Source: a phage. Taken from it: a stretch of DNA of 64,000 nucleotides. The stretch is taken from the NCBI GenBank assembly GCA_032986305.1, contig GCA_032986305.1_3672.1. The stretch is one strand, 5' to 3'. Shown here piece after piece: positions 1-64,000 of the stretch. Made by a program: the position numbers and the translations under genes. The notes under the pieces were generated by a model. The model was not told the DNA's origin, made no database searches, and saw only the letters and a program-made list of their open reading frames with translations. How positions within the stretch are numbered: the stretch's first letter is position 1; each line of letters opens with the position of its first letter.

Positions 1-1
1 G

Positions 2-289
2 TTGCGCCGGATGGCTGACTATTTGGAGAAAGACTACAGCGACTTCCCGCTCCACAAAAACTACAGAGATGATATGACAAAGTTCTTGAGGAGATGCTCT
101 AAAGCTACGATTATTGCACGAGCAGAATCAGATCTCAATCTTGTCATTAATCCGGAGTGCACCAAGCATGAGGCTATTGAGTTCTACATGCAGGAGTTTA
201 TAAAGAAAACTGAGGAGAGAGATTTCTATGGGGATGAAAAAGGTATTCAATCCTTGCGACTCAGTCCTGATCAGGATGAAATACCGTAA
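2..289 (+). CDS. hypothetical protein (no in-window start evident; may be 5' truncated at window edge)
   Basis: Open frame running from window edge; co-directional with neighbours. Confidence 0.3.
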   Translation: MRRMADYLEKDYSDFPLHKNYRDDMTKFLRRCSKATIIARAESDLNLVINPECTKHEAIEFYMQEFIKKTEERDFYGDEKGIQSLRLSPDQDEIP

Positions 290-449
290 CTGGAAAGGTG
301 TTGTTGCAGATCGCTGCGTTACTGAGCCTAATTTATGGTTTGGCTCTACAGAGTATCATAAAGAAGAGCAGTGGTTGATGCGTGCCTTCGATGTAGACAA
401 GGGCGAATATCGTGACTTCGCTTTAAAAGACATTCTTCAGTTTTACTAA
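228..449 (+). CDS. hypothetical protein
   Basis: 73-aa ORF, ATG start, overlaps previous ORF end in another frame. Confidence 0.3.
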   Translation: MGMKKVFNPCDSVLIRMKYRNWKGVVADRCVTEPNLWFGSTEYHKEEQWLMRAFDVDKGEYRDFALKDILQFY

Positions 450-461
450 GGAATCTTAACG

Positions 462-1445
462 ATGATGACAAAGTTAACTCTTGAGCAAATTTTAACACTA
501 AAGCAACAGGGATACACTAATAGACAAATTGCTCGTGAATTTTTAGGCCGTGAGTCACGTGAGAGCTGGATCCGACTACAGCTTAAACGTGCACAAGAGA
601 ATATGTCAGAGATTGTAGGAGAAGCAACGGAGCGCTTCCTTGAAGAGCACAAAGGTGCTAAAGTTTGGGTGTATGATACAGAGACATCCCCAACAAACGG
701 CTGGTTCTTTGGGCACTATAAGACCAACATTCAAACCTGTGGTATTGAAGTTATGCCTTATATGCTAACTTTCGCAGGTAAGTGGTTAGACAGCCCTAGT
801 GTGGTTGACTGCGCTCTTCCAGATTACAAAATGTGGGATGAGGATATTCACAATGATCTCGAATTGATTCAGGATTTGTGGTATTATCTGGATAAATGCG
901 ATGTCGCAGTAGCCCACAATTCAGGTTTTGACTGCGGGTGGGCCAACCAACGATTTGCATTTCACGGGTTGCCTCCAACAAGCCCCTACAAAGATGTTGA
1001 CACCCTTAAAATGATCAAAAAGGCATTCCGTTTGAATGCAAACACTTTGGAGTATGCATGCAAATACTTCCAACTGGCCCGACAGAAACTGATTGATCAC
1101 ACATTTGAAATGTGGATCAAGTGTGTCCATGGCGATCTTGAGGCATTTAAACAGATGCGGGAGTATAATGTTGGTGATATCCTGTCTCTGGAAGGACTGT
1201 ATTTGCTGGCTCGCCCGTTTGCTAAGCAGCACCCAAACATGTCATTGTACTACCAGGACGAGGAGCCAAAGGTTCGTTGCCCACGCTGTGGTGGAGAACA
1301 CTTTCACGAGGAAGAAGCTTTGGCATATACTCAGCTGAGTGCATTTAAAACATACCGCTGCGAAGGTTGTGGATCTGTTGTTCGTGACCGTAACAACATC
1401 CGTACCAGAGAAGAAATGAAAAACACCCTGATTCAGATAATCTAA
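462..1445 (+). CDS. DEDD-family (DnaQ-like) 3'-5' exonuclease with C-terminal zinc ribbon
   Basis: Motifs VYDTETS (Exo I D-x-E) and VAHNSGFDCGW (Exo II HN..FD), C-terminal CPRCG...CEGCG. Confidence 0.55.
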   Translation: MMTKLTLEQILTLKQQGYTNRQIAREFLGRESRESWIRLQLKRAQENMSEIVGEATERFLEEHKGAKVWVYDTETSPTNGWFFGHYKTNIQTCGIEVMPYMLTFAGKWLDSPSVVDCALPDYKMWDEDIHNDLELIQDLWYYLDKCDVAVAHNSGFDCGWANQRFAFHGLPPTSPYKDVDTLKMIKKAFRLNANTLEYACKYFQLARQKLIDHTFEMWIKCVHGDLEAFKQMREYNVGDILSLEGLYLLARPFAKQHPNMSLYYQDEEPKVRCPRCGGEHFHEEEALAYTQLSAFKTYRCEGCGSVVRDRNNIRTREEMKNTLIQII

Positions 1446-1453
1446 CAATTATA

Positions 1454-1481
1454 GGGAGGCTTGCGCCTCCCTTTTCCTTTT
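1454..1481 (+). terminator. rho-independent terminator
   Basis: Perfect stem GGGAGGC/GCCTCCC, loop TTGC, followed by TTTTCCTTTT; directly after stop of exonuclease gene. Confidence 0.6.
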
Positions 1482-1490
1482 GGAGGCACT

Positions 1491-2309
1491 TTGAGCAAGA
1501 AAGAGTCCAACGACAAATATTACACAAACCCTGAGTATGCAGAATATCTTGTTGGTAAAGTAAAAGACAAGTATGGGAATTGTGCATACGTTGAGCCTTC
1601 TGCTGGAAGGGGTTCTTTTTCAAAACTATTTTCAAAGATACTGTCGTACGATCTAGTACCAGATCCTGAATTTGAAGGACCAACACAGTGCATTCAGGCA
1701 AACTTCTTGGAGGTGCATCCCAAGGCAGATGTCTTCATAGGTAACCCACCATTTGGCAAGAATTCATCTTTAGCTTGCAAATTCTTTAACCATTGTGCAT
1801 CATTGCTAGAGCTTGGCGGGGCTATAGCCTTCATATTGCCACGGACATTTGAAAAAATATTTTTTGCAAACAAACTGGACATGTCTATGCACCTTGTCTA
1901 CAGCGAAAGGTGCCCTAAGAACTCGTTTTTACTTAATGGCAAACCTTACGACGTGCCATGTGTTTTCCAAATTTGGGAGAAAAAGGCGTGCAATAGGGAT
2001 CCTGTAGAGATTGGAGAGAATAAGTTATTTTCTTTTAGCACTCCAGATGACTACGACTTCTGTGTAAGACGTGTTGGGTATAATGCTGGAAAAGTATTGG
2101 GGGATGATGACCCAAAATCTGAAGAATCGACATATTTCATAAAATCTTTAGTTGACGGTGTTGACAGAGTGTTTGCCGAATGCTATTCTTCTTTTCAAGA
2201 AGAAGCAGGTAAGACTGCTGGAATGAAGAGTATAGGCAAGAAAGAACTACAATACATTTTGGAGACCCGGTATGATCAAAAGCATAGACTTGACCAAAGA
2301 ACTTACTGA
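1491..2309 (+). CDS. DNA N6-adenine methyltransferase (start uncertain, probably TTG 1491 after GGAGG)
   Basis: AdoMet motif EPSAGRGSF and catalytic motif IV GNPPFG; track ORF begins 1461 inside the terminator hairpin. Confidence 0.6.
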   Translation: MSKKESNDKYYTNPEYAEYLVGKVKDKYGNCAYVEPSAGRGSFSKLFSKILSYDLVPDPEFEGPTQCIQANFLEVHPKADVFIGNPPFGKNSSLACKFFNHCASLLELGGAIAFILPRTFEKIFFANKLDMSMHLVYSERCPKNSFLLNGKPYDVPCVFQIWEKKACNRDPVEIGENKLFSFSTPDDYDFCVRRVGYNAGKVLGDDDPKSEESTYFIKSLVDGVDRVFAECYSSFQEEAGKTAGMKSIGKKELQYILETRYDQKHRLDQRTY

Positions 2310-2730
2310 TGCAAAAGCTTTTGGTGAGACAGCGGTACAAAGAGGCCAGGCGATGGGACTGGCACTACCTTTCGTCTTAAAAGAGCACTTTACAGATTTT
2401 CAACTTATCAAAGGTGATAAGGGAATGCTTATCCTGGAGCATAAGTTGAGTAAGAAACGCTACAAAGTTGTTTTTAATTCTAAAGCCCCAACAAAACTTG
2501 GATTCAGAACTTACAATCTCAACCCATCCTATACTAAGGGTGTTGGAAGGGTAGAACAACAGCATTTCAGTGCTAGAGCTTCTTTAGCCCCTTTGATGCT
2601 AAATTTCTCAGGGGTGGCTTTAGGATACCTTGATAAGAAAAGAGTTCTTCATGTCCGTTTCACAGACTTTGTAACGCTTTTAGCTAACAACGAAGTTGAT
2701 GAAAAGGGACGTGTAAAAACAAACTTCTAA
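2272..2730 (+). CDS. hypothetical protein
   Basis: 152-aa ORF in co-directional operon. Confidence 0.4.
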   Translation: MIKSIDLTKELTDAKAFGETAVQRGQAMGLALPFVLKEHFTDFQLIKGDKGMLILEHKLSKKRYKVVFNSKAPTKLGFRTYNLNPSYTKGVGRVEQQHFSARASLAPLMLNFSGVALGYLDKKRVLHVRFTDFVTLLANNEVDEKGRVKTNF

Positions 2731-2745
2731 TAACGCATAGTATGA

Positions 2746-2949
2746 TTGGAGACCGCAATGACACTAAAGTTAACAATTACAGACAGCTTTTCAGAAAACT
2801 TTATCCCAGAAATGATGGGTAAGATGCGATCATTGCTTGATCAGATTGAGGAAGCTGTTTGGGAAGACGATGCTGTAGTGGCTAACGAGCTAGTAGATAA
2901 GTGTAAAAGTATTATTGATGCAGTTGAAGAATATCACGGAGGTTTTTGA
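2746..2949 (+). CDS. hypothetical protein
   Basis: 67-aa ORF; stop overlaps next start (ATGA). Confidence 0.4.
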   Translation: METAMTLKLTITDSFSENFIPEMMGKMRSLLDQIEEAVWEDDAVVANELVDKCKSIIDAVEEYHGGF

Positions 2950-3563
2950 TGGATATTATTGTTCTTAACGCCCCACCTAGCAGCGGCAAGGATCACATTG
3001 CAGATCTCTTGTTGGAAGCTATTCCTAACTCACACCACCGTGAGGTTAAGGAGATGCTCTTCAGTGTGGCAATTAAGGCAGCTGGTGTAACTCCTCAACT
3101 CTGGAATGCACTTTATGACCGCCACTACAAAGAAGAGCCTTGCCCTTTCTTAATGATAGACGGCAAGCATGTTTCTCCGCGAGAGTGGATGATCCATTGT
3201 AGTGAAAATCTGATTAAACCTATCTTTGGTGAAGATGCTTTCGGTAAGGCCGCAGTCACATCCTTGAAGAAAGATTTCCCTAAAGGTAAAGGGGTTGTTG
3301 TTTACTCCGATGGTGGATTCAAAGAGGAGCTGGCATGCCTTAGTGAGTACGCATACAGCACAGGTGGAGATCTGTTGTTGTTCCGTATTCACCGTGTCGG
3401 ATATGACTGGGGAAATGATTCCAGAACCTATCTAAGCCTGGAAAAGAACGGAATAAAAGGGATTGAGTTCGATGTTGTAAATCCTGAAGGTGCACCTTGG
3501 GAATGTGCATCGGAGATTGTGTGCAAGTATATTGATGCTAAAGAGGCCCAAGAAGAATGTTAA
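2949..3563 (+). CDS. deoxynucleoside monophosphate kinase-like protein
   Basis: N-terminal P-loop-like NAPPSSGKDHIAD resembling phage dNMP kinases (T4 gp1 type); SD GGAGG upstream. Confidence 0.5.
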   Translation: MDIIVLNAPPSSGKDHIADLLLEAIPNSHHREVKEMLFSVAIKAAGVTPQLWNALYDRHYKEEPCPFLMIDGKHVSPREWMIHCSENLIKPIFGEDAFGKAAVTSLKKDFPKGKGVVVYSDGGFKEELACLSEYAYSTGGDLLLFRIHRVGYDWGNDSRTYLSLEKNGIKGIEFDVVNPEGAPWECASEIVCKYIDAKEAQEEC

Positions 3564-4150
3564 TCGGAATTGATGTAGATTTGACACTGGTAGATTCAGG
3601 AACAGCATGGTGGGAGTGGTTGGAGCGTTTGTATGGTCCAGCCAGTAAGACAGTCGTTAAACCTTCTAATGGGCTGATGTATTACGATCTGTCAAAGTAT
3701 TGGCCTGATCGCCCCAAAGAAAACATCATAGGACCTTTTGATTTCTGGAGTGATCCGTTCCTCTACGACTTTCTTAAGCCTGAAGAGGGGGCTATTGAGG
3801 TTATGAAAGATTTGGTGGCTCGCGGTCACAAGCTCGCATTTATCTCGGTATGCAAGAAAGGTCACCTTGCATCTAAATCAAGGTTCTTAAAGCGCTGGAC
3901 CAGTGATTTTATGGATCTGGATGATCACACCCAGGGTCACGGCTTCTACGCCACACATTTCAAAGGTAATGTGGCTGTAGATGTTATAATTGATGACAGG
4001 CATGAATACCTGAACCAATTCGCTTCACGACCTGAAGTTATTAAAATCCTAAAAGACACGCCTTATGAGCAATTCGAAGAGTTAAAGGTCAGTGTTGACT
4101 ATACCGCTAATAGCTGGTATAAAATAGGAAAGTTTTTAGAAGGTATTTGA
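3557..4150 (+). CDS. HAD-superfamily phosphatase, 5'-deoxynucleotidase-like
   Basis: N-terminal HAD motif I IGIDVDLTL (DxDxT); context with nucleotide metabolism genes. Confidence 0.45.
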   Translation: MLIGIDVDLTLVDSGTAWWEWLERLYGPASKTVVKPSNGLMYYDLSKYWPDRPKENIIGPFDFWSDPFLYDFLKPEEGAIEVMKDLVARGHKLAFISVCKKGHLASKSRFLKRWTSDFMDLDDHTQGHGFYATHFKGNVAVDVIIDDRHEYLNQFASRPEVIKILKDTPYEQFEELKVSVDYTANSWYKIGKFLEGI

Positions 4151-4151
4151 A

Positions 4152-4352
4152 ATGGGCAGATGTTCTAAAGGTGGCGATCCTGTAGTCAGATACGGTGACT
4201 GGCTAGAGGTGTATGATCTGGGAGGTAAGCTGGTGTATGCCTCCAGGATCACCCAAGACATGTGCTCCGATATGTTCAACAGATACCTTGCATTTAAGGC
4301 TAACATAAACCCAGACGAAATTTCCAAAATTAAAACAAGGAGAGCTAAATAA
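4152..4352 (+). CDS. hypothetical protein
   Basis: 66-aa ORF, tight packing. Confidence 0.35.
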   Translation: MGRCSKGGDPVVRYGDWLEVYDLGGKLVYASRITQDMCSDMFNRYLAFKANINPDEISKIKTRRAK

Positions 4353-5335
4353 TGCTAAAACTGTGCACTGCAAAGATCATTGCTGACAGCATTTCCGAGA
4401 AAGGTAAGCGTATCACCACTTTTGAGCTAGAGTATCCTCGAATTATTCACTCAGAGCTTATGACACATCGAGTGTTCAGCCGAAACGCCATGTCTTCCCG
4501 TGCAGTGCCTGTAGGCAAGATGCTACAACAGATTGTGGAGAATCCGGCAATGCCAGTTCGCTTCGGTGTAAATAAGCGAGGGATGGAAGATGGTGGGAAG
4601 CACGATCAAAAGATCCGTGTAGAGTACACCGACATGGAGCTAACTCCTGAAGAGTTTTGGAAAGAAGCTGCAAAAAACGCCGCTTGGCATGCAGAGAAGT
4701 TCGCCCTTGCTGGTTACCATAAGCAAGTATGTAACCGCTTAGTGGAGCCGTTTCAGCGCATGAAAACAGTTGTAACAAGCACAGAGTGGAATAATTTCTT
4801 CCATCTCCGTTGTTGGCACGATGCTGACCCTACTATTCAGATGTTGGCTAATTGCATGTGGGAGGCTCTTATGAATAGCACTCCTGAAATCCTTAAACCG
4901 GGTCAATGGCACACTCCATATGTAGAGCACGTTTATTTGGACGGAGAGTTTAACTACGCTGTACGTGACACAGAAGGAAAGCTCTGTATTCTCGATACTA
5001 AAGAAGCTCTGTCTATTAGTGCTAGTTGCTGTGCACAAGTATCTTATCGAAATATTGACAGCACGTTTGAAAAGGCAGATAGTGTGGCTAAAAAATTGAT
5101 TGGTGGGGATCGTATTCATGCAAGCCCTTACGAGCACCAGGCAACACCTATGGATCACGATAACGCAATGGAACGTTTAAACTACTATCTATCTTCATGT
5201 GAAATCACACAAGACAGCTGTGTTTGGCAGGAAGGTGTAACCCATCAAGACCGTGATGGTAAATTCTGGTCTGCCAACTTTTGTGGGTGGGTTCAGCACA
5301 GACAACTGCTTAATAACCACTTTGTGAAAGGTTAA
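4352..5335 (+). CDS. thyX: flavin-dependent thymidylate synthase ThyX
   Basis: ThyX-type signature HR-x7-S-x-R (MTHRVFSRNAMSSRA); SD AAGGAG upstream. Confidence 0.6.
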   Translation: MLKLCTAKIIADSISEKGKRITTFELEYPRIIHSELMTHRVFSRNAMSSRAVPVGKMLQQIVENPAMPVRFGVNKRGMEDGGKHDQKIRVEYTDMELTPEEFWKEAAKNAAWHAEKFALAGYHKQVCNRLVEPFQRMKTVVTSTEWNNFFHLRCWHDADPTIQMLANCMWEALMNSTPEILKPGQWHTPYVEHVYLDGEFNYAVRDTEGKLCILDTKEALSISASCCAQVSYRNIDSTFEKADSVAKKLIGGDRIHASPYEHQATPMDHDNAMERLNYYLSSCEITQDSCVWQEGVTHQDRDGKFWSANFCGWVQHRQLLNNHFVKG

Positions 5336-5364
5336 TCCTATCACAGCGATAGGTAACTTTTGTG

Positions 5365-5393
5365 TTGACTAATAGTATCAGATAGTCTATAAT
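5365..5393 (+). promoter_or_regulatory. sigma70-type promoter (TTGACT-17-TATAAT) followed by 5' UTR hairpin 5397-5417
   Basis: Near-consensus -35/-10 with 17-bp spacer; stem GGCTCAC/GTGAGCC immediately downstream. Confidence 0.55.
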
Positions 5394-5433
5394 AATGGCT
5401 CACTTTGTTGGTGAGCCAGAAATGGAGACAGAT

Positions 5434-5895
5434 ATGAGTAATGTTATGATTCCTAAAAAGACATTTATTTCAGTTACTTTAGATTTCCTAGCTACCGTCC
5501 CTGGGTTTAACGTTCGCACACGAAACGGTCTCCGAGCTGCACTCTTCACCGTAGGGTTTGATTTAAAAAATATTGATGTTCTTCGTGGAAAAAACGTTAG
5601 ATGCAAAAATAAGCCAACCCATTATCGAAAGGCAGATGTATTTGCTGGTGTCATGCGTGCAGACTTTAGATACCCACAAATGTATAACGGTGTAGATATT
5701 TTAGATGTAGATAAAGCACCTGGTGAGGCAATGCTTGTTCAAGATCTTCCGTATGATATCTCTGTAGAGGATCGTGTTAATGTAAGAAAGTATACAAAAC
5801 AATCTGAAAAGGCTGAAGATATTCATATTGTTGATGAACCTTTCAATTTTGAAGATCTGCATCGCCTGGAAAAATTATTCGGTATTGAAAGCTAA
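5434..5895 (+). CDS. hypothetical protein
   Basis: ORF with SD GGAGACA 7 nt upstream of ATG 5434; track start 5395 lies at predicted TSS. Confidence 0.45.
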   Translation: MSNVMIPKKTFISVTLDFLATVPGFNVRTRNGLRAALFTVGFDLKNIDVLRGKNVRCKNKPTHYRKADVFAGVMRADFRYPQMYNGVDILDVDKAPGEAMLVQDLPYDISVEDRVNVRKYTKQSEKAEDIHIVDEPFNFEDLHRLEKLFGIES

Positions 5896-5905
5896 GGTGG
5901 TGAAG

Positions 5906-6136
5906 ATGAGTCATAACTCCAAGTGGAAGGATCTTGGTTTTGCAAGTCGGGCAGAATATGTTGGTTGGCTTTGGTTCAACGGCCTGACAAACGATATTAA
6001 AATGTATGATGATGTTTATTATGATGAGTATACAGGTAAAATTATAAATATCTCTGTAGAAGAGGATACCTTTATTCAGCAAGATACTGATACCTGCCTT
6101 GATAAATACGTTAATGAAGTGGAGGAAGCAAATTGA
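5906..6136 (+). CDS. hypothetical protein
   Basis: SD GGTGGTGAAG before ATG 5906. Confidence 0.4.
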   Translation: MSHNSKWKDLGFASRAEYVGWLWFNGLTNDIKMYDDVYYDEYTGKIINISVEEDTFIQQDTDTCLDKYVNEVEEAN

Positions 6137-8448
6137 TCACCAAGGTAATTAAAAGCAACGGATGTGAAGTGGCATTCGACCCAGAACGTTTAAATAAGGC
6201 AGCTATTTTCGGTGACGACGGTAACGGCAATTGGTCACACATTGCACTGGATGCATACAAACGACTGTATGATGGATGTACAACCAAAGAAGTTAACCAA
6301 GCTATCATAGACTCCTGTGTTAGCCGTAAAGACGAAGCACATTCCCGTATGGCTGGTCGTGTTCTTATTGGTCAGATTTATAAAGAGGCTTTTGGAGGGT
6401 TTACAAAGATCCCTTCCTTACCATCATTTTACAACGACATGGTTGAGAAAGGGTATTGGGAGGATATGGGTTATAGCTTTACCGAGCTAAATACTTTAGA
6501 CGCTGTTATTGACCACAGCAAAGATCTCGGTTACGGCTATGCAGTCCTTAAACAGTTTCGCGACAAATACGGGATCAAGGATACTCTTAAAGACACCCTG
6601 TTTGAATCTCCCCAGATGATGTTTATGGGGATAGCAATGGCTGTCATGAAGAATATGCCGAAAGAACGTCGTATCAACGATGTTGTAAAATTATACACTT
6701 ATCTGTCCGACTTAAAGATCAATGCTCCGACACCGTACTTAAACGGGCTGCGCACAGGTAAGACAGGGTATGCATCTTGTTGTGTAATAAAAGCGGATGA
6801 TACAGCAAAATCTATTGGTGTGGCACGTGAAGTTGCGTACACAATGACGGTTAACCAAGCAGGTATCGGCTACTATTTATCATCAAGATCTGCAGGCGAT
6901 GGTGTTCGTGGTAACACTATTAAACACATGGGTAAGATTCCATATTATCGAGGTATTGATGCTGGGGTTAAGGAGAACAGACAACAATCGCGTGGCGGTT
7001 CTGCAACAGTATCATTCCTTGCACTAGACCCGCAGATTGATGAGCTAATCCGTTTGAGAAACCCTATGACTGTTGCTTCAAAAAGAATCAACACCATGGA
7101 CTACTCTATAGGTATTAATAGGTCGTTTATCAACCGTGTGGCTAAGAATTTAGATTGGATGCTTGTTTCTTATAAGCACGCTCCTCAACTGCATGAAGGT
7201 ATCTTCACCATGTCTATGGAGGAGTTTGATGCAGAGGTTGATCGTATCGCTAAAGATGACAGTATTCCTAAAACATGGATCCGAGCTAGAGATCTTGCTG
7301 TTGAGCTGATCACGCAGCGTACCGAAGTGGGGAGGCTGTACGTATACTGGACAGATGAGATGAATAGACATACACCTTTTAAAGATGTGATCTACTCAAG
7401 TAACCTGTGTGCAGAAATAGCCCTCCCGACAAAAGGCTATTCAGATATGCGTAATATCTTCAAGTACGATGCTGATGATGGCGAGGTTGCATTGTGCTTC
7501 CTGTCATCTCTTGTAGCTGGAAGGGTTACCCCAGAGGAGTATGAGGATGTTGCATACTACACGGTGCTTATGATTGACAATGTTATGGAAATCATGACAT
7601 ATCCGTATGAAAATATGGAGAGCACTGTTAAAAAACGCAGATCCATCGGGGTTGGCCTTACCAATGTTGCACATTTTATTGCCAGCCACAAGGTTACTTA
7701 CGGATCTCCTGAAAGTAAACAGCTTGTTCACGATCTTGCAGAACTTCACAGCTACAGCTTGCATAAGGCAAGTTTACGGTTGGCAAAAGAGCGTGGTGTC
7801 TGCGAGTGGATGCATAAAACAAAATATCCAGAAGGTTGGTTACCAATCGACACCTATAACAAAGAGGTAGATAGCGTGGTGAAAGATCCTTCTCTTAAAC
7901 AGGATTGGGAAGGGTTACGTAAAGAAATCATTGAAAATGGTGGGCTACGTAATAGCGTTCTTGAAGCATATATGCCTAATGAAAGCTCTTCGCTGGCAAC
8001 AAACACCACTAATGGGGTTTATCCTGTCCGTGAGCACATTATCTTTAAAAAATCGCCACAAGGGCAGGTGCTGTTTATCGTTCCTGACTATGATGAGTTG
8101 AAAGAGTATTACACCTCGGCTTGGGACGTTGATACTAACGACATGATCGATATGTATGCTGTGATTCAAAAATTCACAGGTCAGGCAATCAGCGCGGATT
8201 TATACATAGACTACACCAAGTTGAAAGATGGTAAAATTTCAATGAAGGAGCAGCTAGGGTACCTTATCCGTGCCACTAAATTCGGGATGAAGACATGGTA
8301 TTATTTAAACTCTAGGGTTGGTGCTGGTGACTCCTTGGCAGAGGAACTTCATGCCAAGAAACAGGCTGAAGATGAAACCAGAAAGAACTACCCTTTGATT
8401 GCAGATAGTTCAGTTGAAGATCCGTATTGCGAAAGCTGTGCACTATAA
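6133..8448 (+). CDS. nrdA: ribonucleoside-diphosphate reductase large subunit NrdA (class Ia)
   Basis: ATP-cone N-terminus, motifs SNLCAEIALPT, NESSSLATNTTNG, C-terminal CESCAL; 771 aa; TTG start after GGAGGAAG. Confidence 0.9.
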   Translation: MITKVIKSNGCEVAFDPERLNKAAIFGDDGNGNWSHIALDAYKRLYDGCTTKEVNQAIIDSCVSRKDEAHSRMAGRVLIGQIYKEAFGGFTKIPSLPSFYNDMVEKGYWEDMGYSFTELNTLDAVIDHSKDLGYGYAVLKQFRDKYGIKDTLKDTLFESPQMMFMGIAMAVMKNMPKERRINDVVKLYTYLSDLKINAPTPYLNGLRTGKTGYASCCVIKADDTAKSIGVAREVAYTMTVNQAGIGYYLSSRSAGDGVRGNTIKHMGKIPYYRGIDAGVKENRQQSRGGSATVSFLALDPQIDELIRLRNPMTVASKRINTMDYSIGINRSFINRVAKNLDWMLVSYKHAPQLHEGIFTMSMEEFDAEVDRIAKDDSIPKTWIRARDLAVELITQRTEVGRLYVYWTDEMNRHTPFKDVIYSSNLCAEIALPTKGYSDMRNIFKYDADDGEVALCFLSSLVAGRVTPEEYEDVAYYTVLMIDNVMEIMTYPYENMESTVKKRRSIGVGLTNVAHFIASHKVTYGSPESKQLVHDLAELHSYSLHKASLRLAKERGVCEWMHKTKYPEGWLPIDTYNKEVDSVVKDPSLKQDWEGLRKEIIENGGLRNSVLEAYMPNESSSLATNTTNGVYPVREHIIFKKSPQGQVLFIVPDYDELKEYYTSAWDVDTNDMIDMYAVIQKFTGQAISADLYIDYTKLKDGKISMKEQLGYLIRATKFGMKTWYYLNSRVGAGDSLAEELHAKKQAEDETRKNYPLIADSSVEDPYCESCAL

Positions 8449-8454
8449 TTTTAA

Positions 8455-8476
8455 AGGGGCTTCGGCCCCATTTTAG
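8455..8476 (+). terminator. GC hairpin with UUCG tetraloop between nrdA and nrdB (terminator or attenuator)
   Basis: GGGGC-TTCG-GCCCC followed by ATTTTAG. Confidence 0.4.
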
Positions 8477-8486
8477 AGGTAGAATA

Positions 8487-9575
8487 ATGGCTGTATTTAA
8501 TGCTGAGAACACCGCTCATAAAACTGGTGACTATCCGCTGTTTCTGGGACAGCAAATGGGTATGTACGACTCTATCAACAAAAAATATCCACAACTGTTC
8601 GAACTGTACAAAAAACAAAAAGAACAAGACTGGGCAGAGGATGAAGTGGATTTGTCGCAATCTATTTCAGATTTTGTAACATGCTCCAAGTCAACTTATG
8701 ATGTGATGGTGCAGACCTTGATGTGGCAATGGGAGGCTGATAGCGTTGCGGCAAGATCGATCATCTGCCTCTTTTCACCATTCATCACTAATAGTGAGCT
8801 TTTCACTCTATTGATGAAACAGTCAGAGATTGAAGTTCTTCACGCGCTAACTTACTCAGAGATTGTTAGACAATGCCTCCCCAATGCCCGTGAGATTATA
8901 GAAGAGATTCAGGAAAACCAAAACGTTCTGAGCAGATCTGGCGTTATTGTCAAATACATGCAAGAGCTTGAGGTTATTGGTGCAAAATACCGACTGGATC
9001 CTTCTAGTGTTGAAGAAGATATTGTGCGGAAATGCATTCTTAGAGCGCTTTTTGCACTTTTAGCCCTGGAAAGTATTGAGTTTATTGCAAGTTTTGCATG
9101 CACTTTCGCAGTAGCTGAACAGGGTATTTTTGTTCAGGTGGCGCAGCTTGTTCAAAAAATCATGCTTGACGAAATGCTACATTCGAAAGGTGATTTTGCC
9201 ATCATTGATATCCTGCTTAATGATCCGGCATGGGAGAAAAGCTTCCTTGAGATAAAAGGGGAGTTAAAAGAGATTCTTGATGAAGTACGAACCAAAGAGT
9301 ACGGTTGGAGTGACTATATTTTCAGCGAAGGAAGAGCGATTATAGGTCTTAACTCACCATTGCTTAAAGAATGGGTTGACTATAACTGCTCACCGATTTA
9401 TGATTACTACGGCATCGACAAAGACTTTGTGCCGCCAACAAAGGACCCTCTACCGTTTATGCAGGTGTGGATGAAACCTTCATTGCAACAGACGGCGAAC
9501 CAAGAAATGTCGAACACTGACTACCGCGTCAACACAACTGTTAATGACGCTGAAGAAGAAATTTGGGAGTTTTAA
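8487..9575 (+). CDS. nrdB: ribonucleoside-diphosphate reductase small subunit NrdB
   Basis: Typical NrdB N-terminal region (WAEDEVDLSQSISDF) and length; SD GAGG before ATG 8487. Confidence 0.85.
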   Translation: MAVFNAENTAHKTGDYPLFLGQQMGMYDSINKKYPQLFELYKKQKEQDWAEDEVDLSQSISDFVTCSKSTYDVMVQTLMWQWEADSVAARSIICLFSPFITNSELFTLLMKQSEIEVLHALTYSEIVRQCLPNAREIIEEIQENQNVLSRSGVIVKYMQELEVIGAKYRLDPSSVEEDIVRKCILRALFALLALESIEFIASFACTFAVAEQGIFVQVAQLVQKIMLDEMLHSKGDFAIIDILLNDPAWEKSFLEIKGELKEILDEVRTKEYGWSDYIFSEGRAIIGLNSPLLKEWVDYNCSPIYDYYGIDKDFVPPTKDPLPFMQVWMKPSLQQTANQEMSNTDYRVNTTVNDAEEEIWEF

Positions 9576-9578
9576 TAC

Positions 9579-9857
9579 ATGAGCTGTGAAAAATCTTTTT
9601 TCTTTATTATTTACGGTAAAGATAACTGCCCACATTGTGTAAGAGCAAAAGAATTTGCAGTCAGTAAAGGTCTGCCTTTTGTATATAAGACACTTGGCGA
9701 GGGTTACACAAAAGAAGAGCTTATTGAGAAGTGCAGTCCAATCGTACCCAGAACGTTGCCGCAGATCTTCTTAGAAAGCAATCTTGAAAGTGCCCATATA
9801 GGCGGTGCCGACGATTTCATCTCTTTTGTTAAGAATGGTTTTGGAGAGAAAAAGTGA
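9579..9857 (+). CDS. glutaredoxin/NrdH-like redoxin
   Basis: 92 aa with CPHC active-site motif in thioredoxin-fold context, adjacent to RNR genes. Confidence 0.65.
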   Translation: MSCEKSFFFIIYGKDNCPHCVRAKEFAVSKGLPFVYKTLGEGYTKEELIEKCSPIVPRTLPQIFLESNLESAHIGGADDFISFVKNGFGEKK

Positions 9858-10714
9858 AAGTTGTAAAACGGGACGGTAGAGAAGAGGTCTATAACGGAAT
9901 TAAGGTGATCAAGGCGGCAGAGTCCGCCTTACTTGAGTCTGGACATACTGAAGAAGAAGCTTACCGGATCGCCTGCGCGGTTAATGAAGTTGTTGCTAAC
10001 AATCTACCAACCGACCAGTGCACGATCTCTGTAAAAAATATCCATATCCTTGTTGAAGACGCTCTTATGGATATGGGTTTAAAATGTGCAGCCAGAGAAT
10101 ACATCCAGTATAGGCAGACAAGAGATAATAACAGAGAGGCAGGTGGAAAACTGCTTGCAGATATTAGTGGCTTCTTGGATCGCACTTGTGATGAATTTAC
10201 AAAAGAAAACGCAAATAAGCCTACCAATCATGTACACACTCATCGTGACCTGCTTGCAGGCATCCTTAGCAAACACCTTGCATCAACACAGATCCTGCCA
10301 GACCGTGTCTCAGAAGAGCACAATAAAGGCTTCATCCATGTGCATGATCTTGACTACTTGATCAGTCCGTTAACAAACTGTTGTTTGGTAAATTATCCAG
10401 ATATGTTGGAAAACGGATTCAACATTGGTAACGCCCATGTCAGTAAGCCGAAGTCAATAGGGGTTGCAACAACAATCCTTAGCCAAATTTCTAGTGCAGT
10501 AGCTAGTGCTCAGTATGGGGGTCAGACTATGAGCCATATTGATCATTATCTGGCACAGTATGCTGAGGCGACCTATGAGAAGAATCTTAAATTTTGCCAG
10601 GAACACTGGTTGCCAGATGCTGAGACTGTTGCAATGCAAATGACAGATAAAGACGTATTTGACAGCATGCAGACTTTGCTCTATCAAATCAATACGTTAA
10701 CCTCTGTCAACGGT
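9854..10714 (+). CDS. nrdD: anaerobic ribonucleotide reductase NrdD, exon 1
   Basis: ATP-cone start MKVVKRDGREE..., conserved NCCLVNY; frame stops at TAA that begins intron-like sequence. Confidence 0.8.
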
Positions 10715-10962
10715 TAACAAACTGGCCGTTTTAAAACTCTGCTAACCTCAGTATGAGGGGTCAGCTGATCGCTGGCTAACGGGGAACGCTAAGGCGAAAG
10801 CTATGCCAATCCCGTGACTAGCTTCACAAGGAGTGAGGCGGTTGTAACGACTAACCTTTTGGTGTAGGGATTATGGAAGATTCCGAAACGCAGAGGTCTG
10901 ATTAAGAATCACACGGTGTGATTTCAGGCAAGAGATAGTCTGGCCTTGTGGAAACATAAGGG
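10715..10962 (+). mobile_element. group I intron 1 in nrdD (ORF-less; boundaries approximate)
   Basis: Contains CUAACGGGGAAC...CAAUCCCGUG core resembling P3-P7 of T4 td/nrdB/sunY-type introns; flanking frames are NrdD-like. Confidence 0.55.
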
Positions 10963-11271
10963 TGGGGACCGCAAACCCCTTTTATCACATTAAGTTTAGG
11001 TCTGGACACCTCAGTATTTGGTAGAATGATTACCAAAAACTACTTGAAAGTCCACAAAATGGGTCTTGGTGAAGAATGTATCACACCTGTGTTCCCTAAA
11101 GTGCTGTTCTTCCTAGAAGAGGGTGTCAACATGAACCCTGGAGATCCTAACTATGATTTGAAACGTTTAGCTCTGGAATGCTCTGCAGAGCGGATTTATC
11201 CTGACTTTGTTTCTGTTCCACTAAATCGTAAAGTGACAGGCTCGACAGATGGCAAAGTAACGAGCATGGGT
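10963..11271 (+). CDS. nrdD: NrdD exon 2 (inferred)
   Basis: In-frame segment (…GQTPFITL…ITPVFPKVLFFLEEG…YDLKRLALECSAERIYPD…) completing an approx 710-aa NrdD when joined to exons 1 and 3. Confidence 0.55.
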
Positions 11272-12033
11272 AAACTATAACTGCTCATGTAAAATCTATC
11301 TAAACGGGGAAACTCCAGAACGGACAATCCCGTGCTAAACGTAACAGAACTCCTGACCAAGAGGAGTCCTGAAATGAGAAAACAAATTCGTGATTTTGAA
11401 GGTTATGAAATTGACGAGATGGGCAATGTTTATTGCACCCGCTACGAAAATGAAAGAATTATTCATTCGTGGGAAGAGATAAACACAGGTTACCGTCTTG
11501 TTAGGATACGCAAGAACAAAAAGACTGTTTGCCTAAGGGTTCACAGACTTGTTGCTGAAGCGTTCTTACCAAATCCAGACAATTTACCCTATGTTAAGCA
11601 CAAAGGGGACAACAGGAAAGATAACAGTGTATACAACCTTGAGTGGGGAGCTTGCCCAGACAATACGCAAGAAGGATACAACAACAACTGTTATGCTTTT
11701 TACACAAGATGCCACGGTGTGAAAGCCACCAACAAATTAACTGGTGAGGTTTTCCACTTTAAAAGTCTGAGATGTTGTGCTGATGTTTTAGGAGTGGATA
11801 GAAAAAGAATATCTGCTATCCTGAAACGTGGTGCGCCTAATAACTATGATTACGAGTTCTGTTACGAAATGCCTAACGACTAACCGTGATGAATGTAGCG
11901 GTGTAGGGTGTAAGCCGATGACACTCGAAATGGTAGACACACTAAGTGTGAAGATATAGTCTGATCTGCATGGGAACATGCAGCAGCACGTAAAGGTGCG
12001 GGGGTGGACTTGCGAACCACCCTGAACATAATG
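11272..12033 (+). mobile_element. group I intron 2 in nrdD carrying HNH endonuclease ORF
   Basis: 5' part AAUCUAUCUAAACGGGG...CAAUCCCGUGCUAAA and 3' part GAUAUAGUCUGA...GCAUGG...CAUGCAG...AUAAUG strongly resemble T4 td-type group IA2 intron core. Confidence 0.65.
11374..11883 (+). CDS. intron-encoded HNH homing endonuclease
   Basis: HNH_3-type motifs GYRLVRIRK...VHRLVAEAF...HK.G...DN...NLEW; SD AAGAGGAG before ATG. Confidence 0.8.
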   Translation: MRKQIRDFEGYEIDEMGNVYCTRYENERIIHSWEEINTGYRLVRIRKNKKTVCLRVHRLVAEAFLPNPDNLPYVKHKGDNRKDNSVYNLEWGACPDNTQEGYNNNCYAFYTRCHGVKATNKLTGEVFHFKSLRCCADVLGVDRKRISAILKRGAPNNYDYEFCYEMPND

Positions 12034-12996
12034 TGTAGAAGTTTCTTATCGAAATATAGCGACCCTGTAACAGGCGAGGAGAAATACCTTGGCAGATTTA
12101 ACTTAGGCGTTGTTAGCCTTAACCTGCCAATGATTGCGGCAAAAGCCAAGACGGAAGGTGTTGATTTCTTTGCAGTTCTTGACGAATACTTGGATCTTGC
12201 ATACGAGGCTCACCTTGTAAGGGTTAATCGTCTAAAAGGAACAAAGGCAGGGCAGAACCCCATCATGTGGTGTGAAGGCGCTCTTGCTCGCCTGGATCCT
12301 GAAGAGAGTGTTGATAAACTCTTCTATGACGGGTACGCTTCCATCAGTATTGGGTATATTGGTGTGTATGAAACCTGTCAGATTTTGGGTAGAGAGGGTG
12401 ACAAGGCTTTAGCTCTTGGAATCCTTCAGCACATGAGAGATGCTTGTGAGCGATACAAGAAGGAAAGTAGACTAGCGTTTAGCTTGTACGGCACTCCTTC
12501 TGAGAGTCTATGCTATAAAGCTGCAACCTGTCTGGATCGTGAATATCCGGAAGTGTTGAAGCACGAGCATGAATATCTCACCAACAGTTTCCATCAGCCA
12601 GTATGGATAAATAGCTCTCCTTTTGATAAGTGGGAGTATGAGGAAGGTTTTGCTATGATCTCCTCTGGTGGCAACATCGGATACGTAGAAACACCTAACC
12701 TGAAAAACAACCTGGATGCTTTAGAGGCTCTTGTTGACTTCGGGTATAAACATATTATGTACTTCGGTATAAACCAGCCTGTTGACCAATGCTTCAAGTG
12801 CGGTTTCCAGGGAGAATTTAAAGCCTCTCCAAGAGGTTTTATATGCCCTTGTTGTGGAAACCATGAGGAGGGAACGATCAGTGTAATTAGACGTGTGTCT
12901 GGATACCTTTCCAGTCCTAACTCCCGTCCTTACAATAAAGGTAAGCAAGCGGAAGTTATAGAACGGGTTAAGCACTATGGAAGTTGTAGTTGCTGA
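12034..12996 (+). CDS. nrdD: NrdD exon 3 (glycyl radical domain)
   Basis: C-terminal zinc site CFKCG...CPCCG and glycyl-radical motif RRVSGYL. Confidence 0.8.
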   Translation, partial: CRSFLSKYSDPVTGEEKYLGRFNLGVVSLNLPMIAAKAKTEGVDFFAVLDEYLDLAYEAHLVRVNRLKGTKAGQNPIMWCEGALARLDPEESVDKLFYDGYASISIGYIGVYETCQILGREGDKALALGILQHMRDACERYKKESRLAFSLYGTPSESLCYKAATCLDREYPEVLKHEHEYLTNSFHQPVWINSSPFDKWEYEEGFAMISSGGNIGYVETPNLKNNLDALEALVDFGYKHIMYFGINQPVDQCFKCGFQGEFKASPRGFICPCCGNHEEGTISVIRRVSGYLSSPNSRPYNKGKQAEVIERVKHYGSCSC

Positions 12997-13062
12997 TACT
13001 TGACAGAAGCCACAAGGATGTGGCATACTTGGCTAATCTATGAGAACCAAGAGGGATCAAAG

Positions 13063-14019
13063 ATGCCTAGAGGAAAACAACTTACAACTGAAGAATTTAC
13101 AAAAAGAGCTAGAGAAGTACATGGCGATAAATATGACTATTCAAAAACCGTATATAAAACTGCTAAAAGTAAGGTTGTAATTGTATGCCCTGTTCATGGT
13201 GAGTTTACGCAGATCGCTGGACATCATATCCTTGACGGTAGTGGGTGTCCTAAGTGTGGTAGAGTGCCAGTAGGCAATAAGCTTAGAAACGATTCTAGTG
13301 ATATTATCAAAAAATTTGTAAAAATCCACGGTGACACCTATGATTATTCTAAGGTTGAATATGTTAACTATAAAACTCCTGTAAAAATTGTATGCCCTGA
13401 GCACGGAGTGTTCTTGCAATCCCCATCTAACCATTTGAAAGGCCAAGGGTGCCCTGAGTGTAGTAAACTCATTAGCGCAGCAAAAAGGAATAAAGGCCCT
13501 GAATTCATAGAAAGAGCCAAAGAAATCCATGGCGATAAATATGACTACTCTTTTGTAGATTATATGACTTGCGAAGATAAGGTAGAGATAATCTGCAACA
13601 CTTGTGGAAATCACTTCACCCAGACACCTTCTTGCCACCTGTCTGGTCGTGGATGCCCTAAATGTGCCAAAAACGGTTTCTTATCTCACAACTATGGGAA
13701 GCTTTACCTCATGGTTGATAACTTAGAAGCGCCAACACTTATGAAGATTGGTGTGAGCGTCAATGTAGAAGCGAGGAAGGGAAGGATATTAAGAGCATCC
13801 AAGAAGGCTGGTGCAGGTATTTATGATCTCCACATAGTAAAAACATGGGGCGGATCGACTGAAAACATGCTGAGTGTAGAAAAATCTGTGCATGAAGCCT
13901 TCAATAAGTATAAAATAAACTTCTCTAAAGTATTTAGTGGAAGCACTGAATTCTTTCACTACAGACCTGAAGTGTTTAGCATAGTGGAAGCAGTATACAA
14001 AGAGATCTGTGGTAAATGA
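13063..14019 (+). CDS. free-standing homing-endonuclease-like protein (Zn-ribbon repeats plus T5orf172/GIY-YIG-like C-terminal domain)
   Basis: Three repeats of HGDKYDYS...CP.HG.F......H..G.GCP.C, C-terminal KLYLMVD...MKIGVS....R motif. Confidence 0.55.
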   Translation: MPRGKQLTTEEFTKRAREVHGDKYDYSKTVYKTAKSKVVIVCPVHGEFTQIAGHHILDGSGCPKCGRVPVGNKLRNDSSDIIKKFVKIHGDTYDYSKVEYVNYKTPVKIVCPEHGVFLQSPSNHLKGQGCPECSKLISAAKRNKGPEFIERAKEIHGDKYDYSFVDYMTCEDKVEIICNTCGNHFTQTPSCHLSGRGCPKCAKNGFLSHNYGKLYLMVDNLEAPTLMKIGVSVNVEARKGRILRASKKAGAGIYDLHIVKTWGGSTENMLSVEKSVHEAFNKYKINFSKVFSGSTEFFHYRPEVFSIVEAVYKEICGK

Positions 14020-14071
14020 TCGTAGAAAGATACACATGTCTTAAATATGCTATTAACTAAGGAGGTGCAGT

Positions 14072-14188
14072 ATGTCATCGGGTATCTATAAAATCTGCAA
14101 GTGCGGTTGTCATTGTAATCTTCGTTGGTGCAAGGCACTGGACGATTTTATTTGGCATTGCCCTAAATGTGATGCGGAGTATCTATGA
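14072..14188 (+). CDS. small zinc-ribbon protein (38 aa)
   Basis: SD AAGGAGGTG before ATG; CKCGCHC...CPKC; stop overlaps nrdG start (ATGA). Confidence 0.4.
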   Translation: MSSGIYKICKCGCHCNLRWCKALDDFIWHCPKCDAEYL

Positions 14189-14658
14189 ATATTGCCGGAT
14201 ACACAGAAATATCTTACACCGAAGGGCCAGGTATTAGAACTGCCTTATGGGTATCTGGGTGCCCACACGCTTGCCCTGGTTGCTTTAATCAGGCATTTTG
14301 GTCAAAAGATAAGGGGAGAGAGTTTACTGAAGAAGACTTGCAAAAAATCTTGTCAGATTTAGATAACCCGTCTGTGTGCGGTATCTCTCTGCTGGGTGGA
14401 GAACCCTTAGCATACTATAATGAGCCAGATATTATTAGCCTGATGGAGAAAATTAAGGAAAAATTTGGTGACAAGAAAACTATTCTTGTATATACTGGGT
14501 TCACATTTGACCATATCTCTAGTGATGTTCTTAAACTGGCTGATATCATCATTGACGGTAAGTATGTAAAAGATTTACCAACCAAGAAACCGTTCCGAGG
14601 TAGTGATAACCAAAGAATGTTTAAAAAAGTATCAGGCGGTTGGGTTCAGGTAGACTAG
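14185..14658 (+). CDS. nrdG: anaerobic ribonucleotide reductase activating protein NrdG (radical SAM)
   Basis: Radical-SAM cluster motif CPHACPGC near N-terminus, approx 157 aa. Confidence 0.85.
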   Translation: MNIAGYTEISYTEGPGIRTALWVSGCPHACPGCFNQAFWSKDKGREFTEEDLQKILSDLDNPSVCGISLLGGEPLAYYNEPDIISLMEKIKEKFGDKKTILVYTGFTFDHISSDVLKLADIIIDGKYVKDLPTKKPFRGSDNQRMFKKVSGGWVQVD

Positions 14659-14662
14659 TTGT

Positions 14663-14691
14663 TGACAAAGCTTTGTTAAGTTGGTTATAAT
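14663..14691 (+). promoter_or_regulatory. consensus sigma70 promoter TTGACA-17-TATAAT
   Basis: Perfect -35 and -10 hexamers with 17-bp spacer. Confidence 0.55.
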
Positions 14692-14720
14692 TGTCGTAAT
14701 GAAAGCAGAGGAGGTGCCAA

Positions 14721-14834
14721 ATGGCTAAAAAAGCCTTGAAGAAGGCGTACAAGAAAGAGATTGCGCTTGAGCTTAAGAAAAAACACAAGCGTGAAAAGAA
14801 ACATCATGAGGATGAAGAGGGGGTGCAACAGTGA
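14721..14834 (+). CDS. small lysine-rich protein (37 aa)
   Basis: SD GAGGAGGTG before ATG; stop overlaps next GTG start. Confidence 0.4.
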   Translation: MAKKALKKAYKKEIALELKKKHKREKKHHEDEEGVQQ

Positions 14835-15181
14835 CACAAGAACGTATCGATTTGGCTAATAAGTTTGTAGATCTCATTTTGCCACGGTTAGTTACTCAAC
14901 ATGCAGACGCTATTTCTACTAATCTTGATGGCTTACGCCTAATGCTGAATCGCACAGATGACCCTCGTATTCGGGCTGATTTAGAAGCCTCTGCCAACAA
15001 ACTGGAAAAGTTCTTGCAAGTAGATACGCAAGAGGCCTTACACAAGATTATGGTGGAAGGTTTCTCTAAAGAATTTACCATTAAAGAGCTTAAGGAGCTG
15101 ATCCACCAAGAAGAGATGAATATCCGAGTTCAGGCTGTTGCAAGCAGCATGGAAGCGGCTATTGAAAAACTGTTGCAGTAA
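14831..15181 (+). CDS. hypothetical protein
   Basis: GTG start after GAGGGGG. Confidence 0.45.
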   Translation: MTQERIDLANKFVDLILPRLVTQHADAISTNLDGLRLMLNRTDDPRIRADLEASANKLEKFLQVDTQEALHKIMVEGFSKEFTIKELKELIHQEEMNIRVQAVASSMEAAIEKLLQ

Positions 15182-15219
15182 AAGTGCTTGGTACATCTCA
15201 ATCTGAAAGGAGTCCCAAC

Positions 15220-16008
15220 ATGGGTCGAGCTAAAGAAACAAAACGCATGCGTGATGAAGCTAGAGAGGCTCGCAAATCTGATCGCCTGCGTAAGGCTGCT
15301 GAGAAATTTGCTGACGAACGAGAGCACACCGCTCCAGCTCTCCGACCAATGAATAAGAAGCAGCAAAAGTATCTTGATTATCTAGGGTCACGTAAGATTA
15401 TTATTGTAAACGGTGTGTTTGGATCCGGTAAGACATTCATGGCATCTGCATATGCAGGTGATCTTCTGCGTAAGAACGAGATTGATAAGATCATTGTTGC
15501 ACGTCCTTATGTACAGACCGGAAAATCAAGCGGATACAAACCGGGAACGTCAATGCAGAAGCTTTGGCCTTACCTTCGTAGTATGATGGACACTATTTGT
15601 CGTCGTGTTGGCAAAGGTGCTTTTGCCGCAATGCTAGGAGACGGTCAGAACAGCCGTATCGAGATTTGTGAAGTTGAAAGCATTCGTGGTCGTAGTTTCG
15701 ATGAGCGATGCTTTGTCCTGATTGACGAGGCACAGCAAACTAACCCTGAAGAAATGTTGTCAATTATCACAAGGATCTCTGATCAGGCAACCCTTGTAAT
15801 TATGGGCGATAATAGCCAACGTGACATCCCTGGTAAATCTGGCCTTGCATGGGTGACGGATTTCTTTACTCGTCATCCAGATCCTGAGGTTGGAATGATC
15901 AGCTTTGATAGTCCAGACGATGTCGTTCGTTCCGGGTTGGGTCGTCAGATTGCACTCAATCTTATTGAGGATCGTGCAAATCATATTTGGACCCCTGTTT
16001 CCGAGTAA
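15220..16008 (+). CDS. phoH: PhoH-like ATPase
   Basis: Walker A GVFGSGKTF and typical PhoH length/organisation; SD AAAGGAG. Confidence 0.85.
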   Translation: MGRAKETKRMRDEAREARKSDRLRKAAEKFADEREHTAPALRPMNKKQQKYLDYLGSRKIIIVNGVFGSGKTFMASAYAGDLLRKNEIDKIIVARPYVQTGKSSGYKPGTSMQKLWPYLRSMMDTICRRVGKGAFAAMLGDGQNSRIEICEVESIRGRSFDERCFVLIDEAQQTNPEEMLSIITRISDQATLVIMGDNSQRDIPGKSGLAWVTDFFTRHPDPEVGMISFDSPDDVVRSGLGRQIALNLIEDRANHIWTPVSE

Positions 16009-16052
16009 TACAGAAGGGTGGTTATTCCACCCTTAAATATCTAAAACAGTTG

Positions 16053-16081
16053 TTGACAAATAGGCAAGCTTTAGATATTAT
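16053..16081 (+). promoter_or_regulatory. sigma70-type promoter TTGACA-17-TATTAT
   Basis: Consensus -35, 17-bp spacer, near-consensus -10. Confidence 0.5.
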
Positions 16082-16109
16082 TATCGGACAAAACAAGGAG
16101 GAGGACAGT

Positions 16110-16421
16110 ATGGCTACAATACAAGAGAAACTGAATAAAATATACTGCCTGTTTGTCTATAACGGCGAGACAATTTTGGCAAATAAAGGATCCAAGAATG
16201 TGTGGATCAAGGACAGTGGTGGTAATATAATCAACTTAGCGTTGCTACGTGAGCGCCGACACAGATTCTTTATCGAGTCTCGGATTATTGAAAGCAGCAC
16301 CTGCTACAGAACAGGCGATAAAGTAATTGTTGACAATGATACGTGGTATGTGGTAGACTGGCAATCATTGAGTTGTGATGCTTCTGACAATCGTAAGTAT
16401 TCCATAGTGATTGCTAAATAA
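16110..16421 (+). CDS. hypothetical protein
   Basis: SD AAGGAGGAGG before ATG 16110. Confidence 0.45.
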   Translation: MATIQEKLNKIYCLFVYNGETILANKGSKNVWIKDSGGNIINLALLRERRHRFFIESRIIESSTCYRTGDKVIVDNDTWYVVDWQSLSCDASDNRKYSIVIAK

Positions 16422-16481
16422 AGGTAAATGTGAATCAGGTTTAAATAAATAGCTTTCAACTTCCAATATTAAGGATTTCTC

Positions 16482-17531
16482 ATGAATTTAACACCTCGCA
16501 GCACCATGGTACACGGCATGAAAGAAAAACAGAACGGTTTCGAACCTATGAGTAATAAAATGTTTGGTATGCCGGGCGGTATCATGGAAACATACAGCTA
16601 CCCAACACCTGTTGTTGACCACGTTCTTTATATCGACGATTTGGAAGACCTACAGGATCATATGTCTCGTCTGCAGACGATCCGTATGGCTCAGCCGGAA
16701 GAAAGCATTCGGGTAATCATCAATAGCCCTGGGGGTTGCGTGCACATTGCAATGGCTTATCTGCAGGCATTCCGCGAGTCTCAGGCAAGCGTTGTTGCAC
16801 ATGCTGAAGGGATGTGCTGCTCTGCTGGAACAATCCTATGGCTGGGTTGCAAAGAACGCACCGTGGCTCCGGACACAGAGTTTATGTTCCACTACTATCA
16901 AGGCGGCACTTATGGTAACGGTGTGAACATGAATACTCAGGTCAGCTACTGGAAAAAACGTTTCGAACGCCTGATCGAAAAATACTACGGTGGGGTGCTT
17001 ACAGAAGATGAGATCGCATCCATCACAGCTGGTGGCGAAGTGTGGTTGGACGGAGAAGAGCTGGCAGCACGCACTGGAGCTATTATTCTGGATGAAGGCA
17101 ACATACAACGCATCCAGAACGGACAAAAACCGAAAAAGCTTCTGGCAAAAGGTGATGAAGAAGGCGTGTTAGGTGAAGCAGGTCTTCCGGAGATTCACCA
17201 GTGCACATCTTTAGATGAGTTAGTTCATGCTGTTGAATCTGCAAAAGCGGGTGGTTCGAAAGGTGATGTTCACACTGTGTTCCTGAATCTGCAGATGGAG
17301 AGTGGCGAGACCGTCAGAATTGCCCTGGGTGAGATTACTTCAGAAGATCTGCAGAGATTCTCTGTCGTTGAACTTCAGGATATTCTGTCTCAATTGAAGA
17401 CTACTCTGAACGGCGGTGAAGAGGTTAAGGTGAAAGATAAGACTCGCAAGCGTCTGGTGGACAATATTATTAAAACAGCAAAAGAGCTCAATGAAAAAAT
17501 CCTGGGTGCAGGAATTGTCGAAGAAGCTTAA
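16482..17531 (+). CDS. ClpP-family serine protease-like protein with C-terminal extension
   Basis: Motifs IINSPGGCV and GMCCSAGT resembling ClpP INSPGG and active-site serine region. Confidence 0.55.
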   Translation: MNLTPRSTMVHGMKEKQNGFEPMSNKMFGMPGGIMETYSYPTPVVDHVLYIDDLEDLQDHMSRLQTIRMAQPEESIRVIINSPGGCVHIAMAYLQAFRESQASVVAHAEGMCCSAGTILWLGCKERTVAPDTEFMFHYYQGGTYGNGVNMNTQVSYWKKRFERLIEKYYGGVLTEDEIASITAGGEVWLDGEELAARTGAIILDEGNIQRIQNGQKPKKLLAKGDEEGVLGEAGLPEIHQCTSLDELVHAVESAKAGGSKGDVHTVFLNLQMESGETVRIALGEITSEDLQRFSVVELQDILSQLKTTLNGGEEVKVKDKTRKRLVDNIIKTAKELNEKILGAGIVEEA

Positions 17532-17543
17532 ACATTAATTCTA

Positions 17544-17567
17544 AAGCCCTCTTCGGAGGGCTTTTAT
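17544..17567 (+). terminator. rho-independent terminator (UUCG tetraloop)
   Basis: AGCCCTC-TTCG-GAGGGCT followed by TTTATGAT. Confidence 0.55.
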
Positions 17568-17582
17568 GATCTGGAGATTTGC

Positions 17583-18116
17583 ATGACTTGTGCTAGAAAA
17601 CCTGATGAACAACGTAACGCCTACGATGAGTATGTGACACCGGAGTGGTGTGCAGAAGGGCTGTATGACCTTATTCCGTTCCCAGAAGACTGGACCTACT
17701 TAGAGCCTTGCAGGAATAGTGCCTCAGGTGTGTTCTACTCCCGTATGCCGTTAGGATCTGCATGGGGAGAAATCCAAGAAGGTGTTGACTATCTGAATAC
17801 AGAATACAACCATGTTGACTGTATTATCACCAACCCACCATACAGCCTGGCTCGTGAGTTTGTAGACAAGGCGTTGAAAGATGCTGACGTAGTTATTATG
17901 CTTTTGCGTCTTAATTTTCTGGAAAGCAAAACCAGATTCGAATGGTGGCTTGATAATGCACCTACCACTGTGATCACAATATCTAAGCGCCCGTCATTCC
18001 AATCCAATGGTAGAACGGATGGGCAGGCATATGCATATTTTGTATGGGACAAGAAAAACCGTCTAGACTTGCCGCCATTTATGTGGTTGGCACCACCAGA
18101 GGCAGACTTGAAATGA
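17583..18116 (+). CDS. DNA N6-adenine methyltransferase (small, NPPY type)
   Basis: Catalytic motif CIITNPPYS. Confidence 0.55.
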   Translation: MTCARKPDEQRNAYDEYVTPEWCAEGLYDLIPFPEDWTYLEPCRNSASGVFYSRMPLGSAWGEIQEGVDYLNTEYNHVDCIITNPPYSLAREFVDKALKDADVVIMLLRLNFLESKTRFEWWLDNAPTTVITISKRPSFQSNGRTDGQAYAYFVWDKKNRLDLPPFMWLAPPEADLK

Positions 18117-18397
18117 AAATGAGTGCTAAGGACAAGTTGCACCAGTTAGCGCTAAAACGTCCTGTAACGCTCCCTGACGAGCTTAACTCCATTTATGATG
18201 CGATTGTAGGGGAGATACAAAATAAAGCGTTAGCAGGCTTTCTGGGATGCGGATTTTCGATAAATCTACCCTCACATCTCTCAGATTACTTCCCACACAT
18301 TGTTGGGGATTTGAGGGCAGGAGGTCTGCAGGTGGATGTTGTTGGCATCTCTCCGGAGAAAAATAACACAGTTGCCTACTTGACAGTGACCTGGTAG
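18113..18397 (+). CDS. hypothetical protein
   Basis: ATG overlaps upstream stop (ATGA). Confidence 0.4.
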   Translation: MKMSAKDKLHQLALKRPVTLPDELNSIYDAIVGEIQNKALAGFLGCGFSINLPSHLSDYFPHIVGDLRAGGLQVDVVGISPEKNNTVAYLTVTW

Positions 18398-18434
18398 TAG
18401 TGTATTTTGTTTTCAACAAGAGGGGGGGTCATCC

Positions 18435-18674
18435 ATGTATAAGTCATTTTCAATTTACTCAAGACAGGCAAAACACTACACAGAGATTCTGATCACTCAG
18501 AAAAAATCTGTAGAAGGTGAGTGGGAATATCATCATAAAATGTTGCGTCCAGACTGGGTTTTTGATAGACTTATTGCTATGATCCCTCTTGGAGAAGTAT
18601 ACCCTATGACAGGCCATAGGGATGCTTGGGATTTAATTGACTATATAGATTCATTTAAGGAGCCCAGTGTATGA
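18435..18674 (+). CDS. hypothetical protein
   Basis: SD GAGGGGGGG before ATG. Confidence 0.4.
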   Translation: MYKSFSIYSRQAKHYTEILITQKKSVEGEWEYHHKMLRPDWVFDRLIAMIPLGEVYPMTGHRDAWDLIDYIDSFKEPSV

Positions 18675-19069
18675 AGATTGAGATCACTAAAGAAGGTAAG
18701 AAAGTGTCTGGAGACTATGCAACAGTAATTCGAGATTTAATGTTTGAAACCACCAAGTTCGGCACATCTAAAGTTGGTCAAACTGTTAGTGTGCAAGGTA
18801 ATATCGTCTCAGGAGAGAAGATAATCATCGTAATAAAAGGCCAGGACCCTGTAGAAGGGACAGTGGGCCGAGGAGGCTACCTGTGTATCTCTGAAGAGCC
18901 TCGTATGCTAGTTGCTGATAACTCTACAGGTAAAAAGCGGGTATGTAACACGGACGAGGTGATGATTATCTATCCAGTCAACCCAGATGATCCGGCAACA
19001 TGGATTGTGGGAAATGAAATCTTCTCTTTAGAAGAGTTATCCTTCCCAGCTCCGCGCTCTGTTCAGTAA
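18671..19069 (+). CDS. hypothetical protein
   Basis: SD AAGGAG; overlapping stop/start. Confidence 0.4.
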   Translation: MKIEITKEGKKVSGDYATVIRDLMFETTKFGTSKVGQTVSVQGNIVSGEKIIIVIKGQDPVEGTVGRGGYLCISEEPRMLVADNSTGKKRVCNTDEVMIIYPVNPDDPATWIVGNEIFSLEELSFPAPRSVQ

Positions 19070-19108
19070 TAATTTATCTTACCAGGGACGGTAGAAGTAG
19101 GAGGTAGC

Positions 19109-19342
19109 ATGAAAGTTAAATTTCTTACAGATTTAGGGTACCCTTCCTTGGTTGACTGCATTGGTAAAATTGTGGAAGCAAAACGGCTATCTGCAAACGA
19201 TAATGTTGTCATGGTTAAGGGAAAAGATTTATTAGCTGCAGGTGCAGAGTCTGGCAGGATCTCTCCTGACTATACATATTACCTATCTTTAAGTAATCTA
19301 CCAGAACGAGGTGGCAAAGGCCTTGAAGTTGTGGAGGAGTGA
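19109..19342 (+). CDS. small protein, MKVK.../DLLAAGA paralog family
   Basis: SD GTAGGAGG; shares N-terminal MKVK and K.KDL(I/L)AAGA motif with ORFs 22783 and 22997. Confidence 0.45.
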   Translation: MKVKFLTDLGYPSLVDCIGKIVEAKRLSANDNVVMVKGKDLLAAGAESGRISPDYTYYLSLSNLPERGGKGLEVVEE

Positions 19343-19347
19343 CAGGT

Positions 19348-19872
19348 ATGCTTCTTATTAACTGGGAAGACCTCTATGGGGACAAAGACCCTGTTGCGTT
19401 TGTTGATCGTAGATGGAGATATACTGAAGAACAACTGGCTGCAAAAAATTTAACTGCGAAACGCAGAAAGATCATCCAGTGCAAGTATAAATACGCACAG
19501 TTTGCTGCAAAAGTGTCTCCACAAATCGAGAGCTTTGTGCTTAAATTGTATGACGAGTACCTCAAATTCAGATTGGATTTTGTACAGGTATACCGTACAC
19601 AGTTGCGCCCAGATACTAGCATTTGTAGATGGAAGGTTGTTTGTGACGGTAAAGATTTGCCGCTCAGCTTGACAATTGAGCAGCGTTGTGGGTATCATGA
19701 GTGCGGTCTGTATGAGACTTGGGATGTCATTGTAGATCCTGCTAAGTACCTGAACACGGAGGAGCTGGAATATATCAATAAGGTTATTCTAGATATGTTT
19801 TTCAGCTACACCTGTGAAAACTCCAAGAAAGAACGGGATACTTTTCTTGACACCATAAGCAACCATCTGTAG
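19348..19872 (+). CDS. hypothetical protein
   Basis: SD GGAGGAG before ATG 19348. Confidence 0.45.
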   Translation: MLLINWEDLYGDKDPVAFVDRRWRYTEEQLAAKNLTAKRRKIIQCKYKYAQFAAKVSPQIESFVLKLYDEYLKFRLDFVQVYRTQLRPDTSICRWKVVCDGKDLPLSLTIEQRCGYHECGLYETWDVIVDPAKYLNTEELEYINKVILDMFFSYTCENSKKERDTFLDTISNHL

Positions 19873-19902
19873 TATACAATTTAACCTACAAAGGGAGGGC
19901 TA

Positions 19903-20139
19903 ATGAGTATAAATGTTGTGTTAATAGGTTACCTGGTAATATCCGTTATAACAGCGGTATTCTTGACAGGTATATGCATCGTGTCCAGACGAAGGGTGAA
20001 GTTTGATGATTTTATCACCATCATCACTGCTGCACCTTTTTGGCCTGTTGTTATCTTCATAGTGATAATGTGTCTGGTTGATTACTACAAGAATATCCGT
20101 AAGGAGAAAAAGGAGAGTAGAGATGGATACCGCACCTAA
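19903..20139 (+). CDS. small membrane protein
   Basis: Hydrophobic N-terminal half; SD AAGGGAGGG. Confidence 0.4.
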   Translation: MSINVVLIGYLVISVITAVFLTGICIVSRRRVKFDDFITIITAAPFWPVVIFIVIMCLVDYYKNIRKEKKESRDGYRT

Positions 20140-20275
20140 AACTATCTATGCTGTTCTTAAAGAGATTGCGTTCTACGCAGATCTTAGCAAGGCACCTTTA
20201 TGGGAAAAGAGCATGTATTTAAAATGGTGCGTTAATTTAGGGAGACCTTCTAGTGTTTCAAGCCATGTTTATTGA
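20123..20275 (+). CDS. hypothetical small protein
   Basis: SD GAGAGTAGAG before ATG 20123. Confidence 0.25.
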   Translation: MDTAPKTIYAVLKEIAFYADLSKAPLWEKSMYLKWCVNLGRPSSVSSHVY

Positions 20276-20358
20276 GATGCTATCCGGGGTATTGTTACTG
20301 GTAGCCATCTTAGGTGGTGCAGTTCTGATGTATAACTATCTTGAAAAAGGAGACAGCA

Positions 20359-20544
20359 ATGGTAAAAAATAAATCTTTAGAGCAGGCTGAAAACCTTCTC
20401 CACGAGCTGGTAAAGGAGTGGAAAGTTGAATACTCAGATTTTAATGCACGAGAGGGTGAAGATTATTGGCCTACGGAGCGCTCAGAGGGAGAGTGGTATC
20501 AAGATTTTATAGAATGGCTATATCAGACGTGTGATGAGGGGTGA
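20359..20544 (+). CDS. hypothetical small protein
   Basis: SD AAAGGAGA before ATG 20359. Confidence 0.35.
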   Translation: MVKNKSLEQAENLLHELVKEWKVEYSDFNAREGEDYWPTERSEGEWYQDFIEWLYQTCDEG

Positions 20545-20546
20545 CG

Positions 20547-21002
20547 ATGTTTGTTAAATATGTAAAAACGTGCCTCAACAATCTTGGTAGAGAGCATTGG
20601 TACACCTTGCTTGAAAAAGGAGAAATTTTAACAAAATCTGGAAAGATAACTTTGATACCCTTGGACGATAAAGATCCGTCACTACTTATCATAGATGATT
20701 ACGTTACAGGTGTGTCGTACGAGGTCTCTGTGGAGAGGTTAATACGTAGATCTGGAGGTCCTTATGACCGAAGAGAGTATGTTTTCGATTCTGTTACAGA
20801 GAAGGAAGATCCGTCTCTAATGTTTAGGATGGTAATCAGGGATATGAAATCATCTATAAATAGGATCGTAAAGGACATTAAGGAGCCTTTTAGGGTAAAA
20901 GTTAAGAAGTTTTTTGATTCTAAGATTAACATACTTGCCGTTGTGCTAGGCGTAATTCAACTTCTGTTAATTTTGCACTATCTTGAACTGTTGTTTAAGT
21001 AG
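20547..21002 (+). CDS. hypothetical protein with C-terminal transmembrane segment
   Basis: SD GAGGGG before ATG; hydrophobic C-terminus. Confidence 0.4.
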   Translation: MFVKYVKTCLNNLGREHWYTLLEKGEILTKSGKITLIPLDDKDPSLLIIDDYVTGVSYEVSVERLIRRSGGPYDRREYVFDSVTEKEDPSLMFRMVIRDMKSSINRIVKDIKEPFRVKVKKFFDSKINILAVVLGVIQLLLILHYLELLFK

Positions 21003-21062
21003 CGTGCAATAAGGCACAAAGGATGTGCCATAATTAAATAGGTTAAGAAAGAGGTAGAGAGA

Positions 21063-21428
21063 ATGACAAATATTAAATCGATATTAAAATGGGTAGCTGC
21101 TATGGGGCTGGTAACCGTCGTGGCTTTTATAGGGTACTGGGTTTGGGAAACTGAATTAAAAGATATCGGATATACCAGTCTTGAGAGCAAGGCGTGTATT
21201 GGCATAACCGATGCATTCAGGCAAAATGCCATGGATCACGAATGTGTCGATGCAGATATAGATGAGAAACTGTCTAAGGACAAAGATTTTTACCATGGTC
21301 ATGCCTTGCTTGATAGTGGTGACACTGTAGAATTCTGGTCGTGGTTCCGTGAAGATGGAACAATAAAGACAGCAGTAAAGATTTCCAACAAAGAGTTAAT
21401 GCTGTTGCAGCAGAAGGAGGTGCAATGA
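21063..21428 (+). CDS. membrane-anchored protein
   Basis: N-terminal TM helix; SD AAGAGGTAGAGAG. Confidence 0.4.
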   Translation: MTNIKSILKWVAAMGLVTVVAFIGYWVWETELKDIGYTSLESKACIGITDAFRQNAMDHECVDADIDEKLSKDKDFYHGHALLDSGDTVEFWSWFREDGTIKTAVKISNKELMLLQQKEVQ

Positions 21429-21712
21429 TTTGGATATCCTACACTGATGGCACCATGCTGTATACTGCAGGTACTAGGTATGAAGTCCAGGAGGACGATA
21501 AAAAATTTATCGTAAAAACATTTGACAAGGACGACAACCTTTTGTTAGAATTGACTTACAAGGTTGGGGAGGTATCTAGCATCCAATTGGATTGCGGTCA
21601 TAAAGATAACCCGCTCAAGAAACCTGGGGTAGGTAAAGCTTCAGAAGAACGCCTGTCTCGTATTGCAGAAAGCGTTTCTGCACAAAAATCTAAGAAGGGG
21701 ACTAGAAAATGA
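21425..21712 (+). CDS. hypothetical protein
   Basis: SD GAAGGAGGTG; overlapping stop/start. Confidence 0.4.
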   Translation: MIWISYTDGTMLYTAGTRYEVQEDDKKFIVKTFDKDDNLLLELTYKVGEVSSIQLDCGHKDNPLKKPGVGKASEERLSRIAESVSAQKSKKGTRK

Positions 21713-21903
21713 AAAACTTACGTTTTAACACTTATTACTACAACACTTTGAATGATTTGTATTATATTATTCGAAGTAAAAGTCCTGAAACAGTCCTATT
21801 CTGCCGCGAACCTTTCAAAGGAGAGGAAGTAGAGTCTGAGATGAATGTTAGCCATATTACCTCTTTGTTGCTCTCAGGTGCAATGGAAGAAGCAATATTC
21901 TAA
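21709..21903 (+). CDS. hypothetical protein
   Basis: Overlapping stop/start coupling. Confidence 0.35.
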   Translation: MKNLRFNTYYYNTLNDLYYIIRSKSPETVLFCREPFKGEEVESEMNVSHITSLLLSGAMEEAIF

Positions 21904-21920
21904 ACCGGGCGGGAGGGTTT

Positions 21921-22106
21921 ATGAAGCACTATTGCCTGTTTGGTAGGATGGGTGTAGAGTGTGATTGGGTTTTCTTAAAACTTGTCAGCATCCGAGAGTC
22001 AATCCCAGAGGAAGAGCAAGAAAGTGAGCTGATGTCATGGATCAACTATTACGGCAACACTTTCCGGTATGTCAAAATGGAAGGGCTGCCAAGCGAGGAT
22101 GATTGA
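21921..22106 (+). CDS. hypothetical protein
   Basis: SD GGGAGGG before ATG. Confidence 0.35.
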   Translation: MKHYCLFGRMGVECDWVFLKLVSIRESIPEEEQESELMSWINYYGNTFRYVKMEGLPSEDD

Positions 22107-22108
22107 TT

Positions 22109-22198
22109 ATGATTGCATCAATATTAACGTTTATGGGTGGCGTGGCAGTCGGATTCATTATTTGCCTGTTTATAGTGATTATGTCTATGCGAGGCTGA
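22109..22198 (+). CDS. small hydrophobic peptide (29 aa)
   Basis: Single TM-like segment; below ORF-track threshold. Confidence 0.25.
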   Translation: MIASILTFMGGVAVGFIICLFIVIMSMRG

Positions 22199-22201
22199 CT
22201 T

Positions 22202-22486
22202 ATGAAACTGTTCGAGTGGTTTAAAAAGTTTAAATATCGGGCCGTTGCTGTATCGAAATGGACCGTCCGCTGGGTGGACAATGATGGAACACAAATTCCC
22301 GGTGATCAGGATACCGGATACTGGGTTATGATGGAGAACGGATTTGGGAAAAGGAAGTTTAAATGTGTTGGTGCTCCTACTCTTTTAAATGTTAGAAGTG
22401 TGCCAGGGTACAGCACTATGGTTGTTTGGGAGCTATCCGGTGTTCCTCCTGCCAATGTGCAATATCTGCCAAACCCAGAAAAATAA
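22202..22486 (+). CDS. hypothetical protein
   Basis: 94-aa ORF in operon. Confidence 0.4.
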   Translation: MKLFEWFKKFKYRAVAVSKWTVRWVDNDGTQIPGDQDTGYWVMMENGFGKRKFKCVGAPTLLNVRSVPGYSTMVVWELSGVPPANVQYLPNPEK

Positions 22487-22498
22487 AAGGAGAAGATA

Positions 22499-22783
22499 AT
22501 GAGCAATGGTGTTAGCAATAGTGCTGCAGAGTTTAAAGTGATCTGTGAAGGAACTTATTGGATAGTGAAACAGAAAGTGTACCTATTCGGTTTCATACCG
22601 TTTTGGCAGAGATTTTGCTGGGGAGCTAACGAGCTTAAAAGATACGCCACCAAGTCTATGGCACTTATTGGTATAGCTGAATACATTGCTGCCAGAGACA
22701 GAGAGGGGAAAACTTGTTACTACACTGCTGACGAGATTCGTAACAGTGTTTACGTTCCACAGCCGCCCGATGGAGACCGCTGA
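22499..22783 (+). CDS. hypothetical protein
   Basis: SD AAAGGAGAAG. Confidence 0.4.
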   Translation: MSNGVSNSAAEFKVICEGTYWIVKQKVYLFGFIPFWQRFCWGANELKRYATKSMALIGIAEYIAARDREGKTCYYTADEIRNSVYVPQPPDGDR

Positions 22784-23007
22784 TGAAAGTGAAAGTTTTA
22801 GATTCAAACTTCTATATTGGTCAAGAGCCTTTAGTTGGAAAAGTGTTTACCGCTATCCCTAACGAAGATTATCCTGACCTTTTAAAAATAAAAGGGGCAG
22901 ATCTTATTGCCGCTGGCGCGTCTCAGGAATGCTTTGACAGTCAGTGGGCCTACAACTTTGCCCTAGGGGAGGATGTGGAGATAGTGGAGGACGATTATGA
23001 AGGTTAA
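22783..23007 (+). CDS. small protein, MKVK.../DLIAAGA paralog family
   Basis: Paralogous to 19109 and 22997 ORFs. Confidence 0.45.
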   Translation: MKVKVLDSNFYIGQEPLVGKVFTAIPNEDYPDLLKIKGADLIAAGASQECFDSQWAYNFALGEDVEIVEDDYEG

Positions 23008-23251
23008 AATTCTTGACTCTAACGTCTACTTGGGACAATCATTCCTGAAGGGAAAGGTAGTACCTGCTGTATACTTCGAAGGGTTGCCGTGGGATGATCC
23101 TGTGCGGCAAAATCACAGCTATGTAGGCCACAATGTGGTGTTCATTTTGGGATCAGACCTGATCGCGGCTGGTGCTCCGGAATATTATTTCGGAGAGGAC
23201 TCGTATTATGCCTTTGGGGTAGGGTCAGATGCAGATATTTTAGAGCCGTGA
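22997..23251 (+). CDS. small protein, MKVK.../DLIAAGA paralog family
   Basis: Paralogous to 19109 and 22783 ORFs; SD GAGGA. Confidence 0.45.
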   Translation: MKVKILDSNVYLGQSFLKGKVVPAVYFEGLPWDDPVRQNHSYVGHNVVFILGSDLIAAGAPEYYFGEDSYYAFGVGSDADILEP

Positions 23252-23662
23252 TTGGGGACTGTTGTGAAAAATAAACTGTTCAAAGTTACAATGAAAATTC
23301 GCGGAGCTTGGAGCGTAAAGCAAGGGCGTATCCCAGAGTTTGAGAAAGACTTCTACGTAGTCTCCACCTCTAAAGAGGCTGCATGCTGGCAGGCTGGATA
23401 TGCCTATGCAAGAACCTGGTACGAAGGATACCAGACTGGAGGCTATGACGGAGAAATTGTCAGCAAGGGTGTGGAAGAAATTAATGTGTTGACAAGTGAA
23501 AAAGTTTTTGTTATAGTGCATCCTGATTCCAGAGTGAAGCATTACTGGAATGCCAGAACAAAAACTTGGACACCGTTTGCAGATTCTGCTACACCACTTT
23601 TAAACCAAAAAGCTCTTGACTCTGCCCCGAGCTATGGGGTTGTTGAAGAAAAGCTAGACTGA
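23252..23662 (+). CDS. hypothetical protein (paralog of 25472..25867; start uncertain)
   Basis: Shares HP.S...YW...TK.WTP region with ORF 25472. Confidence 0.45.
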   Translation: MGTVVKNKLFKVTMKIRGAWSVKQGRIPEFEKDFYVVSTSKEAACWQAGYAYARTWYEGYQTGGYDGEIVSKGVEEINVLTSEKVFVIVHPDSRVKHYWNARTKTWTPFADSATPLLNQKALDSAPSYGVVEEKLD

Positions 23663-23679
23663 AACAGTGAGGTGCCACT

Positions 23680-23970
23680 ATGATGGATTTAGTTCTGAAT
23701 ATTGATAACGCAGGAGAGGTTAAAGACGATGGTGTAACAAGCATGGACCAACCATGCCCTGCCAAGATTGACTCAAAATGGACATATAAGTTTGACGGAG
23801 AGATCTTTGCAAATGATGAAAAGGTTGTAGATGCTGCAGCCATTTTGAACGCTCTAGGGTACGACCCTGTGAATTCTTTGATCAAGGATCCTGTTGAGTT
23901 TGCAGAGTATGTTCGAAAAATGGCAGATCTTGCTGTAGATATTTTAGATACTATCGACAACAATCTGTAA
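23680..23970 (+). CDS. hypothetical acidic protein
   Basis: SD GTGAGGTG. Confidence 0.4.
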   Translation: MMDLVLNIDNAGEVKDDGVTSMDQPCPAKIDSKWTYKFDGEIFANDEKVVDAAAILNALGYDPVNSLIKDPVEFAEYVRKMADLAVDILDTIDNNL

Positions 23971-23976
23971 AAACTG

Positions 23977-24005
23977 TTGACACAACGCTTCAGCTATAGT
24001 ATTAT
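23977..24005 (+). promoter_or_regulatory. sigma70-type promoter TTGACA-17-TATTAT followed by 5' UTR hairpin (24015-24033)
   Basis: Consensus -35; stem AGAGGG/CCCTCT before SD AAAGGAG. Confidence 0.5.
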
Positions 24006-24052
24006 TGTTTTCAAAGAGGGTTTGGTTCCCTCTTCTTTAAAAGGAGCACGTT

Positions 24053-24370
24053 ATGCAAATTGAAATCACTGGCAACGTAGAAATCACTGAAGGCATGGTG
24101 TCTTTCATTTCCCACAAAATGTCAAAACTGGAGCGTCTACATCCTTCTGTAAATCATGCACGTGTAAGTGTAAAAGTTGAAAATGACCACCAGGAAGTTA
24201 TGGCGTTCATTTTTGACAATTCTGGAAAAGAAGTTATTGCCAAAGCTAAAGGTAGTGATGCTTACGAGGCAACTGACCGTATGGTAGATGTTGCAGCACG
24301 TCAGCTGGCTAAGTGCGGTGGAAAGAAAGGTAAGGGGAAAGGCAAAGTAAAGATTGACTTTGGAGAATGA
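24053..24370 (+). CDS. hypothetical protein
   Basis: SD AAAGGAG; lysine/glycine-rich C-terminus. Confidence 0.45.
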   Translation: MQIEITGNVEITEGMVSFISHKMSKLERLHPSVNHARVSVKVENDHQEVMAFIFDNSGKEVIAKAKGSDAYEATDRMVDVAARQLAKCGGKKGKGKGKVKIDFGE

Positions 24371-24379
24371 GGTGCTATA

Positions 24380-24481
24380 ATGGGAGTGATTAAGAAATTA
24401 GTCCCAAATGTAGAGATTGCATGCTTTGAAATTATGTTTGCAATCGCAGTTGTAGTTAATGTGTTAGGTTACGGCTATTAA
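24380..24481 (+). CDS. small hydrophobic peptide (33 aa)
   Basis: SD GAGGTG; below track threshold. Confidence 0.25.
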   Translation: MGVIKKLVPNVEIACFEIMFAIAVVVNVLGYGY

Positions 24482-24507
24482 TATCAAATAATTGAGGAGA
24501 CCTCTAA

Positions 24508-24777
24508 ATGAAAATTAAATTATTCAAAACTGAGCTGGCAGACAAAAACTGTGGACTGGTTGAAGGCATGATTGTTGAAGCACAACCAGTGGACTATATG
24601 AAGGTGGTTCGTGATGCACTGGGTGAAGGCTTTGATCTGATGGAGCCAGCTCTGCGAGAAGATGTTATCGAGATGGCTAAAAAGCACACACCTGAAGGCT
24701 TGGTGGTGTTTGTTGCACCAGGTAACGGAGAAGAGTTGATTGTAACTCCTGATGTGTATGAGATTGTAGAAGGGTAA
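24508..24777 (+). CDS. small acidic protein
   Basis: SD GAGGAGA. Confidence 0.4.
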   Translation: MKIKLFKTELADKNCGLVEGMIVEAQPVDYMKVVRDALGEGFDLMEPALREDVIEMAKKHTPEGLVVFVAPGNGEELIVTPDVYEIVEG

Positions 24778-24871
24778 TCCTGCTTGGATTAGCATACTCC
24801 CTCAATAAAAAGAAAAGTTTGTAATTATTTGTGGGAAAGGAATCCCCATCTCTTGCCAGAGGTGATACTAT

Positions 24872-25135
24872 ATGATTGTTTATTTTAAAACTTCAGGTGG
24901 ATACCCTGATTCTCAAAGCTTGATCGGAAAAACGTGCACAGCATACTCACCTCTTGATGAGGAGGTAAGCGATATCCTACGAGATATGTATCGGATTGAT
25001 CCCCAAGAAGCTTTTGATCAAAACCTTGTATTTGTCAAGGGCTCAGACATGAAGTCTTTGGGAGCATTTCCTGAAGCAGATGATGATGCCGTTTATTCGT
25101 TCATGACCCCTTTTGAAGCTATGGTTGTTGGGTGA
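24872..25135 (+). CDS. small acidic protein (second copy of duplicated three-gene module)
   Basis: SD GAGGTG; resembles 22783/22997 family (VKGSD...GA). Confidence 0.4.
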   Translation: MIVYFKTSGGYPDSQSLIGKTCTAYSPLDEEVSDILRDMYRIDPQEAFDQNLVFVKGSDMKSLGAFPEADDDAVYSFMTPFEAMVVG

Positions 25136-25139
25136 GAAT

Positions 25140-25472
25140 ATGAAAGTACGATTTATTGGTGAAACAATTCCTGTGCATCTCCGGTCTCCTGAAGATTCTG
25201 CAGATCTTGCATCTCAGAAGGCGAGAGGTTATGATAAGAAAGTAATCTCAACCGATGTAGAACTTGAGGCTACTAGTTTACCTGACCCTGCTGCATTCTT
25301 TAATCATTATGGATACTATTTCAGCAATCTTATGAATATCGGTGAGCTTGTGTTTATTAGTGGTGGAGAAATTGTTAGCAAGCTTGGCGGCGATCCGGAT
25401 ATCTTTCATGAAACCTGTCCTTTTGCATTTGTGGTGGGTTCAGATGTGGAAGTTATTGAGGAGGTGCGGTAA
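25140..25472 (+). CDS. small acidic protein
   Basis: SD GGGTGAG before ATG 25140. Confidence 0.4.
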   Translation: MKVRFIGETIPVHLRSPEDSADLASQKARGYDKKVISTDVELEATSLPDPAAFFNHYGYYFSNLMNIGELVFISGGEIVSKLGGDPDIFHETCPFAFVVGSDVEVIEEVR

Positions 25473-25867
25473 TGGTAAGCCTATACCGTGTTGAGTATAG
25501 CTCAGATACTGTATACAACGTAAGAAGCAAAGATCGCAGCGACAGAGTGCAAGAAATGTATGTTCTTGCCGACAGTCCGTTATCTGCAGCGTTCAAGGCA
25601 GGGGCTCTTGCATCTCGTTGGAAATTTGAAGGCGGATCTTTCTATGAAGAAACCCTTGAAGATTCTGTTGTTATTTCTTCTGTAGAGGTTTCAGATGACT
25701 ACGAAGGGAAAAAGTTCGTAATGCGGCACCCACACAGCAACATTGCGTACTACTGGGATGTTCTGAACAACGAGTGGACCCCAGATCTTCAGAAGGCTAC
25801 TGTGCTAACACCGTTTTTGGCAGATAAGTTTCCACCAGAAGGTAATTTATCCGCACTGTTTCAGTAA
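25472..25867 (+). CDS. hypothetical protein (paralog of 23252..23662)
   Basis: Shared HP.S...YW...EWTP motif; SD GAGGAGGTG. Confidence 0.45.
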   Translation: MVSLYRVEYSSDTVYNVRSKDRSDRVQEMYVLADSPLSAAFKAGALASRWKFEGGSFYEETLEDSVVISSVEVSDDYEGKKFVMRHPHSNIAYYWDVLNNEWTPDLQKATVLTPFLADKFPPEGNLSALFQ

Positions 25868-25946
25868 TTTTCTTGCACACAGGTGTTGACAACGCCAACC
25901 CTGTGTGAAATAATACCTTCATCTTAACAAGACAGGAGACCGATTG

Positions 25947-26204
25947 ATGAAGATTAAATTGAAAAACCTTGAAACGGCAGAGATTCAGGACGGTGTGGAT
26001 TTCCGTTCTAAAGATGGTGACATCTTAGAGGTAAATATTCCAACCTACGAGCTGATCAAAGGTTTTGGCAACGTCCCCGAGGAAGGTATCGCAGACGTTC
26101 TTCTAATGTTAATCGTTAGTGGGACAGTGTTCTTGGGGGAAGGTGAGAACGCTATTGCAATCCCAAGCCATTTTTATGAAGTAGTTGACGAAGAGGTGCT
26201 GTAA
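25947..26204 (+). CDS. small acidic protein
   Basis: Promoter-like TTGACA at 25891 upstream; SD GGAGA. Confidence 0.4.
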   Translation: MKIKLKNLETAEIQDGVDFRSKDGDILEVNIPTYELIKGFGNVPEEGIADVLLMLIVSGTVFLGEGENAIAIPSHFYEVVDEEVL

Positions 26205-26555
26205 ATGAAAGTAGAAATTACTGGTTTTGATGTGAATGTGGTTCCGGAAGATATTTTAGCTAAACTCCCGGAAGGTTTTGGTAACGGTGTTGTGGTGGAT
26301 GCTGTTCCTCCTACCAAAGACATTCTGCTGCAGTATGGTGTAGCAGAGGAAGATGTTGATAAAGTTCTTACAATGATGGCAATCGATCGTGTTGTCGTTG
26401 TTAAGGGTCTCGATAATTTTGAGAGTGATCCCCTGATTATTCGTGGAGATGACTACAAAGTCATCGATAATGAAGGCCAAGAGTTCTATGAGCCTTGTGC
26501 AGAAGATATTCTTAACTTATTACTGGAAGCAGGCACCGAAGAGGAGGACGAATAA
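26205..26555 (+). CDS. small acidic protein
   Basis: Tight packing, SD GAGG. Confidence 0.4.
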   Translation: MKVEITGFDVNVVPEDILAKLPEGFGNGVVVDAVPPTKDILLQYGVAEEDVDKVLTMMAIDRVVVVKGLDNFESDPLIIRGDDYKVIDNEGQEFYEPCAEDILNLLLEAGTEEEDE

Positions 26556-26884
26556 TGAAGATTGACCAGTTACTGAAGGCTCGTGCAGAAAAAGCTTACA
26601 CCATTAAGCTTACCAACCTGGTCCCTACTTGTCATCCGGATGTAGGTTGGCCCGAAGGTTTGGTGGAGGGAACTGTAACAGCTGCATACCTTCCTAACAT
26701 CAAATACCTCATGGAGATCTTAGAGATGGATGAGGAAACTGCAGAACAGTTCCAGTTGGATATGAAACAGAGTGGGACTCTGGTTATTCACGGGTGGTAT
26801 AATACTAAAGATGCAGAAGACCCTCTGGTAACTTCTAATCTGGCATATGAAATCTTAGGGCCTTTGAACCTGGAGGAAGACTAA
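26555..26884 (+). CDS. small acidic protein
   Basis: SD GAGGAGG. Confidence 0.4.
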   Translation: MKIDQLLKARAEKAYTIKLTNLVPTCHPDVGWPEGLVEGTVTAAYLPNIKYLMEILEMDEETAEQFQLDMKQSGTLVIHGWYNTKDAEDPLVTSNLAYEILGPLNLEED

Positions 26885-27171
26885 TGAAAGATCTGGTTAA
26901 GATTAAGATTAAAGATACCAATGGGGAGCTCAGCCATTTTGGAATTAATGATGGTGACGAGCTGATCGCACACCTGCCTACCAAGGAGGTTGTAAGCAAA
27001 GCAGTTGCCGGAGAAGAAGCTGCAATGCAGGCTGCAGGTGTGGATGAAAACTATGTAGCTATGTGCATGTGCCGAGATCAGGTTGTTCTGTATAAAGCGT
27101 ATCGACCAAGCGGAGCCACGGAGTGGCTTGTATTCCGACCCGAAGGGTATGAAATCTTAGAGGCACTATGA
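26884..27171 (+). CDS. hypothetical protein
   Basis: SD GGAGGAAG. Confidence 0.4.
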   Translation: MKDLVKIKIKDTNGELSHFGINDGDELIAHLPTKEVVSKAVAGEEAAMQAAGVDENYVAMCMCRDQVVLYKAYRPSGATEWLVFRPEGYEILEAL

Positions 27172-27260
27172 TAAATCTTGCCAAGGTTGCAACGGCACTG
27201 CTAATTATTTGCTGGTCAGTAACCTTAACACTGTGTCTTGTATTTCAGTGAGGTGCTTGT

Positions 27261-27524
27261 ATGAACATCCTGATGTGGGTTATAGCAGTGGCGTTTGTTG
27301 CATGTTTTTGCTGCTGGGTTGCGGTGAGGATTTCTGTAGCTACCCTTCGGAAGTTAGGGTTCTCAGAATGGGATATTAATATCCTTTCTTTTCGCAATGA
27401 GACAATATCAGCCGCCCTGCTTTGTAAGAAATTCAAGTGGGAACCTTGTGAGGTCATGAACTATCTAAGAACTGGAGATATCCCTGAAAGATTTAAAAAA
27501 GTTCTTGACGGTAAGGATAAATGA
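27261..27524 (+). CDS. membrane-anchored small protein
   Basis: N-terminal TM helix; SD GAGGTG. Confidence 0.4.
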   Translation: MNILMWVIAVAFVACFCCWVAVRISVATLRKLGFSEWDINILSFRNETISAALLCKKFKWEPCEVMNYLRTGDIPERFKKVLDGKDK

Positions 27525-27552
27525 TAGTATAGTGACTAACAAGAGGTGAGGA

Positions 27553-27693
27553 ATGACAGATTTTACTGAAGCTTTAATGATGGCCTTGTCTGTTTTAGCG
27601 CTATCGGTGTGTTTTGGGGCGTTATTCACATCTCTGGTTAAAGTTTTACATACAGTATTATTACCCAAGGAGCGCAGTAATGACGAAGATTGA
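27553..27693 (+). CDS. small hydrophobic peptide (46 aa)
   Basis: SD AGAGGTGAGG; below track threshold. Confidence 0.3.
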   Translation: MTDFTEALMMALSVLALSVCFGALFTSLVKVLHTVLLPKERSNDED

Positions 27694-27931
27694 CTTGAAT
27701 GCTGGCGACCATGTTGTTGTCAAATGCATCGGAGATTATCTTGGATTCACAATCGGCAATACTTACGAGGCGGTAGTGGCGAAGGTTTATCATGATAAAG
27801 TCCTCAGTCTTGTATTTGACTGCGATGATGATGGGGATGACCGATACGTTTGTGAGGTGCTGGCACGAGACGATAGTGAAGACCAGAAATTCCTGGTTAT
27901 TGAACTGAACGGTATTTTTGTAGAACGTTAA
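27680..27931 (+). CDS. hypothetical protein
   Basis: ATG 27680 within operon; acidic. Confidence 0.4.
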   Translation: MTKIDLNAGDHVVVKCIGDYLGFTIGNTYEAVVAKVYHDKVLSLVFDCDDDGDDRYVCEVLARDDSEDQKFLVIELNGIFVER

Positions 27932-27959
27932 TTTAAAACAACATAAGGAGACTCTTACT

Positions 27960-28265
27960 ATGGCTAAATCTAAAGTTGAACTGTTCACCTCTCTTCCTTC
28001 TGACACTGCAGAGCGTGATCGCCTTCGCAAGACAATCGAAGAACTGGTTGAACTCCAACTTCAGATTAAAGATCTGAAAGATGCCATTAAGGATATCATT
28101 CTCGTTGAGAAGCAGGATCATCTGTATTCTCCTAAATTCATCAAATCTCTGGTGGCTACCGAGTTCGATATTCGCTATGAGGCTGAAAAACGTCGAGCTA
28201 AAATCGAAGAAGAGGTTGAGCACATGTCTGAGGCAGACATTCTGTTCAAACGCTCTGTAGAATAA
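27960..28265 (+). CDS. hypothetical protein
   Basis: SD AAGGAGA. Confidence 0.45.
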   Translation: MAKSKVELFTSLPSDTAERDRLRKTIEELVELQLQIKDLKDAIKDIILVEKQDHLYSPKFIKSLVATEFDIRYEAEKRRAKIEEEVEHMSEADILFKRSVE

Positions 28266-28271
28266 TGACAA

Positions 28272-28298
28272 AGAGGGGCTTTGACCCCTCTTTTTACT
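28272..28298 (+). terminator. rho-independent terminator
   Basis: AGAGGGG-ctttga-CCCCTCT followed by TTTTTACT. Confidence 0.6.
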
Positions 28299-28318
28299 AT
28301 CTATGAAGGAGATTTGAG

Positions 28319-28645
28319 ATGGGTATACCGGTCACTGTAAAAGAATTGAATGAACGTGATGCAGGTGGTCTATGGCCTGCACGAAAAATACGCTGCGTCT
28401 ACATGAAAGAGAACCTTGAACATCTTGATCAACAGATCAAGGTCGGTGATATTTTCGAGGTCTTCTATTCCAATCGTCGCAACTGGGAAACCATTCAGCC
28501 TTCTGGTTTTGTTCTTGCCAAACTTGACACTGGAGAAGTGATTATTCCAGGGTTGGATATTGTCTTCGAAATTATCCAGGAGTGGGATCCGGATAAGATT
28601 AGATACGAAGAGTTATTCGGTAAAGGTATTATCAAACCTGTGTGA
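28319..28645 (+). CDS. hypothetical protein
   Basis: SD GAAGGAGA. Confidence 0.45.
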   Translation: MGIPVTVKELNERDAGGLWPARKIRCVYMKENLEHLDQQIKVGDIFEVFYSNRRNWETIQPSGFVLAKLDTGEVIIPGLDIVFEIIQEWDPDKIRYEELFGKGIIKPV

Positions 28646-28653
28646 GGTGGATT

Positions 28654-28953
28654 ATGTCTACAAAGGCGGCTAAATACTCTTACATGCCATCAACCTCTGC
28701 AGAGGTAGACTTTAGTTTTGATGTGTTTCCACTGTTCGAGGTGGTTCTGGCATACCCAACAATACTATCTACCCCTGAATCACTTGTGCCTGTTAAGTTG
28801 CAGAACGCTATGCATTCTATGCATTACAACAATAAATGTAGGCACAGATGGTGTCAGGACGAGGAAAAGGATCTGGACAGTTTGAGAGATTTTGACAATC
28901 ACCTTTTGACACCTTTCAGCTACTCCAACCTTGATAAGCCCTCATGGATATAG
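28654..28953 (+). CDS. hypothetical protein
   Basis: SD GAGGTGG before ATG 28654. Confidence 0.4.
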   Translation: MSTKAAKYSYMPSTSAEVDFSFDVFPLFEVVLAYPTILSTPESLVPVKLQNAMHSMHYNNKCRHRWCQDEEKDLDSLRDFDNHLLTPFSYSNLDKPSWI

Positions 28954-28978
28954 CAAAATATCAAATTTAAGACACCTA

Positions 28979-29009
28979 GGACGCTCTGTGGCGTCCTTTT
29001 CTTTATTTA
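28979..29009 (+). terminator. rho-independent terminator
   Basis: AGGACGC-tctgtg-GCGTCCT followed by TTTTCTTTATTT. Confidence 0.6.
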
Positions 29010-29165
29010 GTGCACGATTGCATACCTTGGACAGATAATCTCATTACAGAGCGTTTAAGAGCTTCCTGCAAACAACTCCATATTTCGAGCGTAGCGAGAA
29101 CGCACGTCCGTTTTGACCAAAATCACCATACGCTCGGATTTTAACCAAACCCTCGCGGCGTTTAT

Positions 29166-29194
29166 GTTGACACATTACCGCTCTCGTGATAGTA
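29166..29194 (+). promoter_or_regulatory. sigma70-type promoter TTGACA-17-TAGTAT
   Basis: Consensus -35 with 17-bp spacer. Confidence 0.45.
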
Positions 29195-29227
29195 TCCACA
29201 CATAGTTTGTAGAATATGGAATACACA

Positions 29228-29320
29228 ATGAAAACATTGTCCGAAGTTTTGGTAGTGATCCTGATGATCATTACGTCCATAGCAGCTGTTGCCGGAATAC
29301 TCACGGGTGGAACATGATCA
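29228..29320 (+). CDS. small hydrophobic peptide (30 aa)
   Basis: Downstream of promoter; TM-like sequence. Confidence 0.3.
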
Positions 29321-29526
29321 ACACACATGTATCTGAAGAGACATCCAAAGGGGTGACCATCTGTCACTTGGCTGAGCCAGTGCAAGAGGAAAACTTCGAT
29401 TCTGAAGATTCTCCATCTTCGCTACAGGTAGATCCTGAGGCTGATGACCTGACGTGGGAGGACATCGTAGATATCTGGTTCTCTATTATGCCTGAGCACG
29501 AAGAGTTCAGGGGTGGTAGACTATGA
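29314..29526 (+). CDS. small acidic protein
   Basis: ATGA overlap with preceding peptide. Confidence 0.35.
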   Translation: MINTHVSEETSKGVTICHLAEPVQEENFDSEDSPSSLQVDPEADDLTWEDIVDIWFSIMPEHEEFRGGRL

Positions 29527-29565
29527 AGCACCGAGCCCACACAGGTTCCTCATGCTAAAGCATGG

Positions 29566-30754
29566 CCTGAAGAGGCAAACGTGCATAATTCCTGTGCATT
29601 GGAACGTATGAAACCCTGTTCACACTCTCATTTCCAGAGGAGATTTCATGAAGATAGAAATATTTGGTGGAGCTGACAACACTCGTGGCCTGATTTACCT
29701 TGAATTCGATGAATCATACCTGCCAGAGGTGTTAAATATAAACTCTGTTGCTGAGGCTTTGGGAGTAAACCCTAAAGAACTCCACTCTTGTGCTGAGATC
29801 GATGGTTGGGAAGAGACCATGAACATTGATTTCAGTGAAGTAGAGGATGAACCGCTGGACTGACACACAATTAGCTGCCCGGCTAAAGTGCTGGAAGCAC
29901 CTATAACACATCTTTCAACTAAATTTCCCACCACCACAATCACTTACCTCCCACACATGACTGTTTGCTTGTTTAGTGAGCAGTCATGCCTTGACATTCT
30001 TGCCTATCCTGATAAAATTAAGTTCTTCTCTTTTCTTTTACCGAGTAATTCGGGTTTTCTGTTCTCTTCGGTTTGAAGAGGTATGGAGATACACCTGAGT
30101 GAACAGGGTGAACAACCGAACCATTGGCTATGGCATTAGCATGGCGAAGCGGACGGGTGACGAAAGAGGGGCCGGAGGACACCAGTCACTGCCATATGAT
30201 ATACGGGTGATAACCTGAAGAGTCTGAATAAGTGTTTAAGTACCAGTCAGAGGAAAAGGTGAATGGTAGCCGAAGGGGGAGGGGGGTTTCTTGTATCTTT
30301 AATTTGTATATTATGTATACACTTGTAAACCAATCTCATCTGAATCTGTTTACTACACAAAGCTGATAGGGACAAATATTACCTATTAAACTTGAATTAT
30401 TTATAGAAAATACCACAACACAACTTAAGTCTTTGATTTTACACACAAATCCTGCAGATATTCACCCTCCATATTTAACATACTTGTAACATATTCCATA
30501 CTCTACCTACCTGATCAATTTACCCACCAACATCCTCCATATTTTCCCTGTCTGTACCACCCCTGCCCCGCCGGGAGTCCCGTCATATCTGGCTTTCCAG
30601 CAAATATCACACCCACAAATATCATTGCCTGAAGAGGATTTCATCTCATAATACATGCCTTGCCTGAAGAGCGCTTCATACACCACGTAAATTTTTTAAT
30701 TGACCCCCTCCCCGCCGCCGGAGAGGTTGGCTTTTCCCACACAGACCTGAAGAG
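29566..30754. repeat. five dispersed copies of 9-mer CCTGAAGAG
   Basis: Exact copies at 29566, 30214, 30628, 30663, 30746 within non-coding DNA. Confidence 0.6.
29648..29863 (+). CDS. small acidic protein
   Basis: SD GAGGAGA; last plus-strand gene before noncoding region. Confidence 0.4.
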   Translation: MKIEIFGGADNTRGLIYLEFDESYLPEVLNINSVAEALGVNPKELHSCAEIDGWEETMNIDFSEVEDEPLD

Positions 30755-31279
30755 TCAGCCAGAAATATCTGAATGGACCCAATTCTGCCCTGTTATGAGC
30801 CGTAGCTACTGGAGTGCTGCCAGGCGGACGAAATGGGAATACTTCTCATTCTTATAACAATTCTCAAATATCAAGGCAGTGAGTCAAATTAATAGGCGAG
30901 GCCGTTCACACAGTGGCACAACATTTGCAACCTATCTTGTGGGGGTGAATGAGAATACCTATCATTGTGAGAATAGTTATCATTACGGGCAATTTAACAT
31001 AATACCCATTATGCGCACCACTGGCGATACATACAGGGATTGATAACATGAGTTACTGTTTACGCATATAACAATTATATTTCTTACTATTTGTGTGGGA
31101 TATAGTTAGCAGCCAATAGATTAGATATTGACCTGTAGACTTCCAACCGTCTAGACGTCTAAACGCCCACACAGCAAGGGTTATACATACACTTCTGAAT
31201 GTAAACAGGGCCGCAAAAATGCTACCATACCAGTTTGTAAATTTTTCATGCAGCACTTGACAAAGAGGAGAAAAACTTG

Positions 31280-31440
31280 TCTGACACTTTAGACACAATA
31301 GTGACATACTATGACACCTTTGACACTTTTGCATACCTGATTGTTTGCATGTCTAATAGTTTACATGGATAACTGTTCACATACTTATCATTTACATGAT
31401 TGACTGTTTACACAAATATGATAAGCCATGACATTCGTTT
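31280..31440. repeat. iteron-like direct repeat arrays (TGACAC(T)TT x3; GTTTRCAY x7 at about 16-bp period)
   Basis: Read directly: tttgcat, gtttgcat, gtttacat, gttcacat, atttacat, gtttacac, gtttgcat in series. Confidence 0.55.
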
Positions 31441-31500
31441 GCATGAAAACAATTAACAAGATAACAATTGACAAGCTAACAGCCAACAAGCTGACAATTA
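31441..31500. repeat. four tandem 15-bp repeats (consensus NTAACAATTRACAAG)
   Basis: aaaacaattaacaag / ataacaattgacaag / ctaacagccaacaag / ctgacaattaacagg. Confidence 0.55.
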
Positions 31501-31517
31501 ACAGGTTAATAATATAT

Positions 31518-31687
31518 GACATAATATAAAAGCAGGGCAACTATTAGCAGATCTATAGTTGCCTTGCTTGTTATGTCATGATTAACTAAATACAAGGCAA
31601 CTATGATCTGATTAATAGTTTGCAGACAAACTATCACGGGGGTGATTGTTACTGCTTTTATATTATGTCGCGACTCCGTCGCGACAT
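31518..31687. repeat. nested inverted repeats (18-bp IR GACATAATATAAAAGCAG, inner palindromes, GTCGCGAC x2)
   Basis: 18-bp perfect inverted repeat at 31518-31535 and 31654-31671; GGCAACTAT-n-ATAGTTGCC; ATAGTTTG-caga-CAAACTAT. Confidence 0.55.
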
Positions 31688-32307
31688 GTCATTCGTTTGC
31701 ATAGTTGCCTTATTGTTACGGATAAAATAATTGTATTGTTAATTATTTCTTATCTTTCTCTTAGTCATCTAATGATTCCAGTCAGTATAGTAATGTACAG
31801 TAAACATTAGACGACTAAATATTTCTCTGATTATAGTAACCTATCGTGACAATTTCGGACTGTTTACGAAAAATGTTGACACCTGGGCAGGTTTATGTTA
31901 TGCAGTTTGTACGAATAATTATTTTATACAGGTATTGACTATTCCGTTATTCTGTGGTTGGAATAAATACTTTGCAGGCTATAGAATGATGTTCGTACGT
32001 GAATTCTGAGATCTGTCGGCTATAGTTACACCCGATTTTTCACGTAGGACACGCTTTTTGGTTTGTGTAAGTGTATGACTTATAAGGGTTTTTAATTGTT
32101 GACAGTATGCTGAAAATGTGCATCAGGTTAAATTTTGTGCAATAGCTGCATTACGTGCGTTTTTGGAAGGAAAAACGTGTAAAAATGACCCTGCTACCAC
32201 AAGATGAAAGATTATGCAATAGTTATTTTATATGTATATTTGTACAGTGTGCGGGATTAATGGCTCGTCAATTATTCCACTTGCCAGGTAGGGCCGTTTA
32301 TGGTAGG

Positions 32308-32344
32308 AAAAGAGCAAACAAAAAGAAAGGGGCCTAAGCCCCTT
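32308..32344 (-). terminator. rho-independent terminator (minus strand; potentially bidirectional)
   Basis: AAGGGGC-ctaa-GCCCCTT with U-run on minus strand, immediately downstream of minus gene stop at 32356. Confidence 0.55.
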
Positions 32345-32355
32345 GATAATGTTTA

Positions 32356-32703
32356 TTATTTGTTTCTCATCCAGCTTTCCCAAGCTGCCTGATAATCTGC
32401 CTCACTGCGGCGGATCTCTTCTTGCTCTTCAAGCCGGATCTCTTCTTCCAGGTACCCCAGGATATCAGCCTTTTTGGTCTGGCGTAACATCCAATCATCT
32501 TTTTTACGAGTAAAGATCTTGTACGCTTTCTCGCAAACCTCCTTTTTACTACCTTTTTGGACTTCAATAACTTTGTAGGCCATGTACTGAACTAGTTTGA
32601 GCTGATCAAGGCGTTTCATGATGTTTTCCTCTTTATGGGGTTCTGGTTTGGTGGGCCTTTTGGCCCGTGTCATTATCTTATTACTTACGGCGGCAAAATT
32701 CAA
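32356..32703 (-). CDS. hypothetical protein
   Basis: 115-aa ORF followed by terminator. Confidence 0.45.
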   Translation of the reverse strand: MNFAAVSNKIMTRAKRPTKPEPHKEENIMKRLDQLKLVQYMAYKVIEVQKGSKKEVCEKAYKIFTRKKDDWMLRQTKKADILGYLEEEIRLEEQEEIRRSEADYQAAWESWMRNK

Positions 32704-32953
32704 GTGTTTTTAATTGATAATCTTCTTCAGCCTGAAGTACAACCGCTTCAATCATTTCGTTGGCATTGTTGAAGCCATACCCTTGAGCGAACTCATCCGC
32801 GCCACCTTTGTGATCATGTTCTGCGTTCATCGCTTCCACAAAATGGAATTCAAGATTATTGAGGTAAGGGCTTGATGTTCCGTCCTCTTTTTCGATGAGA
32901 TCCCAGATAGCATTAAAACGTGATTCAACTTTTTGATTAATCCAGCTTGACAT
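32681..32953 (-). CDS. hypothetical acidic protein
   Basis: Own promoter (TTGACA-17-TAACAT at 33008-33036) and 5' UTR hairpin. Confidence 0.45.
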   Translation of the reverse strand: MSSWINQKVESRFNAIWDLIEKEDGTSSPYLNNLEFHFVEAMNAEHDHKGGADEFAQGYGFNNANEMIEAVVLQAEEDYQLKTLEFCRRK

Positions 32954-33062
32954 AATGTTTTCCTCTCTTCTGGTTGTTGTGTGGGCACTTTTGCCCCTTC
33001 AAGATAAATGTTACCTAACCACCTGGCAGATGTCAACTGTTTTTATAGTTTTTATATAACGG

Positions 33063-33100
33063 GCACCCCCGGTGATTGTCTCCCCCCCGTCGCCAGGTGC
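33063..33100 (-). repeat. conserved GC-rich element (GGGAGACAATCACCGGG-GTGCCCGTTAT), copy 3
   Basis: Reverse-complement match to elements at 41484-41520 and 41625-41660; here just upstream of a minus-strand promoter. Confidence 0.5.
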
Positions 33101-33156
33101 CACCCGTGAGATAAGTATAACAAAAAACAGGACCATTGCAAGCCCTGTTTATTATC

Positions 33157-33291
33157 TTAAAACCAGTTGCCAACCGTTTCCAATAGATCACTGACTATCA
33201 GGACAATACTGATCAGCACATACCTAACCATAAAGGGAAAGATCGCCAACATTGCCGCCACGATCCCTATGGTGATAATTATCTTTCTCAT
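33157..33291 (-). CDS. small membrane peptide (44 aa)
   Basis: Hydrophobic; followed by hairpin plus U-run terminator (33117-33150). Confidence 0.3.
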   Translation of the reverse strand: MRKIIITIGIVAAMLAIFPFMVRYVLISIVLIVSDLLETVGNWF

Positions 33292-33381
33292 GTTTTTGTA
33301 TTCTCTTTCTGTTGCGTTCAAGGCGGTCACCGCCGCCTGCTTATGCTTTGTTAGTTAATGGGGCGTACGGTATAGATTAAA

Positions 33382-33597
33382 CTATGCTGTACGCTCAACT
33401 ATAACAACGGCTTGAGGGATCTCACCTTCCACCACTATCAAGGCTTTTTTCTGCGTGATAGATATCTTTACCCGCTTCAGCGTGGCGGTAAAATCTTTCA
33501 TTTCGTCACGTGGTGTTTTAGTGCAATACCAGATCTCAGGCTTACCTATTTGCAAGCCGCGTAAAAATTCCGTTTTGCCTGTTTTGTTCGTGATCAT
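33382..33597 (-). CDS. hypothetical protein
   Basis: SD GGTG before ATG 33597. Confidence 0.4.
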   Translation of the reverse strand: MITNKTGKTEFLRGLQIGKPEIWYCTKTPRDEMKDFTATLKRVKISITQKKALIVVEGEIPQAVVIVERTA

Positions 33598-33607
33598 TTG
33601 TTTCACC

Positions 33608-33712
33608 TTACCCGATACCGTGGGGAGATAGGATCATGTTAGCCATAGTTGCAACCACTCCAACCGATAATGCCATGCCAACTACTACAACCGTGAAAAT
33701 TTTTTCTAACAT
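33608..33712 (-). CDS. small membrane peptide (34 aa)
   Basis: SD GAGGGTGG; hydrophobic. Confidence 0.3.
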   Translation of the reverse strand: MLEKIFTVVVVGMALSVGVVATMANMILSPHGIG

Positions 33713-33784
33713 GATTCCACCCTCATTAATGGGCGTTGCCTTATTGCCCCGCCCTATGTCGTACACTTTTCTTCTGATCCTCTG

Positions 33785-34048
33785 TTAGCATACGATAGCG
33801 ATCACGCCGCCACAAATAAAAGGTAAATCAAAACGGTCTACCTTGCAAGCTATTTTTAAACGAAAGGCAACATAAAAGAAAAGTTGCAAACAATCGATCA
33901 TTGTGTTAGCTGTTGAAACACTGCCAGCATTAAACACCACCCCGCCCACGGCGTTAAACGTTGCGTTACTCACGAAAGCGAAAAGGCAAGCGATCACGGT
34001 GGCGATCATGATGTTGCGTTTTGTCAATCTGTAAATGATGTTTTTCAT
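33785..34048 (-). CDS. small membrane protein
   Basis: Two predicted TM segments. Confidence 0.4.
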   Translation of the reverse strand: MKNIIYRLTKRNIMIATVIACLFAFVSNATFNAVGGVVFNAGSVSTANTMIDCLQLFFYVAFRLKIACKVDRFDLPFICGGVIAIVC

Positions 34049-34118
34049 TCTGTCATGTTGGCGGCATCGCTGCCGCCTTATGTATTATGCTTTGTAAGAT
34101 GGCTGTTGTCAAACTATT

Positions 34119-34298
34119 TTAACGATAATCATCGTACGCTTTATTAACCTGGCGGATATAACATTCAAAAGCCAGATCAATGGATTTATATTCACGGGTA
34201 TATTCACCATAGGAAACTACATACATTTCTATAGCTTCCTCATATGCGAGGAGAATAGAATCCAAGCCTACGATCTCAGTCTTTGCAATAATAGCCAT
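34119..34298 (-). CDS. hypothetical protein (59 aa)
   Basis: SD GAGGATAAAA; own promoter TTGACA-16-TAATAT and 5' UTR hairpin GGGGC-aacaa-GCCCC. Confidence 0.35.
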   Translation of the reverse strand: MAIIAKTEIVGLDSILLAYEEAIEMYVVSYGEYTREYKSIDLAFECYIRQVNKAYDDYR

Positions 34299-34373
34299 GA
34301 TTTTTTATCCTCTTTGTGGTTGGTGGGGCTTGTTGCCCCCTTGATTTATATATTACAGTCTTATATGGTCATG

Positions 34374-34607
34374 TCAACTATTTTCAAAAAATTTTTCTGC
34401 TGTGATATTCTTCCCGGTAGGGTTCGCTACTTTCAAAATTTTATCATGCACTGGACGCCCAAAAGAATAAGCGCCGTACACAGTAAACCAATAATCGCCG
34501 TCAGGTTGTACTATTACTGCCGCATATGGTACGCCTTTTTCGTTTTTGCTGACAGAATAGATCACGTTGCCATTAATAGCCTCGGCGCGTTTAATTTGTT
34601 CCATCAT
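34374..34607 (-). CDS. hypothetical protein
   Basis: 77-aa ORF. Confidence 0.4.
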   Translation of the reverse strand: MMEQIKRAEAINGNVIYSVSKNEKGVPYAAVIVQPDGDYWFTVYGAYSFGRPVHDKILKVANPTGKNITAEKFFENS

Positions 34608-34662
34608 GATGATTTGCCTCTCTTTATTTTCATAATTGGGGGCCTTTTCGGCCCCGCCAGGT

Positions 34663-34947
34663 TTATTTATTGATAGCGTGCAGCGGGAAAGGTACGCCAG
34701 GTTGATAGATAACTTTTACAACCTCATCAGGGCAAAAGAAGTTGCAGAACTCACCGCAATAGGCCTCATCCTCTTTCAACTCTTCATCAACATACTCAAA
34801 AAAGTAGTCGATGCTTGGATAATCTTGCCCTGGGTTATAGTCAACCATTGTCAGGACTAGTTCAAGATCGTTGCGTAGGATATGCATACCCGCTTTTAAG
34901 TATTTTGCTTCCATTTCTACTACATCGCCAACGGTAACAATAGCCAT
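34663..34947 (-). CDS. hypothetical acidic protein
   Basis: SD GGAG; 94 aa. Confidence 0.45.
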   Translation of the reverse strand: MAIVTVGDVVEMEAKYLKAGMHILRNDLELVLTMVDYNPGQDYPSIDYFFEYVDEELKEDEAYCGEFCNFFCPDEVVKVIYQPGVPFPLHAINK

Positions 34948-35172
34948 GATTTTAACTCCTATCTATCCGGTTAATGATTGGGGGCCGCCCCCCTGACACG
35001 TCCTATTATCCATATTGTAGGGCTTGATGCAAGTACTTCTTTAAAAATTTTTTAAGCGCCTTGGGGGCCGCTGTAGCGCCAAAATAATAAAGGCCATGCA
35101 ACCGCATAGCCTTTATGTGATTATATCGCTGCAGGCCCTGCCATGGGCCTTATTTTGCATCATTTGCTGGAA

Positions 35173-35493
35173 TTATTCAGAGAAAACATCGTTCACAATA
35201 GCGATCACAATGCCGCCCACCTTGTCACGGTCAACAATGCACAAATCACCATAGATCATGTGGTAGTCTGGATGATCTTTCACGGAATAGTCAATGAGTG
35301 TTTTCTTATCGTCCAGCTTCGTAACTTCCATTCTCATAACGATATGAGAATCATCAAAGGCATTATTGCGAAAAGTCATAGCCTGACCGCCAGGGCACCC
35401 GGTGATCTCCACTTCCACACCGTCTACGATCTGACCATCAAAGAAATAAAGATTATTGGCGGGTATAAACATGATCATTACTCCTTTTTGCAC
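35173..35493 (-). CDS. hypothetical protein
   Basis: SD AAAGGAG; preceded by palindromic element. Confidence 0.45.
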   Translation of the reverse strand: MQKGVMIMFIPANNLYFFDGQIVDGVEVEITGCPGGQAMTFRNNAFDDSHIVMRMEVTKLDDKKTLIDYSVKDHPDYHMIYGDLCIVDRDKVGGIVIAIVNDVFSE

Positions 35494-35514
35494 TGATTAT
35501 TTTAACAGGGTTTA

Positions 35515-35567
35515 AATTTACTTTATTGATGGCCTTGGAGTCAAGGCCATCTAAAAATAAATTTTAC
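35515..35567. repeat. about 50-bp repeated intergenic element with 24-bp perfect palindrome GATGGCCTTGGAGTCAAGGCCATC (copy 1)
   Basis: Near-identical copies at 39235-39287 and 39827-39876. Confidence 0.6.
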
Positions 35568-35764
35568 AGGCCTACAATCTCTTTGATTCGTTTTACTGCT
35601 GCCTCAGCGCCTTGAGGGTAGAAATTATGATAACCAATCACGCGGGTAATACTGATCGCCGCTTGGTGGTCCTCGTAGTCGCCTTTGAATATTTCTTGAC
35701 CATCAACCAGCACAGCAATTTTTTCTTCTTTTTTGAAGTTAATAACGCGGATATTGTTGCTCAT
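35564..35764 (-). CDS. hypothetical protein
   Basis: SD AAAGGAGAAA. Confidence 0.4.
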   Translation of the reverse strand: MSNNIRVINFKKEEKIAVLVDGQEIFKGDYEDHQAAISITRVIGYHNFYPQGAEAAVKRIKEIVGL

Positions 35765-35859
35765 TTTGTTTCTCCTTTGGAACTTTGTCTGTGTGGTGGG
35801 GAGTGTCTCCCCGTTGATTGTTATTATCCATATTCAGGACCGGATTGCAACACCCCGGA

Positions 35860-35905
35860 AGAAAAATTTTTTTGAAAAAAGTTAGGCCCCCAGGGATCGG
35901 GGGCC
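35860..35905 (-). terminator. rho-independent terminator (minus strand)
   Basis: GGCCCCC-agggatc-GGGGGCC; U-rich on minus strand. Confidence 0.5.
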
Positions 35906-35909
35906 GTTA

Positions 35910-36029
35910 TCAGGTGCGTACAGCGATAAAATACATCCCTACGCCTAACAATATTTCAAGGGCGATAATCTCCAGCCATACCATAACACGGCGCGCCTTA
36001 TCGGTGCGGGGCTTATCCTTGGGTGTCAT
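35910..36029 (-). CDS. small membrane peptide (39 aa)
   Basis: Hydrophobic C-terminal half; followed by terminator. Confidence 0.3.
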   Translation of the reverse strand: MTPKDKPRTDKARRVMVWLEIIALEILLGVGMYFIAVRT

Positions 36030-36049
36030 CGTCTCCCCCTTTCCTCCTG

Positions 36050-36271
36050 TTAGTAGTGACGTGGTTTACAATGGTCCCCAGGAGTACTATCGCCACGCAC
36101 ATTACGAGAAAAATTATTTCTTCCGTTGTTCGGTCCATTGTTATAAAACCTCTCAAGATCAGGTCTAAAAGTAAATCTTTCGTTATTGAATCCGTCACGC
36201 CAGGCGGCTGGCTTCAAATCTTCACTAAATGGATTAATTAACGTGGCATTATTTAAACGGTTGGCCCACAT
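36050..36271 (-). CDS. hypothetical Asn-rich protein
   Basis: SD GAGAGG before ATG 36271. Confidence 0.3.
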   Translation of the reverse strand: MWANRLNNATLINPFSEDLKPAAWRDGFNNERFTFRPDLERFYNNGPNNGRNNFSRNVRGDSTPGDHCKPRHY

Positions 36272-36620
36272 ATTTTCTATTCCTCTCAAATAGGCGATCC
36301 GCCTCAGTTAAACATATCTCATGGGCGTGATCTCTGGTTTTAGCTTCATCGAAAACCTGTTGTGCAAGGCTGCAACGTAGGGAGACTGGAAGATCACTAT
36401 AATAGGCGTTGACAAACGTTTGAGCGTCGTACAGGTCTGAAAATACTTTACCCTTTCTATTATTTCCCTTGTCAACAATTGCAAGGATAACCAATACAAT
36501 AGTTGCAACCACCCCCAGGAAAATAGATATAATAAACCATAAAAAGGCGGATCTCCCCATCTTGCCAGCGATCCAGGCGTTAAACAAGGCAACCAATATA
36601 GCCAAAATAATAAATTCCAT
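36249..36620 (-). CDS. membrane protein
   Basis: SD AAGAGG before ATG 36620; two TM helices. Confidence 0.4.
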   Translation of the reverse strand: MEFIILAILVALFNAWIAGKMGRSAFLWFIISIFLGVVATIVLVILAIVDKGNNRKGKVFSDLYDAQTFVNAYYSDLPVSLRCSLAQQVFDEAKTRDHAHEICLTEADRLFERNRKYVGQPFK

Positions 36621-36684
36621 TCTATGTACCTCTTTTACAGTTCTGATTAACAATAAGGCGGCAAATATGCCGCCTGTTACCTGA

Positions 36685-37065
36685 TTAAAAATTATCGCCG
36701 TAAATCTTTCCGCTTTCTACCCATACCACCACGCGAGGCATACTATCCCACACGTCTTGTTTTAGATTGAGCGCGTGCAATTCTTCGGTGGTGCTCATAC
36801 CGGGCACGGGCTGATTGTATACTGCAAAACGACCGCCTGCATAATCATAGGCCAGGGTTAAATCACACTGGATCATCTTTTTGATCATGGCATTAAGCAT
36901 GGCGTTAGCCGCATATTGATCACGTTTTAAAGGCAACTCTTTGATTAGTTTGCGATAGTTTTCGATATGGTCGCACACTGTTTCACGAGGAAGATCTTTC
37001 ATATCCTCGCGAAAGGTAACCAGGTTAAACATAACGGTGTCAATGGCCTTGGTAGTGTTTTTCAT
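36685..37065 (-). CDS. hypothetical protein
   Basis: SD GAGAGGA before ATG 37065. Confidence 0.45.
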   Translation of the reverse strand: MKNTTKAIDTVMFNLVTFREDMKDLPRETVCDHIENYRKLIKELPLKRDQYAANAMLNAMIKKMIQCDLTLAYDYAGGRFAVYNQPVPGMSTTEELHALNLKQDVWDSMPRVVVWVESGKIYGDNF

Positions 37066-37154
37066 AATGTTATCCTCTCTGTTTTGTGTTGGGCAAGTCA
37101 TCTCGCCCCTTGAGTTTTAATATAGCAGGTTTTTAGATTATTGCAACACTTTAT

Positions 37155-37778
37155 TTATGAAAAACTCATCTCCCCATATTCATCCACATCAAACCGCCAA
37201 TCATTGGCTTCAATAAGGCCGATCAGGTTTTCGGTAGTAAACTGTTCAAGATAGGCCCCCTCCAGGTCTACGTAAACCTTGCGGGATAGCTCCCGTACCG
37301 TCTCGGTGATCAGCTCTTCCAGCTCTTCAACTTTATCCTCTTGCTTGGTGGTCAGGTCTAGCCAATTAGTATCGATGCACCCTCCTATTGTGTTTTCGTG
37401 GTGATAATGGCTAAACGGGATACGTTCAACACTAGCTGATAACTCGCCATCGTGCATTGTGCCGAACAAGTGACGAATTGATCGGAACTTGGTCAGGGCC
37501 TTGACTTTACGCAAGAATTTTTCTAAATCCACGTTTTCAGCACTGATTGACGCGCCATCGCCTTGACACCAAAAGCCGGACCAACGTACTTCGGTATCTT
37601 CAAGGCCGTACTCTGGAAAGACATATTCTTTATAGTGTTCAATTACGCTTTCTGCAAAAAAATTATCCCCGCTGTGTTCTTCTCTTTCGCGTACCATTTC
37701 AATGGCTTTTTCTTTTTGTTCGTCGGTCAGCACATCGAAAGATAAATTGTAACCTGTGGTAATGTTAACGGTGGTCAT
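37155..37778 (-). CDS. hypothetical acidic protein
   Basis: 207 aa, strongly acidic; SD AGGAGAAAAT. Confidence 0.45.
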   Translation of the reverse strand: MTTVNITTGYNLSFDVLTDEQKEKAIEMVREREEHSGDNFFAESVIEHYKEYVFPEYGLEDTEVRWSGFWCQGDGASISAENVDLEKFLRKVKALTKFRSIRHLFGTMHDGELSASVERIPFSHYHHENTIGGCIDTNWLDLTTKQEDKVEELEELITETVRELSRKVYVDLEGAYLEQFTTENLIGLIEANDWRFDVDEYGEMSFS

Positions 37779-37799
37779 GATATTTTCTCCTGTTTTCTT

Positions 37800-37864
37800 T
37801 GTTAGTGGCGGGAAGTTTTCCCGCCTGTGTGTTTAATTATACTTATTGAGATTTACTTGTCAAC
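37800..37864 (-). promoter_or_regulatory. promoter (TTGACA-16-TATAAT) plus 5' UTR hairpin GGCGGGAA/TTCCCGCC cassette
   Basis: Minus-strand consensus hexamers at 37858-37863 and 37836-37841; palindrome 37807-37825. Confidence 0.55.
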
Positions 37865-38113
37865 ACTATTTTTTAAATTATTGTGGCGCAAAATGTTTAA
37901 AATCTCTTCAACGTCATCAACACGGCGGCAATTTTTAAACGCTACCAATTGCCCCATGATTTTAATCACTGGGCGGCCTTGCCAGTGCCCTTGGAGAAAG
38001 CGCGCCTTGACTTTATCGGTGGAACTATCACGCCACCAAATAGCCTTGTTGTTGCAGTAGTAAAAATTATTCAGGATAACATCAACTTTATCAAAATTTT
38101 TTAATTTACGCAT
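37853..38113 (-). CDS. hypothetical protein
   Basis: SD AAGGAG. Confidence 0.45.
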   Translation of the reverse strand: MRKLKNFDKVDVILNNFYYCNNKAIWWRDSSTDKVKARFLQGHWQGRPVIKIMGQLVAFKNCRRVDDVEEILNILRHNNLKNSVDK

Positions 38114-38292
38114 GGCGTTTACTCCTTCCTCTCTTTGATGTGGTTAGTATAGCTAACCTGTTGACGATGTCAATGATATTTTTAACGCCATAAAACGGCC
38201 CTGGGCGATGTTTTCAGGTTAAAGGGGGCGATTGCATAGGTGGGGGCCTTTTTGGCGCTTACAGGGCCAACCAGGGGCGCTATTCGTATGAT

Positions 38293-38323
38293 AGAAATAA
38301 AAAGCCCCGCACAATGGCGGGGC
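38293..38323 (-). terminator. rho-independent terminator (minus strand)
   Basis: GCCCCGC-acaatg-GCGGGGC then U-run on minus strand. Confidence 0.55.
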
Positions 38324-38331
38324 GTTGGTTG

Positions 38332-38529
38332 TTATTTGTCTTTATGGCGGTATCGTTCTGCCTGTCGTTCACGTTCCAAAAGTAGGCCGGGCAATTTACG
38401 ATCATAATGATTACGCCAGATCTTCCCAAACCTTTTTGGCTTATTCAGTTTATTGTTACGCTGGCGGCGTTCTGGCAGCTCTTCGGAATCATGAGGGCGC
38501 TTTACAATTTTCTCGAAATTAATTTTCAT
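38332..38529 (-). CDS. small basic protein
   Basis: Arg/Lys-rich 65 aa; terminator immediately downstream. Confidence 0.4.
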   Translation of the reverse strand: MKINFEKIVKRPHDSEELPERRQRNNKLNKPKRFGKIWRNHYDRKLPGLLLERERQAERYRHKDK

Positions 38530-38873
38530 ATATTCCCCCCCTTGCTAACTTCAATATTGGCCTGAATAGCTCGGATACGGCGCTTTATAACTTCCTGATC
38601 TGTGTGGTCGTATCCCCAAAAGTCTACAATTTTTGCGCCCCCCGCCTCCAGGCGGTATAGTGTTTCCTGCATTTTGTAAGCCGGGATCGGGCGCGGTGTT
38701 ACTTGGTCACCTTCTTTATTTTTATACTTTATAATATAATCTTCGTTATCGTTGAATGCCCAAAATGGATATTCTGCAAGGGCGGTACTTCCTCTTTCCT
38801 TTTTATCCTGGATCTTATTTACAATTAAAGCCGTAGCAATAGCGCCAATAATAAAACTAGCCCCGCTAATCAT
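38526..38873 (-). CDS. membrane-anchored protein
   Basis: N-terminal TM helix. Confidence 0.45.
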   Translation of the reverse strand: MISGASFIIGAIATALIVNKIQDKKERGSTALAEYPFWAFNDNEDYIIKYKNKEGDQVTPRPIPAYKMQETLYRLEAGGAKIVDFWGYDHTDQEVIKRRIRAIQANIEVSKGGNI

Positions 38874-38949
38874 GTGTACTTTCTCCTTTCATGGTGTTAA
38901 TAAATTATCTTTATAGATGGCCCTGCAACCAGGACCACCGAAAAAATAA

Positions 38950-39195
38950 CTATTTCACAATGCCTACAAAACAGATCCCGCCTTCACCTATGTAAGCAAT
39001 ATCGGTAACTTTATAATTTGTCAAGATCTGTTTATTTAGTTCATTAATAAAATCGGTCATTGCGTTGGTGTAGTTGTCTTCCATATCTAAGGCATAATCC
39101 CAGGCGTAAACCTTTTTACGTCCGAAGCCTTTTACCATGATACGGGCGCTTTTGGTGTTGGTGGGCGCATAATATTTTGTGATTAGTGCTGCCAT
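38950..39195 (-). CDS. hypothetical protein
   Basis: SD GAGGAG. Confidence 0.45.
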   Translation of the reverse strand: MAALITKYYAPTNTKSARIMVKGFGRKKVYAWDYALDMEDNYTNAMTDFINELNKQILTNYKVTDIAYIGEGGICFVGIVK

Positions 39196-39234
39196 GGTTT
39201 TAACTCCTCATTAGTTCAGTGTTAACAGTGTAAA

Positions 39235-39287
39235 GTTTACTTTATTGATGGCCCTGGAGTCAAGGCCATCTAAAAATAAATTTTACT
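39235..39287. repeat. repeated palindromic intergenic element (copy 2)
   Basis: gatggccctggagtcaaggccatc with one mismatch in stem. Confidence 0.6.
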
Positions 39288-39594
39288 CGTTTTCTTCCAG
39301 CTCTGTCTGCAATTCCTGGTATTCTTCATCGTCCTCAATATCCAGGCTGTCGATGTAGTCGCTAAATCCGCAGCGGTAAGCGATAGGATCTAACTCCTTG
39401 AGGATACGCGACGGAAGAAAAGAAATGTTTCCGATCATAATTTCGCCGTAGATCTCGTCTAGCCATTCGTCATAGTTTTCGTCGTACTTGTCCTCGTCGA
39501 TTTCAAAGTTATCGATCTTGTTCTCAAGGTCTGCGATCTGTTTTTTCAGCGCGGCGATCTGCATAGCTTTTTCTGCGGCGGTCATAGTAGTCAT
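39283..39594 (-). CDS. hypothetical acidic protein
   Basis: SD AAAAGGAGAAA; Asp/Glu-rich. Confidence 0.45.
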   Translation of the reverse strand: MTTMTAAEKAMQIAALKKQIADLENKIDNFEIDEDKYDENYDEWLDEIYGEIMIGNISFLPSRILKELDPIAYRCGFSDYIDSLDIEDDEEYQELQTELEENE

Positions 39595-39675
39595 GGTGTT
39601 TTCTCCTTTTGTGTGTTCTGGGAAGTTTTCCCGTTTACGTGTTTAAGTATACCGATTTGGGTTAGCTTGTCAATT
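39595..39675 (-). promoter_or_regulatory. promoter (TTGACA-16-TATACT) plus 5' UTR hairpin cassette
   Basis: Same architecture as 37800-37864. Confidence 0.5.
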
Positions 39676-39793
39676 AAAAATTTAAGAAAAATTTTGCAAA
39701 ACTGTTGGCGCTACTCATTAACATTTGCGCCAGGATGTAACCGACAACGCAAACGATAATAGTTACCTTTGTGTATTGGCGTGTAGTGCTCAT
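39674..39793 (-). CDS. small membrane peptide (39 aa)
   Basis: SD GGGGG; hydrophobic. Confidence 0.3.
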   Translation of the reverse strand: MSTTRQYTKVTIIVCVVGYILAQMLMSSANSFAKFFLNF

Positions 39794-39826
39794 CTTAAAG
39801 CCCCCTTTTCGCTTAGTTGAGACTAG

Positions 39827-39876
39827 TTTACTTTATTGATGGCCCTGGAGTCAAGGCCATCTAAAAATAAACTTAA
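39827..39876. repeat. repeated palindromic intergenic element (copy 3)
   Basis: Identical core to copy 2. Confidence 0.6.
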
Positions 39877-40277
39877 TAAGTTTTCAGTACTTTACCGTCC
39901 AACCTGTCAAGCTGGATCTCAATAGCTGCAGAAAACCTATTGTACACCACGTCGCCCATAGAATCCAACCAATCTATGACGTTATATACCTGCTCTTTAT
40001 TCTTACAGGTCCGGATCCGTTTCATGATGTAAGCCGGATCAATATTGGTACTCTCGTTGGTGTTCCCCTGTACCTGGTTTGCCGTATTAGTTACATCTTT
40101 AATGGCCTTTACCACCACCTGGAATGGCTTTAAGGTGCCTTTTGCGTTCATCTCACGCGCTTTTGCGGCGCGGTTGTTATATGTTACACAACGGCGGCAA
40201 ATATTGATCAAATGCATGTCAATAATTTTTTCATCGTTTGCCAACTCGTTCATGATGCGGCGTACGTTCTTATTCAT
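39873..40277 (-). CDS. hypothetical protein
   Basis: 134 aa; own promoter/hairpin cassette at 40278-40352. Confidence 0.45.
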   Translation of the reverse strand: MNKNVRRIMNELANDEKIIDMHLINICRRCVTYNNRAAKAREMNAKGTLKPFQVVVKAIKDVTNTANQVQGNTNESTNIDPAYIMKRIRTCKNKEQVYNVIDWLDSMGDVVYNRFSAAIEIQLDRLDGKVLKTY

Positions 40278-40352
40278 GGTCTTTTTCCTTTATGTTGGCG
40301 GGAAACATTCCCGCCTTTTGTGCCCAGTTTACTTGAATTTTGCAGCGTGTCA
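40278..40352 (-). promoter_or_regulatory. promoter (TTGACA-16-TAAACT) plus 5' UTR hairpin GGCGGGAA/TTCCCGCC
   Basis: Palindrome 40296-40314, SD AAGGAAAAAG. Confidence 0.5.
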
Positions 40353-40359
40353 ACAATTT

Positions 40360-40758
40360 TTATTCATGGGCGCATGTTACAATGTGCTTTTTATAGCCCA
40401 GGCGGTCAGCAAGTGCCGACAAAAACTCTTCTTCGTAGATCCAGCCGTCGGCAGTGATCCCCATAGTATTTAATGCGCTCTCAAGTGCTGCGTTGGCCTT
40501 ATCATAACCGTGACCGCTCGCCTTGCCGCCAGTATAGCCGTACTTATTGTTCTTGTTGTCGTGTATCCAAAAAACGCAGTAGTAAGTGTTCCCGCTGGCG
40601 GCGGCATAGTACCGGATCTCCGCTACTTCGTGCAAATTATTATCATCGTCCAGGCCAACCAGATTATAAGCCTTGTAAAATCCACGATCACGGCGGCAAT
40701 TTTTAACATCAGAAAAAGAGAAGTCGGCATTGTCAAAATTAAAGGTTGTGGTTTTCAT
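40360..40758 (-). CDS. hypothetical protein
   Basis: SD GAGAGGATAAA. Confidence 0.45.
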   Translation of the reverse strand: MKTTTFNFDNADFSFSDVKNCRRDRGFYKAYNLVGLDDDNNLHEVAEIRYYAAASGNTYYCVFWIHDNKNNKYGYTGGKASGHGYDKANAALESALNTMGITADGWIYEEEFLSALADRLGYKKHIVTCAHE

Positions 40759-40822
40759 GATTTTATCCTCTCAGTGTCTTTTTTGATTTCAGTATATTTT
40801 GTGTCAGGCCATATGTCAATAC

Positions 40823-41020
40823 TTATTTTTTATTAAACCAGTGGTTGATCTGGCCTTTTGTCAGGGCGCAACGATTAAGTTGGTGCCGTGTATAGCTCTG
40901 ACCGCGACGGAATTTATAAAGGCCTTGCCCGTTGTTGATGGTTACATCCACCCGGCAAACCATTTGATCGGTGACCACCTGGCGAGTGTTGCGACGTACT
41001 TTGATTCCGTAGGCGTTCAT
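40823..41020 (-). CDS. small basic protein
   Basis: SD AGAGAGGATAAAAAAT. Confidence 0.4.
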   Translation of the reverse strand: MNAYGIKVRRNTRQVVTDQMVCRVDVTINNGQGLYKFRRGQSYTRHQLNRCALTKGQINHWFNKK

Positions 41021-41105
41021 GATTTTTTATCCTCTCTGTTAATTGGTGTGGTGTTGTTCACCTTGCGAGGATAAGAATAACAATAACTGTACGAGCTGTC
41101 AACCA

Positions 41106-41282
41106 TCAGTTAAAATTATTTTTTGGGTAGAATTCTCCAGCCGCCGCCCCTGCCAGGTTAACCATCATTTTTTCGTACTCTTCTTTATGTTCCAACGCTC
41201 CCGCCATAGCCTTTTCAACCAGGGCGATAGCCTCAGCGTCATTAATAGCTACATTTTCCAGGGGGATCATGTTACCTTTCAT
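41106..41282 (-). CDS. hypothetical protein (58 aa)
   Basis: SD AGGAGG before ATG 41282; below track threshold. Confidence 0.4.
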   Translation of the reverse strand: MKGNMIPLENVAINDAEAIALVEKAMAGALEHKEEYEKMMVNLAGAAAGEFYPKNNFN

Positions 41283-41440
41283 TTTTGTACCTCCTCTTCA
41301 ATTGTTACCTATCCTATAGCATAGGCCCACCAGGTTTGCAAGCCTTCATTCTCTCCTACCTGGTCAGTTAGGTCCTACCAGGCTGGCCCCGCCAGGTTGC
41401 AGCGGTTAGCGCATCAGGTTAGAAAATTTTTTTGAAAAGT

Positions 41441-41580
41441 GTTGACAGCGGCCCAGCCAGGTGGCACAATATACCTATCGAAAGGACGGCAGGCACCGGT
41501 GACGGGGGAGACAACCACCGGGGATGGGCGCTGCATAAAATGAGAACGGTTATCATTATCCTTTAAAAATTTATGCAAAA
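41441..41580 (+). ncRNA. candidate small RNA unit 1 (promoter TTGACA-17-CACAAT plus structured GC-rich transcript)
   Basis: No ORF; contains conserved element GGGAGACAACCACCGGGG and GAGAACGGTTATCATT. Confidence 0.35.
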
Positions 41581-41589
41581 ATCCTTGCT

Positions 41590-41720
41590 TTCTTTGTCCT
41601 GTGTGATACTATAATAACAAGCCGGGGCAACAGGGGCCGGGAGACAATCACCGGGCCTGCCCGTTATTCTGCAAACGAGAATGATTATCATTCAAAATTC
41701 TAAATGAGAACTCCTCGCAT
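41590..41720 (+). ncRNA. candidate small RNA unit 2 (promoter TTGCTT-16-TACTAT plus structured transcript)
   Basis: Paralogous to unit 1: GGGAGACAATCACCGGG ... GAGAATGATTATCATTC (AU hairpin). Confidence 0.35.
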
Positions 41721-41814
41721 TTAATAAATTTAATTAGCATGCTAATTACCCTCCGTAACAATTTCCTATAAAACAGTATCCCATAAAATATTCCCATACA
41801 GAAATTTTAAAAAT

Positions 41815-41990
41815 CCATTTCTGAAAACGAAAAATCGATTTCGTCCCCAAAAATTTCAGGTCGAGATCCGGAACGATTTCTAGAAAATCCGATTTAGAAA
41901 ACGAAAAACAGATCGAGTACTGAGAAATTTATCGAGAAAAATTTTCAGAAAATTCAATCTTTGAAACGAAAAACAGATCGAGTACCTGGA
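41815..41990. repeat. tandem direct repeats (about 66-73 bp period) containing GAAAACGAAAAACAGATCGAGTAC
   Basis: Three copies at about 41824, 41897, 41963. Confidence 0.55.
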
Positions 41991-42298
41991 AAGCTGCACT
42001 GCAACTTCAAGATAGTGGTTAGATTATTACCATAGAAGGTCAAGGGTAAGTGGAGGAAGTTCTAGTAGAAGGATGTGAGCATGTGTGGGAAATCTGTAAT
42101 GGTGGCCTGAAATATGGTGCAAACGATAGGATGAGTGATTCAGCTTGTCGCGCCTACTCTGAAAAAATCCATTTTAGTTTTCGATCCATTTTCTGATTTT
42201 CTAAGGATTTTAAAATATCCGGCCCGGTGAAATATCAAAAGGAGGAAATCCATTTTAGAAATCCCCCTTATACTTGATATGCCAGGAATTTTCAAGTA

Positions 42299-42628
42299 TC
42301 AGCTGTCTTTGTTTTTAGGTTTGTACATGCGCAGAGGTATGGTCTTTGTAACATTCCATTTCCTCAACCCTTCCCAGCTCCAGTTGTGGGCGTGATACCC
42401 GGTTATGCATGCACTGCTGGCGTGATCATAAGCATAAGAGAACGCTATGTGCACCAGGTGGGGCCAGTCCTTCCACGGCTGTGGACCGTAAGCCTTTCTC
42501 CAACACCGACACAAACTAATTGTCTCAAGAATAGGGAGAATAACAATTCCATATACCACCACCAGAATGGTCAGTGCAATGATTGTCAGGAACACATACC
42601 CTGCAGTTGAAATGATGATCTCTGTCAT
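42299..42628 (-). CDS. membrane protein
   Basis: N-terminal TM helices. Confidence 0.4.
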   Translation of the reverse strand: MTEIIISTAGYVFLTIIALTILVVVYGIVILPILETISLCRCWRKAYGPQPWKDWPHLVHIAFSYAYDHASSACITGYHAHNWSWEGLRKWNVTKTIPLRMYKPKNKDS

Positions 42629-42828
42629 TTGTCGTCCCCTTTCTTACGAATATAGATGTGAGAGCCTGCCTGTATATAAATTTCTCGACCATCCTCTGCA
42701 AAGATATGAAATACACGATCACCTTCGTACTCGATACGAGATATCTTCATAATGGTCTTTCCACCTGGGGTACGGATCTCGTCCCCCACAGCGATGTTCC
42801 ATGCAGATTTAAGCTTAAACATCTGCAC
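42625..42828 (-). CDS. hypothetical protein
   Basis: 67 aa, coupled overlaps. Confidence 0.4.
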   Translation of the reverse strand: MQMFKLKSAWNIAVGDEIRTPGGKTIMKISRIEYEGDRVFHIFAEDGREIYIQAGSHIYIRKKGDDK

Positions 42829-43060
42829 CCTCCTTTGGGAACTTGAACTCTGGCATAGCCATATACGCTACAACAGGGTTGTGATCAAAGTAGAACTGAC
42901 CGTTAATTATCCCGGTTTTGTCCACATAGTTACCAGATCCTGCAAGAACAACCTCACAAGCTCCGAAATCTACATTGCCATCCTCATCAGCCATGGCTAC
43001 GATATACTTTCCAAGAGGCATGTTTTTAACGCCGTCTACAAATGTCCACCCTTTGCTCAT
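42815..43060 (-). CDS. hypothetical protein
   Basis: 81 aa. Confidence 0.4.
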   Translation of the reverse strand: MSKGWTFVDGVKNMPLGKYIVAMADEDGNVDFGACEVVLAGSGNYVDKTGIINGQFYFDHNPVVAYMAMPEFKFPKEGADV

Positions 43061-43080
43061 ACTTTATCTCCTGCGCTTTC

Positions 43081-43413
43081 TTAAGGTAACCAGTAAACAA
43101 TCTCGCCTTTCAGCTTCATGTCGTTTCCAACATAAATTTCCCAGCCATCCATCTTAGCAACTGTAGGCCCAAAGTCATCCGCACCCCTTACCTCTTTCCA
43201 GGCTCCGTAGTCAGGTTGCCAGATATAGAATCCACCTTCTTTGTCCCATGCTCCGTACACTACGTTTAACAGGTTTCCCATTGCAACAATGGTGGGCCGT
43301 GGGAATAATACATCTACAGATGCGCCACAATTTCGAGTATCTTTTAAGTTGCAATCCCAAAAGATGTCTGCCAGTGTGGCGGCAATAGCTTTACGTCTTT
43401 CCAATGTTACCAT
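43081..43413 (-). CDS. hypothetical protein
   Basis: 110 aa. Confidence 0.45.
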   Translation of the reverse strand: MVTLERRKAIAATLADIFWDCNLKDTRNCGASVDVLFPRPTIVAMGNLLNVVYGAWDKEGGFYIWQPDYGAWKEVRGADDFGPTVAKMDGWEIYVGNDMKLKGEIVYWLP

Positions 43414-43423
43414 GGCACGATAC

Positions 43424-43615
43424 TCACTTGTTGTTAATAAGTTCTAAAACTTTCTGTCTTACTTTGTCAAGGTCTGTTGATTCAAAAACTGTGCGATATC
43501 CCCAACTTTGCCCATAAGAGTGACTGCAATCCCCGTAGCACCATTGCTCAATTTGATAGTATTCAAGGAATGGGTGCTGCCTGACTATGATACCGTCTCG
43601 ATTAAAAATTACCAT
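43424..43615 (-). CDS. hypothetical protein
   Basis: 63 aa. Confidence 0.4.
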   Translation of the reverse strand: MVIFNRDGIIVRQHPFLEYYQIEQWCYGDCSHSYGQSWGYRTVFESTDLDKVRQKVLELINNK

Positions 43616-43678
43616 AATATATCCCTCTCTGCTAGTTTATGTTTGTACTATACCCCGCAGTTTTCAGATGTCAACCTC

Positions 43679-43873
43679 TTACAGATTGCTCCAGTACAAT
43701 CGGCATTTACATTTTGGGCAATGAGGTTCTTTTATGTAATAACCGTCAGTCTTTGGAACACTTTTTGGTGCAGTTTTAAGATTGTACCTGGTAAAACATC
43801 GGAAGCAGGTTACCTCTCCCACCTGTTGATCGTTGATCCACTCACCAGAGTAAAGCTCTTTCTTGTTTCTCAT
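43679..43873 (-). CDS. small zinc-ribbon protein
   Basis: SD GGGAGAG before ATG 43873; CxxC...CxxC. Confidence 0.4.
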   Translation of the reverse strand: MRNKKELYSGEWINDQQVGEVTCFRCFTRYNLKTAPKSVPKTDGYYIKEPHCPKCKCRLYWSNL

Positions 43874-43899
43874 AATTCTCTCCCAAATCCTCTGCAATC

Positions 43900-44070
43900 T
43901 TATACCAAAATCTCCAGCCAGAAAGCACACGGGAACACCTTGAGGATTGAATCTTTACTTGGCTCGGAAGTTCTTTTTCCGTATGGTAGGTAGAAATACC
44001 CCCCTGCAGATTCGAATATAGCTCCTTCGGTTGTATCTACCACAGCAAGAATTAAGATTTTAGTCTCCAC
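43900..44070 (-). CDS. hypothetical small protein (56 aa)
   Basis: GTG start after AGAGAGGAGAG; below track threshold. Confidence 0.25.
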   Translation of the reverse strand: METKILILAVVDTTEGAIFESAGGYFYLPYGKRTSEPSKDSILKVFPCAFWLEILV

Positions 44071-44124
44071 AGTGCTCTCCTCTCTTAGTTGTTGTGGAAA
44101 CTATATCACCTCAGAAGATGGTCG

Positions 44125-44589
44125 TCAACACTTTTTGTACTCTACTACAACCACATCAATATCTGTGGTTGCAAGATTAATTACATCTTCTACATGTTCC
44201 CACTTTAGACCGCCAATACCGCATCCAATTTTAGGAATGTAGAACGGCAATGACACACCTTTGAATACCTCGTTGACTCGCTCAAAACCTTTCATTATTG
44301 AGAAGTATTCAGCATTGGGCCCTGGGTAGAACTGGGTATACAGGTTGATTCCATATACGACCCTGTTCTTGGCAAAATGCTCCCAACAAGAAAACATACC
44401 CAGCTTGTCCAGATTACCATAGGCAGTCTCTTTGTCGGCTGCCAGTGCTTGAGGGAACTCACGGGCAATATCTTTCGCTATGCCTGCACCCATTGTATGA
44501 AAGCAGTTACAACCGTGGATCAGGTGACCAGCACCGCTCTTAAAAAGGGAGATTAAATCTCCCGCTACAGTATCAATAATCGCGGTATG
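44125..44589 (-). CDS. TARG1/OARD1-like macro domain protein (N-terminus extends upstream of first ATG; no canonical start codon)
   Basis: Motif GDL...GHLIHGCNCFHTMGAGIA resembles OARD1 GDLF...AHCISEDCRMGAGIA; open frame 44493-44589 lacks ATG/GTG/TTG. Confidence 0.5.
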   Translation of the reverse strand, partial: HTAIIDTVAGDLISLFKSGAGHLIHGCNCFHTMGAGIAKDIAREFPQALAADKETAYGNLDKLGMFSCWEHFAKNRVVYGINLYTQFYPGPNAEYFSIMKGFERVNEVFKGVSLPFYIPKIGCGIGGLKWEHVEDVINLATTDIDVVVVEYKKC

Positions 44590-44998
44590 TCAGCTCCTCT
44601 TCCGCAATTTCAAAAAACTCATCCCAACCTTGTGGCATATTTGAGTTGCCGAAGTGGCTTTCATAGTAAAGGTTCTCACCACTTGGGAGATAGAAATCTG
44701 TTACCTCGTAGAATCCACAATCGTCGCACTCGCCTTCTTCAAACTTGGCCTCAACCTTAATACCTAGGAAGGTGAAAAGTTTATGGATATCTTCAGTTTC
44801 GAACTCCCAGCAGATATTGTTTTCCGCATCGGTGTAGAACTGGATCAGCAGACCATTATCCAGTTTACCAAAATATTCTGTGAAGTAACTACCTTCCCAG
44901 AAATCTTTATGACAAATAATATCCATGCGCTTGCCCATGATAAAGGTGTGGGCGTTTTGGGCATCGTCACGAATCAGTTTTGGCATTTCATAGATCAT
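44573..44998 (-). CDS. hypothetical protein
   Basis: 141 aa; 3' end overlaps macro-domain frame. Confidence 0.45.
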   Translation of the reverse strand: MIYEMPKLIRDDAQNAHTFIMGKRMDIICHKDFWEGSYFTEYFGKLDNGLLIQFYTDAENNICWEFETEDIHKLFTFLGIKVEAKFEEGECDDCGFYEVTDFYLPSGENLYYESHFGNSNMPQGWDEFFEIAEEELTYRDY

Positions 44999-45066
44999 CT
45001 TAGTTCTCCGGGTTCAACAGGTGGTGGTGCTACAGGAAGATCATAAAACATAGCTATCACAGTCTC

Positions 45067-45264
45067 TTACACAGGAATTGCTTCAAACAGGCCGTTATCT
45101 ATACCGTCCTTCAGATAGAGATTATATTCTATGTCGGTATCTGTATAAAGGGCAGCATCCAGCATTCTATCTGTGAGTCCATCCATTGGGTGGAGAAACC
45201 ACCACCCACGCCAGTCAAAGTAACAGCCTGGTGCATCTTCTCTTACACGGATTCGATAAATCAT
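45067..45264 (-). CDS. hypothetical protein
   Basis: 65 aa. Confidence 0.4.
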   Translation of the reverse strand: MIYRIRVREDAPGCYFDWRGWWFLHPMDGLTDRMLDAALYTDTDIEYNLYLKDGIDNGLFEAIPV

Positions 45265-45360
45265 GGGCAGTGGCCTCCTGTTAGTTATACATCCCAGTTT
45301 TCTTCGTTCATCACGTCCTCCCGTTCTATGAAGTTATAATTGCACACCTTTCCACCTGTG

Positions 45361-45777
45361 TCAACAGAAAACTTCAACAAACTCTTCCACAGTTTTAATG
45401 TCGTGGGAAAAAGGTTTACGGCTATAACGGGCAATAGCACTATCAACCACCGCCCGGTACTCCAAATCTTCAGAATATTTCATGAAGCATTGCAGCGTCT
45501 CTGGGCAGATAGCTAAATAGCTCCACCACCCTTCTTCAGATTGGTAGTCGAATCCCATACTTTCCAACCATGAAGCATATACTCCTGCACCCTCAAGCCA
45601 GTGAGTATTTTCATCCAGAAACTTGTTAATAGACATGTGAGCTTCTAAGCATTTATCCAGCTCTTTTCCGTTAACCAGCCACGCACTGACCGTGGCGCAT
45701 CCAAGGTCTACAGATTGAGTTGACAGGTTGTATTGGTCATAGTTCTCAGGTTTAACAATGATATCTTCTAATGTCAT
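45361..45777 (-). CDS. hypothetical protein
   Basis: SD AAGGAGA. Confidence 0.45.
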   Translation of the reverse strand: MTLEDIIVKPENYDQYNLSTQSVDLGCATVSAWLVNGKELDKCLEAHMSINKFLDENTHWLEGAGVYASWLESMGFDYQSEEGWWSYLAICPETLQCFMKYSEDLEYRAVVDSAIARYSRKPFSHDIKTVEEFVEVFC

Positions 45778-45792
45778 TTTTCAGATCTCCTT

Positions 45793-45824
45793 ATACAAAA
45801 ATGCCCCACCCTTTCGGGCAGGGC
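45793..45824 (-). terminator. rho-independent terminator (9-bp stem, GAAA loop), duplicated at 56862-56895
   Basis: GCCCTGCCC-GAAA-GGGTGGGGC then UUUUUGU on minus strand. Confidence 0.55.
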
Positions 45825-45839
45825 TATGTTAACTAATTG

Positions 45840-47066
45840 TTAAAAAGGGATGTCATCATCAAAGGAGTACTGTGCTGGATTCTGATCCATCGGGTCATCT
45901 TCCCCATCATTTACAGGAGGAGCGTCTACAGTGTTTTGCTGTGGAGCTGCTTCCTGTTTGGCAGCCTTAGGTTCTTGATGGTCAGTTGACCCAGCACCGT
46001 TCTTGATCCAATCGTACAACGGCTCAGCCAGATTAGTCAAGACATCTTTTGCTTCTGCAGTAATTGCCGCTGCAAAATCATCAACTTTCGTTTTCTTGTC
46101 AATACGGCGACAAGCGTTCAACACCGCATTACCGACACTGGCACCTACTTCATCTTCAGTTCGGTTGGTGGCTTGAGCATACTCTTTCTTAAGCTCAATG
46201 GTGACTACGTGCAGTGTTTTAGCCACGCCCAGTGGGTCGTCTACCTTAAACCCGCGATCCAGGATGATCTGCAACGCATTGATGCTATGCCCCGTTTCCA
46301 CACCGATAGGGTCGTAAGAGGATTTACGCTTGCCACCAGAGCCTTGAGTGCCGTTCTCTGCCTTAGGAGGATAGGCCTTGAAACCACTGATAATGTTTCC
46401 GGTGTCTTTGTCAACAATGGCTGCAACACGACCACCTACCACCAGGTCTTTAAGCTGCTCATCAGTTACAACCATAGCACCTTCGCCAATCTTGTGGTCA
46501 TTAACAGTAACCACGTTGCCAACAATCTGAGTCACATCACCATAGATGCGTAAAACGTCCTGATTGGCATTCTGCTGAGGTTTCTGCTTCTGGCCTTGTG
46601 ATTGTGCACCTTGTTGCTGTTTTTGCTGCTGAGTCGCTGCTGGAGCCTCTCCTGCACCCAGCTTGACCATCTTAGCCAGTGAGCCTTTGTAATAGGTCTT
46701 ACCGTTATGCTCGTTTGCCTTCAAAGGAATATTTACGATCCATCCCGGCGTTACGGTTTCCCACTTGTCATCAATTTTAACAGAGACAGAGTCTTGATGA
46801 CCAGGTTTAAGCAGCTTATCACCCATGCTGATCCAAACTTCTTCACCACCTTGAAGCAGGTTATCAGAGGAATCCAGTTCAGAAATCAGTAAAGAGATGG
46901 TGTGGCTGGATTCAATTTTCTTACCTTGCCACACAGTGGTTTTAATACCTGTTGTAGGATCAGCACCTTTGATAGGCTTGATGCTGACACGTTTAATCAT
47001 GCCGTGAGCCAGTAAAACAGTTTCACGCGGATTCATCGGGTTAGCGAATTGTTGAATAACGCTCAT
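45840..47066 (-). CDS. putative ssDNA-binding protein with C-terminal acidic tail ending DDDIPF
   Basis: C-terminus ...SFDDDIPF is the E. coli SSB tail motif; Q-rich linker. Confidence 0.45.
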   Translation of the reverse strand: MSVIQQFANPMNPRETVLLAHGMIKRVSIKPIKGADPTTGIKTTVWQGKKIESSHTISLLISELDSSDNLLQGGEEVWISMGDKLLKPGHQDSVSVKIDDKWETVTPGWIVNIPLKANEHNGKTYYKGSLAKMVKLGAGEAPAATQQQKQQQGAQSQGQKQKPQQNANQDVLRIYGDVTQIVGNVVTVNDHKIGEGAMVVTDEQLKDLVVGGRVAAIVDKDTGNIISGFKAYPPKAENGTQGSGGKRKSSYDPIGVETGHSINALQIILDRGFKVDDPLGVAKTLHVVTIELKKEYAQATNRTEDEVGASVGNAVLNACRRIDKKTKVDDFAAAITAEAKDVLTNLAEPLYDWIKNGAGSTDHQEPKAAKQEAAPQQNTVDAPPVNDGEDDPMDQNPAQYSFDDDIPF

Positions 47067-47431
47067 TATTTGTCTCCTTGTTCTTCGTTAGTGTTTGCCG
47101 TGTGTGCAAACCCTGCTTGAATTAATTTGTCCTGAACTTGAGCCAACAGCCCCATTGCAAAACTTGTGGTCCCAGAGAGGGCCATCAGCATATCTCGTTG
47201 TTGAGCTACCCAACCTAAGGCATAGTCCAAACGACGATATTTTTCTTCTTCACGCAGAGCTTGAAATAATTGTTCAGCCTCTGGTTGTTGTGTGAGCTCC
47301 TGAAGTCTTCCCATGAAAGAAGAAAGCACTAGTAGAAGAGACACTTGATCTTTACTTAACCCTAAGAAAAATTCTTGAGGTTGTTCTTGCTCGTTCATCG
47401 CAACCGACGCTTGATCGTTCATTTGTTCCAT
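47066..47431 (-). CDS. hypothetical protein
   Basis: 121 aa, coupled to downstream gene. Confidence 0.4.
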   Translation of the reverse strand: MEQMNDQASVAMNEQEQPQEFFLGLSKDQVSLLLVLSSFMGRLQELTQQPEAEQLFQALREEEKYRRLDYALGWVAQQRDMLMALSGTTSFAMGLLAQVQDKLIQAGFAHTANTNEEQGDK

Positions 47432-47514
47432 TATGGAATCTCCGATTTTATTTGAACAACATAGAAGGAGACACTATTTTAGCATCCCCTTCTGCAAATT
47501 ACAATAGGTATTTG

Positions 47515-47760
47515 TTAGCCAATCACTTCGAAAGTTCCCCAATTCCCGTCCAGCAGGCAGGTGATCGGATCCCCATCGTCGTCAAAGATTTCAAAGTTTT
47601 CAGCATCCAGGATGTGGCCCTCGAACACAATACTTTCGTCGCCACCACCAGAAATAACAGCGTATTCCTTACCTTCAGTCAAGTTTTGACACCCTTTGCC
47701 ACCAAAACCTACTTCAACACAACGTACTTTCTGTCCTGCGCGAGCAACTACTTCAGTCAT
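47515..47760 (-). CDS. hypothetical protein
   Basis: 81 aa. Confidence 0.4.
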   Translation of the reverse strand: MTEVVARAGQKVRCVEVGFGGKGCQNLTEGKEYAVISGGGDESIVFEGHILDAENFEIFDDDGDPITCLLDGNWGTFEVIG

Positions 47761-47777
47761 CTTAAGGTCTCCTGATA

Positions 47778-48098
47778 TTAATCGTCAAGTTCAAAATAGA
47801 TTTTAACAGCTTCATCAAAGATTGGAATCCCAATGTTGTTGATAAGCTGCCAAACTACCATATCTTTACCTGGATCTGGGAGAATGTCAACCTTTCTCCA
47901 TGCGCTGTATATCCAGTTCGGACCACCTTCTGCACTAACTGGCAGATTTTCACCAGCCTCCTGCAGATACTTATACAGCAAAAGATATTCTGGATACTCT
48001 AGAACACTGTCCTCTGTAGTATATAGCAGTTCACGGTATACTTTTAAGAACCCTGCTGGGGTAATGTTTTCAGTCTTCATTTGCCGCTTCTCCTGCAT
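47778..48098 (-). CDS. hypothetical protein
   Basis: 106 aa. Confidence 0.4.
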   Translation of the reverse strand: MQEKRQMKTENITPAGFLKVYRELLYTTEDSVLEYPEYLLLYKYLQEAGENLPVSAEGGPNWIYSAWRKVDILPDPGKDMVVWQLINNIGIPIFDEAVKIYFELDD

Positions 48099-48462
48099 TC
48101 ATCAGGTCTGCCATAGCGTCACCTACGAAGAGAACAACCACATCGTTGACAGCGTCAGCATCATCTTTATTGACGTTGCTGAATTTAGGACACACCGCAA
48201 TGATCATATAGACACCGTTACCAACCTGAACTGTCCGTGTGGTGCACATCATGGCGGTATTTGTGCCTTCTTTGAAGGCGAAGCCTTGAAGACGCTCCTC
48301 TAAAGTGTTACCGGTAGATTTCAGAAGCGCCAGCTCGTCCAAGGCATAGATGATATCTCCGGAAGTTAGTGTTGCCTTGCCATCAGACACCATAATAACT
48401 CCATCAGCACCGTCAAGCTTAGAGGCTTCAAAGATATCAATATCCCAAATATTTTTCATCAC
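48070..48462 (-). CDS. hypothetical protein
   Basis: 130 aa. Confidence 0.4.
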   Translation of the reverse strand: MMKNIWDIDIFEASKLDGADGVIMVSDGKATLTSGDIIYALDELALLKSTGNTLEERLQGFAFKEGTNTAMMCTTRTVQVGNGVYMIIAVCPKFSNVNKDDADAVNDVVVLFVGDAMADLMNAGEAANED

Positions 48463-48779
48463 GCTTCCTCGTCGTCTAAAGAGTTGAAGATTTCACCGAA
48501 GTATTCTAAGACTTCTAGCTCCCGTGTGGTGCAGAAAACACAGTCACCGTTGTCATCCTCGATAACGGCCTCTTTACCCAGCACATCTACTTCAAGTTTA
48601 TCGTTCAACAGGACAGCCCCTGTGTAAACTTTGTCGGCTGTGCAGTCCCGAAAAGCAGAGTCTTTCTCCAGATAGTCTGGCTTAACCTTGGCTTTAATTC
48701 GTTGGTATTGTTTGGTCATTGCTGTGGTCCCCTTTCGTTTTGATAGGGCCATTATATTAGGCCCCATCACTGTTGTCAA
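48459..48779 (-). CDS. hypothetical protein (tandem paralog of 48783..49037)
   Basis: Shared motifs DCT...Y and DDNGDCVFCT / DDEGDSVWCT. Confidence 0.4.
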   Translation of the reverse strand: MTTVMGPNIMALSKRKGTTAMTKQYQRIKAKVKPDYLEKDSAFRDCTADKVYTGAVLLNDKLEVDVLGKEAVIEDDNGDCVFCTTRELEVLEYFGEIFNSLDDEEA

Positions 48780-48782
48780 GTA

Positions 48783-49037
48783 TTAATGTTCAGGTTTTAC
48801 AAAAACTACTTCATTAACAGTGCACCAGACAGAGTCTCCTTCATCATCTTTAAAGGTAAGGCACTGTGCTGAGTTTTCCAGCTCATCAATCTCTTCTTGT
48901 GATAAAGGGGCCCCTTCTTCCAAAAGGGCTTTTACCAAAGGGTTCTCACAAAACTCTGCTTCATAAATAGTGCCAAGTGTGCAATCTTTAAAAGCTCGGT
49001 CGTTTGCAACGCATTCTGGTTTCAACATGATTTTCAT
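48783..49037 (-). CDS. hypothetical protein (tandem paralog)
   Basis: See 48459..48779. Confidence 0.4.
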   Translation of the reverse strand: MKIMLKPECVANDRAFKDCTLGTIYEAEFCENPLVKALLEEGAPLSQEEIDELENSAQCLTFKDDEGDSVWCTVNEVVFVKPEH

Positions 49038-49113
49038 CTTGGAGGTCTCCTTAATTATTTAACAATCAATACTCTGTTTGTGGGGAGTATCTTACATCTA
49101 ACCTTACTTCTTG

Positions 49114-49512
49114 TCAACGACTATTTTCAATCATCCACCAAGGATCAAGGTAGGTTTGTTGACTTTTTGCCCACTGGCAAACATCTTCGTACATCTGAAC
49201 TTCGTTTTCAGTCAGTTCACGAATAGGCTCATCTATACCCTCATTTTTGTGGTAATCCCAGTCGGCATCGATCTCCCACAACCACGACTTGTTGTCACCA
49301 CGCTTACGCACACAGAAGTCACCGGGACGGCCTGCCAATGCATTTAAGAACTCGTTCTCCGCTCGCTCCTGAAGAATACTAAGGAGCAAAACGTTGGAGC
49401 ATGACCGTAAAATATGCTTCAGCTCACAATCATCAATCTCAACTTCAATACGTTGTTTGACTGTGTGGGTACCTTTTACTAACATCCTACCTCCTCTAAA
49501 CGAACTCTGCAA
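49114..49512 (-). CDS. hypothetical protein
   Basis: 132 aa. Confidence 0.4.
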   Translation of the reverse strand: MQSSFRGGRMLVKGTHTVKQRIEVEIDDCELKHILRSCSNVLLLSILQERAENEFLNALAGRPGDFCVRKRGDNKSWLWEIDADWDYHKNEGIDEPIRELTENEVQMYEDVCQWAKSQQTYLDPWWMIENSR

Positions 49513-49690
49513 GAGTTGTGTTGTTCACTGCACCGCAGTAAATGGAGTATCCCAGCCCATTAGAGTGCAGAAACCACGGCGTGCCGAAATTATCTTTCAC
49601 GTAGACATCGCCGTTGTTTGTAAAGGGCCAATATTCTTCACCAAGGGTAAAATACCTATTCATATCTTCAGCAAGATACTTTACTTTCAT
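49496..49690 (-). CDS. hypothetical protein
   Basis: 64 aa. Confidence 0.35.
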   Translation of the reverse strand: MKVKYLAEDMNRYFTLGEEYWPFTNNGDVYVKDNFGTPWFLHSNGLGYSIYCGAVNNTTLAEFV

Positions 49691-49914
49691 AGGTCCTCTT
49701 CAACAACTACAAACTTGGCAAGCAAAGTGGTTCCGTAGATATGATACTCACCGTTTGCCAGGTGAGAGATATACCAGGCAACCCCTTCCTCGTCTTTAAT
49801 CATTTTGTTTGCACGAGCTTTATCGTAATAAACCTCGTAGGTCTTTCCTTCTTTAAAGAAGGACAGGTCTGTCATCTTTTCTTCTACAAAAGTAGCTTTA
49901 ACCAAAGTTGTCAT
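49687..49914 (-). CDS. hypothetical protein
   Basis: 75 aa. Confidence 0.4.
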   Translation of the reverse strand: MTTLVKATFVEEKMTDLSFFKEGKTYEVYYDKARANKMIKDEEGVAWYISHLANGEYHIYGTTLLAKFVVVEEDL

Positions 49915-50285
49915 TGATCGGTCTCCTTCTTGTTAAGTCTGAATACTGCAATAATAGCATTCCCAAGGTGCAGTGTCAAATCATTTCCAAGATACCACAA
50001 CATTCCACGGTCATCTTTAATGAAAGGGTAACAATCTGGTGCCTTCCAGACATTGTACACTTTCCCAACCTGAAAGAAATCAGGCCCTGTTGGGATTTTG
50101 GTGCCAGGCCACACTTGAGATACCTGAACACACTCCACCTGCATAATAACAGGAATGGTCATGGATGTAAATGTTTTTGTTGGCTCTACTACCATAAAAG
50201 TCTCCTCTTTGCTCAACAACACTTCCATGTGTTGATAGTTTACATTAGTGACAATCACCCCAGTTACGACCACACAAGTATTCAC
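49911..50285 (-). CDS. hypothetical protein
   Basis: 124 aa. Confidence 0.4.
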   Translation of the reverse strand: MNTCVVVTGVIVTNVNYQHMEVLLSKEETFMVVEPTKTFTSMTIPVIMQVECVQVSQVWPGTKIPTGPDFFQVGKVYNVWKAPDCYPFIKDDRGMLWYLGNDLTLHLGNAIIAVFRLNKKETDQ

Positions 50286-50601
50286 CTGTGATCTGGAACG
50301 GGACTCCCATCATTTTAGAAGCTTGCCAGAAGCAATGCACCACCATTTCACCCACAGGGCTCCAGATAAGTTCAAGCTTTCCGTCATCGTTCAGGATAGG
50401 ATCGTACACCGTGTTTCCGTCTCTGTCAACCACCTCGTTTCCGTTTTCATCCTTGCGTGCCTTTTTGTACTTATGACCGTCGAACACATGAAGTTTGGCT
50501 TCCTGCTCTGCCTTAAATGCTTCCAGTTCTTCAATTGTGTCGAAGGTGTACACAGTCTTATACTTAGGTGTGTCAGGGACCTGAAGTTGGTACTCATCCA
50601 A
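50245..50601 (-). CDS. hypothetical protein
   Basis: 118 aa. Confidence 0.4.
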   Translation of the reverse strand: MDEYQLQVPDTPKYKTVYTFDTIEELEAFKAEQEAKLHVFDGHKYKKARKDENGNEVVDRDGNTVYDPILNDDGKLELIWSPVGEMVVHCFWQASKMMGVPFQITGEYLCGRNWGDCH

Positions 50602-50868
50602 TAGTTCAGGTAGGTCGTTAAGCTACCCCGCACCATTACGTGCATAGCCATACGTTTTCACGTAGGATCGGACCATCTCATATTCCTATGATAAGCAACC
50701 ACAGGAATCCTCCCATTTCGACCGCACTTGCTGGTCTACTTCCTTTCGGAATGGCCTCTGAGCGTTCGCTCTTTTGAGCGCTTCGTTGCGGATTACCTTG
50801 CCATAAGGTTTAGGCTTCCCGCAGTTAAAGAGGTTATTCGACATAGATTACTCTATGAAGCCACAATG

Positions 50869-53298
50869 TTATTTATGGTAATAAATAATACGACGAACAC
50901 CTTCATCGTACCACCCACGCTTCACCATTTGGTGGTGCATGAGTATCCCAACTAAGTCACACAGCGATGCACCACCATTCTGTTGGTATGCATTAAGTAA
51001 AGAGTGTTTAGATCGGGTCCAGATGGCATGACCATCAAAAGAGTAGATAAACTTCTTACCCGTTGCTTCCCAGAATTTCTCCAGATCCTCTTTACGCCCC
51101 TTAAGACCAGGGTTGGCATCCCAAAGTGCATCGATTACCCTTTGTCCCAACTCTGGAGAGATGTCCAGCATATCTGCAACTTTATCTTTTTGTGCCCCGT
51201 ACATAACCCCATACGTGATAGGTTTACCGTCGTTACGGGACACCTCTCTGCCTGCTACTTTTGTATATGCCTCAGCATTGTTTTGGTGTGCGTCTCCGTT
51301 ACTTACAACATCGTAATACAGGCCGTTGTCGAACTCAAAGGCACCCCAAGCCCCGATAAGCTGCTCTAAGTTGGACCCGTCGATACCGATCTCAAAGTAT
51401 CCTGGAGGAACACCCCACAAGCTACGCATCTCTTTACCCATAACCACTTTAGGAGAGGGTTTAGGCATGTTTGCACAAATACTGTGTTTCTGTCTGGAAG
51501 TGTTTGTTAATCCAGAGCTTTTAGCAGGAAGCTTATGGTCAATCTTCAAGCGTGGGTGATTAAGAAGACCAGTATCAACCTTATCCTCCTTGATCGGATC
51601 AAGGACCGATCTGCGGTTTCGCAATGATAACCACAAGACGATATCTTTAGCCATCTCTCCGTTCAATTTTTCAAGATTCGGACATAGGTGTCCAAACGTA
51701 TCTTTCAGTTGCGGAGAAGTAATAAGTGCCCTAGCTTTTCTACGTATTTTCCTGAATACTTCCTTTTTAATCCTTTCGGAGTTAGGAAAGCTTCGGAACT
51801 TGTGCACAGTTGTCTGGAACTTAGCATCAGTTTTGTTCCAGAAGTTGATAATTAGGTCACAATACTCTGACTCCAAAAGCTCGTCCATATATGCATATAC
51901 TCGTGCATCAACATCTGCATCAGGTAAAGCTTTCTTCTTGCTGTCTTTAGTTACATCCTTAGTTCTCCACATTGTCGGAAGCCAGCCAGCACTGATCAGG
52001 TATCGCTTAATGTCGTCCTGGTTGCTGATTTTCATAGGTATCTTGCAGTCCGGCATTCGCTTCTGCTGTAGATCACTTATTGCCTGATCCATCAACTCTT
52101 TAGGTAAAGGGTGTGGTGTGGAAGTGCCCTTAATATAGCCTCTCAAGAAATCAGCCATCTTATCGGGGTCTTTGCATCCCATCTCTTCACACCATTTTAT
52201 CCCCATCTTGCTGACATCTCCTGTAGAGGTAAATGCTCTCTTAGGCGGGGCTTTGAACTCTAAAGCGCTCATGTCTACAGGATATCCAAGCTTATCTTTT
52301 AACCATTTCCAACCATTATTAGAGATTGTCCCGTCTTGGTTAAACGGCTTTTCAGGGAACTTGGGCCGCTGAGACATTGACAGCTCTTTTAAAGGCAGTT
52401 GTGGTTCAACACGATCAGCGATTTCTTTCATCCACGCATCGCAACGGTCACGTAAAGCAATAGCTCCATCTATGTCGAAATATACGCCCTGACGGGCCTG
52501 CAGCTCCATCAGGAAGTGCTGCAGCATACCTCGGCGCAATGCGTTCTTCCAGGTGATCTTCTTGAACCCTTTTGGCTTCTCTTTGGCAGGATCGTACATA
52601 AAGTTCTGCATGTCAGATTTGCCGTAGAATACACCTTTTGATTCCGCTACCAGCTCTTTCCAGAGCAACTCCTGGATGATAACGTCCTCGAATACACGAT
52701 CCACATACTTCCACAACGGAAGATCGCGCCAGTCATCAATTTGAACTTTCTGGTTACCAAGGGCGTAGCCCCATGCCATAAGGCCGTGAGGACCAACAGG
52801 CTGCATTTTCTTAGTAACCGGGTTGAATACAGCGTCCGGACAACCTTTTGGTAAAGGGCGATCAGGCCACAAGATTCGGCTCATCGCCAACGTATCAAAC
52901 AGGTTAACCTGGTGGTCGTTGATAGTCCCCATACATTTAGGATCACGGAACATATCAAAATGAATACCGGATAATCTCTCCATCAGCATAAAGTCATAAC
53001 TATAGCAGTTATGGCAGTTCAAAGCTGTTGGTGACCAGTCGGAATTGCCTGTAAGCCAACCTTCCAACTCCGAAAAATCTGCTATGCGAACTTCAAAATC
53101 TTTATAAAGAGCTTTCTTTGCCAGAATAAAGTTCTTAGCCTTCTCTATATCCTCCTCGGAGTAGTGTGTGCGGTCATTTAGAGGGAGGAACAGCATAAAA
53201 CGGTTCTTATTCAGCTCTTTAAACAGGCCGCAGTGATAATAAAGATCTGGGTCTTCCAAAAGCCCGGAGGCCTCAAAATCGAAGCTATACATGCTCAT
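50869..53298 (-). CDS. family A DNA polymerase (T7 gp5-like) with 3'-5' exonuclease domain
   Basis: Exo I FDFEASGL; motif A GIDGSNLEQL (cf. T7 DASGLELR); motif B RNDGKPITYGVMYG; SD AAGGAG. Confidence 0.75.
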   Translation of the reverse strand: MSMYSFDFEASGLLEDPDLYYHCGLFKELNKNRFMLFLPLNDRTHYSEEDIEKAKNFILAKKALYKDFEVRIADFSELEGWLTGNSDWSPTALNCHNCYSYDFMLMERLSGIHFDMFRDPKCMGTINDHQVNLFDTLAMSRILWPDRPLPKGCPDAVFNPVTKKMQPVGPHGLMAWGYALGNQKVQIDDWRDLPLWKYVDRVFEDVIIQELLWKELVAESKGVFYGKSDMQNFMYDPAKEKPKGFKKITWKNALRRGMLQHFLMELQARQGVYFDIDGAIALRDRCDAWMKEIADRVEPQLPLKELSMSQRPKFPEKPFNQDGTISNNGWKWLKDKLGYPVDMSALEFKAPPKRAFTSTGDVSKMGIKWCEEMGCKDPDKMADFLRGYIKGTSTPHPLPKELMDQAISDLQQKRMPDCKIPMKISNQDDIKRYLISAGWLPTMWRTKDVTKDSKKKALPDADVDARVYAYMDELLESEYCDLIINFWNKTDAKFQTTVHKFRSFPNSERIKKEVFRKIRRKARALITSPQLKDTFGHLCPNLEKLNGEMAKDIVLWLSLRNRRSVLDPIKEDKVDTGLLNHPRLKIDHKLPAKSSGLTNTSRQKHSICANMPKPSPKVVMGKEMRSLWGVPPGYFEIGIDGSNLEQLIGAWGAFEFDNGLYYDVVSNGDAHQNNAEAYTKVAGREVSRNDGKPITYGVMYGAQKDKVADMLDISPELGQRVIDALWDANPGLKGRKEDLEKFWEATGKKFIYSFDGHAIWTRSKHSLLNAYQQNGGASLCDLVGILMHHQMVKRGWYDEGVRRIIYYHK

Positions 53299-53356
53299 AA
53301 AGTGTTCTCCTTAAAGGGGAGGCGGTTGTACTACCCCTCCCACTCTTGGTTAAACA

Positions 53357-55435
53357 TTAAAAAGGCGTTTCATCATCCTCAAAACCAGGGACAGGGTCAG
53401 AGGACGGATCATCGTACTGGAGGTCTTCCTGCGTGTCAACAGGCTTAACAGTAGGAGTTACAACCTTATCAGCCACAACCTTGCCCATAGGTGTTTCTAC
53501 AACTGCATGCTCCTGATCCTCAAACATAGCCTGAGGTCTCCAAACAACCTCCCCACCTTCTCCATCTGTAAACATTTGCATTTCTTTGTCCCAGTACCAA
53601 TTACTGGCATCATGGAACTTACCTGTATGTGGGTCCATAACCAAAGTGTCTGCAATACCCAATGTTTTTGCTGGGCGGTTTTTAAGACCTACTAAACGGA
53701 CACGCCCACGAGAACGATCCACCATTTCTTCGGCCTCAACACCTATGACTACCCAACTCAACTGTTCAAGCCCAGCCGATCCTCGCAAATTCTCTTTTCG
53801 CACAGGATACCAGAAAGGTAATGGGTTACCATCCTTGTCCTTAGGAGGCACAATCTCTGTACGTTTGAGGTGAGCGATCACCAAGATAAACACGTTAAAC
53901 TGCTTACAAAACGCAGCCAGCTGAGTCATAGCCATGTCCAGTTCTTTTCGCTCATCTTTAACATTAAGCCCTGAAATTACCATAGACAGGTGATCCAGCA
54001 CAATATAGCGACAATGATACAGGCAGACCATTTGCTTAAGCTTGGTAATCAACTCGTCCACTGGAATAGACCCGAAATGTTTGAACACTTTGATTTTTCC
54101 AGCTTTTGCCCATGATTGGTGAATCTCTGCGTGTTCTTGATCAGTTAAAAACTGGCTAGGATCTTCAACAAACTCTTTAACATCAAACCCTAGCTGGTTT
54201 GCATACAAGGAGTTAATTGCTTCCTCTGGGTCCTCCTCAAGATGGATCATGCATAGACGATCATCCTCTTCATAGTCATCGGCCTTCGGGCATGTCGGGT
54301 CCATCAAGTATCTTGCAATACAATGTTCCAGTTTTTTAGCTACAGTTGTTTTACCGCCCCCTGATGGCCCTGTAAGCATTACGAGTGTCCCTTTGTGCAA
54401 GCCTTTTAGCATTTTTTGCAGTTTTGGAAACTCTGCGCTGATATCTACCCCGTTGGAAGTCTTTTTCCGCAAAGATTCGATAGAGAAGTCTTCTAAATCC
54501 GACACAGCATCCGGCACATACTTAACAGGATGCCGGAACATGTTTACAATATCTTCCAGCTTTTTAGCCTTCAGCATGTCACGGATATCTTTTACACCAT
54601 CAGGGTCGTTTACCTCGCCAGGATATTCCACGTGGTAAACGTTGTCAGCCATCAAAAATGCTGCGATATTATGTGTGGCTTCAACACCTTTGATAACGTG
54701 TTTTTGCTTCTCTACCTCGTTAGCTGCATCGTTGTCCATTGCAAGGACCACTGTTCCGTAGCTACGGATAAATTTCTCATTGTTTGCAAAAGTGTCTACT
54801 GCGTTTGCACATCCACAGTTAATTCCAACAAAAGGCAGGCAGGGTTTTCCTGCCAGATCACCCCCGTTGATAACTGCATCGATCCCGTCCTGAACCTCTT
54901 TAGCCCACTGTTTCACCTTTGCCGGGGCTTTAGCGTTGGTGAGAATCCCTTTTACTTGTATCTGATATGCAGCCTGCCATGCTGCAATAACATCACCTTC
55001 CCCCTCACAAACGTTAATCTGCTTACGGTTGTTGGAAGATGCACACAGCTTTTGACCAAACATCTGGGAGTTAGCCTTTACGATGCCTACTACAGACCAG
55101 TGTCCTTTTTGCTCTTTCGGCTTAGACCAATCACGCTTTTTGAAACCGGACAGATTCCCGTATCGGTCGTAATATGGGAAATATGTTGCAGTAACTGTCA
55201 CACCGTCTTCTTGGGATAATGCTGATCGCACACCAAAATATTGTGCAGCCATCAGACCGATATTCTGTTGTGGAACAGGGACAATTTTAGTATTTTCTAA
55301 AACAGTCTCTACAGTTTCAACCTCTTTTTCATCACGATAGTCTCGTTTCATACTGCCCCCACTTTTGTATCTTGTTGCAACCGGGTTAGGTTCTCCATAG
55401 CGGCTATATGCAGAGGATATAAACTTATTCCCCAT
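53357..55435 (-). CDS. primase-helicase (TOPRIM primase plus DnaB-like helicase, T7 gp4-like)
   Basis: TOPRIM CEGEGD and AMDNDAAN; Walker A LTGPSGGGKTT; C-terminus ...FEDDETPF; SD GAGGAG before ATG 55435. Confidence 0.8.
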   Translation of the reverse strand: MGNKFISSAYSRYGEPNPVATRYKSGGSMKRDYRDEKEVETVETVLENTKIVPVPQQNIGLMAAQYFGVRSALSQEDGVTVTATYFPYYDRYGNLSGFKKRDWSKPKEQKGHWSVVGIVKANSQMFGQKLCASSNNRKQINVCEGEGDVIAAWQAAYQIQVKGILTNAKAPAKVKQWAKEVQDGIDAVINGGDLAGKPCLPFVGINCGCANAVDTFANNEKFIRSYGTVVLAMDNDAANEVEKQKHVIKGVEATHNIAAFLMADNVYHVEYPGEVNDPDGVKDIRDMLKAKKLEDIVNMFRHPVKYVPDAVSDLEDFSIESLRKKTSNGVDISAEFPKLQKMLKGLHKGTLVMLTGPSGGGKTTVAKKLEHCIARYLMDPTCPKADDYEEDDRLCMIHLEEDPEEAINSLYANQLGFDVKEFVEDPSQFLTDQEHAEIHQSWAKAGKIKVFKHFGSIPVDELITKLKQMVCLYHCRYIVLDHLSMVISGLNVKDERKELDMAMTQLAAFCKQFNVFILVIAHLKRTEIVPPKDKDGNPLPFWYPVRKENLRGSAGLEQLSWVVIGVEAEEMVDRSRGRVRLVGLKNRPAKTLGIADTLVMDPHTGKFHDASNWYWDKEMQMFTDGEGGEVVWRPQAMFEDQEHAVVETPMGKVVADKVVTPTVKPVDTQEDLQYDDPSSDPVPGFEDDETPF

Positions 55436-56096
55436 CTTTAAACTCCTCAATCTCTTTCATCACTCTATCTCTTACAGCTTTTGCTTCTTCTAAAGTATTG
55501 TAAGTGCCATAGCTCTTTCTCTTTTTGCCGCTTTGCACTCTAACTCTCCACCTTCCAGAGCTCGGCACATAGAACACCCCTGTTACACCGCTAGTGTTTC
55601 TAACATCCAAATCTTGCGGGACGAATTTTCCCTTCTCCCATAACTTTCTGCATGCAATTGCATCTTCTTTTGTCTTAAAACACCCTAAGTATATGTCTCC
55701 AACAGATGCAATCCATCTTTTTATACCTCTAGGGTAGCGTACACCTCGACACCCTGAGGTATTGTTAATGCTCAGTTTGTCACTGTAGATCATGTCTCGT
55801 GCATTATCGCCCTGTGTACCTAGGACTAAGTTCTCTACCCTATCATCGCCTGCTATGTCGTTCTTGTGCCGCACAACAAGTCCTTCTGGTATCTCCCCGT
55901 AATGCATCTCCCAAACTATTCTATGCCTACGAACACTCCCAACACCTGACACATATATCACTCTATAGCCATTTTTATCTGTACCTGTGGCCTCCTCACC
56001 TGCGTAATGTATAACCCTGCCCCTTCCGGCTTTTGCAGTGTACGCCCAGAACAGTTTGCCGTCACTGTAGGTGAAATACTTGCTCCAGTCAACCAT
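55425..56096 (-). CDS. HNH homing endonuclease with two AP2 DNA-binding domains (free-standing)
   Basis: HNH_3 motif HRIVWEMHYGEIP...RHKN...DDRVENL; AP2-like SGCRGVRY... and SGVTGVFY... repeats. Confidence 0.75.
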   Translation of the reverse strand: MVDWSKYFTYSDGKLFWAYTAKAGRGRVIHYAGEEATGTDKNGYRVIYVSGVGSVRRHRIVWEMHYGEIPEGLVVRHKNDIAGDDRVENLVLGTQGDNARDMIYSDKLSINNTSGCRGVRYPRGIKRWIASVGDIYLGCFKTKEDAIACRKLWEKGKFVPQDLDVRNTSGVTGVFYVPSSGRWRVRVQSGKKRKSYGTYNTLEEAKAVRDRVMKEIEEFKDGE

Positions 56097-56850
56097 TGGC
56101 CCTTCTCCTTACTACAGGCTCGTTTGCTAAGAATACAGCTTTTGCCCAACCACGTGGTGTGAGGCTTCGAATCATCTTTGTTCTTGCACTCTTTCCACCC
56201 AGCTTGGCGTGTTGCATGGAATACCCGCTAACCGCGTCAACTATTTGCGGGACAGGTTTTGTGGCCGGGATTATAAATCCATTACCTATCCAGCCGCAAG
56301 TTATTTTTGGATAGGCATCGCGTGGAGCTATAAATTCAGGAAACCAAGGGTTTACATCATCCTCCGGTAAATACCCGCCATAGTCAGAAGGATGAAAACG
56401 GTAATCAGGTTTGCGCCACAGTGTGGACATAACACCCACAGGATTTTCTACATGCCACGGGCAATCGTAAATCTCTCCCAGCTCTTCAGCAACCCGAGCA
56501 TCCTTTACAGCATTAATTTGGATCATAGGGTCCTTATCCAGCTTTTTCTTAAAATGTGCAGCACCTGATACCGCTAAATGCGTGCACGGAGGAAATGCAA
56601 GAATAAAGTCTGGAGCTGGGTACATGCAAAAAGTTTCCTGAGGGAACCATGGGTCAATCCAATAATCCACATAGTGAATGTTGGGATGATCGGTTATCAC
56701 CTCTGCATAACTGCCGTGGTCAGCACCTTCTGCGTTAAAGCACAGGCACAGATATCCAGCTTTTGCCCAGTCAATGACTGCACCGCCAGATCCGTCAAAT
56801 AGACTCCACACAACACCTTTGTGGTAGTGTTCTTTATAGATAAATTTCAA
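56089..56850 (-). CDS. putative DNA methyltransferase (cytosine-5-like motifs); start probably TTG 56850
   Basis: Motif I-like SLFDGSGG, FPPC, ENPVG in correct order; track start at 56880 lies inside terminator hairpin. Confidence 0.4.
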   Translation of the reverse strand: MKFIYKEHYHKGVVWSLFDGSGGAVIDWAKAGYLCLCFNAEGADHGSYAEVITDHPNIHYVDYWIDPWFPQETFCMYPAPDFILAFPPCTHLAVSGAAHFKKKLDKDPMIQINAVKDARVAEELGEIYDCPWHVENPVGVMSTLWRKPDYRFHPSDYGGYLPEDDVNPWFPEFIAPRDAYPKITCGWIGNGFIIPATKPVPQIVDAVSGYSMQHAKLGGKSARTKMIRSLTPRGWAKAVFLANEPVVRRRANG

Positions 56851-56861
56851 TTTGCTGTCTC

Positions 56862-56895
56862 CTAATGCAAAAAGCCCCACCCTTTCGGGCAGGGC
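56862..56895 (-). terminator. rho-independent terminator (second copy of 22-bp hairpin)
   Basis: Identical GCCCCACCCTTTCGGGCAGGGC to 45803-45824. Confidence 0.55.
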
Positions 56896-56901
56896 CTAGT
56901 G

Positions 56902-57384
56902 TTAAACCCGGATACCTATTGTATACTCGGTGGATACCAATGTCAAATCTAAATTTAAAATTTCTTGCATCTCATAGTATGCGTCCAGGGTGAGATACAT
57001 TTCCCCATCCTTTTCTACATACTTGTCCAAGTGCTTGAGGCATTTCGGATAACTATCAAGTGCAGCTTTCAGGCACTCAAACTCTGTGCTGTTGATGAAT
57101 CCTTCCATCTTGGCTACCCGTTCTGGGGTAACGATAGCACTGTAGTGAGATTTAGCTTCCTGAATGCAATGGGTCCAAGCATCAACTTTCTCTTCGAAAA
57201 GTCCGAAGAATTTCTTTTTGGTGAGCTTCAGATTCTTTAAGTGCTTAAGCACTCGGTTGCCGATCACAGCCACATCACGAAACTTAAGGATCACTTTGTC
57301 GATATCCTCGCGGCCTATTTTCACAAAGCAAGCCTCACACATTTCAGGAGCTGCGTAACCTACTTTCCACATAAAATCTGACAT
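56902..57384 (-). CDS. hypothetical protein
   Basis: 160 aa. Confidence 0.45.
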   Translation of the reverse strand: MSDFMWKVGYAAPEMCEACFVKIGREDIDKVILKFRDVAVIGNRVLKHLKNLKLTKKKFFGLFEEKVDAWTHCIQEAKSHYSAIVTPERVAKMEGFINSTEFECLKAALDSYPKCLKHLDKYVEKDGEMYLTLDAYYEMQEILNLDLTLVSTEYTIGIRV

Positions 57385-57396
57385 AACACTATCTCC

Positions 57397-57795
57397 TTAT
57401 TCTTCCTGAAAAGCAACGATATCATATGAACTTGCAGACGATCCTGGTGAAGAATGACTCCAGTCTAGGTCATCAGAGTAGTCAGCGTACTGTGCACCAC
57501 TACGTAGTTTATATTTTACCCACTTACCTGGTGCAGGGTTTTCACCACCTTCCCATACTTCCCAGCCTTCTGGCAGGCCGTCCTGGGGATAGTCCTCCAC
57601 CTCACTAATAATCTTAGGGTTTGGCACCAAGATCCCTGCAGGCTCTTCCTTCCGGATAAGTGTCCACACAACGTAGGTGTCTGAGCAGGCGCATGATAGC
57701 AAAGTATATCCCCTATTCAGAACTTCTGCAAGCTCTTTTTCAGCATCTTCCAATTTGGTTAAGTGGTATTGGATAACCTTCACACCTGTAATCAT
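57397..57795 (-). CDS. hypothetical protein
   Basis: 132 aa. Confidence 0.4.
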   Translation of the reverse strand: MITGVKVIQYHLTKLEDAEKELAEVLNRGYTLLSCACSDTYVVWTLIRKEEPAGILVPNPKIISEVEDYPQDGLPEGWEVWEGGENPAPGKWVKYKLRSGAQYADYSDDLDWSHSSPGSSASSYDIVAFQEE

Positions 57796-58097
57796 CAGAA
57801 ACCTCCCACTTCTTCAGCAAATGCAGCTGCTGTCGTCGCTGCATCCAGATAGGACTCTAGTTCACGGGCTGCACGTTTGTAAATTGAGTGGCGAATATCG
57901 TTTGGCAGTTGGTGGAAGTCAACCTCTTCACCGTTGCGGTAAACATGCACATCAGTGATCTGTCTAAATCCGTAATAGTCAACATCAGAATCACGGCACT
58001 CCGGGTCTGGCAACTGGACAACTGCCTGAGCTTCTACAGTGAACATATCGTCAAGTTCGAAATCGATTTCAAAAGTGTATGGTTTATAACGTTTCAT
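57795..58097 (-). CDS. hypothetical protein
   Basis: 100 aa. Confidence 0.4.
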   Translation of the reverse strand: MKRYKPYTFEIDFELDDMFTVEAQAVVQLPDPECRDSDVDYYGFRQITDVHVYRNGEEVDFHQLPNDIRHSIYKRAARELESYLDAATTAAAFAEEVGGF

Positions 58098-58157
58098 CGT
58101 TTAGGGCTTCCTTAGTTTTTGTGGGGAGGAGTGCCTCCCCTTTAGACTCACATCTTA

Positions 58158-58499
58158 CTACTGAAGGTCTTCAGAGTCAAGCTCAAAAAGAATCAAACTG
58201 TGCATGCCTGCAGAGAGATCAACACACCCTGCAACAATAAGGGTCTGATAGTAAGGTTCAGCACCCTCGATGTCTTCGTTAAAATCTACAACAAGGTAGT
58301 CACCTTTGTTAAAGGTGTATTTGTCCGATGTAAACGCAAAACCTGCCCAGTCCCCTACTGCAGGATCTTTATCAGTCACCTTTGTCAGCAGTAGATCTTT
58401 TTCACGAGATCTTTTAGTAAAATCGTGAATCACAACATCCTTCTCTTCCGGAGTTGGATTGCCACACACGTAGTTAACTATATTTCTCCACAAACTCAT
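58158..58499 (-). CDS. hypothetical protein
   Basis: 113 aa. Confidence 0.4.
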   Translation of the reverse strand: MSLWRNIVNYVCGNPTPEEKDVVIHDFTKRSREKDLLLTKVTDKDPAVGDWAGFAFTSDKYTFNKGDYLVVDFNEDIEGAEPYYQTLIVAGCVDLSAGMHSLILFELDSEDLQ

Positions 58500-59866
58500 A
58501 CGTCCCCCTCTTCTGCTCTGGTTTCAAAATCTTTCCTGACAATCTTGTCTAAGTCAGGGAATGTTGTATTGTAAAACTCTACGACTCGCGGGTCAACAAT
58601 AATGTCAACTTCTCTTAGTGGACGCAACAAGTTTATTCCTTGTATTGTCTTAACTCGACTCAAAGCAACATACGTCATCCCAGGAGAGAAAGCTCCGTTC
58701 TTTCCAAGGTCCAGGTTGTAACAATCTAGCGTAAGTCCTTGACTTTTATGAGATGTTACGGCGTACCCAGATTTCAGAGGGAGTTGCTTGTATGATCCAA
58801 TCACTACCCTCTCTATAAACTTCTCCATCTTCCTTTCTGCAATGTTGTATCTTTGAGATGGCTTATACTCGTTATTCTCCCACAACCTTTGCTCTATGTC
58901 AACCTGTGTTCCATCTTCAAGCTCCACCACCACCGCCTTGTTCTTAAATTTAACAATCGTGGCACGTGTTCCGTTAACATAATAAGGTACTTTGTGCGTC
59001 GGGTCAACATCGTTGGCGGTTATCATAACCTTCATGCCAATTTTCAACTTCATCTCCTGCTCAACTGGCAGGGTGGAGGGAAACTTACCTTTCATTTCCC
59101 CAGTGTATACCTTCTCTGGGGCGTTGATGGCATCATAGAACCTTCTGTTCACTTCCTCTGCTTGTTTATTGGTGGCGCAAATTGTGAGAGCGTCTGTTGG
59201 TACACCACCTTTGTAACAGCGAGCATTAAGTTCTGCTACAACCTCTTTTATGCGACGACCCTCACGAACACAGTTGAGCATTGTGGCAAATCGAATAGAC
59301 TCCTGTCGGAACTGATCTACTAGGGCTATGTTGTGGAGGTCAAGCTCTTTCCAAGATTCGGTATAGCAACACAGGTCCGTAGGGTAGAAGTTGAAGTAGG
59401 CTTCCTTCTCCATAGAAGAGACAACAGGAGGTGCCTGGTAAAAGTCGCCAAACAATATGACCTGTATGCCTCCGAAAGGTTTGTCATTTTTTCGAAGGAA
59501 GCGAAGTTTCCTATCCATCTCTATAAACTTATCAGCACGGATCATAGAGATTTCATCGATAATTAGGATGGTAAATGCCTTGCTTTTCAAAGGCTTTGCT
59601 GTTTTTGCCCTTATTGCGGTCCAGTCTGACTCCATGCTCACACCTGCTGCAAGATCGAAGGTTCGGTGTGCTGTTGCTCCATTAACGTTTAAAGCGGCTA
59701 CCCCTGTCGGGGCAACCGTTATGCAAGAGTCTCCATACATTGACTGGATCATGTTGATGAGGTACGTCTTCCCACAACCTGCGGGTCCTGAAACGAAGAC
59801 ATTCTCACCGCTCATGATTGCAACGAGGGCAGCATCTGTGCCTACATCATACTGCCCTTTTTCCAT
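58496..59866 (-). CDS. Dda/Pif1/RecD-family SF1 DNA helicase
   Basis: Walker A VSGPAGCGKTY, Walker B IIDEISMI, C-terminal motif YAVTSHKSQGLTLD. Confidence 0.8.
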   Translation of the reverse strand: MEKGQYDVGTDAALVAIMSGENVFVSGPAGCGKTYLINMIQSMYGDSCITVAPTGVAALNVNGATAHRTFDLAAGVSMESDWTAIRAKTAKPLKSKAFTILIIDEISMIRADKFIEMDRKLRFLRKNDKPFGGIQVILFGDFYQAPPVVSSMEKEAYFNFYPTDLCCYTESWKELDLHNIALVDQFRQESIRFATMLNCVREGRRIKEVVAELNARCYKGGVPTDALTICATNKQAEEVNRRFYDAINAPEKVYTGEMKGKFPSTLPVEQEMKLKIGMKVMITANDVDPTHKVPYYVNGTRATIVKFKNKAVVVELEDGTQVDIEQRLWENNEYKPSQRYNIAERKMEKFIERVVIGSYKQLPLKSGYAVTSHKSQGLTLDCYNLDLGKNGAFSPGMTYVALSRVKTIQGINLLRPLREVDIIVDPRVVEFYNTTFPDLDKIVRKDFETRAEEGDV

Positions 59867-61071
59867 TACGCCTCCTCGTAAAGAATGTCGATAGTGTTAC
59901 CGTCTCGGTCAACAACGTATTCAATCGGGTCTCCGTCCTTGCGTGCTTCCGGAGCTACCACAATCTCATAGCGGCATGCACGGCACTTAGCGCTATTGTG
60001 TTGGTATGGCACACTAACCACATCTGCAGGGTCAACCATGACAGTCATTACAGTGCCGTAGCTCTTTGCATACTCCTTGCTGGCGCAATGTAAGCCATAG
60101 GAGCACGCAGCTTCAGGATCATCCTCTACAAAGTTGCGAGGCATGGATACAAAAGCACCCTGGTACTGTGGAACTTTACCACTGTGCCAATCAACCCACT
60201 TGCTGCCGTTAAACTGAACCCCTTTGTAGCAAATGATTCGACCATCTTCTGCAATCTGGATATCGTTGGCCTGCATAAAATCGTAGAGCATGTTTACAGA
60301 TTTTGCAGAAGGATTGCGCAGCAGGCGAACGAGGAATTTCACATAGCGGTCATCCAGTGTTCCGTCTGCATAATCTTTCTCAATTTTCTTTGCAATGGTG
60401 GATCGCATCTCTACACCGTAGTAGTAGAGCTTACCATCTTTCATGATCAGGTTGTCTGCAAGTGTGGTGAACTCATTCTTGCGTTCCAGCCAGACAAGGA
60501 TTTCACCAATTGCCTCATCATATTCCTGAACAGAGATATGGTCGAAGACTTTCTGGTAAACTTCCTCACTTTCGCTGCGGCGAATCTCAAAAATGCCTTC
60601 GTTGCAGGTGATCTGGAGGAGTTCCCCGCAAATAACTACCAAAGGCTCGATGCTTCGAGTCTGTTGCTGAGACACACTGCTCACCACTTCCAGCACCGGA
60701 TCTTTGACTTCTACTAAAGGTTCTTCTGACTTGATTGCTACCCCAGTGAACCCCACACCGTGAACAACACACAGTGGGTATACCACGCCCCAACGTTTAA
60801 CGGAACCTTCGCCTAAGTCTAAGATCATGGCGTACTTACCATTATCTTCCAATCCATAGCGGAATAAACGGGCCTCTTCGCGGGTTTCAAAATCCTCACG
60901 GGTGTAGCAGACGCTGTCACGGTCAGGATCGAACAACTCTGGGGCACCCACTGCCAGTGTCCAGGTTGTGTCACCTTTCTCAATAGCACATGTGAAACCC
61001 TTCTTCTCAAGTTCTGCACGGCGGTCTCGTGCTTCTTTACGAGTTTTGAAATGTTCGTAGATGAAAATCAT
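59866..61071 (-). CDS. hypothetical protein with N-terminal tandem repeat
   Basis: Two approx 45-aa repeats (F.TR.EAR..R..LE..G) at N-terminus; 401 aa. Confidence 0.45.
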   Translation of the reverse strand: MIFIYEHFKTRKEARDRRAELEKKGFTCAIEKGDTTWTLAVGAPELFDPDRDSVCYTREDFETREEARLFRYGLEDNGKYAMILDLGEGSVKRWGVVYPLCVVHGVGFTGVAIKSEEPLVEVKDPVLEVVSSVSQQQTRSIEPLVVICGELLQITCNEGIFEIRRSESEEVYQKVFDHISVQEYDEAIGEILVWLERKNEFTTLADNLIMKDGKLYYYGVEMRSTIAKKIEKDYADGTLDDRYVKFLVRLLRNPSAKSVNMLYDFMQANDIQIAEDGRIICYKGVQFNGSKWVDWHSGKVPQYQGAFVSMPRNFVEDDPEAACSYGLHCASKEYAKSYGTVMTVMVDPADVVSVPYQHNSAKCRACRYEIVVAPEARKDGDPIEYVVDRDGNTIDILYEEA

Positions 61072-61081
61072 AGCTGTCTCC

Positions 61082-63064
61082 TTATTTGGTGTTATTCTTT
61101 GTGTCGATCAGTTCACGGTATTCAATCATAGCAGGAGTGTCCCAATATTTCAAGCCCACATGCTTCAAAAGTGGATATTTCTTTTCCAATCTTGCAATAT
61201 AGGCCTTCCCGCACTTGACTCGGTTGGCGATTAAGATTTTGGCACGATGATTTAGCTCACTGTGCTTCCACGCGGTATTACCTTCCCACTTGTGGAAATG
61301 TGGCCGATAATTTCCAAAATCTTGCATGGGGATAATTTTCCCTAATTGTCTATACAGGCTGTCATATGAAGTTTCATTTGCTGCGCGAGTCAGTAAGAAT
61401 TTCCAGGCGTCCTCTTTCAACAAATGTTCCACATTTTTCTCTGTAACATACTGGCAATCAGGATCAGTCCAAAGCAGACGGGATTCTGATACCAGATACA
61501 AGTCCTCCCCTTCAGGAATCTGGAGTGCCGCACGCACACGGTCATAATTTTGCTGGTAGATGTTACTCAGCTGTCCCAGCCAACAACTTCCACGTTGGAT
61601 ATCACCCTCATAAGGAATGCAGTGCTTAATCTTCTTGAACTCTGCCTTAGTAATACGCTCACGACGGAAGTAACCATCCTTCTCAAGTTTTTTAACCCAA
61701 TAACCTGGCTCATAACGAGTTTTGGTTTCACCTTTCTTCGCAGGTCGGCGTGGAAGCTCTGATAACAATTTGACTGTATCTGCAAAGAACGGATGGTGTG
61801 CCACCTCTTTAAACTCTTTCACCAGATCCATGTTCCGGCAATAGAAAACGTTGCGTCCGGTGATCTCGCTTAAGTAGTTACACTTATTTCGGTTATATTT
61901 GCCGTCTCCGTCGTTAAATACTAAGTAGACCCCCCGTAAGAACTCCGACTTTCCGTAGCAGGCGTAACCTATGCGGCCTTTATTTAAGCCTCCAGCGAAG
62001 ATCTCACAATCTCCCAAACTTCCTAGTCCTGTCTCTTCCCATCGATCCCACATAAAATTCTTACCGAAGATGTGCCCAAACACTCCACTGTTCTTCATCA
62101 TCTCACGTGCTTCTGAGGATGTTTTTGCTGTCTCCAATTCCGCAACAACTTCTGCCCCACGAAGACGGATACCCTCTTTGACAAAAGCCTCTAGGCGATC
62201 CTGGAATCCACCGTCGTCATGGCCCTCTATGGTCCATTCACGCCCAGGGTTAATATTGCAATCCCCAATAGGAATTTCCACGCAGATCGCAGGGTAATCG
62301 GTCAATGTCTCCAGGAACTTAGAGCGGTAAGGTTGGTGACCCATCACAACACGGCTCTCATCAGAACTGGTATAACCTTTCAGGATGGTCATTTTCCAGC
62401 CATCCTTCTCGTAATGATACTGTGCCTCAACCTTGTCACCTTCTAACATCTTACTGGTCATGGGATCGGTGACGGTGAACGGAAACTTCGCATAGCGTAG
62501 GCATGATGCAATAGCAGTGCGATATTTCAGAACATGCTCTTTCTCAACATGGAACTGAACTTTTACCCCGTTGTGCTCTTCAGTCTTCCGCTCGCGGATC
62601 TTGGTAACGTTTGGGATACCCTGATCCAAGAACAACAGATATGTGCTTTCAACACCGTTGTGCACACTGATCACATCGAAAGTGTCCACCATGCTGAACG
62701 GGGCCTTTGAACCTACACCTTTATTACCTACCAGAGCGTTGCTGTTGCGCTTGGTTGACTCCCCGAGGTTCATGAAAGTGTTGCGGACCATCTCTTCTGA
62801 CATGCCTAATCCAACGTCCTGCACAAAGAAGTATGGTTCAAGGTCTGTAGGGGAGTGAATAATGATCGGTACATCACCCCGTCCAGACTCAACATGGGAG
62901 TCCACAGCATTGAAGATTGGTTCACGGCAGCTTGCCAGCACCTTATCTTCGTAAATCCCTTTAATGATCAGCCCAAAAGTCTCTTTGTTCAGAGAAATTG
63001 AGCCCCGGGTAACCTCCATATTCCCGGTTAGTACTGCTTTAGTTTCATTACTGTTTACGATCAT
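61082..63064 (-). CDS. GHKL-superfamily ATPase domain protein
   Basis: Bergerat-fold motifs in order: E-PIF-NAVD (N box), DVGLG (G1), GNKGVG (G2). Confidence 0.5.
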   Translation of the reverse strand: MIVNSNETKAVLTGNMEVTRGSISLNKETFGLIIKGIYEDKVLASCREPIFNAVDSHVESGRGDVPIIIHSPTDLEPYFFVQDVGLGMSEEMVRNTFMNLGESTKRNSNALVGNKGVGSKAPFSMVDTFDVISVHNGVESTYLLFLDQGIPNVTKIRERKTEEHNGVKVQFHVEKEHVLKYRTAIASCLRYAKFPFTVTDPMTSKMLEGDKVEAQYHYEKDGWKMTILKGYTSSDESRVVMGHQPYRSKFLETLTDYPAICVEIPIGDCNINPGREWTIEGHDDGGFQDRLEAFVKEGIRLRGAEVVAELETAKTSSEAREMMKNSGVFGHIFGKNFMWDRWEETGLGSLGDCEIFAGGLNKGRIGYACYGKSEFLRGVYLVFNDGDGKYNRNKCNYLSEITGRNVFYCRNMDLVKEFKEVAHHPFFADTVKLLSELPRRPAKKGETKTRYEPGYWVKKLEKDGYFRRERITKAEFKKIKHCIPYEGDIQRGSCWLGQLSNIYQQNYDRVRAALQIPEGEDLYLVSESRLLWTDPDCQYVTEKNVEHLLKEDAWKFLLTRAANETSYDSLYRQLGKIIPMQDFGNYRPHFHKWEGNTAWKHSELNHRAKILIANRVKCGKAYIARLEKKYPLLKHVGLKYWDTPAMIEYRELIDTKNNTK

Positions 63065-63561
63065 TTATTGCGCTCCTTGTAGTAGATATGACTCCCGAAT
63101 TGAGCTGTCCTCTGCATCTTTTTTGCCCATTTCGGTCGTACTTTGGTTGTATGGTAGTGTGTTGCTCCACCTGTTATGTCCATAGCCATGTATGCAACAT
63201 GGTTGTTATTATAGACCTTTAGAAGCATCTTTGCAAGACTTTTAGCGTGATCCCATGAATCTTTTTCTGTCACCTTAAAAGTTTTGCCGTGGTTTGTCCA
63301 CGAAAACTGGTTAGGTTGGTAGACAATCTTTCTTATAGTGTCTGGGTATTTGGGGTGAGCTTTCCTGTTTAGTGTGGCAAACCCGGATGCCAGCATACCC
63401 ATCGTGCCATCCCCTCTAGCCTCCCTGTAGATATTGCATGCCAGAATGTTTTCCTTAGTATCTGAGGGCTTGCAAGTATGATATACTTTTTGTTTTGGTG
63501 CTGCAACAACAGGCAGCGATAAAAATGCGCTCAAAATAATAGCAAAGATCTTAATTTTCAC
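63061..63561 (-). CDS. secreted cell-wall hydrolase (SleB/Hydrolase_2-like)
   Basis: N-terminal signal peptide; motif NIYREARGDG...QFSWT; GTG start after GGAG. Confidence 0.55.
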   Translation of the reverse strand: MKIKIFAIILSAFLSLPVVAAPKQKVYHTCKPSDTKENILACNIYREARGDGTMGMLASGFATLNRKAHPKYPDTIRKIVYQPNQFSWTNHGKTFKVTEKDSWDHAKSLAKMLLKVYNNNHVAYMAMDITGGATHYHTTKVRPKWAKKMQRTAQFGSHIYYKERNK

Positions 63562-63569
63562 AATAACTC

Positions 63570-63598
63570 CAAATAGAAAATCCCCGCCGAAGCGGGGG
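63570..63598 (-). terminator. rho-independent terminator (minus strand)
   Basis: CCCCGC-cgaa-GCGGGG with U-run on minus strand. Confidence 0.5.
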
Positions 63599-63610
63599 AG
63601 GTATTAGAAA

Positions 63611-63991
63611 TTAATCGTAGTGTGCCAAAATCTCTCCATCGTTGCAAGTTCCCTCTACAAAGTTATGAAGATTCATGCACTCATCTTGATAGAAGAATTT
63701 ACCGCTTTTCAGCCGTAAGCCAAACAACTCCGCATCTCCACGATGGCAAGCTTCTACAAGTTCATAGATTTCATACGGCAACTCTCCGTCGTCATGGAAG
63801 AACCCAGCTTTATCGTTGACATAGATGAAGAAATAATCACTGCTGTCGCAAGCGTCTAGTATTTTAAACCAGATTTCATCTACATCTTTTTCTCGGATAT
63901 CGATCACGCAAGTGGAGCTGCATTCGTACTCCTTCTCTGGCTCCTCGGTCAATACCACCAGGTAGTTTCCCCGCTTACCTACTTTAGCCAT
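63611..63991 (-). CDS. hypothetical protein
   Basis: 126 aa, ATG at 63991. Confidence 0.4.
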   Translation of the reverse strand: MAKVGKRGNYLVVLTEEPEKEYECSSTCVIDIREKDVDEIWFKILDACDSSDYFFIYVNDKAGFFHDDGELPYEIYELVEACHRGDAELFGLRLKSGKFFYQDECMNLHNFVEGTCNDGEILAHYD

Positions 63992-64000
63992 ACGACCTCC

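Follow-up and report, generated by a model that had tools for sequence, protein, structure and literature searches.

Two strongly acidic proteins are encoded in the genome of a Vequintavirus (rV5-like), an E. coli phage; the first-pass annotation of this locus proposed them as candidate DNA mimics or anti-restriction factors of the Ocr or ArdA type. Within the window, i.e. the whole stretch of 64,000 nucleotides that was analyzed, ORF A (37155..37778, minus strand, 207 aa) is the ortholog of rv5_gp180 and bas54_0113 and falls into PHROG 5162, and ORF B (39283..39594, minus strand, 103 aa) is the ortholog of rv5_gp187 and bas54_0108 and falls into PHROG 9294. Both frames were recovered at exactly the coordinates first assigned, including the C-terminal end ...DIEDDEEYQELQTELEENE of ORF B. 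The phrog_5162 profile matched ORF A over residues 4-205 of 207 (E value of 1.2e-86), and phrog_9294 matched ORF B with an E value of 5e-50. Both are real genes, maintained at 88-99% identity in more than 100 Vequintavirus genomes and with distant homologs at 25-55% identity, and the gene order around them is the same in Bas54 and rV5. No tRNAs were found across the whole window, and an Rfam scan of the 28-42 kb section gave no match.

The strong acidity attributed to both proteins was borne out. ORF A contains 21.3% D+E and 9.7% K+R, corresponding to a net charge of -24 and a pI of 4.53, and ORF B contains 29.1% D+E, with a net charge of -22 and a pI of 4.05. When the 115 non-overlapping ORFs of the window that reach 60 aa were ranked, ORF B came first and ORF A 13th by D+E fraction, and ORF A came second and ORF B third by net charge. 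Since 30 of these 115 ORFs, about a quarter, have a pI below 4.6, acidic ORFs are common in this genome and acidity marks out ORFs A and B only weakly. In this genome, acidity by itself is thus a weak predictor.

The claim that each gene has a strong promoter of its own also held. Directly upstream of the ORF A start codon lies a sigma-70 promoter matching the consensus at 12 of 12 positions (TTGACA-16-TATAAT, 37836..37863, minus strand), followed by a leader hairpin with an 8-bp stem and a 3-nt loop (GGCGGGAA-AAC-TTCCCGCC, 37807..37825, minus strand), which is situated between the -10 box and the RBS, and by an AGGAG RBS (37787..37791, minus strand) 8 nt ahead of the ATG. The promoter directly upstream of the ORF B start codon matches at 11 of 12 positions (TTGACA-16-TATACT, 39646..39673, minus strand) and corresponds to P192 in the rV5 record; it precedes the same hairpin element (CGGGAA-AAC-TTCCC, 39620..39633, minus strand) and an AGGAG RBS (39603..39607, minus strand). 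This cassette of promoter, hairpin and RBS is common to both genes and is kept in Bas54, where the stem of the ORF A leader hairpin is preserved and the loop alone differs. Host RNA polymerase would transcribe each gene from its own promoter through this common 5' leader hairpin, and because it uses near-consensus sigma-70 promoters, ORFs A and B are probably immediate-early and strongly expressed genes, as judged from their host-type promoters. In the transposon data for Bas54, the mean read counts of the two orthologs (3,479 and 1,629) were the highest in the region, which is consistent with strong expression of the promoterless anti-CRISPR cassette inserted there.

ORF B is predicted to be a small helical protein (AF2 model with pLDDT 90.9 and pTM 0.67) composed of a conserved core and a variable acidic tail. 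The core comprises 48 residues (38-85; 39340..39483, minus strand) with an alignment occupancy of 0.98 and includes a helix, a beta-hairpin and the motif S-R-I-L-K-E-L-D-P-I-A-Y-R-C-G-F-S-D-Y. Along its helix the acidic pairs D38 E39, D42 E43 and D46 E47, spaced i, i+1, i+4, i+5, i+8, i+9, form a stripe. Minimal homologs of 64 aa keep the core alone. The tail (residues 86-103; 39286..39339, minus strand) contains 10 D/E and no K/R and varies across the family. ORF B and its Bas54 (MaxBurger) counterpart, bas54_0108, are 94% identical over 95 aa, occupy matching genomic positions and have the promoter cassette in common, but differ in this tail, which in the window is 10 aa shorter; a deletion between the direct repeats TTAGAAGAA and CTGGAAGAA removed 30 nt that are present in Bas54.

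The HIDEN-SEQ study of Bas54 bears directly on the role of this protein. On K-12, bas54_0108 was dispensable (insertions at 18 of 19 TA sites), and it was reported as depleted in one clinical isolate, CFE303. Because insertions at the 3' end of bas54_0108 were tolerated, the acidic tail is dispensable. To the extent that the phenotype of the Bas54 ortholog applies to ORF B, its function should therefore reside in the conserved core and not in the acidic tail, and growth in certain natural hosts would depend on the 48-residue core. We propose that this core binds a strain-specific host factor, probably a defense component, and neutralizes it stoichiometrically, and that the binding may occur through the conserved acidic face of the helix. 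The paper on Druantia III and ARMADA names no target of ORF B; locating the function in the core rather than the tail narrows the experiment required to find one.

ORF A belongs to a far larger family. A profile search retrieved at least 6,352 sequence clusters at E<=1e-3, and a second database gave 958 matches. The family is acidic throughout, with a median pI of 4.65 and a range from 4.24 to 5.17. Its AF2 model was of high confidence (pLDDT 91.3, pTM 0.82) and, as a predicted structure, had no detectable match to any solved structure. In an alignment of 98 family members G68, F69, Q72, G73, G75 and A76 were invariant, and Y125, H127, R162, Y169, E173, N192 and F196 were at least 96% conserved. 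ORF A carries the whole family signature, SGF-x-[SC]-QGDGA followed by Y-x-H, R, Y-x-x-L-E (L172 included) and N-x-[YW]-x-F. The segment S67-G-F-W-C-Q-G-D-G-A76 (codons at 37551..37580, minus strand) lies on the loop of a beta-hairpin in the AF2 model. Only 14 of the 44 acidic positions of ORF A are conserved as acidic, and the top conserved columns are mostly non-acidic. The invariant Gly-rich loop together with the conserved Q, D, H, R, Y and E residues suggests a defined site for a ligand, substrate or partner rather than a charge decoy.

Homologs of ORF A were found in phages, including jumbo phages, and on conjugative plasmids, ICEs and CP4-44-type islands of E. coli; a homolog is present in 2,683 of 5,426 complete E. 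coli genomes and on many alphaproteobacterial plasmids. The phage and plasmid branches share about 25-33% identity, and no structural feature sets ORF A apart from the rest of the family. On plasmids, ICEs and islands the neighboring genes encode KlcA-type antirestriction proteins, DUF932, RadC, SSB, ParB, methyltransferases and Strawberry-notch helicases. Counting of the Pfam domains of neighboring genes at 18 diverse bacterial loci gave 10 for the Sno helicase, 6 for DUF7146/Toprim and 4 for ParB_N, in addition to ArdC, RadC and TrwC. Leading regions have been reported to be enriched in anti-defense genes, with families common to phages (PMC11541004). This context points to a function of ORF A soon after entry of foreign DNA, in establishment or counter-defense, and, if this is true, the family would be among the largest uncharacterized families of this kind. 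The Bas54 ortholog bas54_0113 is non-essential on K-12 (34 of 36 TA sites hit), where it had no phenotype, and in CFE311 it had none either (log2FC of +0.06). The ortholog thus lacks a phenotype on both hosts, and the putative role of ORF A is read from its gene neighborhood.

Altogether, ORFs A and B are most likely early accessory factors of the counter-defense type, the case for B being more convincing than that for A. The explanation that fits best, and to which we give somewhat better than even chances, is that they are unrelated, dispensable accessory genes, of which B neutralizes a strain-specific host factor and A participates in establishment or counter-defense. A bolder version, in which ORF A represents a new, widespread establishment or anti-defense class with a binding or catalytic site, deployed by phages, conjugative plasmids, ICEs and genomic islands alike upon entry of their DNA into a new cell, and the ORF B core a new inhibitor of an E. 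coli defense system present in CFE303, is put forward tentatively, as a possibility clearly below even.

Somewhat less probable again is that both proteins serve host takeover or phage physiology, i.e. transcription, replication, the nucleoid or metabolism, and that the effect seen in CFE303 reflects host physiology. The requirement for bas54_0108 in this isolate could indeed stem from a host difference other than immunity; the HIDEN-SEQ authors point out that genes with conditional essentiality may 'exploit host-specific resources', takeover factors are numerous among the early phage genes of unknown function, and the ORF A ortholog showed no phenotype in K-12 and CFE311, as would fit this explanation. 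However, the ORF A family also resides on plasmids, ICEs and islands, which do not take over the host, and does so amid antirestriction and establishment genes, and a strain-specific need, as seen for ORF B, fits variable immunity better than conserved physiology.

DNA mimicry, by which one or both proteins would block restriction enzymes, especially type I RM, or other DNA-binding defense proteins, we regard as improbable. Strong acidity is conserved in both families (the median pI of the ORF B family is 4.05), an acidic stripe runs along the conserved ORF B helix, and KlcA-type antirestriction genes adjoin members of the ORF A family. The resemblance to Ocr (T7 gp0.3), a small, very acidic and non-essential protein whose strong host-type promoters drive its expression as infection begins, includes the host-type promoters and the dispensability of both genes. 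Ocr has a charge density of about -0.24 per residue, to which that of ORF B (-0.21) is close. However, the sequence, profile and fold searches brought out no similarity of either ORF to Ocr, ArdA or KlcA. A Pfam scan at E<=1 returned no match for ORF A or ORF B, including the ocr, ArdA, Antirestrict and CbeA_antitoxin families, hhalign against T7 gp0.3 gave probabilities of 0.5% for ORF A and 0.15% for ORF B, and fold searches with both models yielded no Ocr match. Like ArdA and KlcA/ArdB, the acidic ORF A family occurs in the same arrays as KlcA-type genes, DUF932, RadC and SSB; unlike ArdA, neither ORF A nor ORF B shows ArdA family homology or the elongated three-domain dimer fold, and the ORF A family differs from the KlcA-type protein of the islands both in hhalign (0.2%) and in predicted fold. 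Neither protein belongs to the Ocr, ArdA, KlcA or YeeU families.

Since DNA mimics span many unrelated folds, the missing fold similarity is not decisive against mimicry. The distribution of conservation argues against it in addition: in ORF A acidic residues are a minority among the most conserved columns, which make up a motif-like site, and in ORF B the most acidic segment is the one that is variable and dispensable. A further difference from Ocr lies in the phages themselves, as the group carrying ORFs A and B is sensitive to RM, the Vequintavirinae having been found exceptionally RM-susceptible in the BASEL collection (PMC8594841). What stands of the original anti-restriction reading is thus that both proteins are acidic, strongly promoted and likely of the counter-defense type, and what falls is their resemblance to known DNA-mimic anti-restriction proteins.

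Searches in other resources were in line with these results. Pfam, NCBIfam and PADLOC scans of both ORFs gave nothing above noise, single-sequence and profile searches of PDB sequences found nothing, and a BFVD fold search returned uncharacterized homologs only. Pfam models did not match any of the 98 ORF A family members, the Pfam copy used predating DUF8835, and fusion proteins of the family contained no known Pfam or PHROGs domains. A literature search for DUF8835, the PHROG ids, the rV5 gene names and WP_000094919 found nothing. Matches to GvpG, LmuB, SbcC and a 'Zn-ribbon' were rejected as coiled-coil or low-complexity artifacts, and matches to the designed-repeat PDB entries 5byo and 4yxz as noise that adds up over the repeats, no single domain being significant.

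The names given to ORF A homologs suggest yet another role, that of an antitoxin whose target would be a toxin of the host or of an MGE; it would act as one half of a TA pair or, as an orphan, disarm TA-based abortive infection. A homolog in phage JLBYU08 is labeled 'YeeU-like', and RefSeq designates family members as 'antitoxin of toxin-antitoxin stability system', as 'DUF8835 domain-containing' or as hypothetical. Homologs are located directly upstream of cbeA-cbtA in E. coli islands and adjoin a Phd-family antitoxin gene on a Pseudosulfitobacter plasmid, and an excess of orphan antitoxins has been described for leading regions (PMC11541004). This is nevertheless the least probable of the explanations and a very unlikely one, since hhalign of the ORF A family against CbeA/YeeU (cbeA of pB39_V) gave a probability of 0.1% and the Pfam CbeA_antitoxin model was unmatched, the ORF A homolog is a gene separate from cbeA (~207 aa versus 122 aa) beside a cbeA-cbtA pair that is already complete, no toxin neighbor is conserved (one AbiEii in 18 bacterial loci and none in the phage of the window), and typical antitoxins are small, whereas ORF A has ~200 aa and a conserved motif. 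In the literature the phrase 'antitoxin of toxin-antitoxin stability' occurred only in generic COG-style usage. The antitoxin labels appear to have been transferred from neighboring genes, and the RefSeq 'antitoxin' name for the family is probably unfounded; the DUF8835 name stems from a single RefSeq annotation, that of an E. coli homolog.

Both acidic genes singled out by the first-pass annotation were recovered on the minus strand, ORF A at 37155-37778 and ORF B at 39283-39594, as part of a long run of small genes on that strand. Megablast matched 123 phage records to the 36-41 kb interval at 90-96% identity, essentially all of them Vequintavirus, the rV5-like E. coli myoviruses of ~137 kb. 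Gene by gene, ORF A corresponds to rv5_gp180 and ORF B to rv5_gp187 of rV5, and to bas54_0113 and bas54_0108, respectively, of the BASEL phage MaxBurger (Bas54); both genes were present in all Vequintaviruses examined. The best database matches of 36000-41000 (96%; MG065662, MG065672, MG065674, MG065677 and others) are unannotated records titled ‘Campylobacter phage A142/A141/A140/A13b...’ with Campylobacter jejuni as stated host, which looks doubtful as these genomes are those of rV5-like coliphages.

The acidity of both products was borne out: ORF A (207 aa) has a D+E content of 21.3%, a net charge of -24 and a pI of 4.53, and ORF B (103 aa), whose C-terminus reads as quoted, has values of 29.1%, -22 and 4.05. 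When the 115 non-overlapping ORFs with 60 or more residues were ranked, ORF B came first and ORF A 13th in D+E fraction, and third and second, respectively, in net charge. Since 30 of these 115 ORFs have a pI below 4.6, acidity is a general property of small proteins in this phage.

The strong promoters proposed for both genes were likewise found as consensus matches on the minus strand, TTGACA-16-TATAAT (12/12) at 37863->37836 for ORF A and TTGACA-16-TATACT (11/12) at 39673->39646 for ORF B. Downstream of each promoter come TAAACAC, a hairpin of sequence GGGAA-AAC-TTCCC (whose stem reaches 8 bp at ORF A), AGGAGAAAA, four bases and the ATG. This full cassette occurs in the window only at ORF A (37776-37863) and ORF B (39592-39673), and a third, looser copy (40275-40353, minus strand) precedes the gene at 39873-40277. 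All three are kept in Bas54 with a fixed stem and variation limited to the 3-nt loop. A hairpin of the form CGGGAA-NNN-TTCCCG is placed at the extreme 5’ end of the transcript, ahead of AGGAGAAAA-N4-ATG. These hairpins are annotated as terminators in phage Alma, but they have no T-tract on the coding strand and are positioned downstream of the -10 box; they may instead serve to stabilise or process the mRNA.

Of the databases searched with ORF A, PHROGs gave a match to a family of unknown function, PHROG 5162 (E 1e-86); Pfam, NCBIfam, PADLOC and PDB sequences gave none. A profile built from ten homologs retrieved 958 proteins from a word-indexed database and at least 6,352 cluster representatives at 50% identity from an exhaustive one (4,148 at E<=1e-10), nearly all ~200 aa long; 98 family members gave zero matches to Pfam models. 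Direct profile comparison rejected homology to CbeA/YeeU (probability 0.1%), the KlcA-type antirestriction protein (0.2%) and T7 Ocr (0.5%). The family alignment contains an invariant block, S-G-F-x-[SC]-Q-G-D-G-A, with Y125, H127, R162, Y169, L172, E173, N192, F196 and G202 conserved elsewhere. From this alignment AlphaFold2 produced a confident alpha/beta model (pLDDT 91.3, pTM 0.82) that places the QGDGA motif at a beta-hairpin loop and R/Y/E along a 36-residue helix. Foldseek against viral models returned uncharacterised homologs only, and the predicted fold is without counterpart among solved structures. The conserved residues suggest that ORF A works through a defined binding or active site and not by charge mimicry. 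In three metagenomic proteins of 614-775 aa (P0226, P0237, P0277) the domain is permuted, the C-terminal half coming first and the N-terminal half with QGDGA second, followed by a 350-500 aa extension that matched neither Pfam nor PHROG.

Members of the family were located at no fewer than 332 bacterial loci in several phyla and on 294 viral contigs, jumbo phages among them; 103 plasmids carry a homolog. On a Shinella conjugative plasmid the homolog belongs to a single-direction array of ParB, antirestriction, DUF932, the homolog itself, methyltransferase, Strawberry-notch helicase and toprim genes, ending ~18 kb from traCDG | traA; on a plasmid of Pseudosulfitobacter, SSB, DUF932, RadC and DUF6878 precede it. 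Across 18 taxonomically spread loci, neighbours included Strawberry-notch helicase domains (10), DUF7146/Toprim (6) and ParB_N (4), besides ArdC, RadC, TrwC relaxase and integrase. In E. coli islands the homolog is flanked by yeeS (RadC)/yeeT (DUF987) and cbeA-cbtA, with DUF932 and an antirestriction gene upstream. This island homolog is carried by 2,683 of 5,426 complete E. coli genomes in up to 8 copies each; one E. coli record calls it ‘DUF8835 domain-containing’. RefSeq names the plasmid homologs ‘antitoxin of toxin-antitoxin stability system’ or hypothetical. No conserved toxin partner was found beside the homologs, and given these neighbourhoods the ‘YeeU-like’ and ‘antitoxin’ names look as if they were taken over from adjacent genes. 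Leading regions of plasmids are anti-defence hotspots in which a third of the top families are uncharacterised and ~10% share phage annotations (PMC11541004), which supports, short of proof, an establishment or counter-defence role. The family of ORF A is very large and associated with mobile elements, and its context points to such functions. In Pectobacterium phage CBB the homolog lies inside the annotated terminal redundancy (L091 and L092, the two genome ends) and hence is present in two copies; in several other jumbo phages it is no more than 2-20 kb from the start of the record.

ORF B matches PHROG 9294, and nothing above coiled-coil noise was detected in Pfam, NCBIfam or PDB. Its 70 homologs include versions of 113-116 aa in close phages and of 59-64 aa in distant marine phages, the latter consisting of the core only (Y-D-x-x-L-D-E-I-Y-G-E ... 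S-R-I-L-K-E-L-D-P-I-A-Y-R-C-G-F-S-D-Y); some others carry Cys-rich motifs in place of the acidic tail. In the alignment the core (residues 38-85) has an occupancy of 0.98, against 0.64 in the N-terminal helix and 0.73 in the tail (residues 86-103). D69, Y73 and D79 are invariant, and an acidic stripe (D38 E39, D42 E43, D46 E47) is conserved on the core helix. The tail is 30 nt shorter here than in Bas54, the loss lying between direct repeats TTAGAAGAA and CTGGAAGAA.

The HIDEN-SEQ transposon study of Bas54 classed both orthologs as non-essential on K-12, with 34/36 TA sites disrupted in bas54_0113 and 18/19 in bas54_0108; in the clinical isolate CFE311 the former was neutral (log2FC +0.06) and the latter not significantly changed (log2FC -0.52) (10.1101/2025.11.20.689424). 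In CFE303, bas54_0108 was depleted while 3’ insertions were tolerated, implying a conditional requirement for the core and none for the acidic tail, in line with the conservation seen across the family. The preprint matched bas54_0108 to no defence system (10.1101/2025.11.20.689424). In Extended Data Table 8 (sheets S6 and S7), the console line of ‘resampling_K-12_vs_CFE303’ names a ‘311’ sample and the values equal those of the CFE311 sheet; the CFE303 output relevant to bas54_0108 is seemingly absent from the deposited table.

Although the observation of two acidic, strongly promoted genes was correct, their interpretation as Ocr/ArdA-like DNA mimics was not supported. In T7-like phages, type I resistance is credited to Ocr or SAM hydrolase (PMC8594841). 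The exceptional restriction-modification susceptibility of Vequintavirinae reported there, together with the presence of both genes in all Vequintaviruses examined, argues against an Ocr-like general function. Inhibition of some other DNA-binding defence would still be compatible with these findings. ORF B is a credible candidate for a host-specific counter-defence factor acting through its conserved core.

Mean transposon read counts on K-12 peaked regionally at bas54_0108 (3,479) and bas54_0113 (1,629), with neighbours at ~150-800. Because read-through expresses the transposon’s anti-CRISPR, these counts may indicate that the common cassette drives transcription that is unusually strong or early. 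The third cassette gene (39873-40277, minus strand; 134 aa, function unknown, PHROG 13245) has as its Bas54 ortholog bas54_0106, which was strongly depleted in CFE311 (log2FC -3.18, adjusted p ~0) while the paper’s text is silent on it (10.1101/2025.11.20.689424), and is a candidate further host-specific factor. The gene at 38526-38873 (minus strand; PHROG 12734) encodes a 115-aa protein with a hydrophobic segment at its N-terminus; its Bas54 ortholog, bas54_0110, was classed as essential (9/31 TA sites) amid dispensable accessory genes (10.1101/2025.11.20.689424). A gene-poor strand-switch region at ~29900-32300, with GC down to 0.39, contains short tandem repeats at 30950-30984 (18 bp x1.9), 31328-31367 (16 bp x2.5) and 31448-31503 (15 bp x3.7).

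Follow-up and report, generated by a model that had tools for sequence, protein, structure and literature searches.

The 64-kb stretch of phage DNA analysed here (the window) contains a gap of ~1 kb that divides two minus-strand gene blocks, and plus-strand promoter-like sites within this gap raise the question of what a virulent phage would transcribe from DNA that encodes no protein. The window is Vequintavirus DNA with 98% identity to phage JES2013, and the composite cassettes described below are those of an rV5-like coliphage.

Layout of the gap

A sequence-only reading of this DNA had placed two tandem units in the gap, each consisting of a promoter followed by a shared GC-rich element and no ORF. 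These features were found at the positions given for them: the plus strand of the gap holds no gene, neatly tiled minus-strand ORFs flank it on both sides, and the two promoter-like sites are both plausible and conserved in position among relatives. The elements of the region are as follows.

41313..41341, minus strand: leftward early promoter TTGCAA-17-TATAGG (by reading; copy 1 of repeat D4)
41419..41440, plus strand: A/T-rich tract AGAAAATTTTTTTGAAAAGTG upstream of P1 (by reading)
41442..41470, plus strand: P1, with TTGACA, a 17-nt GC-rich spacer containing CCAGGT, TG and CACAAT (promoter scan)
41489..41534, plus strand: unit 1 GC-rich leader hairpin, core GGGAGACAACCACCGGG at 41506-41522 (folding)
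41538..41558: predicted Fur box 1, AAATGAGAACGGTTATCATTA (weight-matrix score 27.3)
41559..41612, plus strand: P2, with an A/T-rich upstream tract, -35 TTGCTT at 41585-41590, a 16-nt spacer and extended -10 TGaTACTAT at 41604-41612 (by reading)
41625..41662, plus strand: unit 2 GC-rich leader hairpin, core GGGAGACAATCACCGGG at 41639-41655, then conserved GTTATTCTGC (folding, conservation)
41673..41693: predicted Fur box 2, AAACGAGAATGATTATCATTC, with perfect 7-1-7 dyad GAATGATtATCATTC (weight-matrix score 28.3)
41702..41722: predicted Fur box 3, AAATGAGAACTCCTCGCATTT, a weaker copy (weight-matrix score 22.9)
41731..41748: 18-bp perfect palindrome TAATTAGCATGCTAATTA (palindrome scan)
41792..41992: three direct repeats of ~62-74 nt each, core GAAAACGAAAAACAGATCGAGTAC, in an A/T-rich stretch

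P1 gave 10/12 matches plus a TG motif in the promoter scan, its transcription start is predicted at ~41477, and its spacer is the third copy of repeat GGCCCnnCCAGGTnGCA. We take the A/T-rich tract in front of it to resemble an UP element, the consensus of which was reportedly established by Estrem and colleagues in 1998. P2 was missed by the criteria of the promoter scan; its start is predicted at ~41619, and a TATAAT at 41610-41615 overlaps its -10. A promoter at the position of P2 relative to the element is kept in every related genus examined, and a sigma70-type promoter 6-7 nt 5′ of the leader is kept in PVP-SE1, KpS8, anhysbys and 15 other loci. On the opposite strand, the promoter at 41313..41341 is divergent from P1 and putatively drives the genes leftward of 41282.

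Downstream of unit 2, the repeat stretch (GC content 0.376) is the largest of the few blocks of positive AT skew in the 28-48 kb profiled, and TCGAG(T/A)AC-type repeats occupy the equivalent relative position in PVP-SE1, KpS8 and PAK_P3. The palindrome had also been reported, correctly, as perfect over 18 bp. The 64 kb contain just one other perfect palindrome of 16 bp or more, and among the relatives compared the 18-bp palindrome is restricted to Vequintavirus, with one mismatch in the FFH2 version. A tRNA/tmRNA search found none.

A GC-rich element repeated downstream of promoters

The GC-rich element GGGAGACAAYCACCGGG has exactly three copies in the 64 kb, at 41506-41522 (+), 41639-41655 (+) and 33068-33084 (-), and the window holds no further copy with up to three mismatches. 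The repeat is non-random: shuffled windows (n=100) contained a mean of 0.21 copies, and three copies were reached in 0/100. All three lie 23-36 nt 3′ of a -10 element of sigma70 type on the same strand.

The copy near 33 kb had been described as inverted and immediately upstream of a minus-strand promoter. It is inverted, and a promoter does follow it (33036-33008), but the description is incomplete because the copy sits between two minus-strand promoters, the one upstream of it (33141-33114) having been overlooked.

33059..33141, minus strand: unit 3, with TTGCAA at 33141-33136, a 16-nt spacer, TATACT at 33119-33114, leader hairpin 33107-33059 and core 33084-33068
33008..33036, minus strand: TTGACA-17-TAACAT, a further early promoter of ordinary type that follows unit 3 directly

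The second of these promoters putatively drives the gene beginning at ~32957. A terminator hairpin overlaps the unit 3 promoter. The promoter-plus-element cassette is placed 5′ of ordinary gene promoters as well, here in unit 3 and in five copies in one uncultured phage (L093). Copies of the unit 1 type are confined to Vequintavirus-like contigs (L001, L043, L080, L120), and copies of the unit 3 type were found in FFH2, L035 and L062. Unit 3 of the window has no Fur box, unlike its counterparts in other genera (L087, L109, L124), which are followed by one.

The leader is conserved across genera

The GC-rich leader is conserved in related genomes and is kept across distant genera. The unit 2 leader is the sole segment of the 1-kb gap conserved at this distance (78-88% identity), being shared with Seunavirus, Mydovirus, Phapecoctavirus and Certrevirus-like phages. 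Its core is nearly invariant (GAGACAAnCACCG-N2-CCUGC) and also lies 3′ of promoters in KPP10/PAK_P3-like Pseudomonas phages and in uncultured phages; across ~25 loci it is always found 21-39 nt after a same-strand -10 element. The pattern scan of viral contigs was loose and returned mostly chance matches, and its matches were filtered by BLAST and nhmmer.

Support for a 5′-terminal leader hairpin is moderate. Among lineages whose hairpin is clear, most have the predicted +1 'A' as the first base of the closing helix (the PVP-SE1 group, units 2 and 3); in unit 1 and KPP10 the closing helix begins farther downstream of +1. The unit 1 leader folds with an MFE of -20 to -25.6 kcal/mol (z = -1.8), and single-sequence z-scores across the units are just -1.5 to -1.9. 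The sequence-only reading had suggested looking for covariance in related phages, and the outcome was divided. On the positive side, the closing helix (helix 1) is 95.8% paired, and compensatory change was detected at two pairs, 3-49 (GC/AU/GU) and 21-38 (CG/GC/UA/UG), one of them in helix 1 and the one with four pair types in the inner helix. Paired cells amount to 77%, compared with 31-52% when partners are slid, the covariation score was matched by 2/500 shuffles, and in an arm-swap test cognate arms folded better than swapped ones (p=0.0066). On the negative side, helix 2 is no more than 50% paired, and RNAalifold returned no consensus structure from a mixed alignment. The five copies of L093 have a weak hairpin and retain the linear 20-nt sequence, which suggests that sequence-specific recognition of DNA or RNA fits better than pure structure.

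Rfam 15, searched at the gathering threshold and at E<=10, gave nothing on the units, and Rfam likewise gave nothing in the corresponding loci of three relatives; the searchable literature describes neither the leader element nor Fur boxes in such phages. Several other identities for the leader were rejected. A leaderless peptide from the +1 AUG of PVP-SE1-type copies is contradicted by the many lineages that lack the AUG and by differing frames; a G-quadruplex is contradicted by G-tracts that are not kept outside Vequintavirus; and pseudo-ToxI, an anti-defence RNA in the rV5-like phage phiTE, is encoded beside the tRNAs and the terminase gene and outside the equivalent gap.

Predicted Fur operators follow the leaders

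The GC-rich element and the conserved stretch behind it had been presented as one shared module. The repeat itself stands, but the module is not a single unit: it comprises the GC-rich leader and a separate element whose sequence identifies it as a probable DNA operator for the host Fur repressor. The sequence GAGAAYGRTTATCATT occurs at 41542-41557 and 41677-41692, and a weight matrix located four more boxes, at 41702, 30831, 30947 and 30965, with none elsewhere in the window.

30831-30851, 30947-30967 and 30965-30985: second cluster, three predicted Fur boxes (weight-matrix scores 24.8, 23.0 and 18.4)

This cluster (30831..30985) lies within a 2.4-kb non-coding region, and its boxes have no leader hairpin. 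Compared with the E. coli Fur consensus, the 19-mer of box 1 (41542-41560) matches at 16/19 positions, the best in the window, and that of box 2 (at 41677) at 15/19. The two are the best 19-mers in the 64 kb for the 19-bp consensus GATAATGATAATCATTATC, for which a shuffle control at a threshold of at least 14/19 gave a mean of 3.2 sites. Box 3 is the third member of direct-repeat family D3. Four pairs of sites overlap at a distance of 6 bp (41536/41542, 41671/41677, 30945/30951 and 30963/30969), and a 6-bp (or 3-bp) offset of overlapping sites has been described for real Fur clusters (PMC2189734). The six boxes per genome all fall in the two largest non-coding regions; JES2013 (137 kb) has identical box sites and no other strong box genome-wide, and relatives carry homologous boxes in 1-4 copies.

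Outside phages, the consensus form of the motif (AAATGAGAATGATTCTCATTT) adjoins TonB receptor, feoA, fur, ferritin-like and Fe-transporter genes in bacterial genomes. The consensus 21-mer was found in 107 bacterial genome stretches, where its neighbours include genes for a TonB-dependent receptor, FUR, FeoA, an Fe3+-type binding protein and an ECF sigma factor, and further ferritin-like, rubrerythrin, PepSY_TM, ZnuA-family and ZIP genes. A perfect consensus operator is also found in unrelated viral contigs, more than 120 of them, and it frequently overlaps a sigma70 promoter start.

An RNA hairpin at the box was considered and rejected, as changes in the half-sites are not compensatory: the PVP-SE1 box, for example, is AATGAGAATgATTCTCATT, with mismatches such as G.A and A.C left uncompensated. 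Because of these uncompensated changes, and because the motif fronts bacterial iron-uptake genes, the second half of the module is best regarded as a DNA operator and not as RNA structure. The earlier claim of a structured RNA therefore survives for the first half, where a transcribed structured leader is the best reading, and fails for the second. Conversely, the alternative of a protein-binding element appears right for the second half, since that half would be a Fur operator, although as a repressor site and not the enhancer that had been envisaged.

Other assignments of the box were discarded. By eye, a CRP operator has the wrong spacing (5 rather than 6) and an ArgR operator the wrong half-site, and the bacterial gene context favours Fur. 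A minus-strand promoter (TTGAAT-box-CAGAAT) that is repressed by Fur and reads into the hairpin fails as a general rule, as a 40-nt insertion breaks its spacing in L087/L124 and unit 3 has no box; it may exist in some genera only.

A candidate iron-gated non-coding transcription unit

The element is repeated, conserved, held at a fixed position relative to a promoter and partially covarying, and the boxes have been identified, by sequence and bacterial gene context, as probable Fur operators. We propose, with a probability of roughly 0.4, that two tandem composite cassettes form an iron-gated non-coding transcription unit in the main non-coding control region of the phage. Each cassette would combine a strong host-sigma70 promoter, a GC-rich leader of ~45-50 nt that starts at or beside +1 and in most lineages forms a 5′-terminal hairpin, and one or two Fur operators. 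According to this model, host RNA polymerase would fire rightward from P1 and P2, counter to the two flanking leftward early operons, and generate a non-coding RNA. Fur-Fe2+ would bind the boxes, which start 3-10 bp past each hairpin, box 1 also abutting the A/T tract 5′ of P2. In infected cells such binding would limit initiation at P2 by promoter occlusion and passage beyond ~+55 by a roadblock. The locus would thus be an iron-gated non-coding unit between two early operons, with the hairpin leader as the stable, sequence-specific part of the RNA, through which we infer an interaction with a partner. Fur binding sites within the cassettes suggest that this virulent phage may read the iron status of its host.

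Several observations do not sit easily with this proposal. Fur repression usually operates through the -35/-10 region, whereas the boxes lie 3′ of the starts and not over the -35/-10. Hairpin and box are separable, since the hairpin stands alone in unit 3, PAK_P3 and L093, as do the boxes at 30.8-31.0 kb. A terminator scan of the plus strand found no convincing U-tract terminator after either unit. At the homologous locus of PAK_P3, the published RNA-seq list contains no small RNA, and a Hi-C preprint reports, in the early region of PAK_P3, a fold whose tip holds gene-poor sequences 'devoid of transcription'; these may or may not be the homologous locus.

A bolder form of the proposal is distinctly improbable in our judgement. 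It holds that virulent phages are commonly plugged into the host Fur regulon, that the rV5-like leader and Fur boxes constitute an iron-gated hub switch that licenses rightward priming or antisense transcription or titrates Fur, and that the 20-nt core represents a new leader class with a dedicated partner. If true, phage development, including iron-dependent ribonucleotide reductases, would be coupled to host iron status.

To our knowledge, sites for host transcription factors are rarely considered in strictly lytic phages. Here a virulent coliphage has six strong predicted Fur operators confined to two large non-coding regions, which opens to simple tests the idea that Fur gives phages a means of sensing or manipulating the iron status of their host. 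The promoter-proximal 20-nt core, for its part, is common to rV5-like, phAPEC8-like and KPP10/PAK_P3-like phages and belongs to no curated RNA family. These groups are in wide therapeutic use, and the core would mark an unannotated regulatory element in their genomes.

Alternative readings

The gap could instead be a replication origin or genome-organizing DNA region in which the tandem promoters prime or activate, the TCGAGTAC repeats and CCAGGT motifs act as iterons or protein sites, and the core is a protein-binding or priming site rather than RNA. The tandem promoters are aimed at an A/T-rich region with three direct repeats (GC 0.376, positive AT skew), and rV5-like coliphages have the order of CCAGGT-spacer promoter, core and TCGAGTAC repeats in common with the Pseudomonas phages KPP10/PAK_P3, despite next to no protein similarity between the adjacent loci examined. 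The retention of the linear core even where the hairpin is weak, and the gene-free anchor sequences in the early region of PAK_P3 in the Hi-C preprint, would also suit such a region. However, cumulative GC skew declines steadily across the gap, with small local rises and no inflection, and in rV5 the skew changes solely at switches of transcription direction (PMC3606486). The core keeps a constant orientation and close spacing relative to the promoter, and the cassette also occurs as a single copy directly 5′ of ordinary gene promoters (unit 3; five in L093), which would be odd for an origin. We consider this reading unlikely.

A second possibility, also rather unlikely, is that units 1-3 each yield a stand-alone, trans-acting hairpin RNA of ~55-65 nt whose conserved loop and 3′ arm act on an RNA or protein of the host or the phage, either as a seed or as a decoy. 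In favour of this, a strong promoter of its own precedes every unit, the sequence of loop and 3′ arm is kept, and the downstream neighbour of unit 3 and of the L093 copies is a second promoter, which would suit a self-contained unit upstream of it. Several lineages also show a run of U after the hairpin (CUUUUC in KPP10/PAK_P3, UUUUUUG in L093, UCUUUUG in L113), but the corresponding tails in the window are UUAUUCU (unit 2) and UUAUAUA (unit 3), unit 1 has none, and the plus-strand terminator scan returned nothing. The window contains no complementary site of at least 11 nt, and 5,426 E. coli genomes, searched on both strands, contain no match of ~20 nt or longer that could be a host copy or target of the core. 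No such RNA is listed for PAK_P3, although RNAs <100 nt are often lost from standard libraries. With neither a convincing terminator after the two units nor a target, the 'paired small RNAs' of the sequence-only reading stay unproven.

It is very improbable that the leader is a cis-acting element for processive antitermination or pausing, comparable to lambda nut and HK022 put (RNA) or to ops (non-template DNA), that modifies the RNA polymerase started at the adjacent promoter. Wherever it occurs, the element points the same way and falls within ~50 nt of the transcript's 5′ end, and a genome has just a few copies, all placed directly behind an early promoter; the conserved single-stranded loop of the element is akin to a recognition element, and the early region does contain terminator hairpins, such as the one overlapping the unit 3 promoter. 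But transcription from units 1 and 2 would first enter a stretch without genes and beyond it be antisense to the genes there, inspection by eye found no boxA and no match to ops (GGCGGTAG), and Rfam gave no match. Nor was a candidate factor found that is common to the phage lineages carrying the element: a tblastn search for a shared protein partner gave a single weak hit, and that idea was dropped.

Least likely of all, and scarcely credible, are bidirectional terminator or insulator hairpins that merely part two leftward operons, kept alike by gene conversion and accompanied by boxes that mainly titrate Fur (six boxes per genome times copy number could, on our own estimate, rival the cellular Fur pool): the minus strand does read CUUGUUAUUAU after the unit 2 hairpin, the PAK_P3 hairpin has A-tract and U-tract flanks, and a CC-to-GG swap between L043 and the window that matches unit 3 suggests exchange between copies, but a plain terminator explains neither the constancy of 20 nt from coliphages to Pseudomonas phages nor the constant coupling to an upstream promoter.

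Comparison with known systems

One comparison is with PAK_P3, a virulent myovirus whose mapped transcripts include short non-coding and antisense RNAs (PMC4933390, PMC10914365). A 510-bp gap without genes at ~50.8 kb in its genome contains a homologue of the core, and this locus is absent from the listed RNAs; its sRNA1 and sRNA2, at 85-86 kb, were rejected as homologues because they are other loci with unrelated sequences.

Lambda nut and HK022 put are likewise short elements after early promoters, in few copies and with a hairpin that exposes conserved unpaired sequence. The element described here differs from them in lacking boxA and any sequence similarity, no N-like partner was found for it, and two of its three copies have no genes downstream. 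The PeSL cassettes of T4-type phages consist of a small intergenic stem-loop and an early promoter, and are repeated in the genome and shared among phages. The cassettes studied here resemble them in this combination and in the terminator hairpin over the unit 3 promoter, whereas their conserved part is a specific 20-nt leader downstream of the promoter; we know of no such leader sequence from PeSLs.

The primary origin of T7 comprises tandem promoters 1.1A/1.1B and an A/T-rich region, and T4 oriF/oriG are R-loop origins. As in these systems, tandem promoters here point into an A/T-rich, repeat-bearing and gene-free stretch; in contrast to them, the promoters are of host type, a conserved leader and predicted Fur boxes come in between, and the skew profile gives no signal.

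Finally, the boxes of the iron-gated unit proposed here can be set beside enterobacterial Fur boxes, including those of Fur-controlled sRNA loci such as ryhB. The phage boxes lie in the non-coding regions of a virulent phage with no iron-related gene under their control, and ~55-110 nt 3′ of promoter starts instead of in the -35/-10 region. In their own architecture the two are alike, with a consensus match of 15-16/19, the 7-1-7 dyad, 6-bp overlaps and clusters of 2-4 sites.

Tandem promoter-leader cassettes in a gene-free gap

The gap between two leftward gene blocks is 98% identical by BLAST, over 1 kb, to Escherichia phage JES2013 and 88-97% identical to more than 100 further Vequintavirus (rV5-like) genomes. 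In FFH2 and JES2013 its neighbours are small hypothetical early genes, nearly all on the minus strand; the tandem units are therefore placed between leftward blocks, and their promoters, P1 (unit 1) and P2 (unit 2), are directed rightward against both.

about 41283-42298: gene-free gap
41442-41470 (+): P1, TTGACA-17-CACAAT with TG
41506-41522 (+): GC element GGGAGACAAYCACCGGG, unit 1
41542: GAGAAYGRTTATCATT, unit 1
41604-41612 (+): -10 of P2, TTGCTT-16-TGaTACTAT
41639-41655 (+): GGGAGACAAYCACCGGG, unit 2
41677: GAGAAYGRTTATCATT, unit 2
41731-41748: 18-bp perfect palindrome
41792-41992: three direct repeats (62-74 nt), core CAGATCGAGTAC
33068-33084 (-): GGGAGACAAYCACCGGG, unit 3
41538, 41673, 41702, 30831, 30947, 30965: the six strong Fur boxes in the window (weight matrix)

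The sequence-only reading had proposed two promoters here, each followed by one shared module whose GC-rich element recurs inverted near 33 kb. Exactly three copies of this element were found with up to three mismatches allowed, a non-random number, as 0/100 dinucleotide shuffles reached three. P1 was detected by a promoter scan; P2 was missed by it, and its position is kept in every relative examined. Both halves of the module are present (GAGAAYGRTTATCATT being the second), but they do not form one structure: they are two unrelated elements, a GC-rich promoter-proximal leader and an AT-rich half that is, from its sequence, a predicted Fur operator (the box). The palindrome is likewise present; the window has just one other perfect palindrome of 16 bp or longer, TCCTTCTTTAAAGAAGGA at 49846-49863.

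Several further features were recorded. At 42221-42230 (+), the 10-nt GGCCCGGTGA perfectly matches, in reverse complement, the 3' end region of the core of unit 2 and may represent an incomplete fourth copy or have arisen by chance; it lies directly 5' of an AAGGAGG that no start codon follows. A 30-nt promoter sequence, TTGACTccagggccatcaataaagTAAACT, occurs twice in identical form on the minus strand (39854 and 39263, 590 bp between), each time before a different small gene. In a tblastn search with 950 ORFs, the sole match was that of a 103-aa ORF (39283-39594, -) to the KPP10-like locus L024 (51 aa at 45% identity), some 2 kb from where that phage carries its core copy. A group I catalytic intron (50649-50884, -; Rfam RF00028, 64.7 bits, E=4e-14) adjoins the DNA polymerase region or lies inside it; the polymerase gene of FFH2 and of JES2013 is flanked by HNH endonuclease genes.

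The AT-rich half is a predicted Fur operator

The half-sites of the box change independently (G.A and A.C oppositions), which favours DNA recognition over an RNA stem; the latter is contradicted by these uncompensated changes. The 21-mer box consensus occurs in 107 bacterial genome stretches from many phyla, and the genes that Pfam identifies as starting within about 200 bp of it include those for TonB-dependent receptors, Fur-family regulators, FeoA, Fe3+-type and ZnuA-family binding proteins, an ECF sigma factor, ferritin-like proteins, rubrerythrin, PepSY_TM and ZIP proteins. Against the classical 19-bp E. coli consensus, the top two sites in the window score 16/19 (unit 1) and 15/19 (unit 2), and each is overlapped by another site offset by 6 bp, as reported for bona fide Fur clusters (PMC2189734). 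In the complete 137-kb JES2013 genome, strong boxes lie only in the same two clusters, located in the two largest non-coding regions. As predicted operators, the boxes agree with Fur sites in every testable respect.

The second cluster (30831, 30947, 30965) lies, with several copies of CCTGAAGAG, in a 2.4-kb region (~29900-32300) that has no credible ORFs and where plus- and minus-strand gene blocks converge. This region corresponds to the 'non-coding' box in the rV5 genome paper (PMC3606486), which marks just this and sigma70 promoters. A dense array of TTGACA/TTTGCAT/TTTACAT-like motifs, spaced about 10-12 bp, occupies 31240-31500.

A pattern with 18 specified bases found the perfect Fur consensus, AATGAGAATGATTNTCATT, in at least 120 unrelated viral contigs, some of which may be prophages or host contamination. 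Among the matches listed are contigs of all sizes (GC 0.21 to 0.59), many of them with the box 10 nt past the -10 of a sigma70-like promoter; the box is often tandem (28-45 bp apart), and a frequent setting is GGCGCC-N3-box after a TTGACA-N17-TAAAAT promoter.

The leader probably forms a hairpin

No Rfam family matched the leader in the window or its relatives at gathering or permissive thresholds. In 24 single-copy folds GAGACAA was mostly placed in a loop, and in most lineages such folds base-pair the 5'-terminal nucleotides of the predicted transcript to sequence directly 3' of the core, the near-invariant linear part of the leader. Across 12 collinear sequences from other genera, pairing reaches 95.8% in a 6-bp closing helix (AURGCG with CGYYAU), where one pair alternates among GC, AU and GU; in a small inner helix, four types (CG, GC, UA, UG) are seen at one pair. 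Overall, 77% of cells are paired, versus 31-52% with slid partners; the covariation score was equalled in only 2/500 shuffles, and exchanging 5' and 3' arms between copies cost a mean of 1.3 kcal/mol (permutation p=0.0066). Against pure structure, the middle helix is just half paired, RNAalifold found no consensus structure in a mixed alignment, folding-energy z-scores lie at a modest -1.5 to -1.9, and the 3' half is conserved in sequence while the 5' arm drifts. We regard the hairpin as probably real and read the leader as recognised at least partly through its sequence.

Conservation of the non-coding hub

Outside the genus, distant BLAST found only ~41624-41729 (unit 2) of the gap conserved, at 78-88% identity, in Seunavirus (PVP-SE1), Mydovirus (KpS8, BIS47) and Phapecoctavirus and in phages of Serratia, Erwinia, Pectobacterium and Cronobacter. 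These loci and about 25 more from a viral-contig scan share a layout: a sigma70-type promoter, after 6-7 nt an 'A' opening the leader, the core GAGACAAnCACCG-N2-CCUGCnCG, then YYAUUCUG, and finally one to four copies of AAATGAGAAT-N-ATTCTCATTY. Just 5' of unit 2 in other-genus relatives lies another non-coding element, ~85 nt long and very strongly conserved, with its own promoter (...CGCCACCCCACGGCGAAAAGGCGGGGCTAAC..ACCAGG..CCTGGTTGGAAGGTGGATCGCCGGTAG; L003 1336-1440, L004 1315-1405, L002 1383-1462). It has no Rfam match, is too conserved to score covariation and is absent from the window, where unit 1 sits at the corresponding position.

An nhmmer profile of the core had no match in unrelated Fur-box contigs. 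It matched elsewhere a 93.7-kb contig, an uncultured 46.8-kb phage (L093/L048) with five copies, each having a terminator upstream, then a -10 element and GGGGAGACAAACACCGAACCTGC 21-23 nt on, and the contigs L019/L024, which are Pseudomonas phage KPP10-like. In KPP10 and PAK_P3 the element lies in a 510-bp gene-free gap on the strand opposite the surrounding early genes, preceded by TTGACA-cgCCAGGTccgtCCTGG-CATTCT and followed about 200 nt beyond by repeats AAAAACTGTCGAGTACCTTGG and GAAAATCTGTCGAGTACCTTAC. The CAGATCGAGTAC core recurs as TCGATCGAGAACC in PVP-SE1 and KpS8 and as CTGTCGAGTACCTT in PAK_P3 and KPP10. The window has the KPP10/PAK_P3 order: CCAGGT-containing promoter spacer, core, CAGATCGAGTAC repeats (41905-41990). 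This identical three-feature order argues, at the sequence level, that the entire non-coding hub, beyond the hairpin alone, is an old conserved module.

The repeat GGCCCnnCCAGGTnGCA has three copies in 41324-41466 (spacing 61-65 bp), copy 1 being the spacer of a leftward promoter (41341-41313) and copy 3 that of P1, with others at 33021 and 33093. CCAGGT has five sites within about 300 bp here versus 43 in the entire 64 kb; the homologous PAK_P3 promoter is likewise crowded with it.

A model for iron-gated non-coding transcription

It is reasonably secure that these are composite cassettes of promoter, leader and predicted Fur operator. Equally so, promoter and leader are one unit, because they are duplicated as a pair, and the boxes are separable add-ons, because hairpins occur without box (unit 3, PAK_P3, the L093 copies) and boxes without hairpin (the 30.8-kb cluster). 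Unit 3 and the L093 copies lie directly 5' of a second, ordinary promoter. Our best guess, with a probability of about 0.4, is an iron-gated non-coding transcription unit between two leftward operons. According to this model, P1 and P2 would produce rightward non-coding RNA, and Fur-Fe2+ would occupy the boxes, which start 3-10 bp past each hairpin; with box 1 abutting an A/T tract upstream of P2, bound Fur would restrict P2 initiation and elongation past roughly +55.

The repeats at 41792-41992 may be iterons or protein-binding sites, and an origin or organizer acting at the DNA level is an unlikely reading of the locus. Stand-alone trans-acting small RNAs seem similarly doubtful; no RNA is listed for the homologous locus in the PAK_P3 transcriptome paper, which places sRNA1 and sRNA2 elsewhere. 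A Hi-C preprint reports gene-poor sequences 'devoid of transcription' at a fold tip within the early region of PAK_P3, which may or may not coincide with this gap. Bidirectional terminators combined with Fur titration we consider very improbable.

In full-text literature searches, neither Fur boxes nor the leader were found described for Vequintavirinae or related phages. The cassettes would combine known kinds of element, a host-repressor operator and a phage leader or non-coding RNA. Unlike typical Fur operators, the boxes are carried by a virulent phage, lie in non-coding hubs 3' of transcription starts and have no iron gene under their control. An antitermination leader of the nut/put/ops kind has little probability. 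In position the leader is similar to nut/put elements, and in mobility to T4 PeSL cassettes; it has no sequence or defining motif in common with either.

Follow-up and report, generated by a model that had tools for sequence, protein, structure and literature searches.

At the primary replication origin of phage T7, which lies some 15% into the genome counted from the left end, the tandem promoters phi1.1A and phi1.1B precede an AT-rich segment, and lambda-type iteron origins combine four initiator sites of 19 bp, intrinsic bending and a neighbouring AT-rich region with activation by transcription. In T4, oriF and oriG are each made of a promoter and an A+T-rich unwinding element, and oriE combines an early promoter with iterons (PMC3016281). 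The injection-stop signal of T5 occupies a 1.2-kb untranslated region, 7.9% from the left end, in which repeats and palindromes keep an order that is better conserved than the ORFs on either side; one element occurs again elsewhere in the first-entering DNA (10.1101/866236). Phages of the rV5 type and related groups (Vequintavirinae, Stephanstirmvirinae) rank among the candidates most often used against E. coli, Klebsiella, Salmonella and Cronobacter in therapy and biocontrol. In the rV5 genome paper, skew analysis found no origin and a 'non-coding' box was left unexplained, and in the literature on rV5, Vequintavirinae, PVP-SE1 and phi92 (origin, repeats, transcriptomes) we found no description of the element presented here.

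The window, by which we mean the whole 64-kb stretch of DNA that was analysed (64,000 nucleotides), comes from a Vequintavirus (rV5-like) infecting E. coli. Amid one long block of minus-strand genes it contains a 1,016-bp gap, 41283-42298, in which rightward promoters with promoter-proximal hairpins, Fur-box-like palindromes, a three-unit array, a variable spacer and a cluster of CCATTT and AAATATC words follow one another (Table 1). The gap separates two gene blocks of the same (minus) strand, and a new leftward promoter, PL, forms its left edge, back-to-back with P1; an equivalent minus-strand promoter is found at the left gap edge in other genera. Only two ORFs overlap the region, of 48 aa (GTG start) and 51 aa (TTG start), and both fall in the most variable part, where relatives differ by 1- and 2-nt indels; there is no conserved ORF in the array. 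The flanking proteins of the gap have no Pfam match, and the window contains no tRNA genes.

Table 1. Coordinates of the features of the gap in the window
Feature	Position	Strand	Sequence and basis
Leftward promoter PL	41313..41341	-	TTGCAA-17-TATAGG; serves the 58-aa gene 41282-41106; direct reading
Promoter P1	41442..41470	+	TTGACA-17-CACAAT; consensus scan 10/12
Promoter-proximal hairpin, copy 1	41488..41535	+	loop GAGACAACCA; folding
Palindrome A	41540..41556		ATGAGAACGGTTATCAT
Promoter P2	41585..41612	+	TTGCTT-16-TGaTACTAT (extended -10); direct reading
Promoter-proximal hairpin, copy 2	41625..41662	+	loop GAGACAATCA; fold z-score -2.1
Palindromes B and C	41675..41720		B ACGAGAATGATTATCAT, C ATGAGAACTCCTCGCAT; B matches the Fur consensus at 15/19
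Perfect 18-bp palindrome	41731..41748		TAATTAGCATGCTAATTA; in AT-rich stretch between palindromes and array
Array unit 1	41792..41853	+	A/T tract GAAATTTTAAAAA, word ATCCATTTC, core GAAAACGAAAAATCGATTTCG at 41823-41843
Array unit 2	41866..41927	+	word AAAATCCGATTT, core GAAAACGAAAAACAGATCGAG at 41897-41917, then TAC
Array unit 3	41931..41992	+	A/T tract GAAAAATTTTC, core TGAAACGAAAAACAGATCGAG at 41962-41982, then TAC
Variable spacer	41993..42158		70-79% identical in genus, indels
Right-end cluster	42159..42262	+	ATCCATTTT at 42167, 42184, 42248; AAATATC at 42213, 42230

The array is built on a 21-nt core, GAAAACGAAAAANNGATCGAG, for which a pattern search allowing up to 3 mismatches returned three matches, all on the plus strand, against 0.03 expected; none of 100 shuffles reached three, and the three cores are the only good matches in the 139-kb genome of the relative FFH2. 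The copies are not identical, the first ending in ...GATTTCG and not GATCGAG, and the third reading GAAACG, with one A fewer. A repeat search extends the cores to three 62-nt units with 61-76% identity and a spacing of 74 and 65, which Tandem Repeats Finder misses because their identity lies below about 70%; its output at the array is a 12-nt micro-repeat at 41925-41952 only. Each unit carries the box GAAAAYGAAAAA-NN-ATCGAGNAC, which partly forms DNA palindromes (TCGATCGA), and on the minus strand TCGATAAATT spans the junction of units 2 and 3 (41926-41935). Two other identities of the repeats were considered and rejected. The 61-76% identity of the repeats and the conservation of the inter-repeat sequence itself, A/T tracts included, across genera speak against a CRISPR array, and neither a consensus scan nor direct reading found a convincing -35/-10 pair on either strand that would make the units sigma-70 promoters.

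The first-pass annotation had described an ORF-free region between minus-strand blocks, and on both points its description holds. The three core copies that it listed are real, although two of the starts, 41824 and 41963, are one base off (41823 and 41962) and the spacing of about 66-73 bp is computed as 74 and 65. Likewise AAATCCATTT does recur, with exact occurrences at 41811, 42165 and 42246, of which 42165 had been placed correctly and the others at 41816 and 42244; the first copy runs on as ...TTTC and not ...TTTT. The stretch that it recognised covers only the right half of the module, and the antisense promoters, hairpins and palindromes on the left had been missed.

Comparison with related phages found the region conserved. 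Within the genus the array is 88-98% identical, no less conserved than the flanking genes; per 50 bp its identity is 0.96, 0.88 and 0.98, against 0.90-0.95 for those genes. With the array of 4MG as query, relatives were recovered at 70-81% identity across the subfamily, and the parts of the module follow the same order in Mydo-, Seuna-, Certre-, Henuna- and Phapecoctavirus. Three units in the same orientation are present in Mydo-, Seuna-, Certre- and Henunavirus and in the IMG/VR lineages L141 and L142, and at least six genera retain the three-unit design; in L139 there are four shorter units and in L147 two copies 143 apart. The three units are not interchangeable, since unit-specific features are kept across genera. 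Their spacings vary (74+65, 67+74, 67+76, 63+78), yet from first to last unit the distance remains 138-145 bp, different repeat sequences included, and the Phapecoctavirus-like L143 has an unrelated repeat sequence with a spacing of 75+67. The identity within the genus, together with a three-unit design in at least six genera, argues for a cis-acting control site at the gap array, an interpretation that we regard as well supported, and the shared design indicates that the module is older than the split of the genera.

The array also stands out in its composition. No other part of the window has as high an A/T-tract content (34%; median 6%), its AA/TT periodicity of 10.5-11 bp falls in the top 0.5-2%, and GC drops to 0.30 at 41663-41862, the lowest value outside the terminal region; GATC is 3-fold enriched in four of five genera. 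The extreme A-tract content and phasing would suit a bent array that, together with the word clusters, binds a nucleoid-type or phage protein (H-NS, Fis, Fur or other) with no role in replication, the bound protein silencing or timing the antisense promoters P1-P3. The window's only perfect TCGATAAATT, a high-affinity motif of H-NS, lies in the array; when one mismatch was allowed, the motif was not enriched. The two best matches of the window to the 19-bp Fur-box consensus are likewise both in the gap, one at 16/19 (the 19-mer 41542-41560, overlapping palindrome A) and the other at palindrome B. These likenesses to Fur and H-NS sites are consensus matches only, and we consider a purely regulatory or boundary role somewhat unlikely.

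Upstream of the array, every genus has plus-strand promoters of the sigma-70 type that are antisense to the genes. In the window, P1 has a TG extension and an A/T-rich upstream tract and reads rightward into the array, in the opposite sense to every flanking gene; it is 97-98% identical within the genus, and an equivalent plus-strand promoter is present in 6/6 other genera scanned. P2, directed rightward as well, is nearly invariant in the genus, and although it fails the tool's consensus scan in the window, its positional homologue passes in Mydo-, Seuna-, Certre- and Henunavirus. A further promoter, P3, lies directly before unit 1 in Mydovirus and Seunavirus (scan) and in Henunavirus and L142 (direct reading). 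The activity of these promoters is a prediction.

Of the two hairpins, copy 1 has a loop motif with only three occurrences in the 139-kb FFH2 genome, and copy 2 alone, of all parts of the gap, is picked up by BLAST in other genera (distant blastn matches). RNAalifold on a MAFFT alignment did not recover the stem, and independent single-sequence folds were used instead; for 13 homologues of copy 2 these give the same architecture with different outer-stem sequences. In lineage L137/L152, RNA1 is found by itself, with a terminator of its own. In scans of viral contigs, an 18-mer from RNA1 proved specific; the matches of an exact 15-mer were mostly chance hits in unrelated contigs and were set aside. 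No homologue of the promoter and hairpin region occurs in E. coli genomes, and a search of the plasmid collection yielded nothing but a mis-filed phage genome.

Since these neighbouring elements are clearly RNAs (a covarying hairpin, and RNA1 with its terminator), and with promoters directly upstream, P3 abutting unit 1 in several genera, the array might itself be transcribed from P2 or P3 as a non-coding RNA, whose unstructured A-rich repeats would titrate an RNA-binding protein such as Hfq or the ribosomal protein S1. The plus strand of the array is indeed A-rich and predicted to be unstructured, folding of both strands in two genera giving z-scores of -0.67, -0.77, -1.59 and -0.27, none of them significant. 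We nevertheless give this proposal little credence. No terminator could be detected after the array on the plus strand by scan or direct reading, and the AnTn tracts, helical phasing and fixed span of ~141 bp are properties of duplex DNA; the box, too, forms DNA palindromes in part. The Phapecoctavirus-like repeats, replaced in sequence with their spacing kept, are also hard to fit with a sequence-specific RNA ligand. Rfam, searched at gathering and permissive thresholds with the window and five relatives, returned no family for the gap, the best match in or near it (E = 0.19) being far under the cut-off.

Between the promoters and the array, the palindromes form a family with the consensus ATGAGAATnATTCTCAT, present in 1-5 copies in most other genera and absent from L139, and the 18-bp palindrome is conserved in the genus except for the central T/C. 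In FFH2 the palindrome family clusters at two places only, the gap and the terminal repeat; these shared palindromes, and the hairpins of the gap, hint at roles beyond replication.

On the other side of the array, the variable spacer contains 51 G and 23 C on the plus strand, so its untranslated minus-strand transcript, with 51 C and 23 G, is C-rich and G-poor (rut-like). This composition, along with the position of the gap between same-strand blocks and with PL at its left edge, could be explained by a boundary at which the upstream replication operon is ended by Rho in the spacer and the downstream early genes are restarted at PL. Against this, the G-rich spacer is not conserved outside Vequintavirus, and a plain boundary needs neither three units with a fixed span of ~141 bp across subfamilies nor a genome-unique box. 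At the right end, ATCCATTT has four occurrences in the window, all within the gap (41813 and the three cluster positions of Table 1), and AATCCATTT has only three in the 139-kb FFH2 genome, again all within the gap. Other genera have 2-3 CCATTT(T/C) words ~12 nt apart and then 2-3 AAATATC words; the CCATTT and AAATATC words are spaced 12-18 bp, and AAATATC words are also found beside the physical genome end.

The position of that end bears on two further explanations. For Gotham, another Vequintavirus, terminal repeats of 459 bp were experimentally inferred (PMC7471380), and by homology the 459-bp direct terminal repeat begins at 30823 in the window, which puts 11 kb between this end and the array; the repeat stops about 10 kb short of the gap. 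Measured from the physical left end, the array is at 11.0-11.2 kb in Vequintavirus (8.4% of 137,025 bp) and at 9.0-9.1 kb (6.3%) in Mydovirus KPP-1, whose terminal repeat is in the convergent region and not in the gap. Genome records starting near the gap were considered as a sign of a physical end, but with about 4/249 they are no more frequent than chance and the idea was therefore dropped. The packaging site that had been suggested for this region, which would here be a pac-type recognition site for terminase, is disfavoured by these data: the AAATATC words common to the gap and the flank of the terminus, and GATC-containing repeats that loosely recall the pac site of P1, could be read in its favour, but the termini are defined elsewhere in both genera and the terminase gene is ~57 kb from the array in FFH2. 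With the physical left end 11 kb away, we consider packaging at the gap highly improbable.

The other explanation is a DNA-entry checkpoint like the injection-stop signal of T5. According to it, entry would begin with the left ~11 kb, which is packed with small early genes, and would pause at the repeat region, to resume after early proteins are made or when RNA polymerase from P1-P3 pulls the rest in. The position relative to the left end is similar, although it is not necessarily the first-entering end, and, much as one T5 element recurs in the first-entering DNA, the palindromes and the AAATATC words are found again at the terminal repeat. P1-P3 are moreover inward-pointing promoters in a block of outward-pointing genes, which recalls the A1-A3 promoters of T7. 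For these myoviruses, however, there is no report of entry in two steps, the gap lies outside any long terminal repeat, the repeat being just 459 bp, and it has no DnaA boxes. The FFH2 annotation has no ORF of more than about 207 aa between the left end and the gap, and therefore nothing of the size of T5 A1, which is 556 aa. A link to daunorubicin is circumstantial, as Drexlerviridae are sensitive too. We consider a checkpoint of this kind improbable, and the wider proposal that Vequintavirinae deliver their DNA in two steps, with the left ~9-11 kb of host-takeover genes first and a pause at the module, more doubtful still.

The interpretation that we favour, with a probability of about 40%, is that the array forms the core of a conserved site at which proteins assemble on the DNA, and that this site acts as the primary replication origin of the phage, activated by transcription as in the T7 or T4 oriE-F type. 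Host RNA polymerase would start at the tandem promoters P1 and P2, and in several genera at P3 abutting the array, and rightward transcription, against the neighbouring genes, would enter the most AT-rich and A-tract-dense DNA outside the genome ends. Each ~70-bp unit would supply an intrinsic bend, through its AnTn tract, and a box, and a putative phage or host protein would bind there and wrap some 140 bp of the DNA. Together, transcription and wrapping may then open the duplex or leave an RNA primer, on which the phage replisome of the T7 type, with a family A polymerase, a DnaB-type helicase protein and a Pif1 helicase, could load. The replisome genes are located 9-18 kb to the right of the array, where Pfam matches to DNA_pol_A (below the Pfam cut-off), DnaB_C and PIF1 were found in ORFs at 50.9-59.9 kb of the window. 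In the rV5 paper, gp230 is described as a relative of gp4d-type primase/helicases (PMC3606486). It counts against the model that a fork started rightward from P1/P2 would meet all downstream transcription head-on.

Compared with the two classes of origin, the locus shares with transcription-primed origins promoters that read into an A+T-rich segment and a replisome encoded by the phage. With iteron origins it shares at least three direct repeats of the same orientation, unique to the locus, and an adjacent AT-rich region, but not the close spacing of 12-24 bp or an initiator gene beside the repeats; the unit spacing of 63-78 bp, unlike the about 22 bp of classical iterons, counts against an origin. 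DnaA boxes (TTWTNCACA) are absent from the gap, and other genera have at most one. The sole protein labelled 'replication initiation', ORF72 of FFH2, is a winged-helix-like protein of 116 aa encoded 52 kb away; as an array binder it was rejected, being confined to Vequintavirus (tblastn) and so not co-distributed with an array that is subfamily-wide. At the gap the coding-strand G excess changes from 0.03-0.06 on the left to 0.135 on the right in two genera, which is the wrong sign for an origin of bacterial type and could equally reflect gene class. A symmetric skew domain around the terminus of FFH2 was not reproduced in KPP-1 and is therefore not used as evidence. The origin that the first-pass annotation had suggested thus agrees with the promoters, the AT-rich, bent and unique array and the nearby replisome, and disagrees with the lack of a co-varying initiator and with the sign of the GC skew; protein binding and any replication role are inferred.

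In practical terms, the gap is a compact cis element of roughly 1 kb that is unique in the genome and whose parts are now listed, and phage engineering should leave it intact. Were the T5-like explanation true, delivery of DNA in two steps would no longer be confined to the T5 family.

Like T7, these phages carry short direct terminal repeats on a linear genome, have tandem promoters that lead into AT-rich non-coding DNA close to the left end, and encode a family A polymerase and a DnaB-type helicase protein. Unlike in T7, the promoters belong to the sigma-70 type of the host and run antisense to the genes around them, the AT-rich part consists of three ~70-bp units with specific boxes, and the array lies 6-8% and not 15% from the left end. 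The T4 origins resemble it in having a promoter followed by an easily unwound AT-rich segment, and oriE in particular in combining a host-type early promoter with direct repeats that are conserved in the syntenic regions of relatives and whose role is unproven. The repeats of oriE are 12 nt apart, whereas the units here are about 70 bp apart and form three non-interchangeable units, and the array has no sequence similarity to the T4 origins. With lambda it has in common same-orientation direct repeats, intrinsic bending, an AT-rich neighbour and upstream transcription, but the spacing is three times larger and the array is neither in nor beside an initiator gene. The gap also resembles Repeat Region 3 of the left terminal repeat of T5, an untranslated region of about 1 kb with repeats and palindromes in fixed order (10.1101/866236): in both, conservation of this order exceeds that of the adjacent ORFs, a family of elements reappears closer to the end, and the region lies about 8% from the left end, where it bounds small early genes. 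It differs from T5 in that the gap has no DnaA boxes, which are paired in T5, and is not part of a long (~10 kb) terminal repeat, and in that it belongs to an unrelated phage family with a contractile tail.

Over the 2 kb around the array, the window matches Escherichia phage FFH2 and some 120 further rV5-like phages, which belong to the genus Vequintavirus, subfamily Vequintavirinae, at 97% identity. In FFH2, the equivalent of the gap sits within a long run of small hypothetical genes on the minus strand, with the replication genes upstream on the same strand. The gap spans 1,016 bp between a 58-aa and a 109-aa gene and, as the first-pass annotation had claimed, it is free of ORFs; neither an ORF scan nor the alignment of relatives revealed a conserved one. 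The rV5 genome paper draws a 'non-coding' box without discussing it, did not locate the origin by skew analysis and has no P1/P2-type gap promoters in its promoter table (PMC3606486), and we found no description of the gap element in the published literature. Elsewhere in the window, the DNA polymerase gene region holds a group I intron (Rfam RF00028, 64.7 bits, E = 4e-14); the FFH2 polymerase is annotated as two pieces with an HNH endonuclease in between.

The first-pass annotation had also described a triple repeat and a recurring word. Both hold up, although some of the positions first reported for them are shifted by 1-5 bases and the copies are less perfect than written. Three copies of the repeat are real, with GAAAACGAAAAANNGATCGAG matching three times vs 0.03 expected; the word AAATCCATTT does occur in three exact copies, the one at 42165 having been placed correctly and the others at 41816 and 42244. 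The 62-nt units share 61-76% identity, and a search of the entire FFH2 genome (139 kb) placed both the core motif and AATCCATTT in the gap alone. The array makes up one half of a more extended module, whose parts the table lists in plus-strand order, starting at the left. Both P1 and P2 point rightward, opposite to every neighbouring gene; P1 passes a consensus promoter scan, which P2 fails in the window, P2 being recognized by direct reading and positional homology. Each GGCCCnGCCAGGTnGCA copy corresponds to a GC-rich promoter spacer with CCWGG; the promoter at ~33030 has the same spacer, CCAGGTGG, which may be a hallmark of the early promoters of this phage.

Positions of the gap module and of related features in the window and in other genomes
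Feature	Sequence	Position	Description
Gap	window	41283-42298	
PL	window		leftward promoter, drives downstream gene; leftmost part of gap
GGCCCnGCCAGGTnGCA	window	41324-41466	three copies, 61-65 bp apart
P1	window	(+)	TTGACA-17-CACAAT, then hairpin
Palindrome A	window		between P1 hairpin and P2
P2	window	(+)	TTGCTT-16-TGaTACTAT, extended -10, then second hairpin
Palindromes B and C	window		right of P2 hairpin
AT-rich stretch	window		perfect 18-bp palindrome; between palindromes B/C and array
Array units	window	41792, 41866, 41931	right of AT-rich stretch
GAAAACGAAAAANNGATCGAG	window	41823, 41897, 41962	
AAATCCATTT	window	41811, 42165, 42246	
Variable spacer	window		right of array
Right-end word cluster	window		three ATCCATTTT and two AAATATC words
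Fur-box consensus matches	window	41542-41560, 41677-41695	16/19, 15/19
Hairpin RNA element	window	41488-41535 (+), 41625-41662 (+), 33055-33108 (-)	loop GAGACAAnCA
Promoter with CCAGGTGG spacer	window	~33030	
Group I intron	window	50649-50884 (-)	
Predicted left end	window	30823	Gotham position 1 (BLAST)
AAATATC	window	30602, 30617, 30763, 30866	around cut site
CCTGAAGAG	window	29566, 30214, 30628, 30663, 30746	around cut site
Gap	Gotham	10942-11924	
Array cores	Gotham	11450, 11524, 11590	
RNA1	L008, L010	2307-2400	
RNA1	L011	2317-2410	
RNA1	L012	2319-2405	
RNA1	L137, L152 (IMG/VR)		solitary, own promoter and terminator, no array
Split module	L139 (IMG/VR contig, 146,850 bp)	5000-5460	
Gap match	CP057073.1 (PLSDB, 137,565 bp)	17387-17994	94% identity

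Comparison with related phages, which had been proposed as a check, showed that the array is conserved within the genus and the architecture across genera. Among eight Vequintavirus genomes scored per 50 bp, array identity is 0.96, 0.88 and 0.98, the right-end cluster reaches 0.92 and the P1-P2 region 97-98%; flanking genes show 0.90-0.95 left of the gap and 0.65-0.9 right of it, and the spacer (42000-42150) shows 0.70-0.79 with frame-breaking indels. Five other genera have a gap of about 1 kb, likewise free of ORFs, at the equivalent position in the minus-strand small-gene block: Phapecoctavirus (Mt1B1_P17), Mydovirus (BIS47), Certrevirus (CR3, KaOmega), Seunavirus (4MG) and Henunavirus (Hena1). 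The common order is P1-RNA1, P2-hairpin, palindromes, three units, a variable part and a CCATTT/AAATATC cluster. A third promoter, P3, was identified by promoter scan in Mydovirus and Seunavirus and by direct reading in Henunavirus and the IMG/VR lineage L142, and ATGAGAATnATTCTCAT-type palindromes number 1-5 in Phapecocta-, Mydo-, Certre-, Seuna- and Henunavirus, with none in lineage L139. A search with the 4MG array returned relatives at 70-81% identity in Seuna-, Mydo-, Certre-, Henuna-, Avuna- and Vequintavirus.

From 22 units of eight lineages, the unit consensus is AAAAATTTTTT, about 10 nt, then AAAAAATACGTTTT-GAAAAYGAAAAA-NN-ATCGAGAACC. Unit 2 also carries distinct features, which reappear from genus to genus, and all three units share one orientation in the genera examined. 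Unit spacings are 74 + 65 bp in the window, 67 + 74 bp in BIS47, 67 + 76 bp in 4MG and 63 + 78 bp in CR3, giving first-to-last spans of 139, 141, 143 and 141 bp. The Phapecoctavirus-like L143, with an unrelated repeat sequence, has 75 + 67 bp (142 bp), L147 has two copies 143 bp apart, and Mt1B1_P17, with a middle copy, has 90 + 48 bp (138 bp). That the span stays at about 141 bp despite sequence turnover suggests that the duplex DNA is structurally constrained, for example by wrapping around a protein assembly.

Two further relatives were observed. In L139, the module is interrupted after P2 by ~500 bp of inserted coding sequence; a second hairpin copy follows a new promoter, there are no palindromes, and four shorter units, TGAAAAAGCTATCGAGACC, make up the array. 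CP057073.1, whose source is pooled cattle faeces, is listed as a non-mobilizable E. coli 'plasmid'; it is as long as a Vequintavirus genome and probably represents a phage genome that was submitted as a plasmid.

The hairpin element lies 8-20 nt downstream of a promoter in all three cases, and these are the only copies in the 139-kb FFH2 genome; 13 homologues from several genera keep the fold with differing outer-stem sequences, and no Rfam family matches it. RNA1, a conserved small RNA with the 3' end ...AAGGTKGATCGCCGGTAG, follows P1 in every examined genus except Vequintavirus, and has neither an Rfam match nor an E. coli homologue. The palindrome family core, TGAGAATnATTCTCA, differs by one base per half-site from TGATAATnATTATCA, the Fur 7-1-7 motif.

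The array itself showed no significant RNA structure on either strand in two genera (z = -0.67, -0.77, -1.59, -0.27) and matched no Rfam family. Its A/T-tract content is the highest in the 64-kb window (34% vs a median of 6%), its AA/TT periodicity at 10.5-11 bp ranks in the top 0.5-2%, and GC content outside the terminal region is at its minimum in 41663-41862. From the lack of fold and Rfam signal together with these extremes we conclude that the array works as DNA, and a repeat-bearing non-coding RNA is quite improbable. Arrays from four genera show a ~3-fold enrichment in GATC, and that of Hena1 has none.

The first-pass annotation had offered packaging as one function. For Gotham, a Vequintavirus, 459-bp terminal repeats and a single specific packaging start are reported (PMC7471380); its record opens with the repeat, and by homology the predicted physical left end is window 30823, the start of a 459-bp direct terminal repeat. 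For the Mydovirus KPP-1, coverage and PhageTerm indicated a 514-bp repeat (PMC9862379); it sits in the convergent region, not in the gap homologue, at 9.0-9.1 kb to the left of the array. Both repeats map away from the gap, which argues against a packaging site and makes it a highly improbable reading. The palindrome family and AAATATC words found in the gap recur at the extreme left end. There, the terminal repeat (window 30823-31283) has four ATGAGAATnATTCTCAT-type palindromes in its first 160 bp, and the words around the cut site, which also lie to its left (window 30200-30822), are present in the terminal-repeat region of KPP-1 too.

In Gotham, the distance from the left end to the array is 8.4% of the genome length. 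The T5 injection-stop region, a 1.2-kb untranslated block 7.9% from the left end, has a conserved repeat order and one element duplicated nearer the end (10.1101/866236), a striking likeness in form and position; daunorubicin sensitivity, common to Vequintaviruses and T5-like phages (PMC13250531), is no more than a circumstantial parallel. However, the gap has no DnaA boxes, a long terminal repeat is absent and these phages are not known for two-step DNA entry, and an analogous role would be improbable.

The gap also marks a compositional boundary. Coding-strand G excess is 0.03-0.06 from the left end to the gap vs about 0.135 to its right, with genes on the same strand (window 31300-41282 vs 42299-63999; Mydovirus L155 444-8401 vs 9740-17527), and the drop is significant in Vequintavirus (p = 0.006) and in KPP-1 (p = 0.0006). 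Gene class could cause this change; a mirror-image effect beyond the terminus is present in FFH2 but not in KPP-1.

A regulatory or boundary site, which we regard as somewhat unlikely, would agree with a spacer that in Vequintavirus gives a minus-strand transcript rich in C and poor in G and could be a Rho entry site, with the two best Fur matches of the window, consensus matches alone, falling in the gap, and with the window's only perfect TCGATAAATT, an H-NS-type motif, in the array.

The best fit, with a probability of roughly 0.4, is that the gap module would be a transcription-activated replication origin. Tandem promoters would fire into unique, AT-rich, intrinsically bent repeats near one genome end, and the phage has its own family A polymerase, DnaB-type helicase protein and Pif1 helicase (PMC3606486). 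No initiator adjacent to or co-distributed with the array was found; ORF72, a 116-aa winged-helix-like protein labelled 'replication initiation protein' by PHROGs, was rejected as genus-restricted. The primary origin of T7 and the origins of T4 are the closest precedents for such an origin. In T4, oriF and oriG each combine a promoter with an A+T-rich unwinding element, and oriE has an early promoter with iterons (PMC3016281). The unit spacing of the array (63-78 bp; 90 + 48 in Mt1B1_P17) differs from that of classical iterons, and the skew change at the gap has the opposite direction to that of a bacterial-type origin. If the module is an origin, it would stand out by its antisense promoters of host type, by three units of ~70 bp that keep to a 141-bp span, and by accessory elements common to the gap and the genome end.
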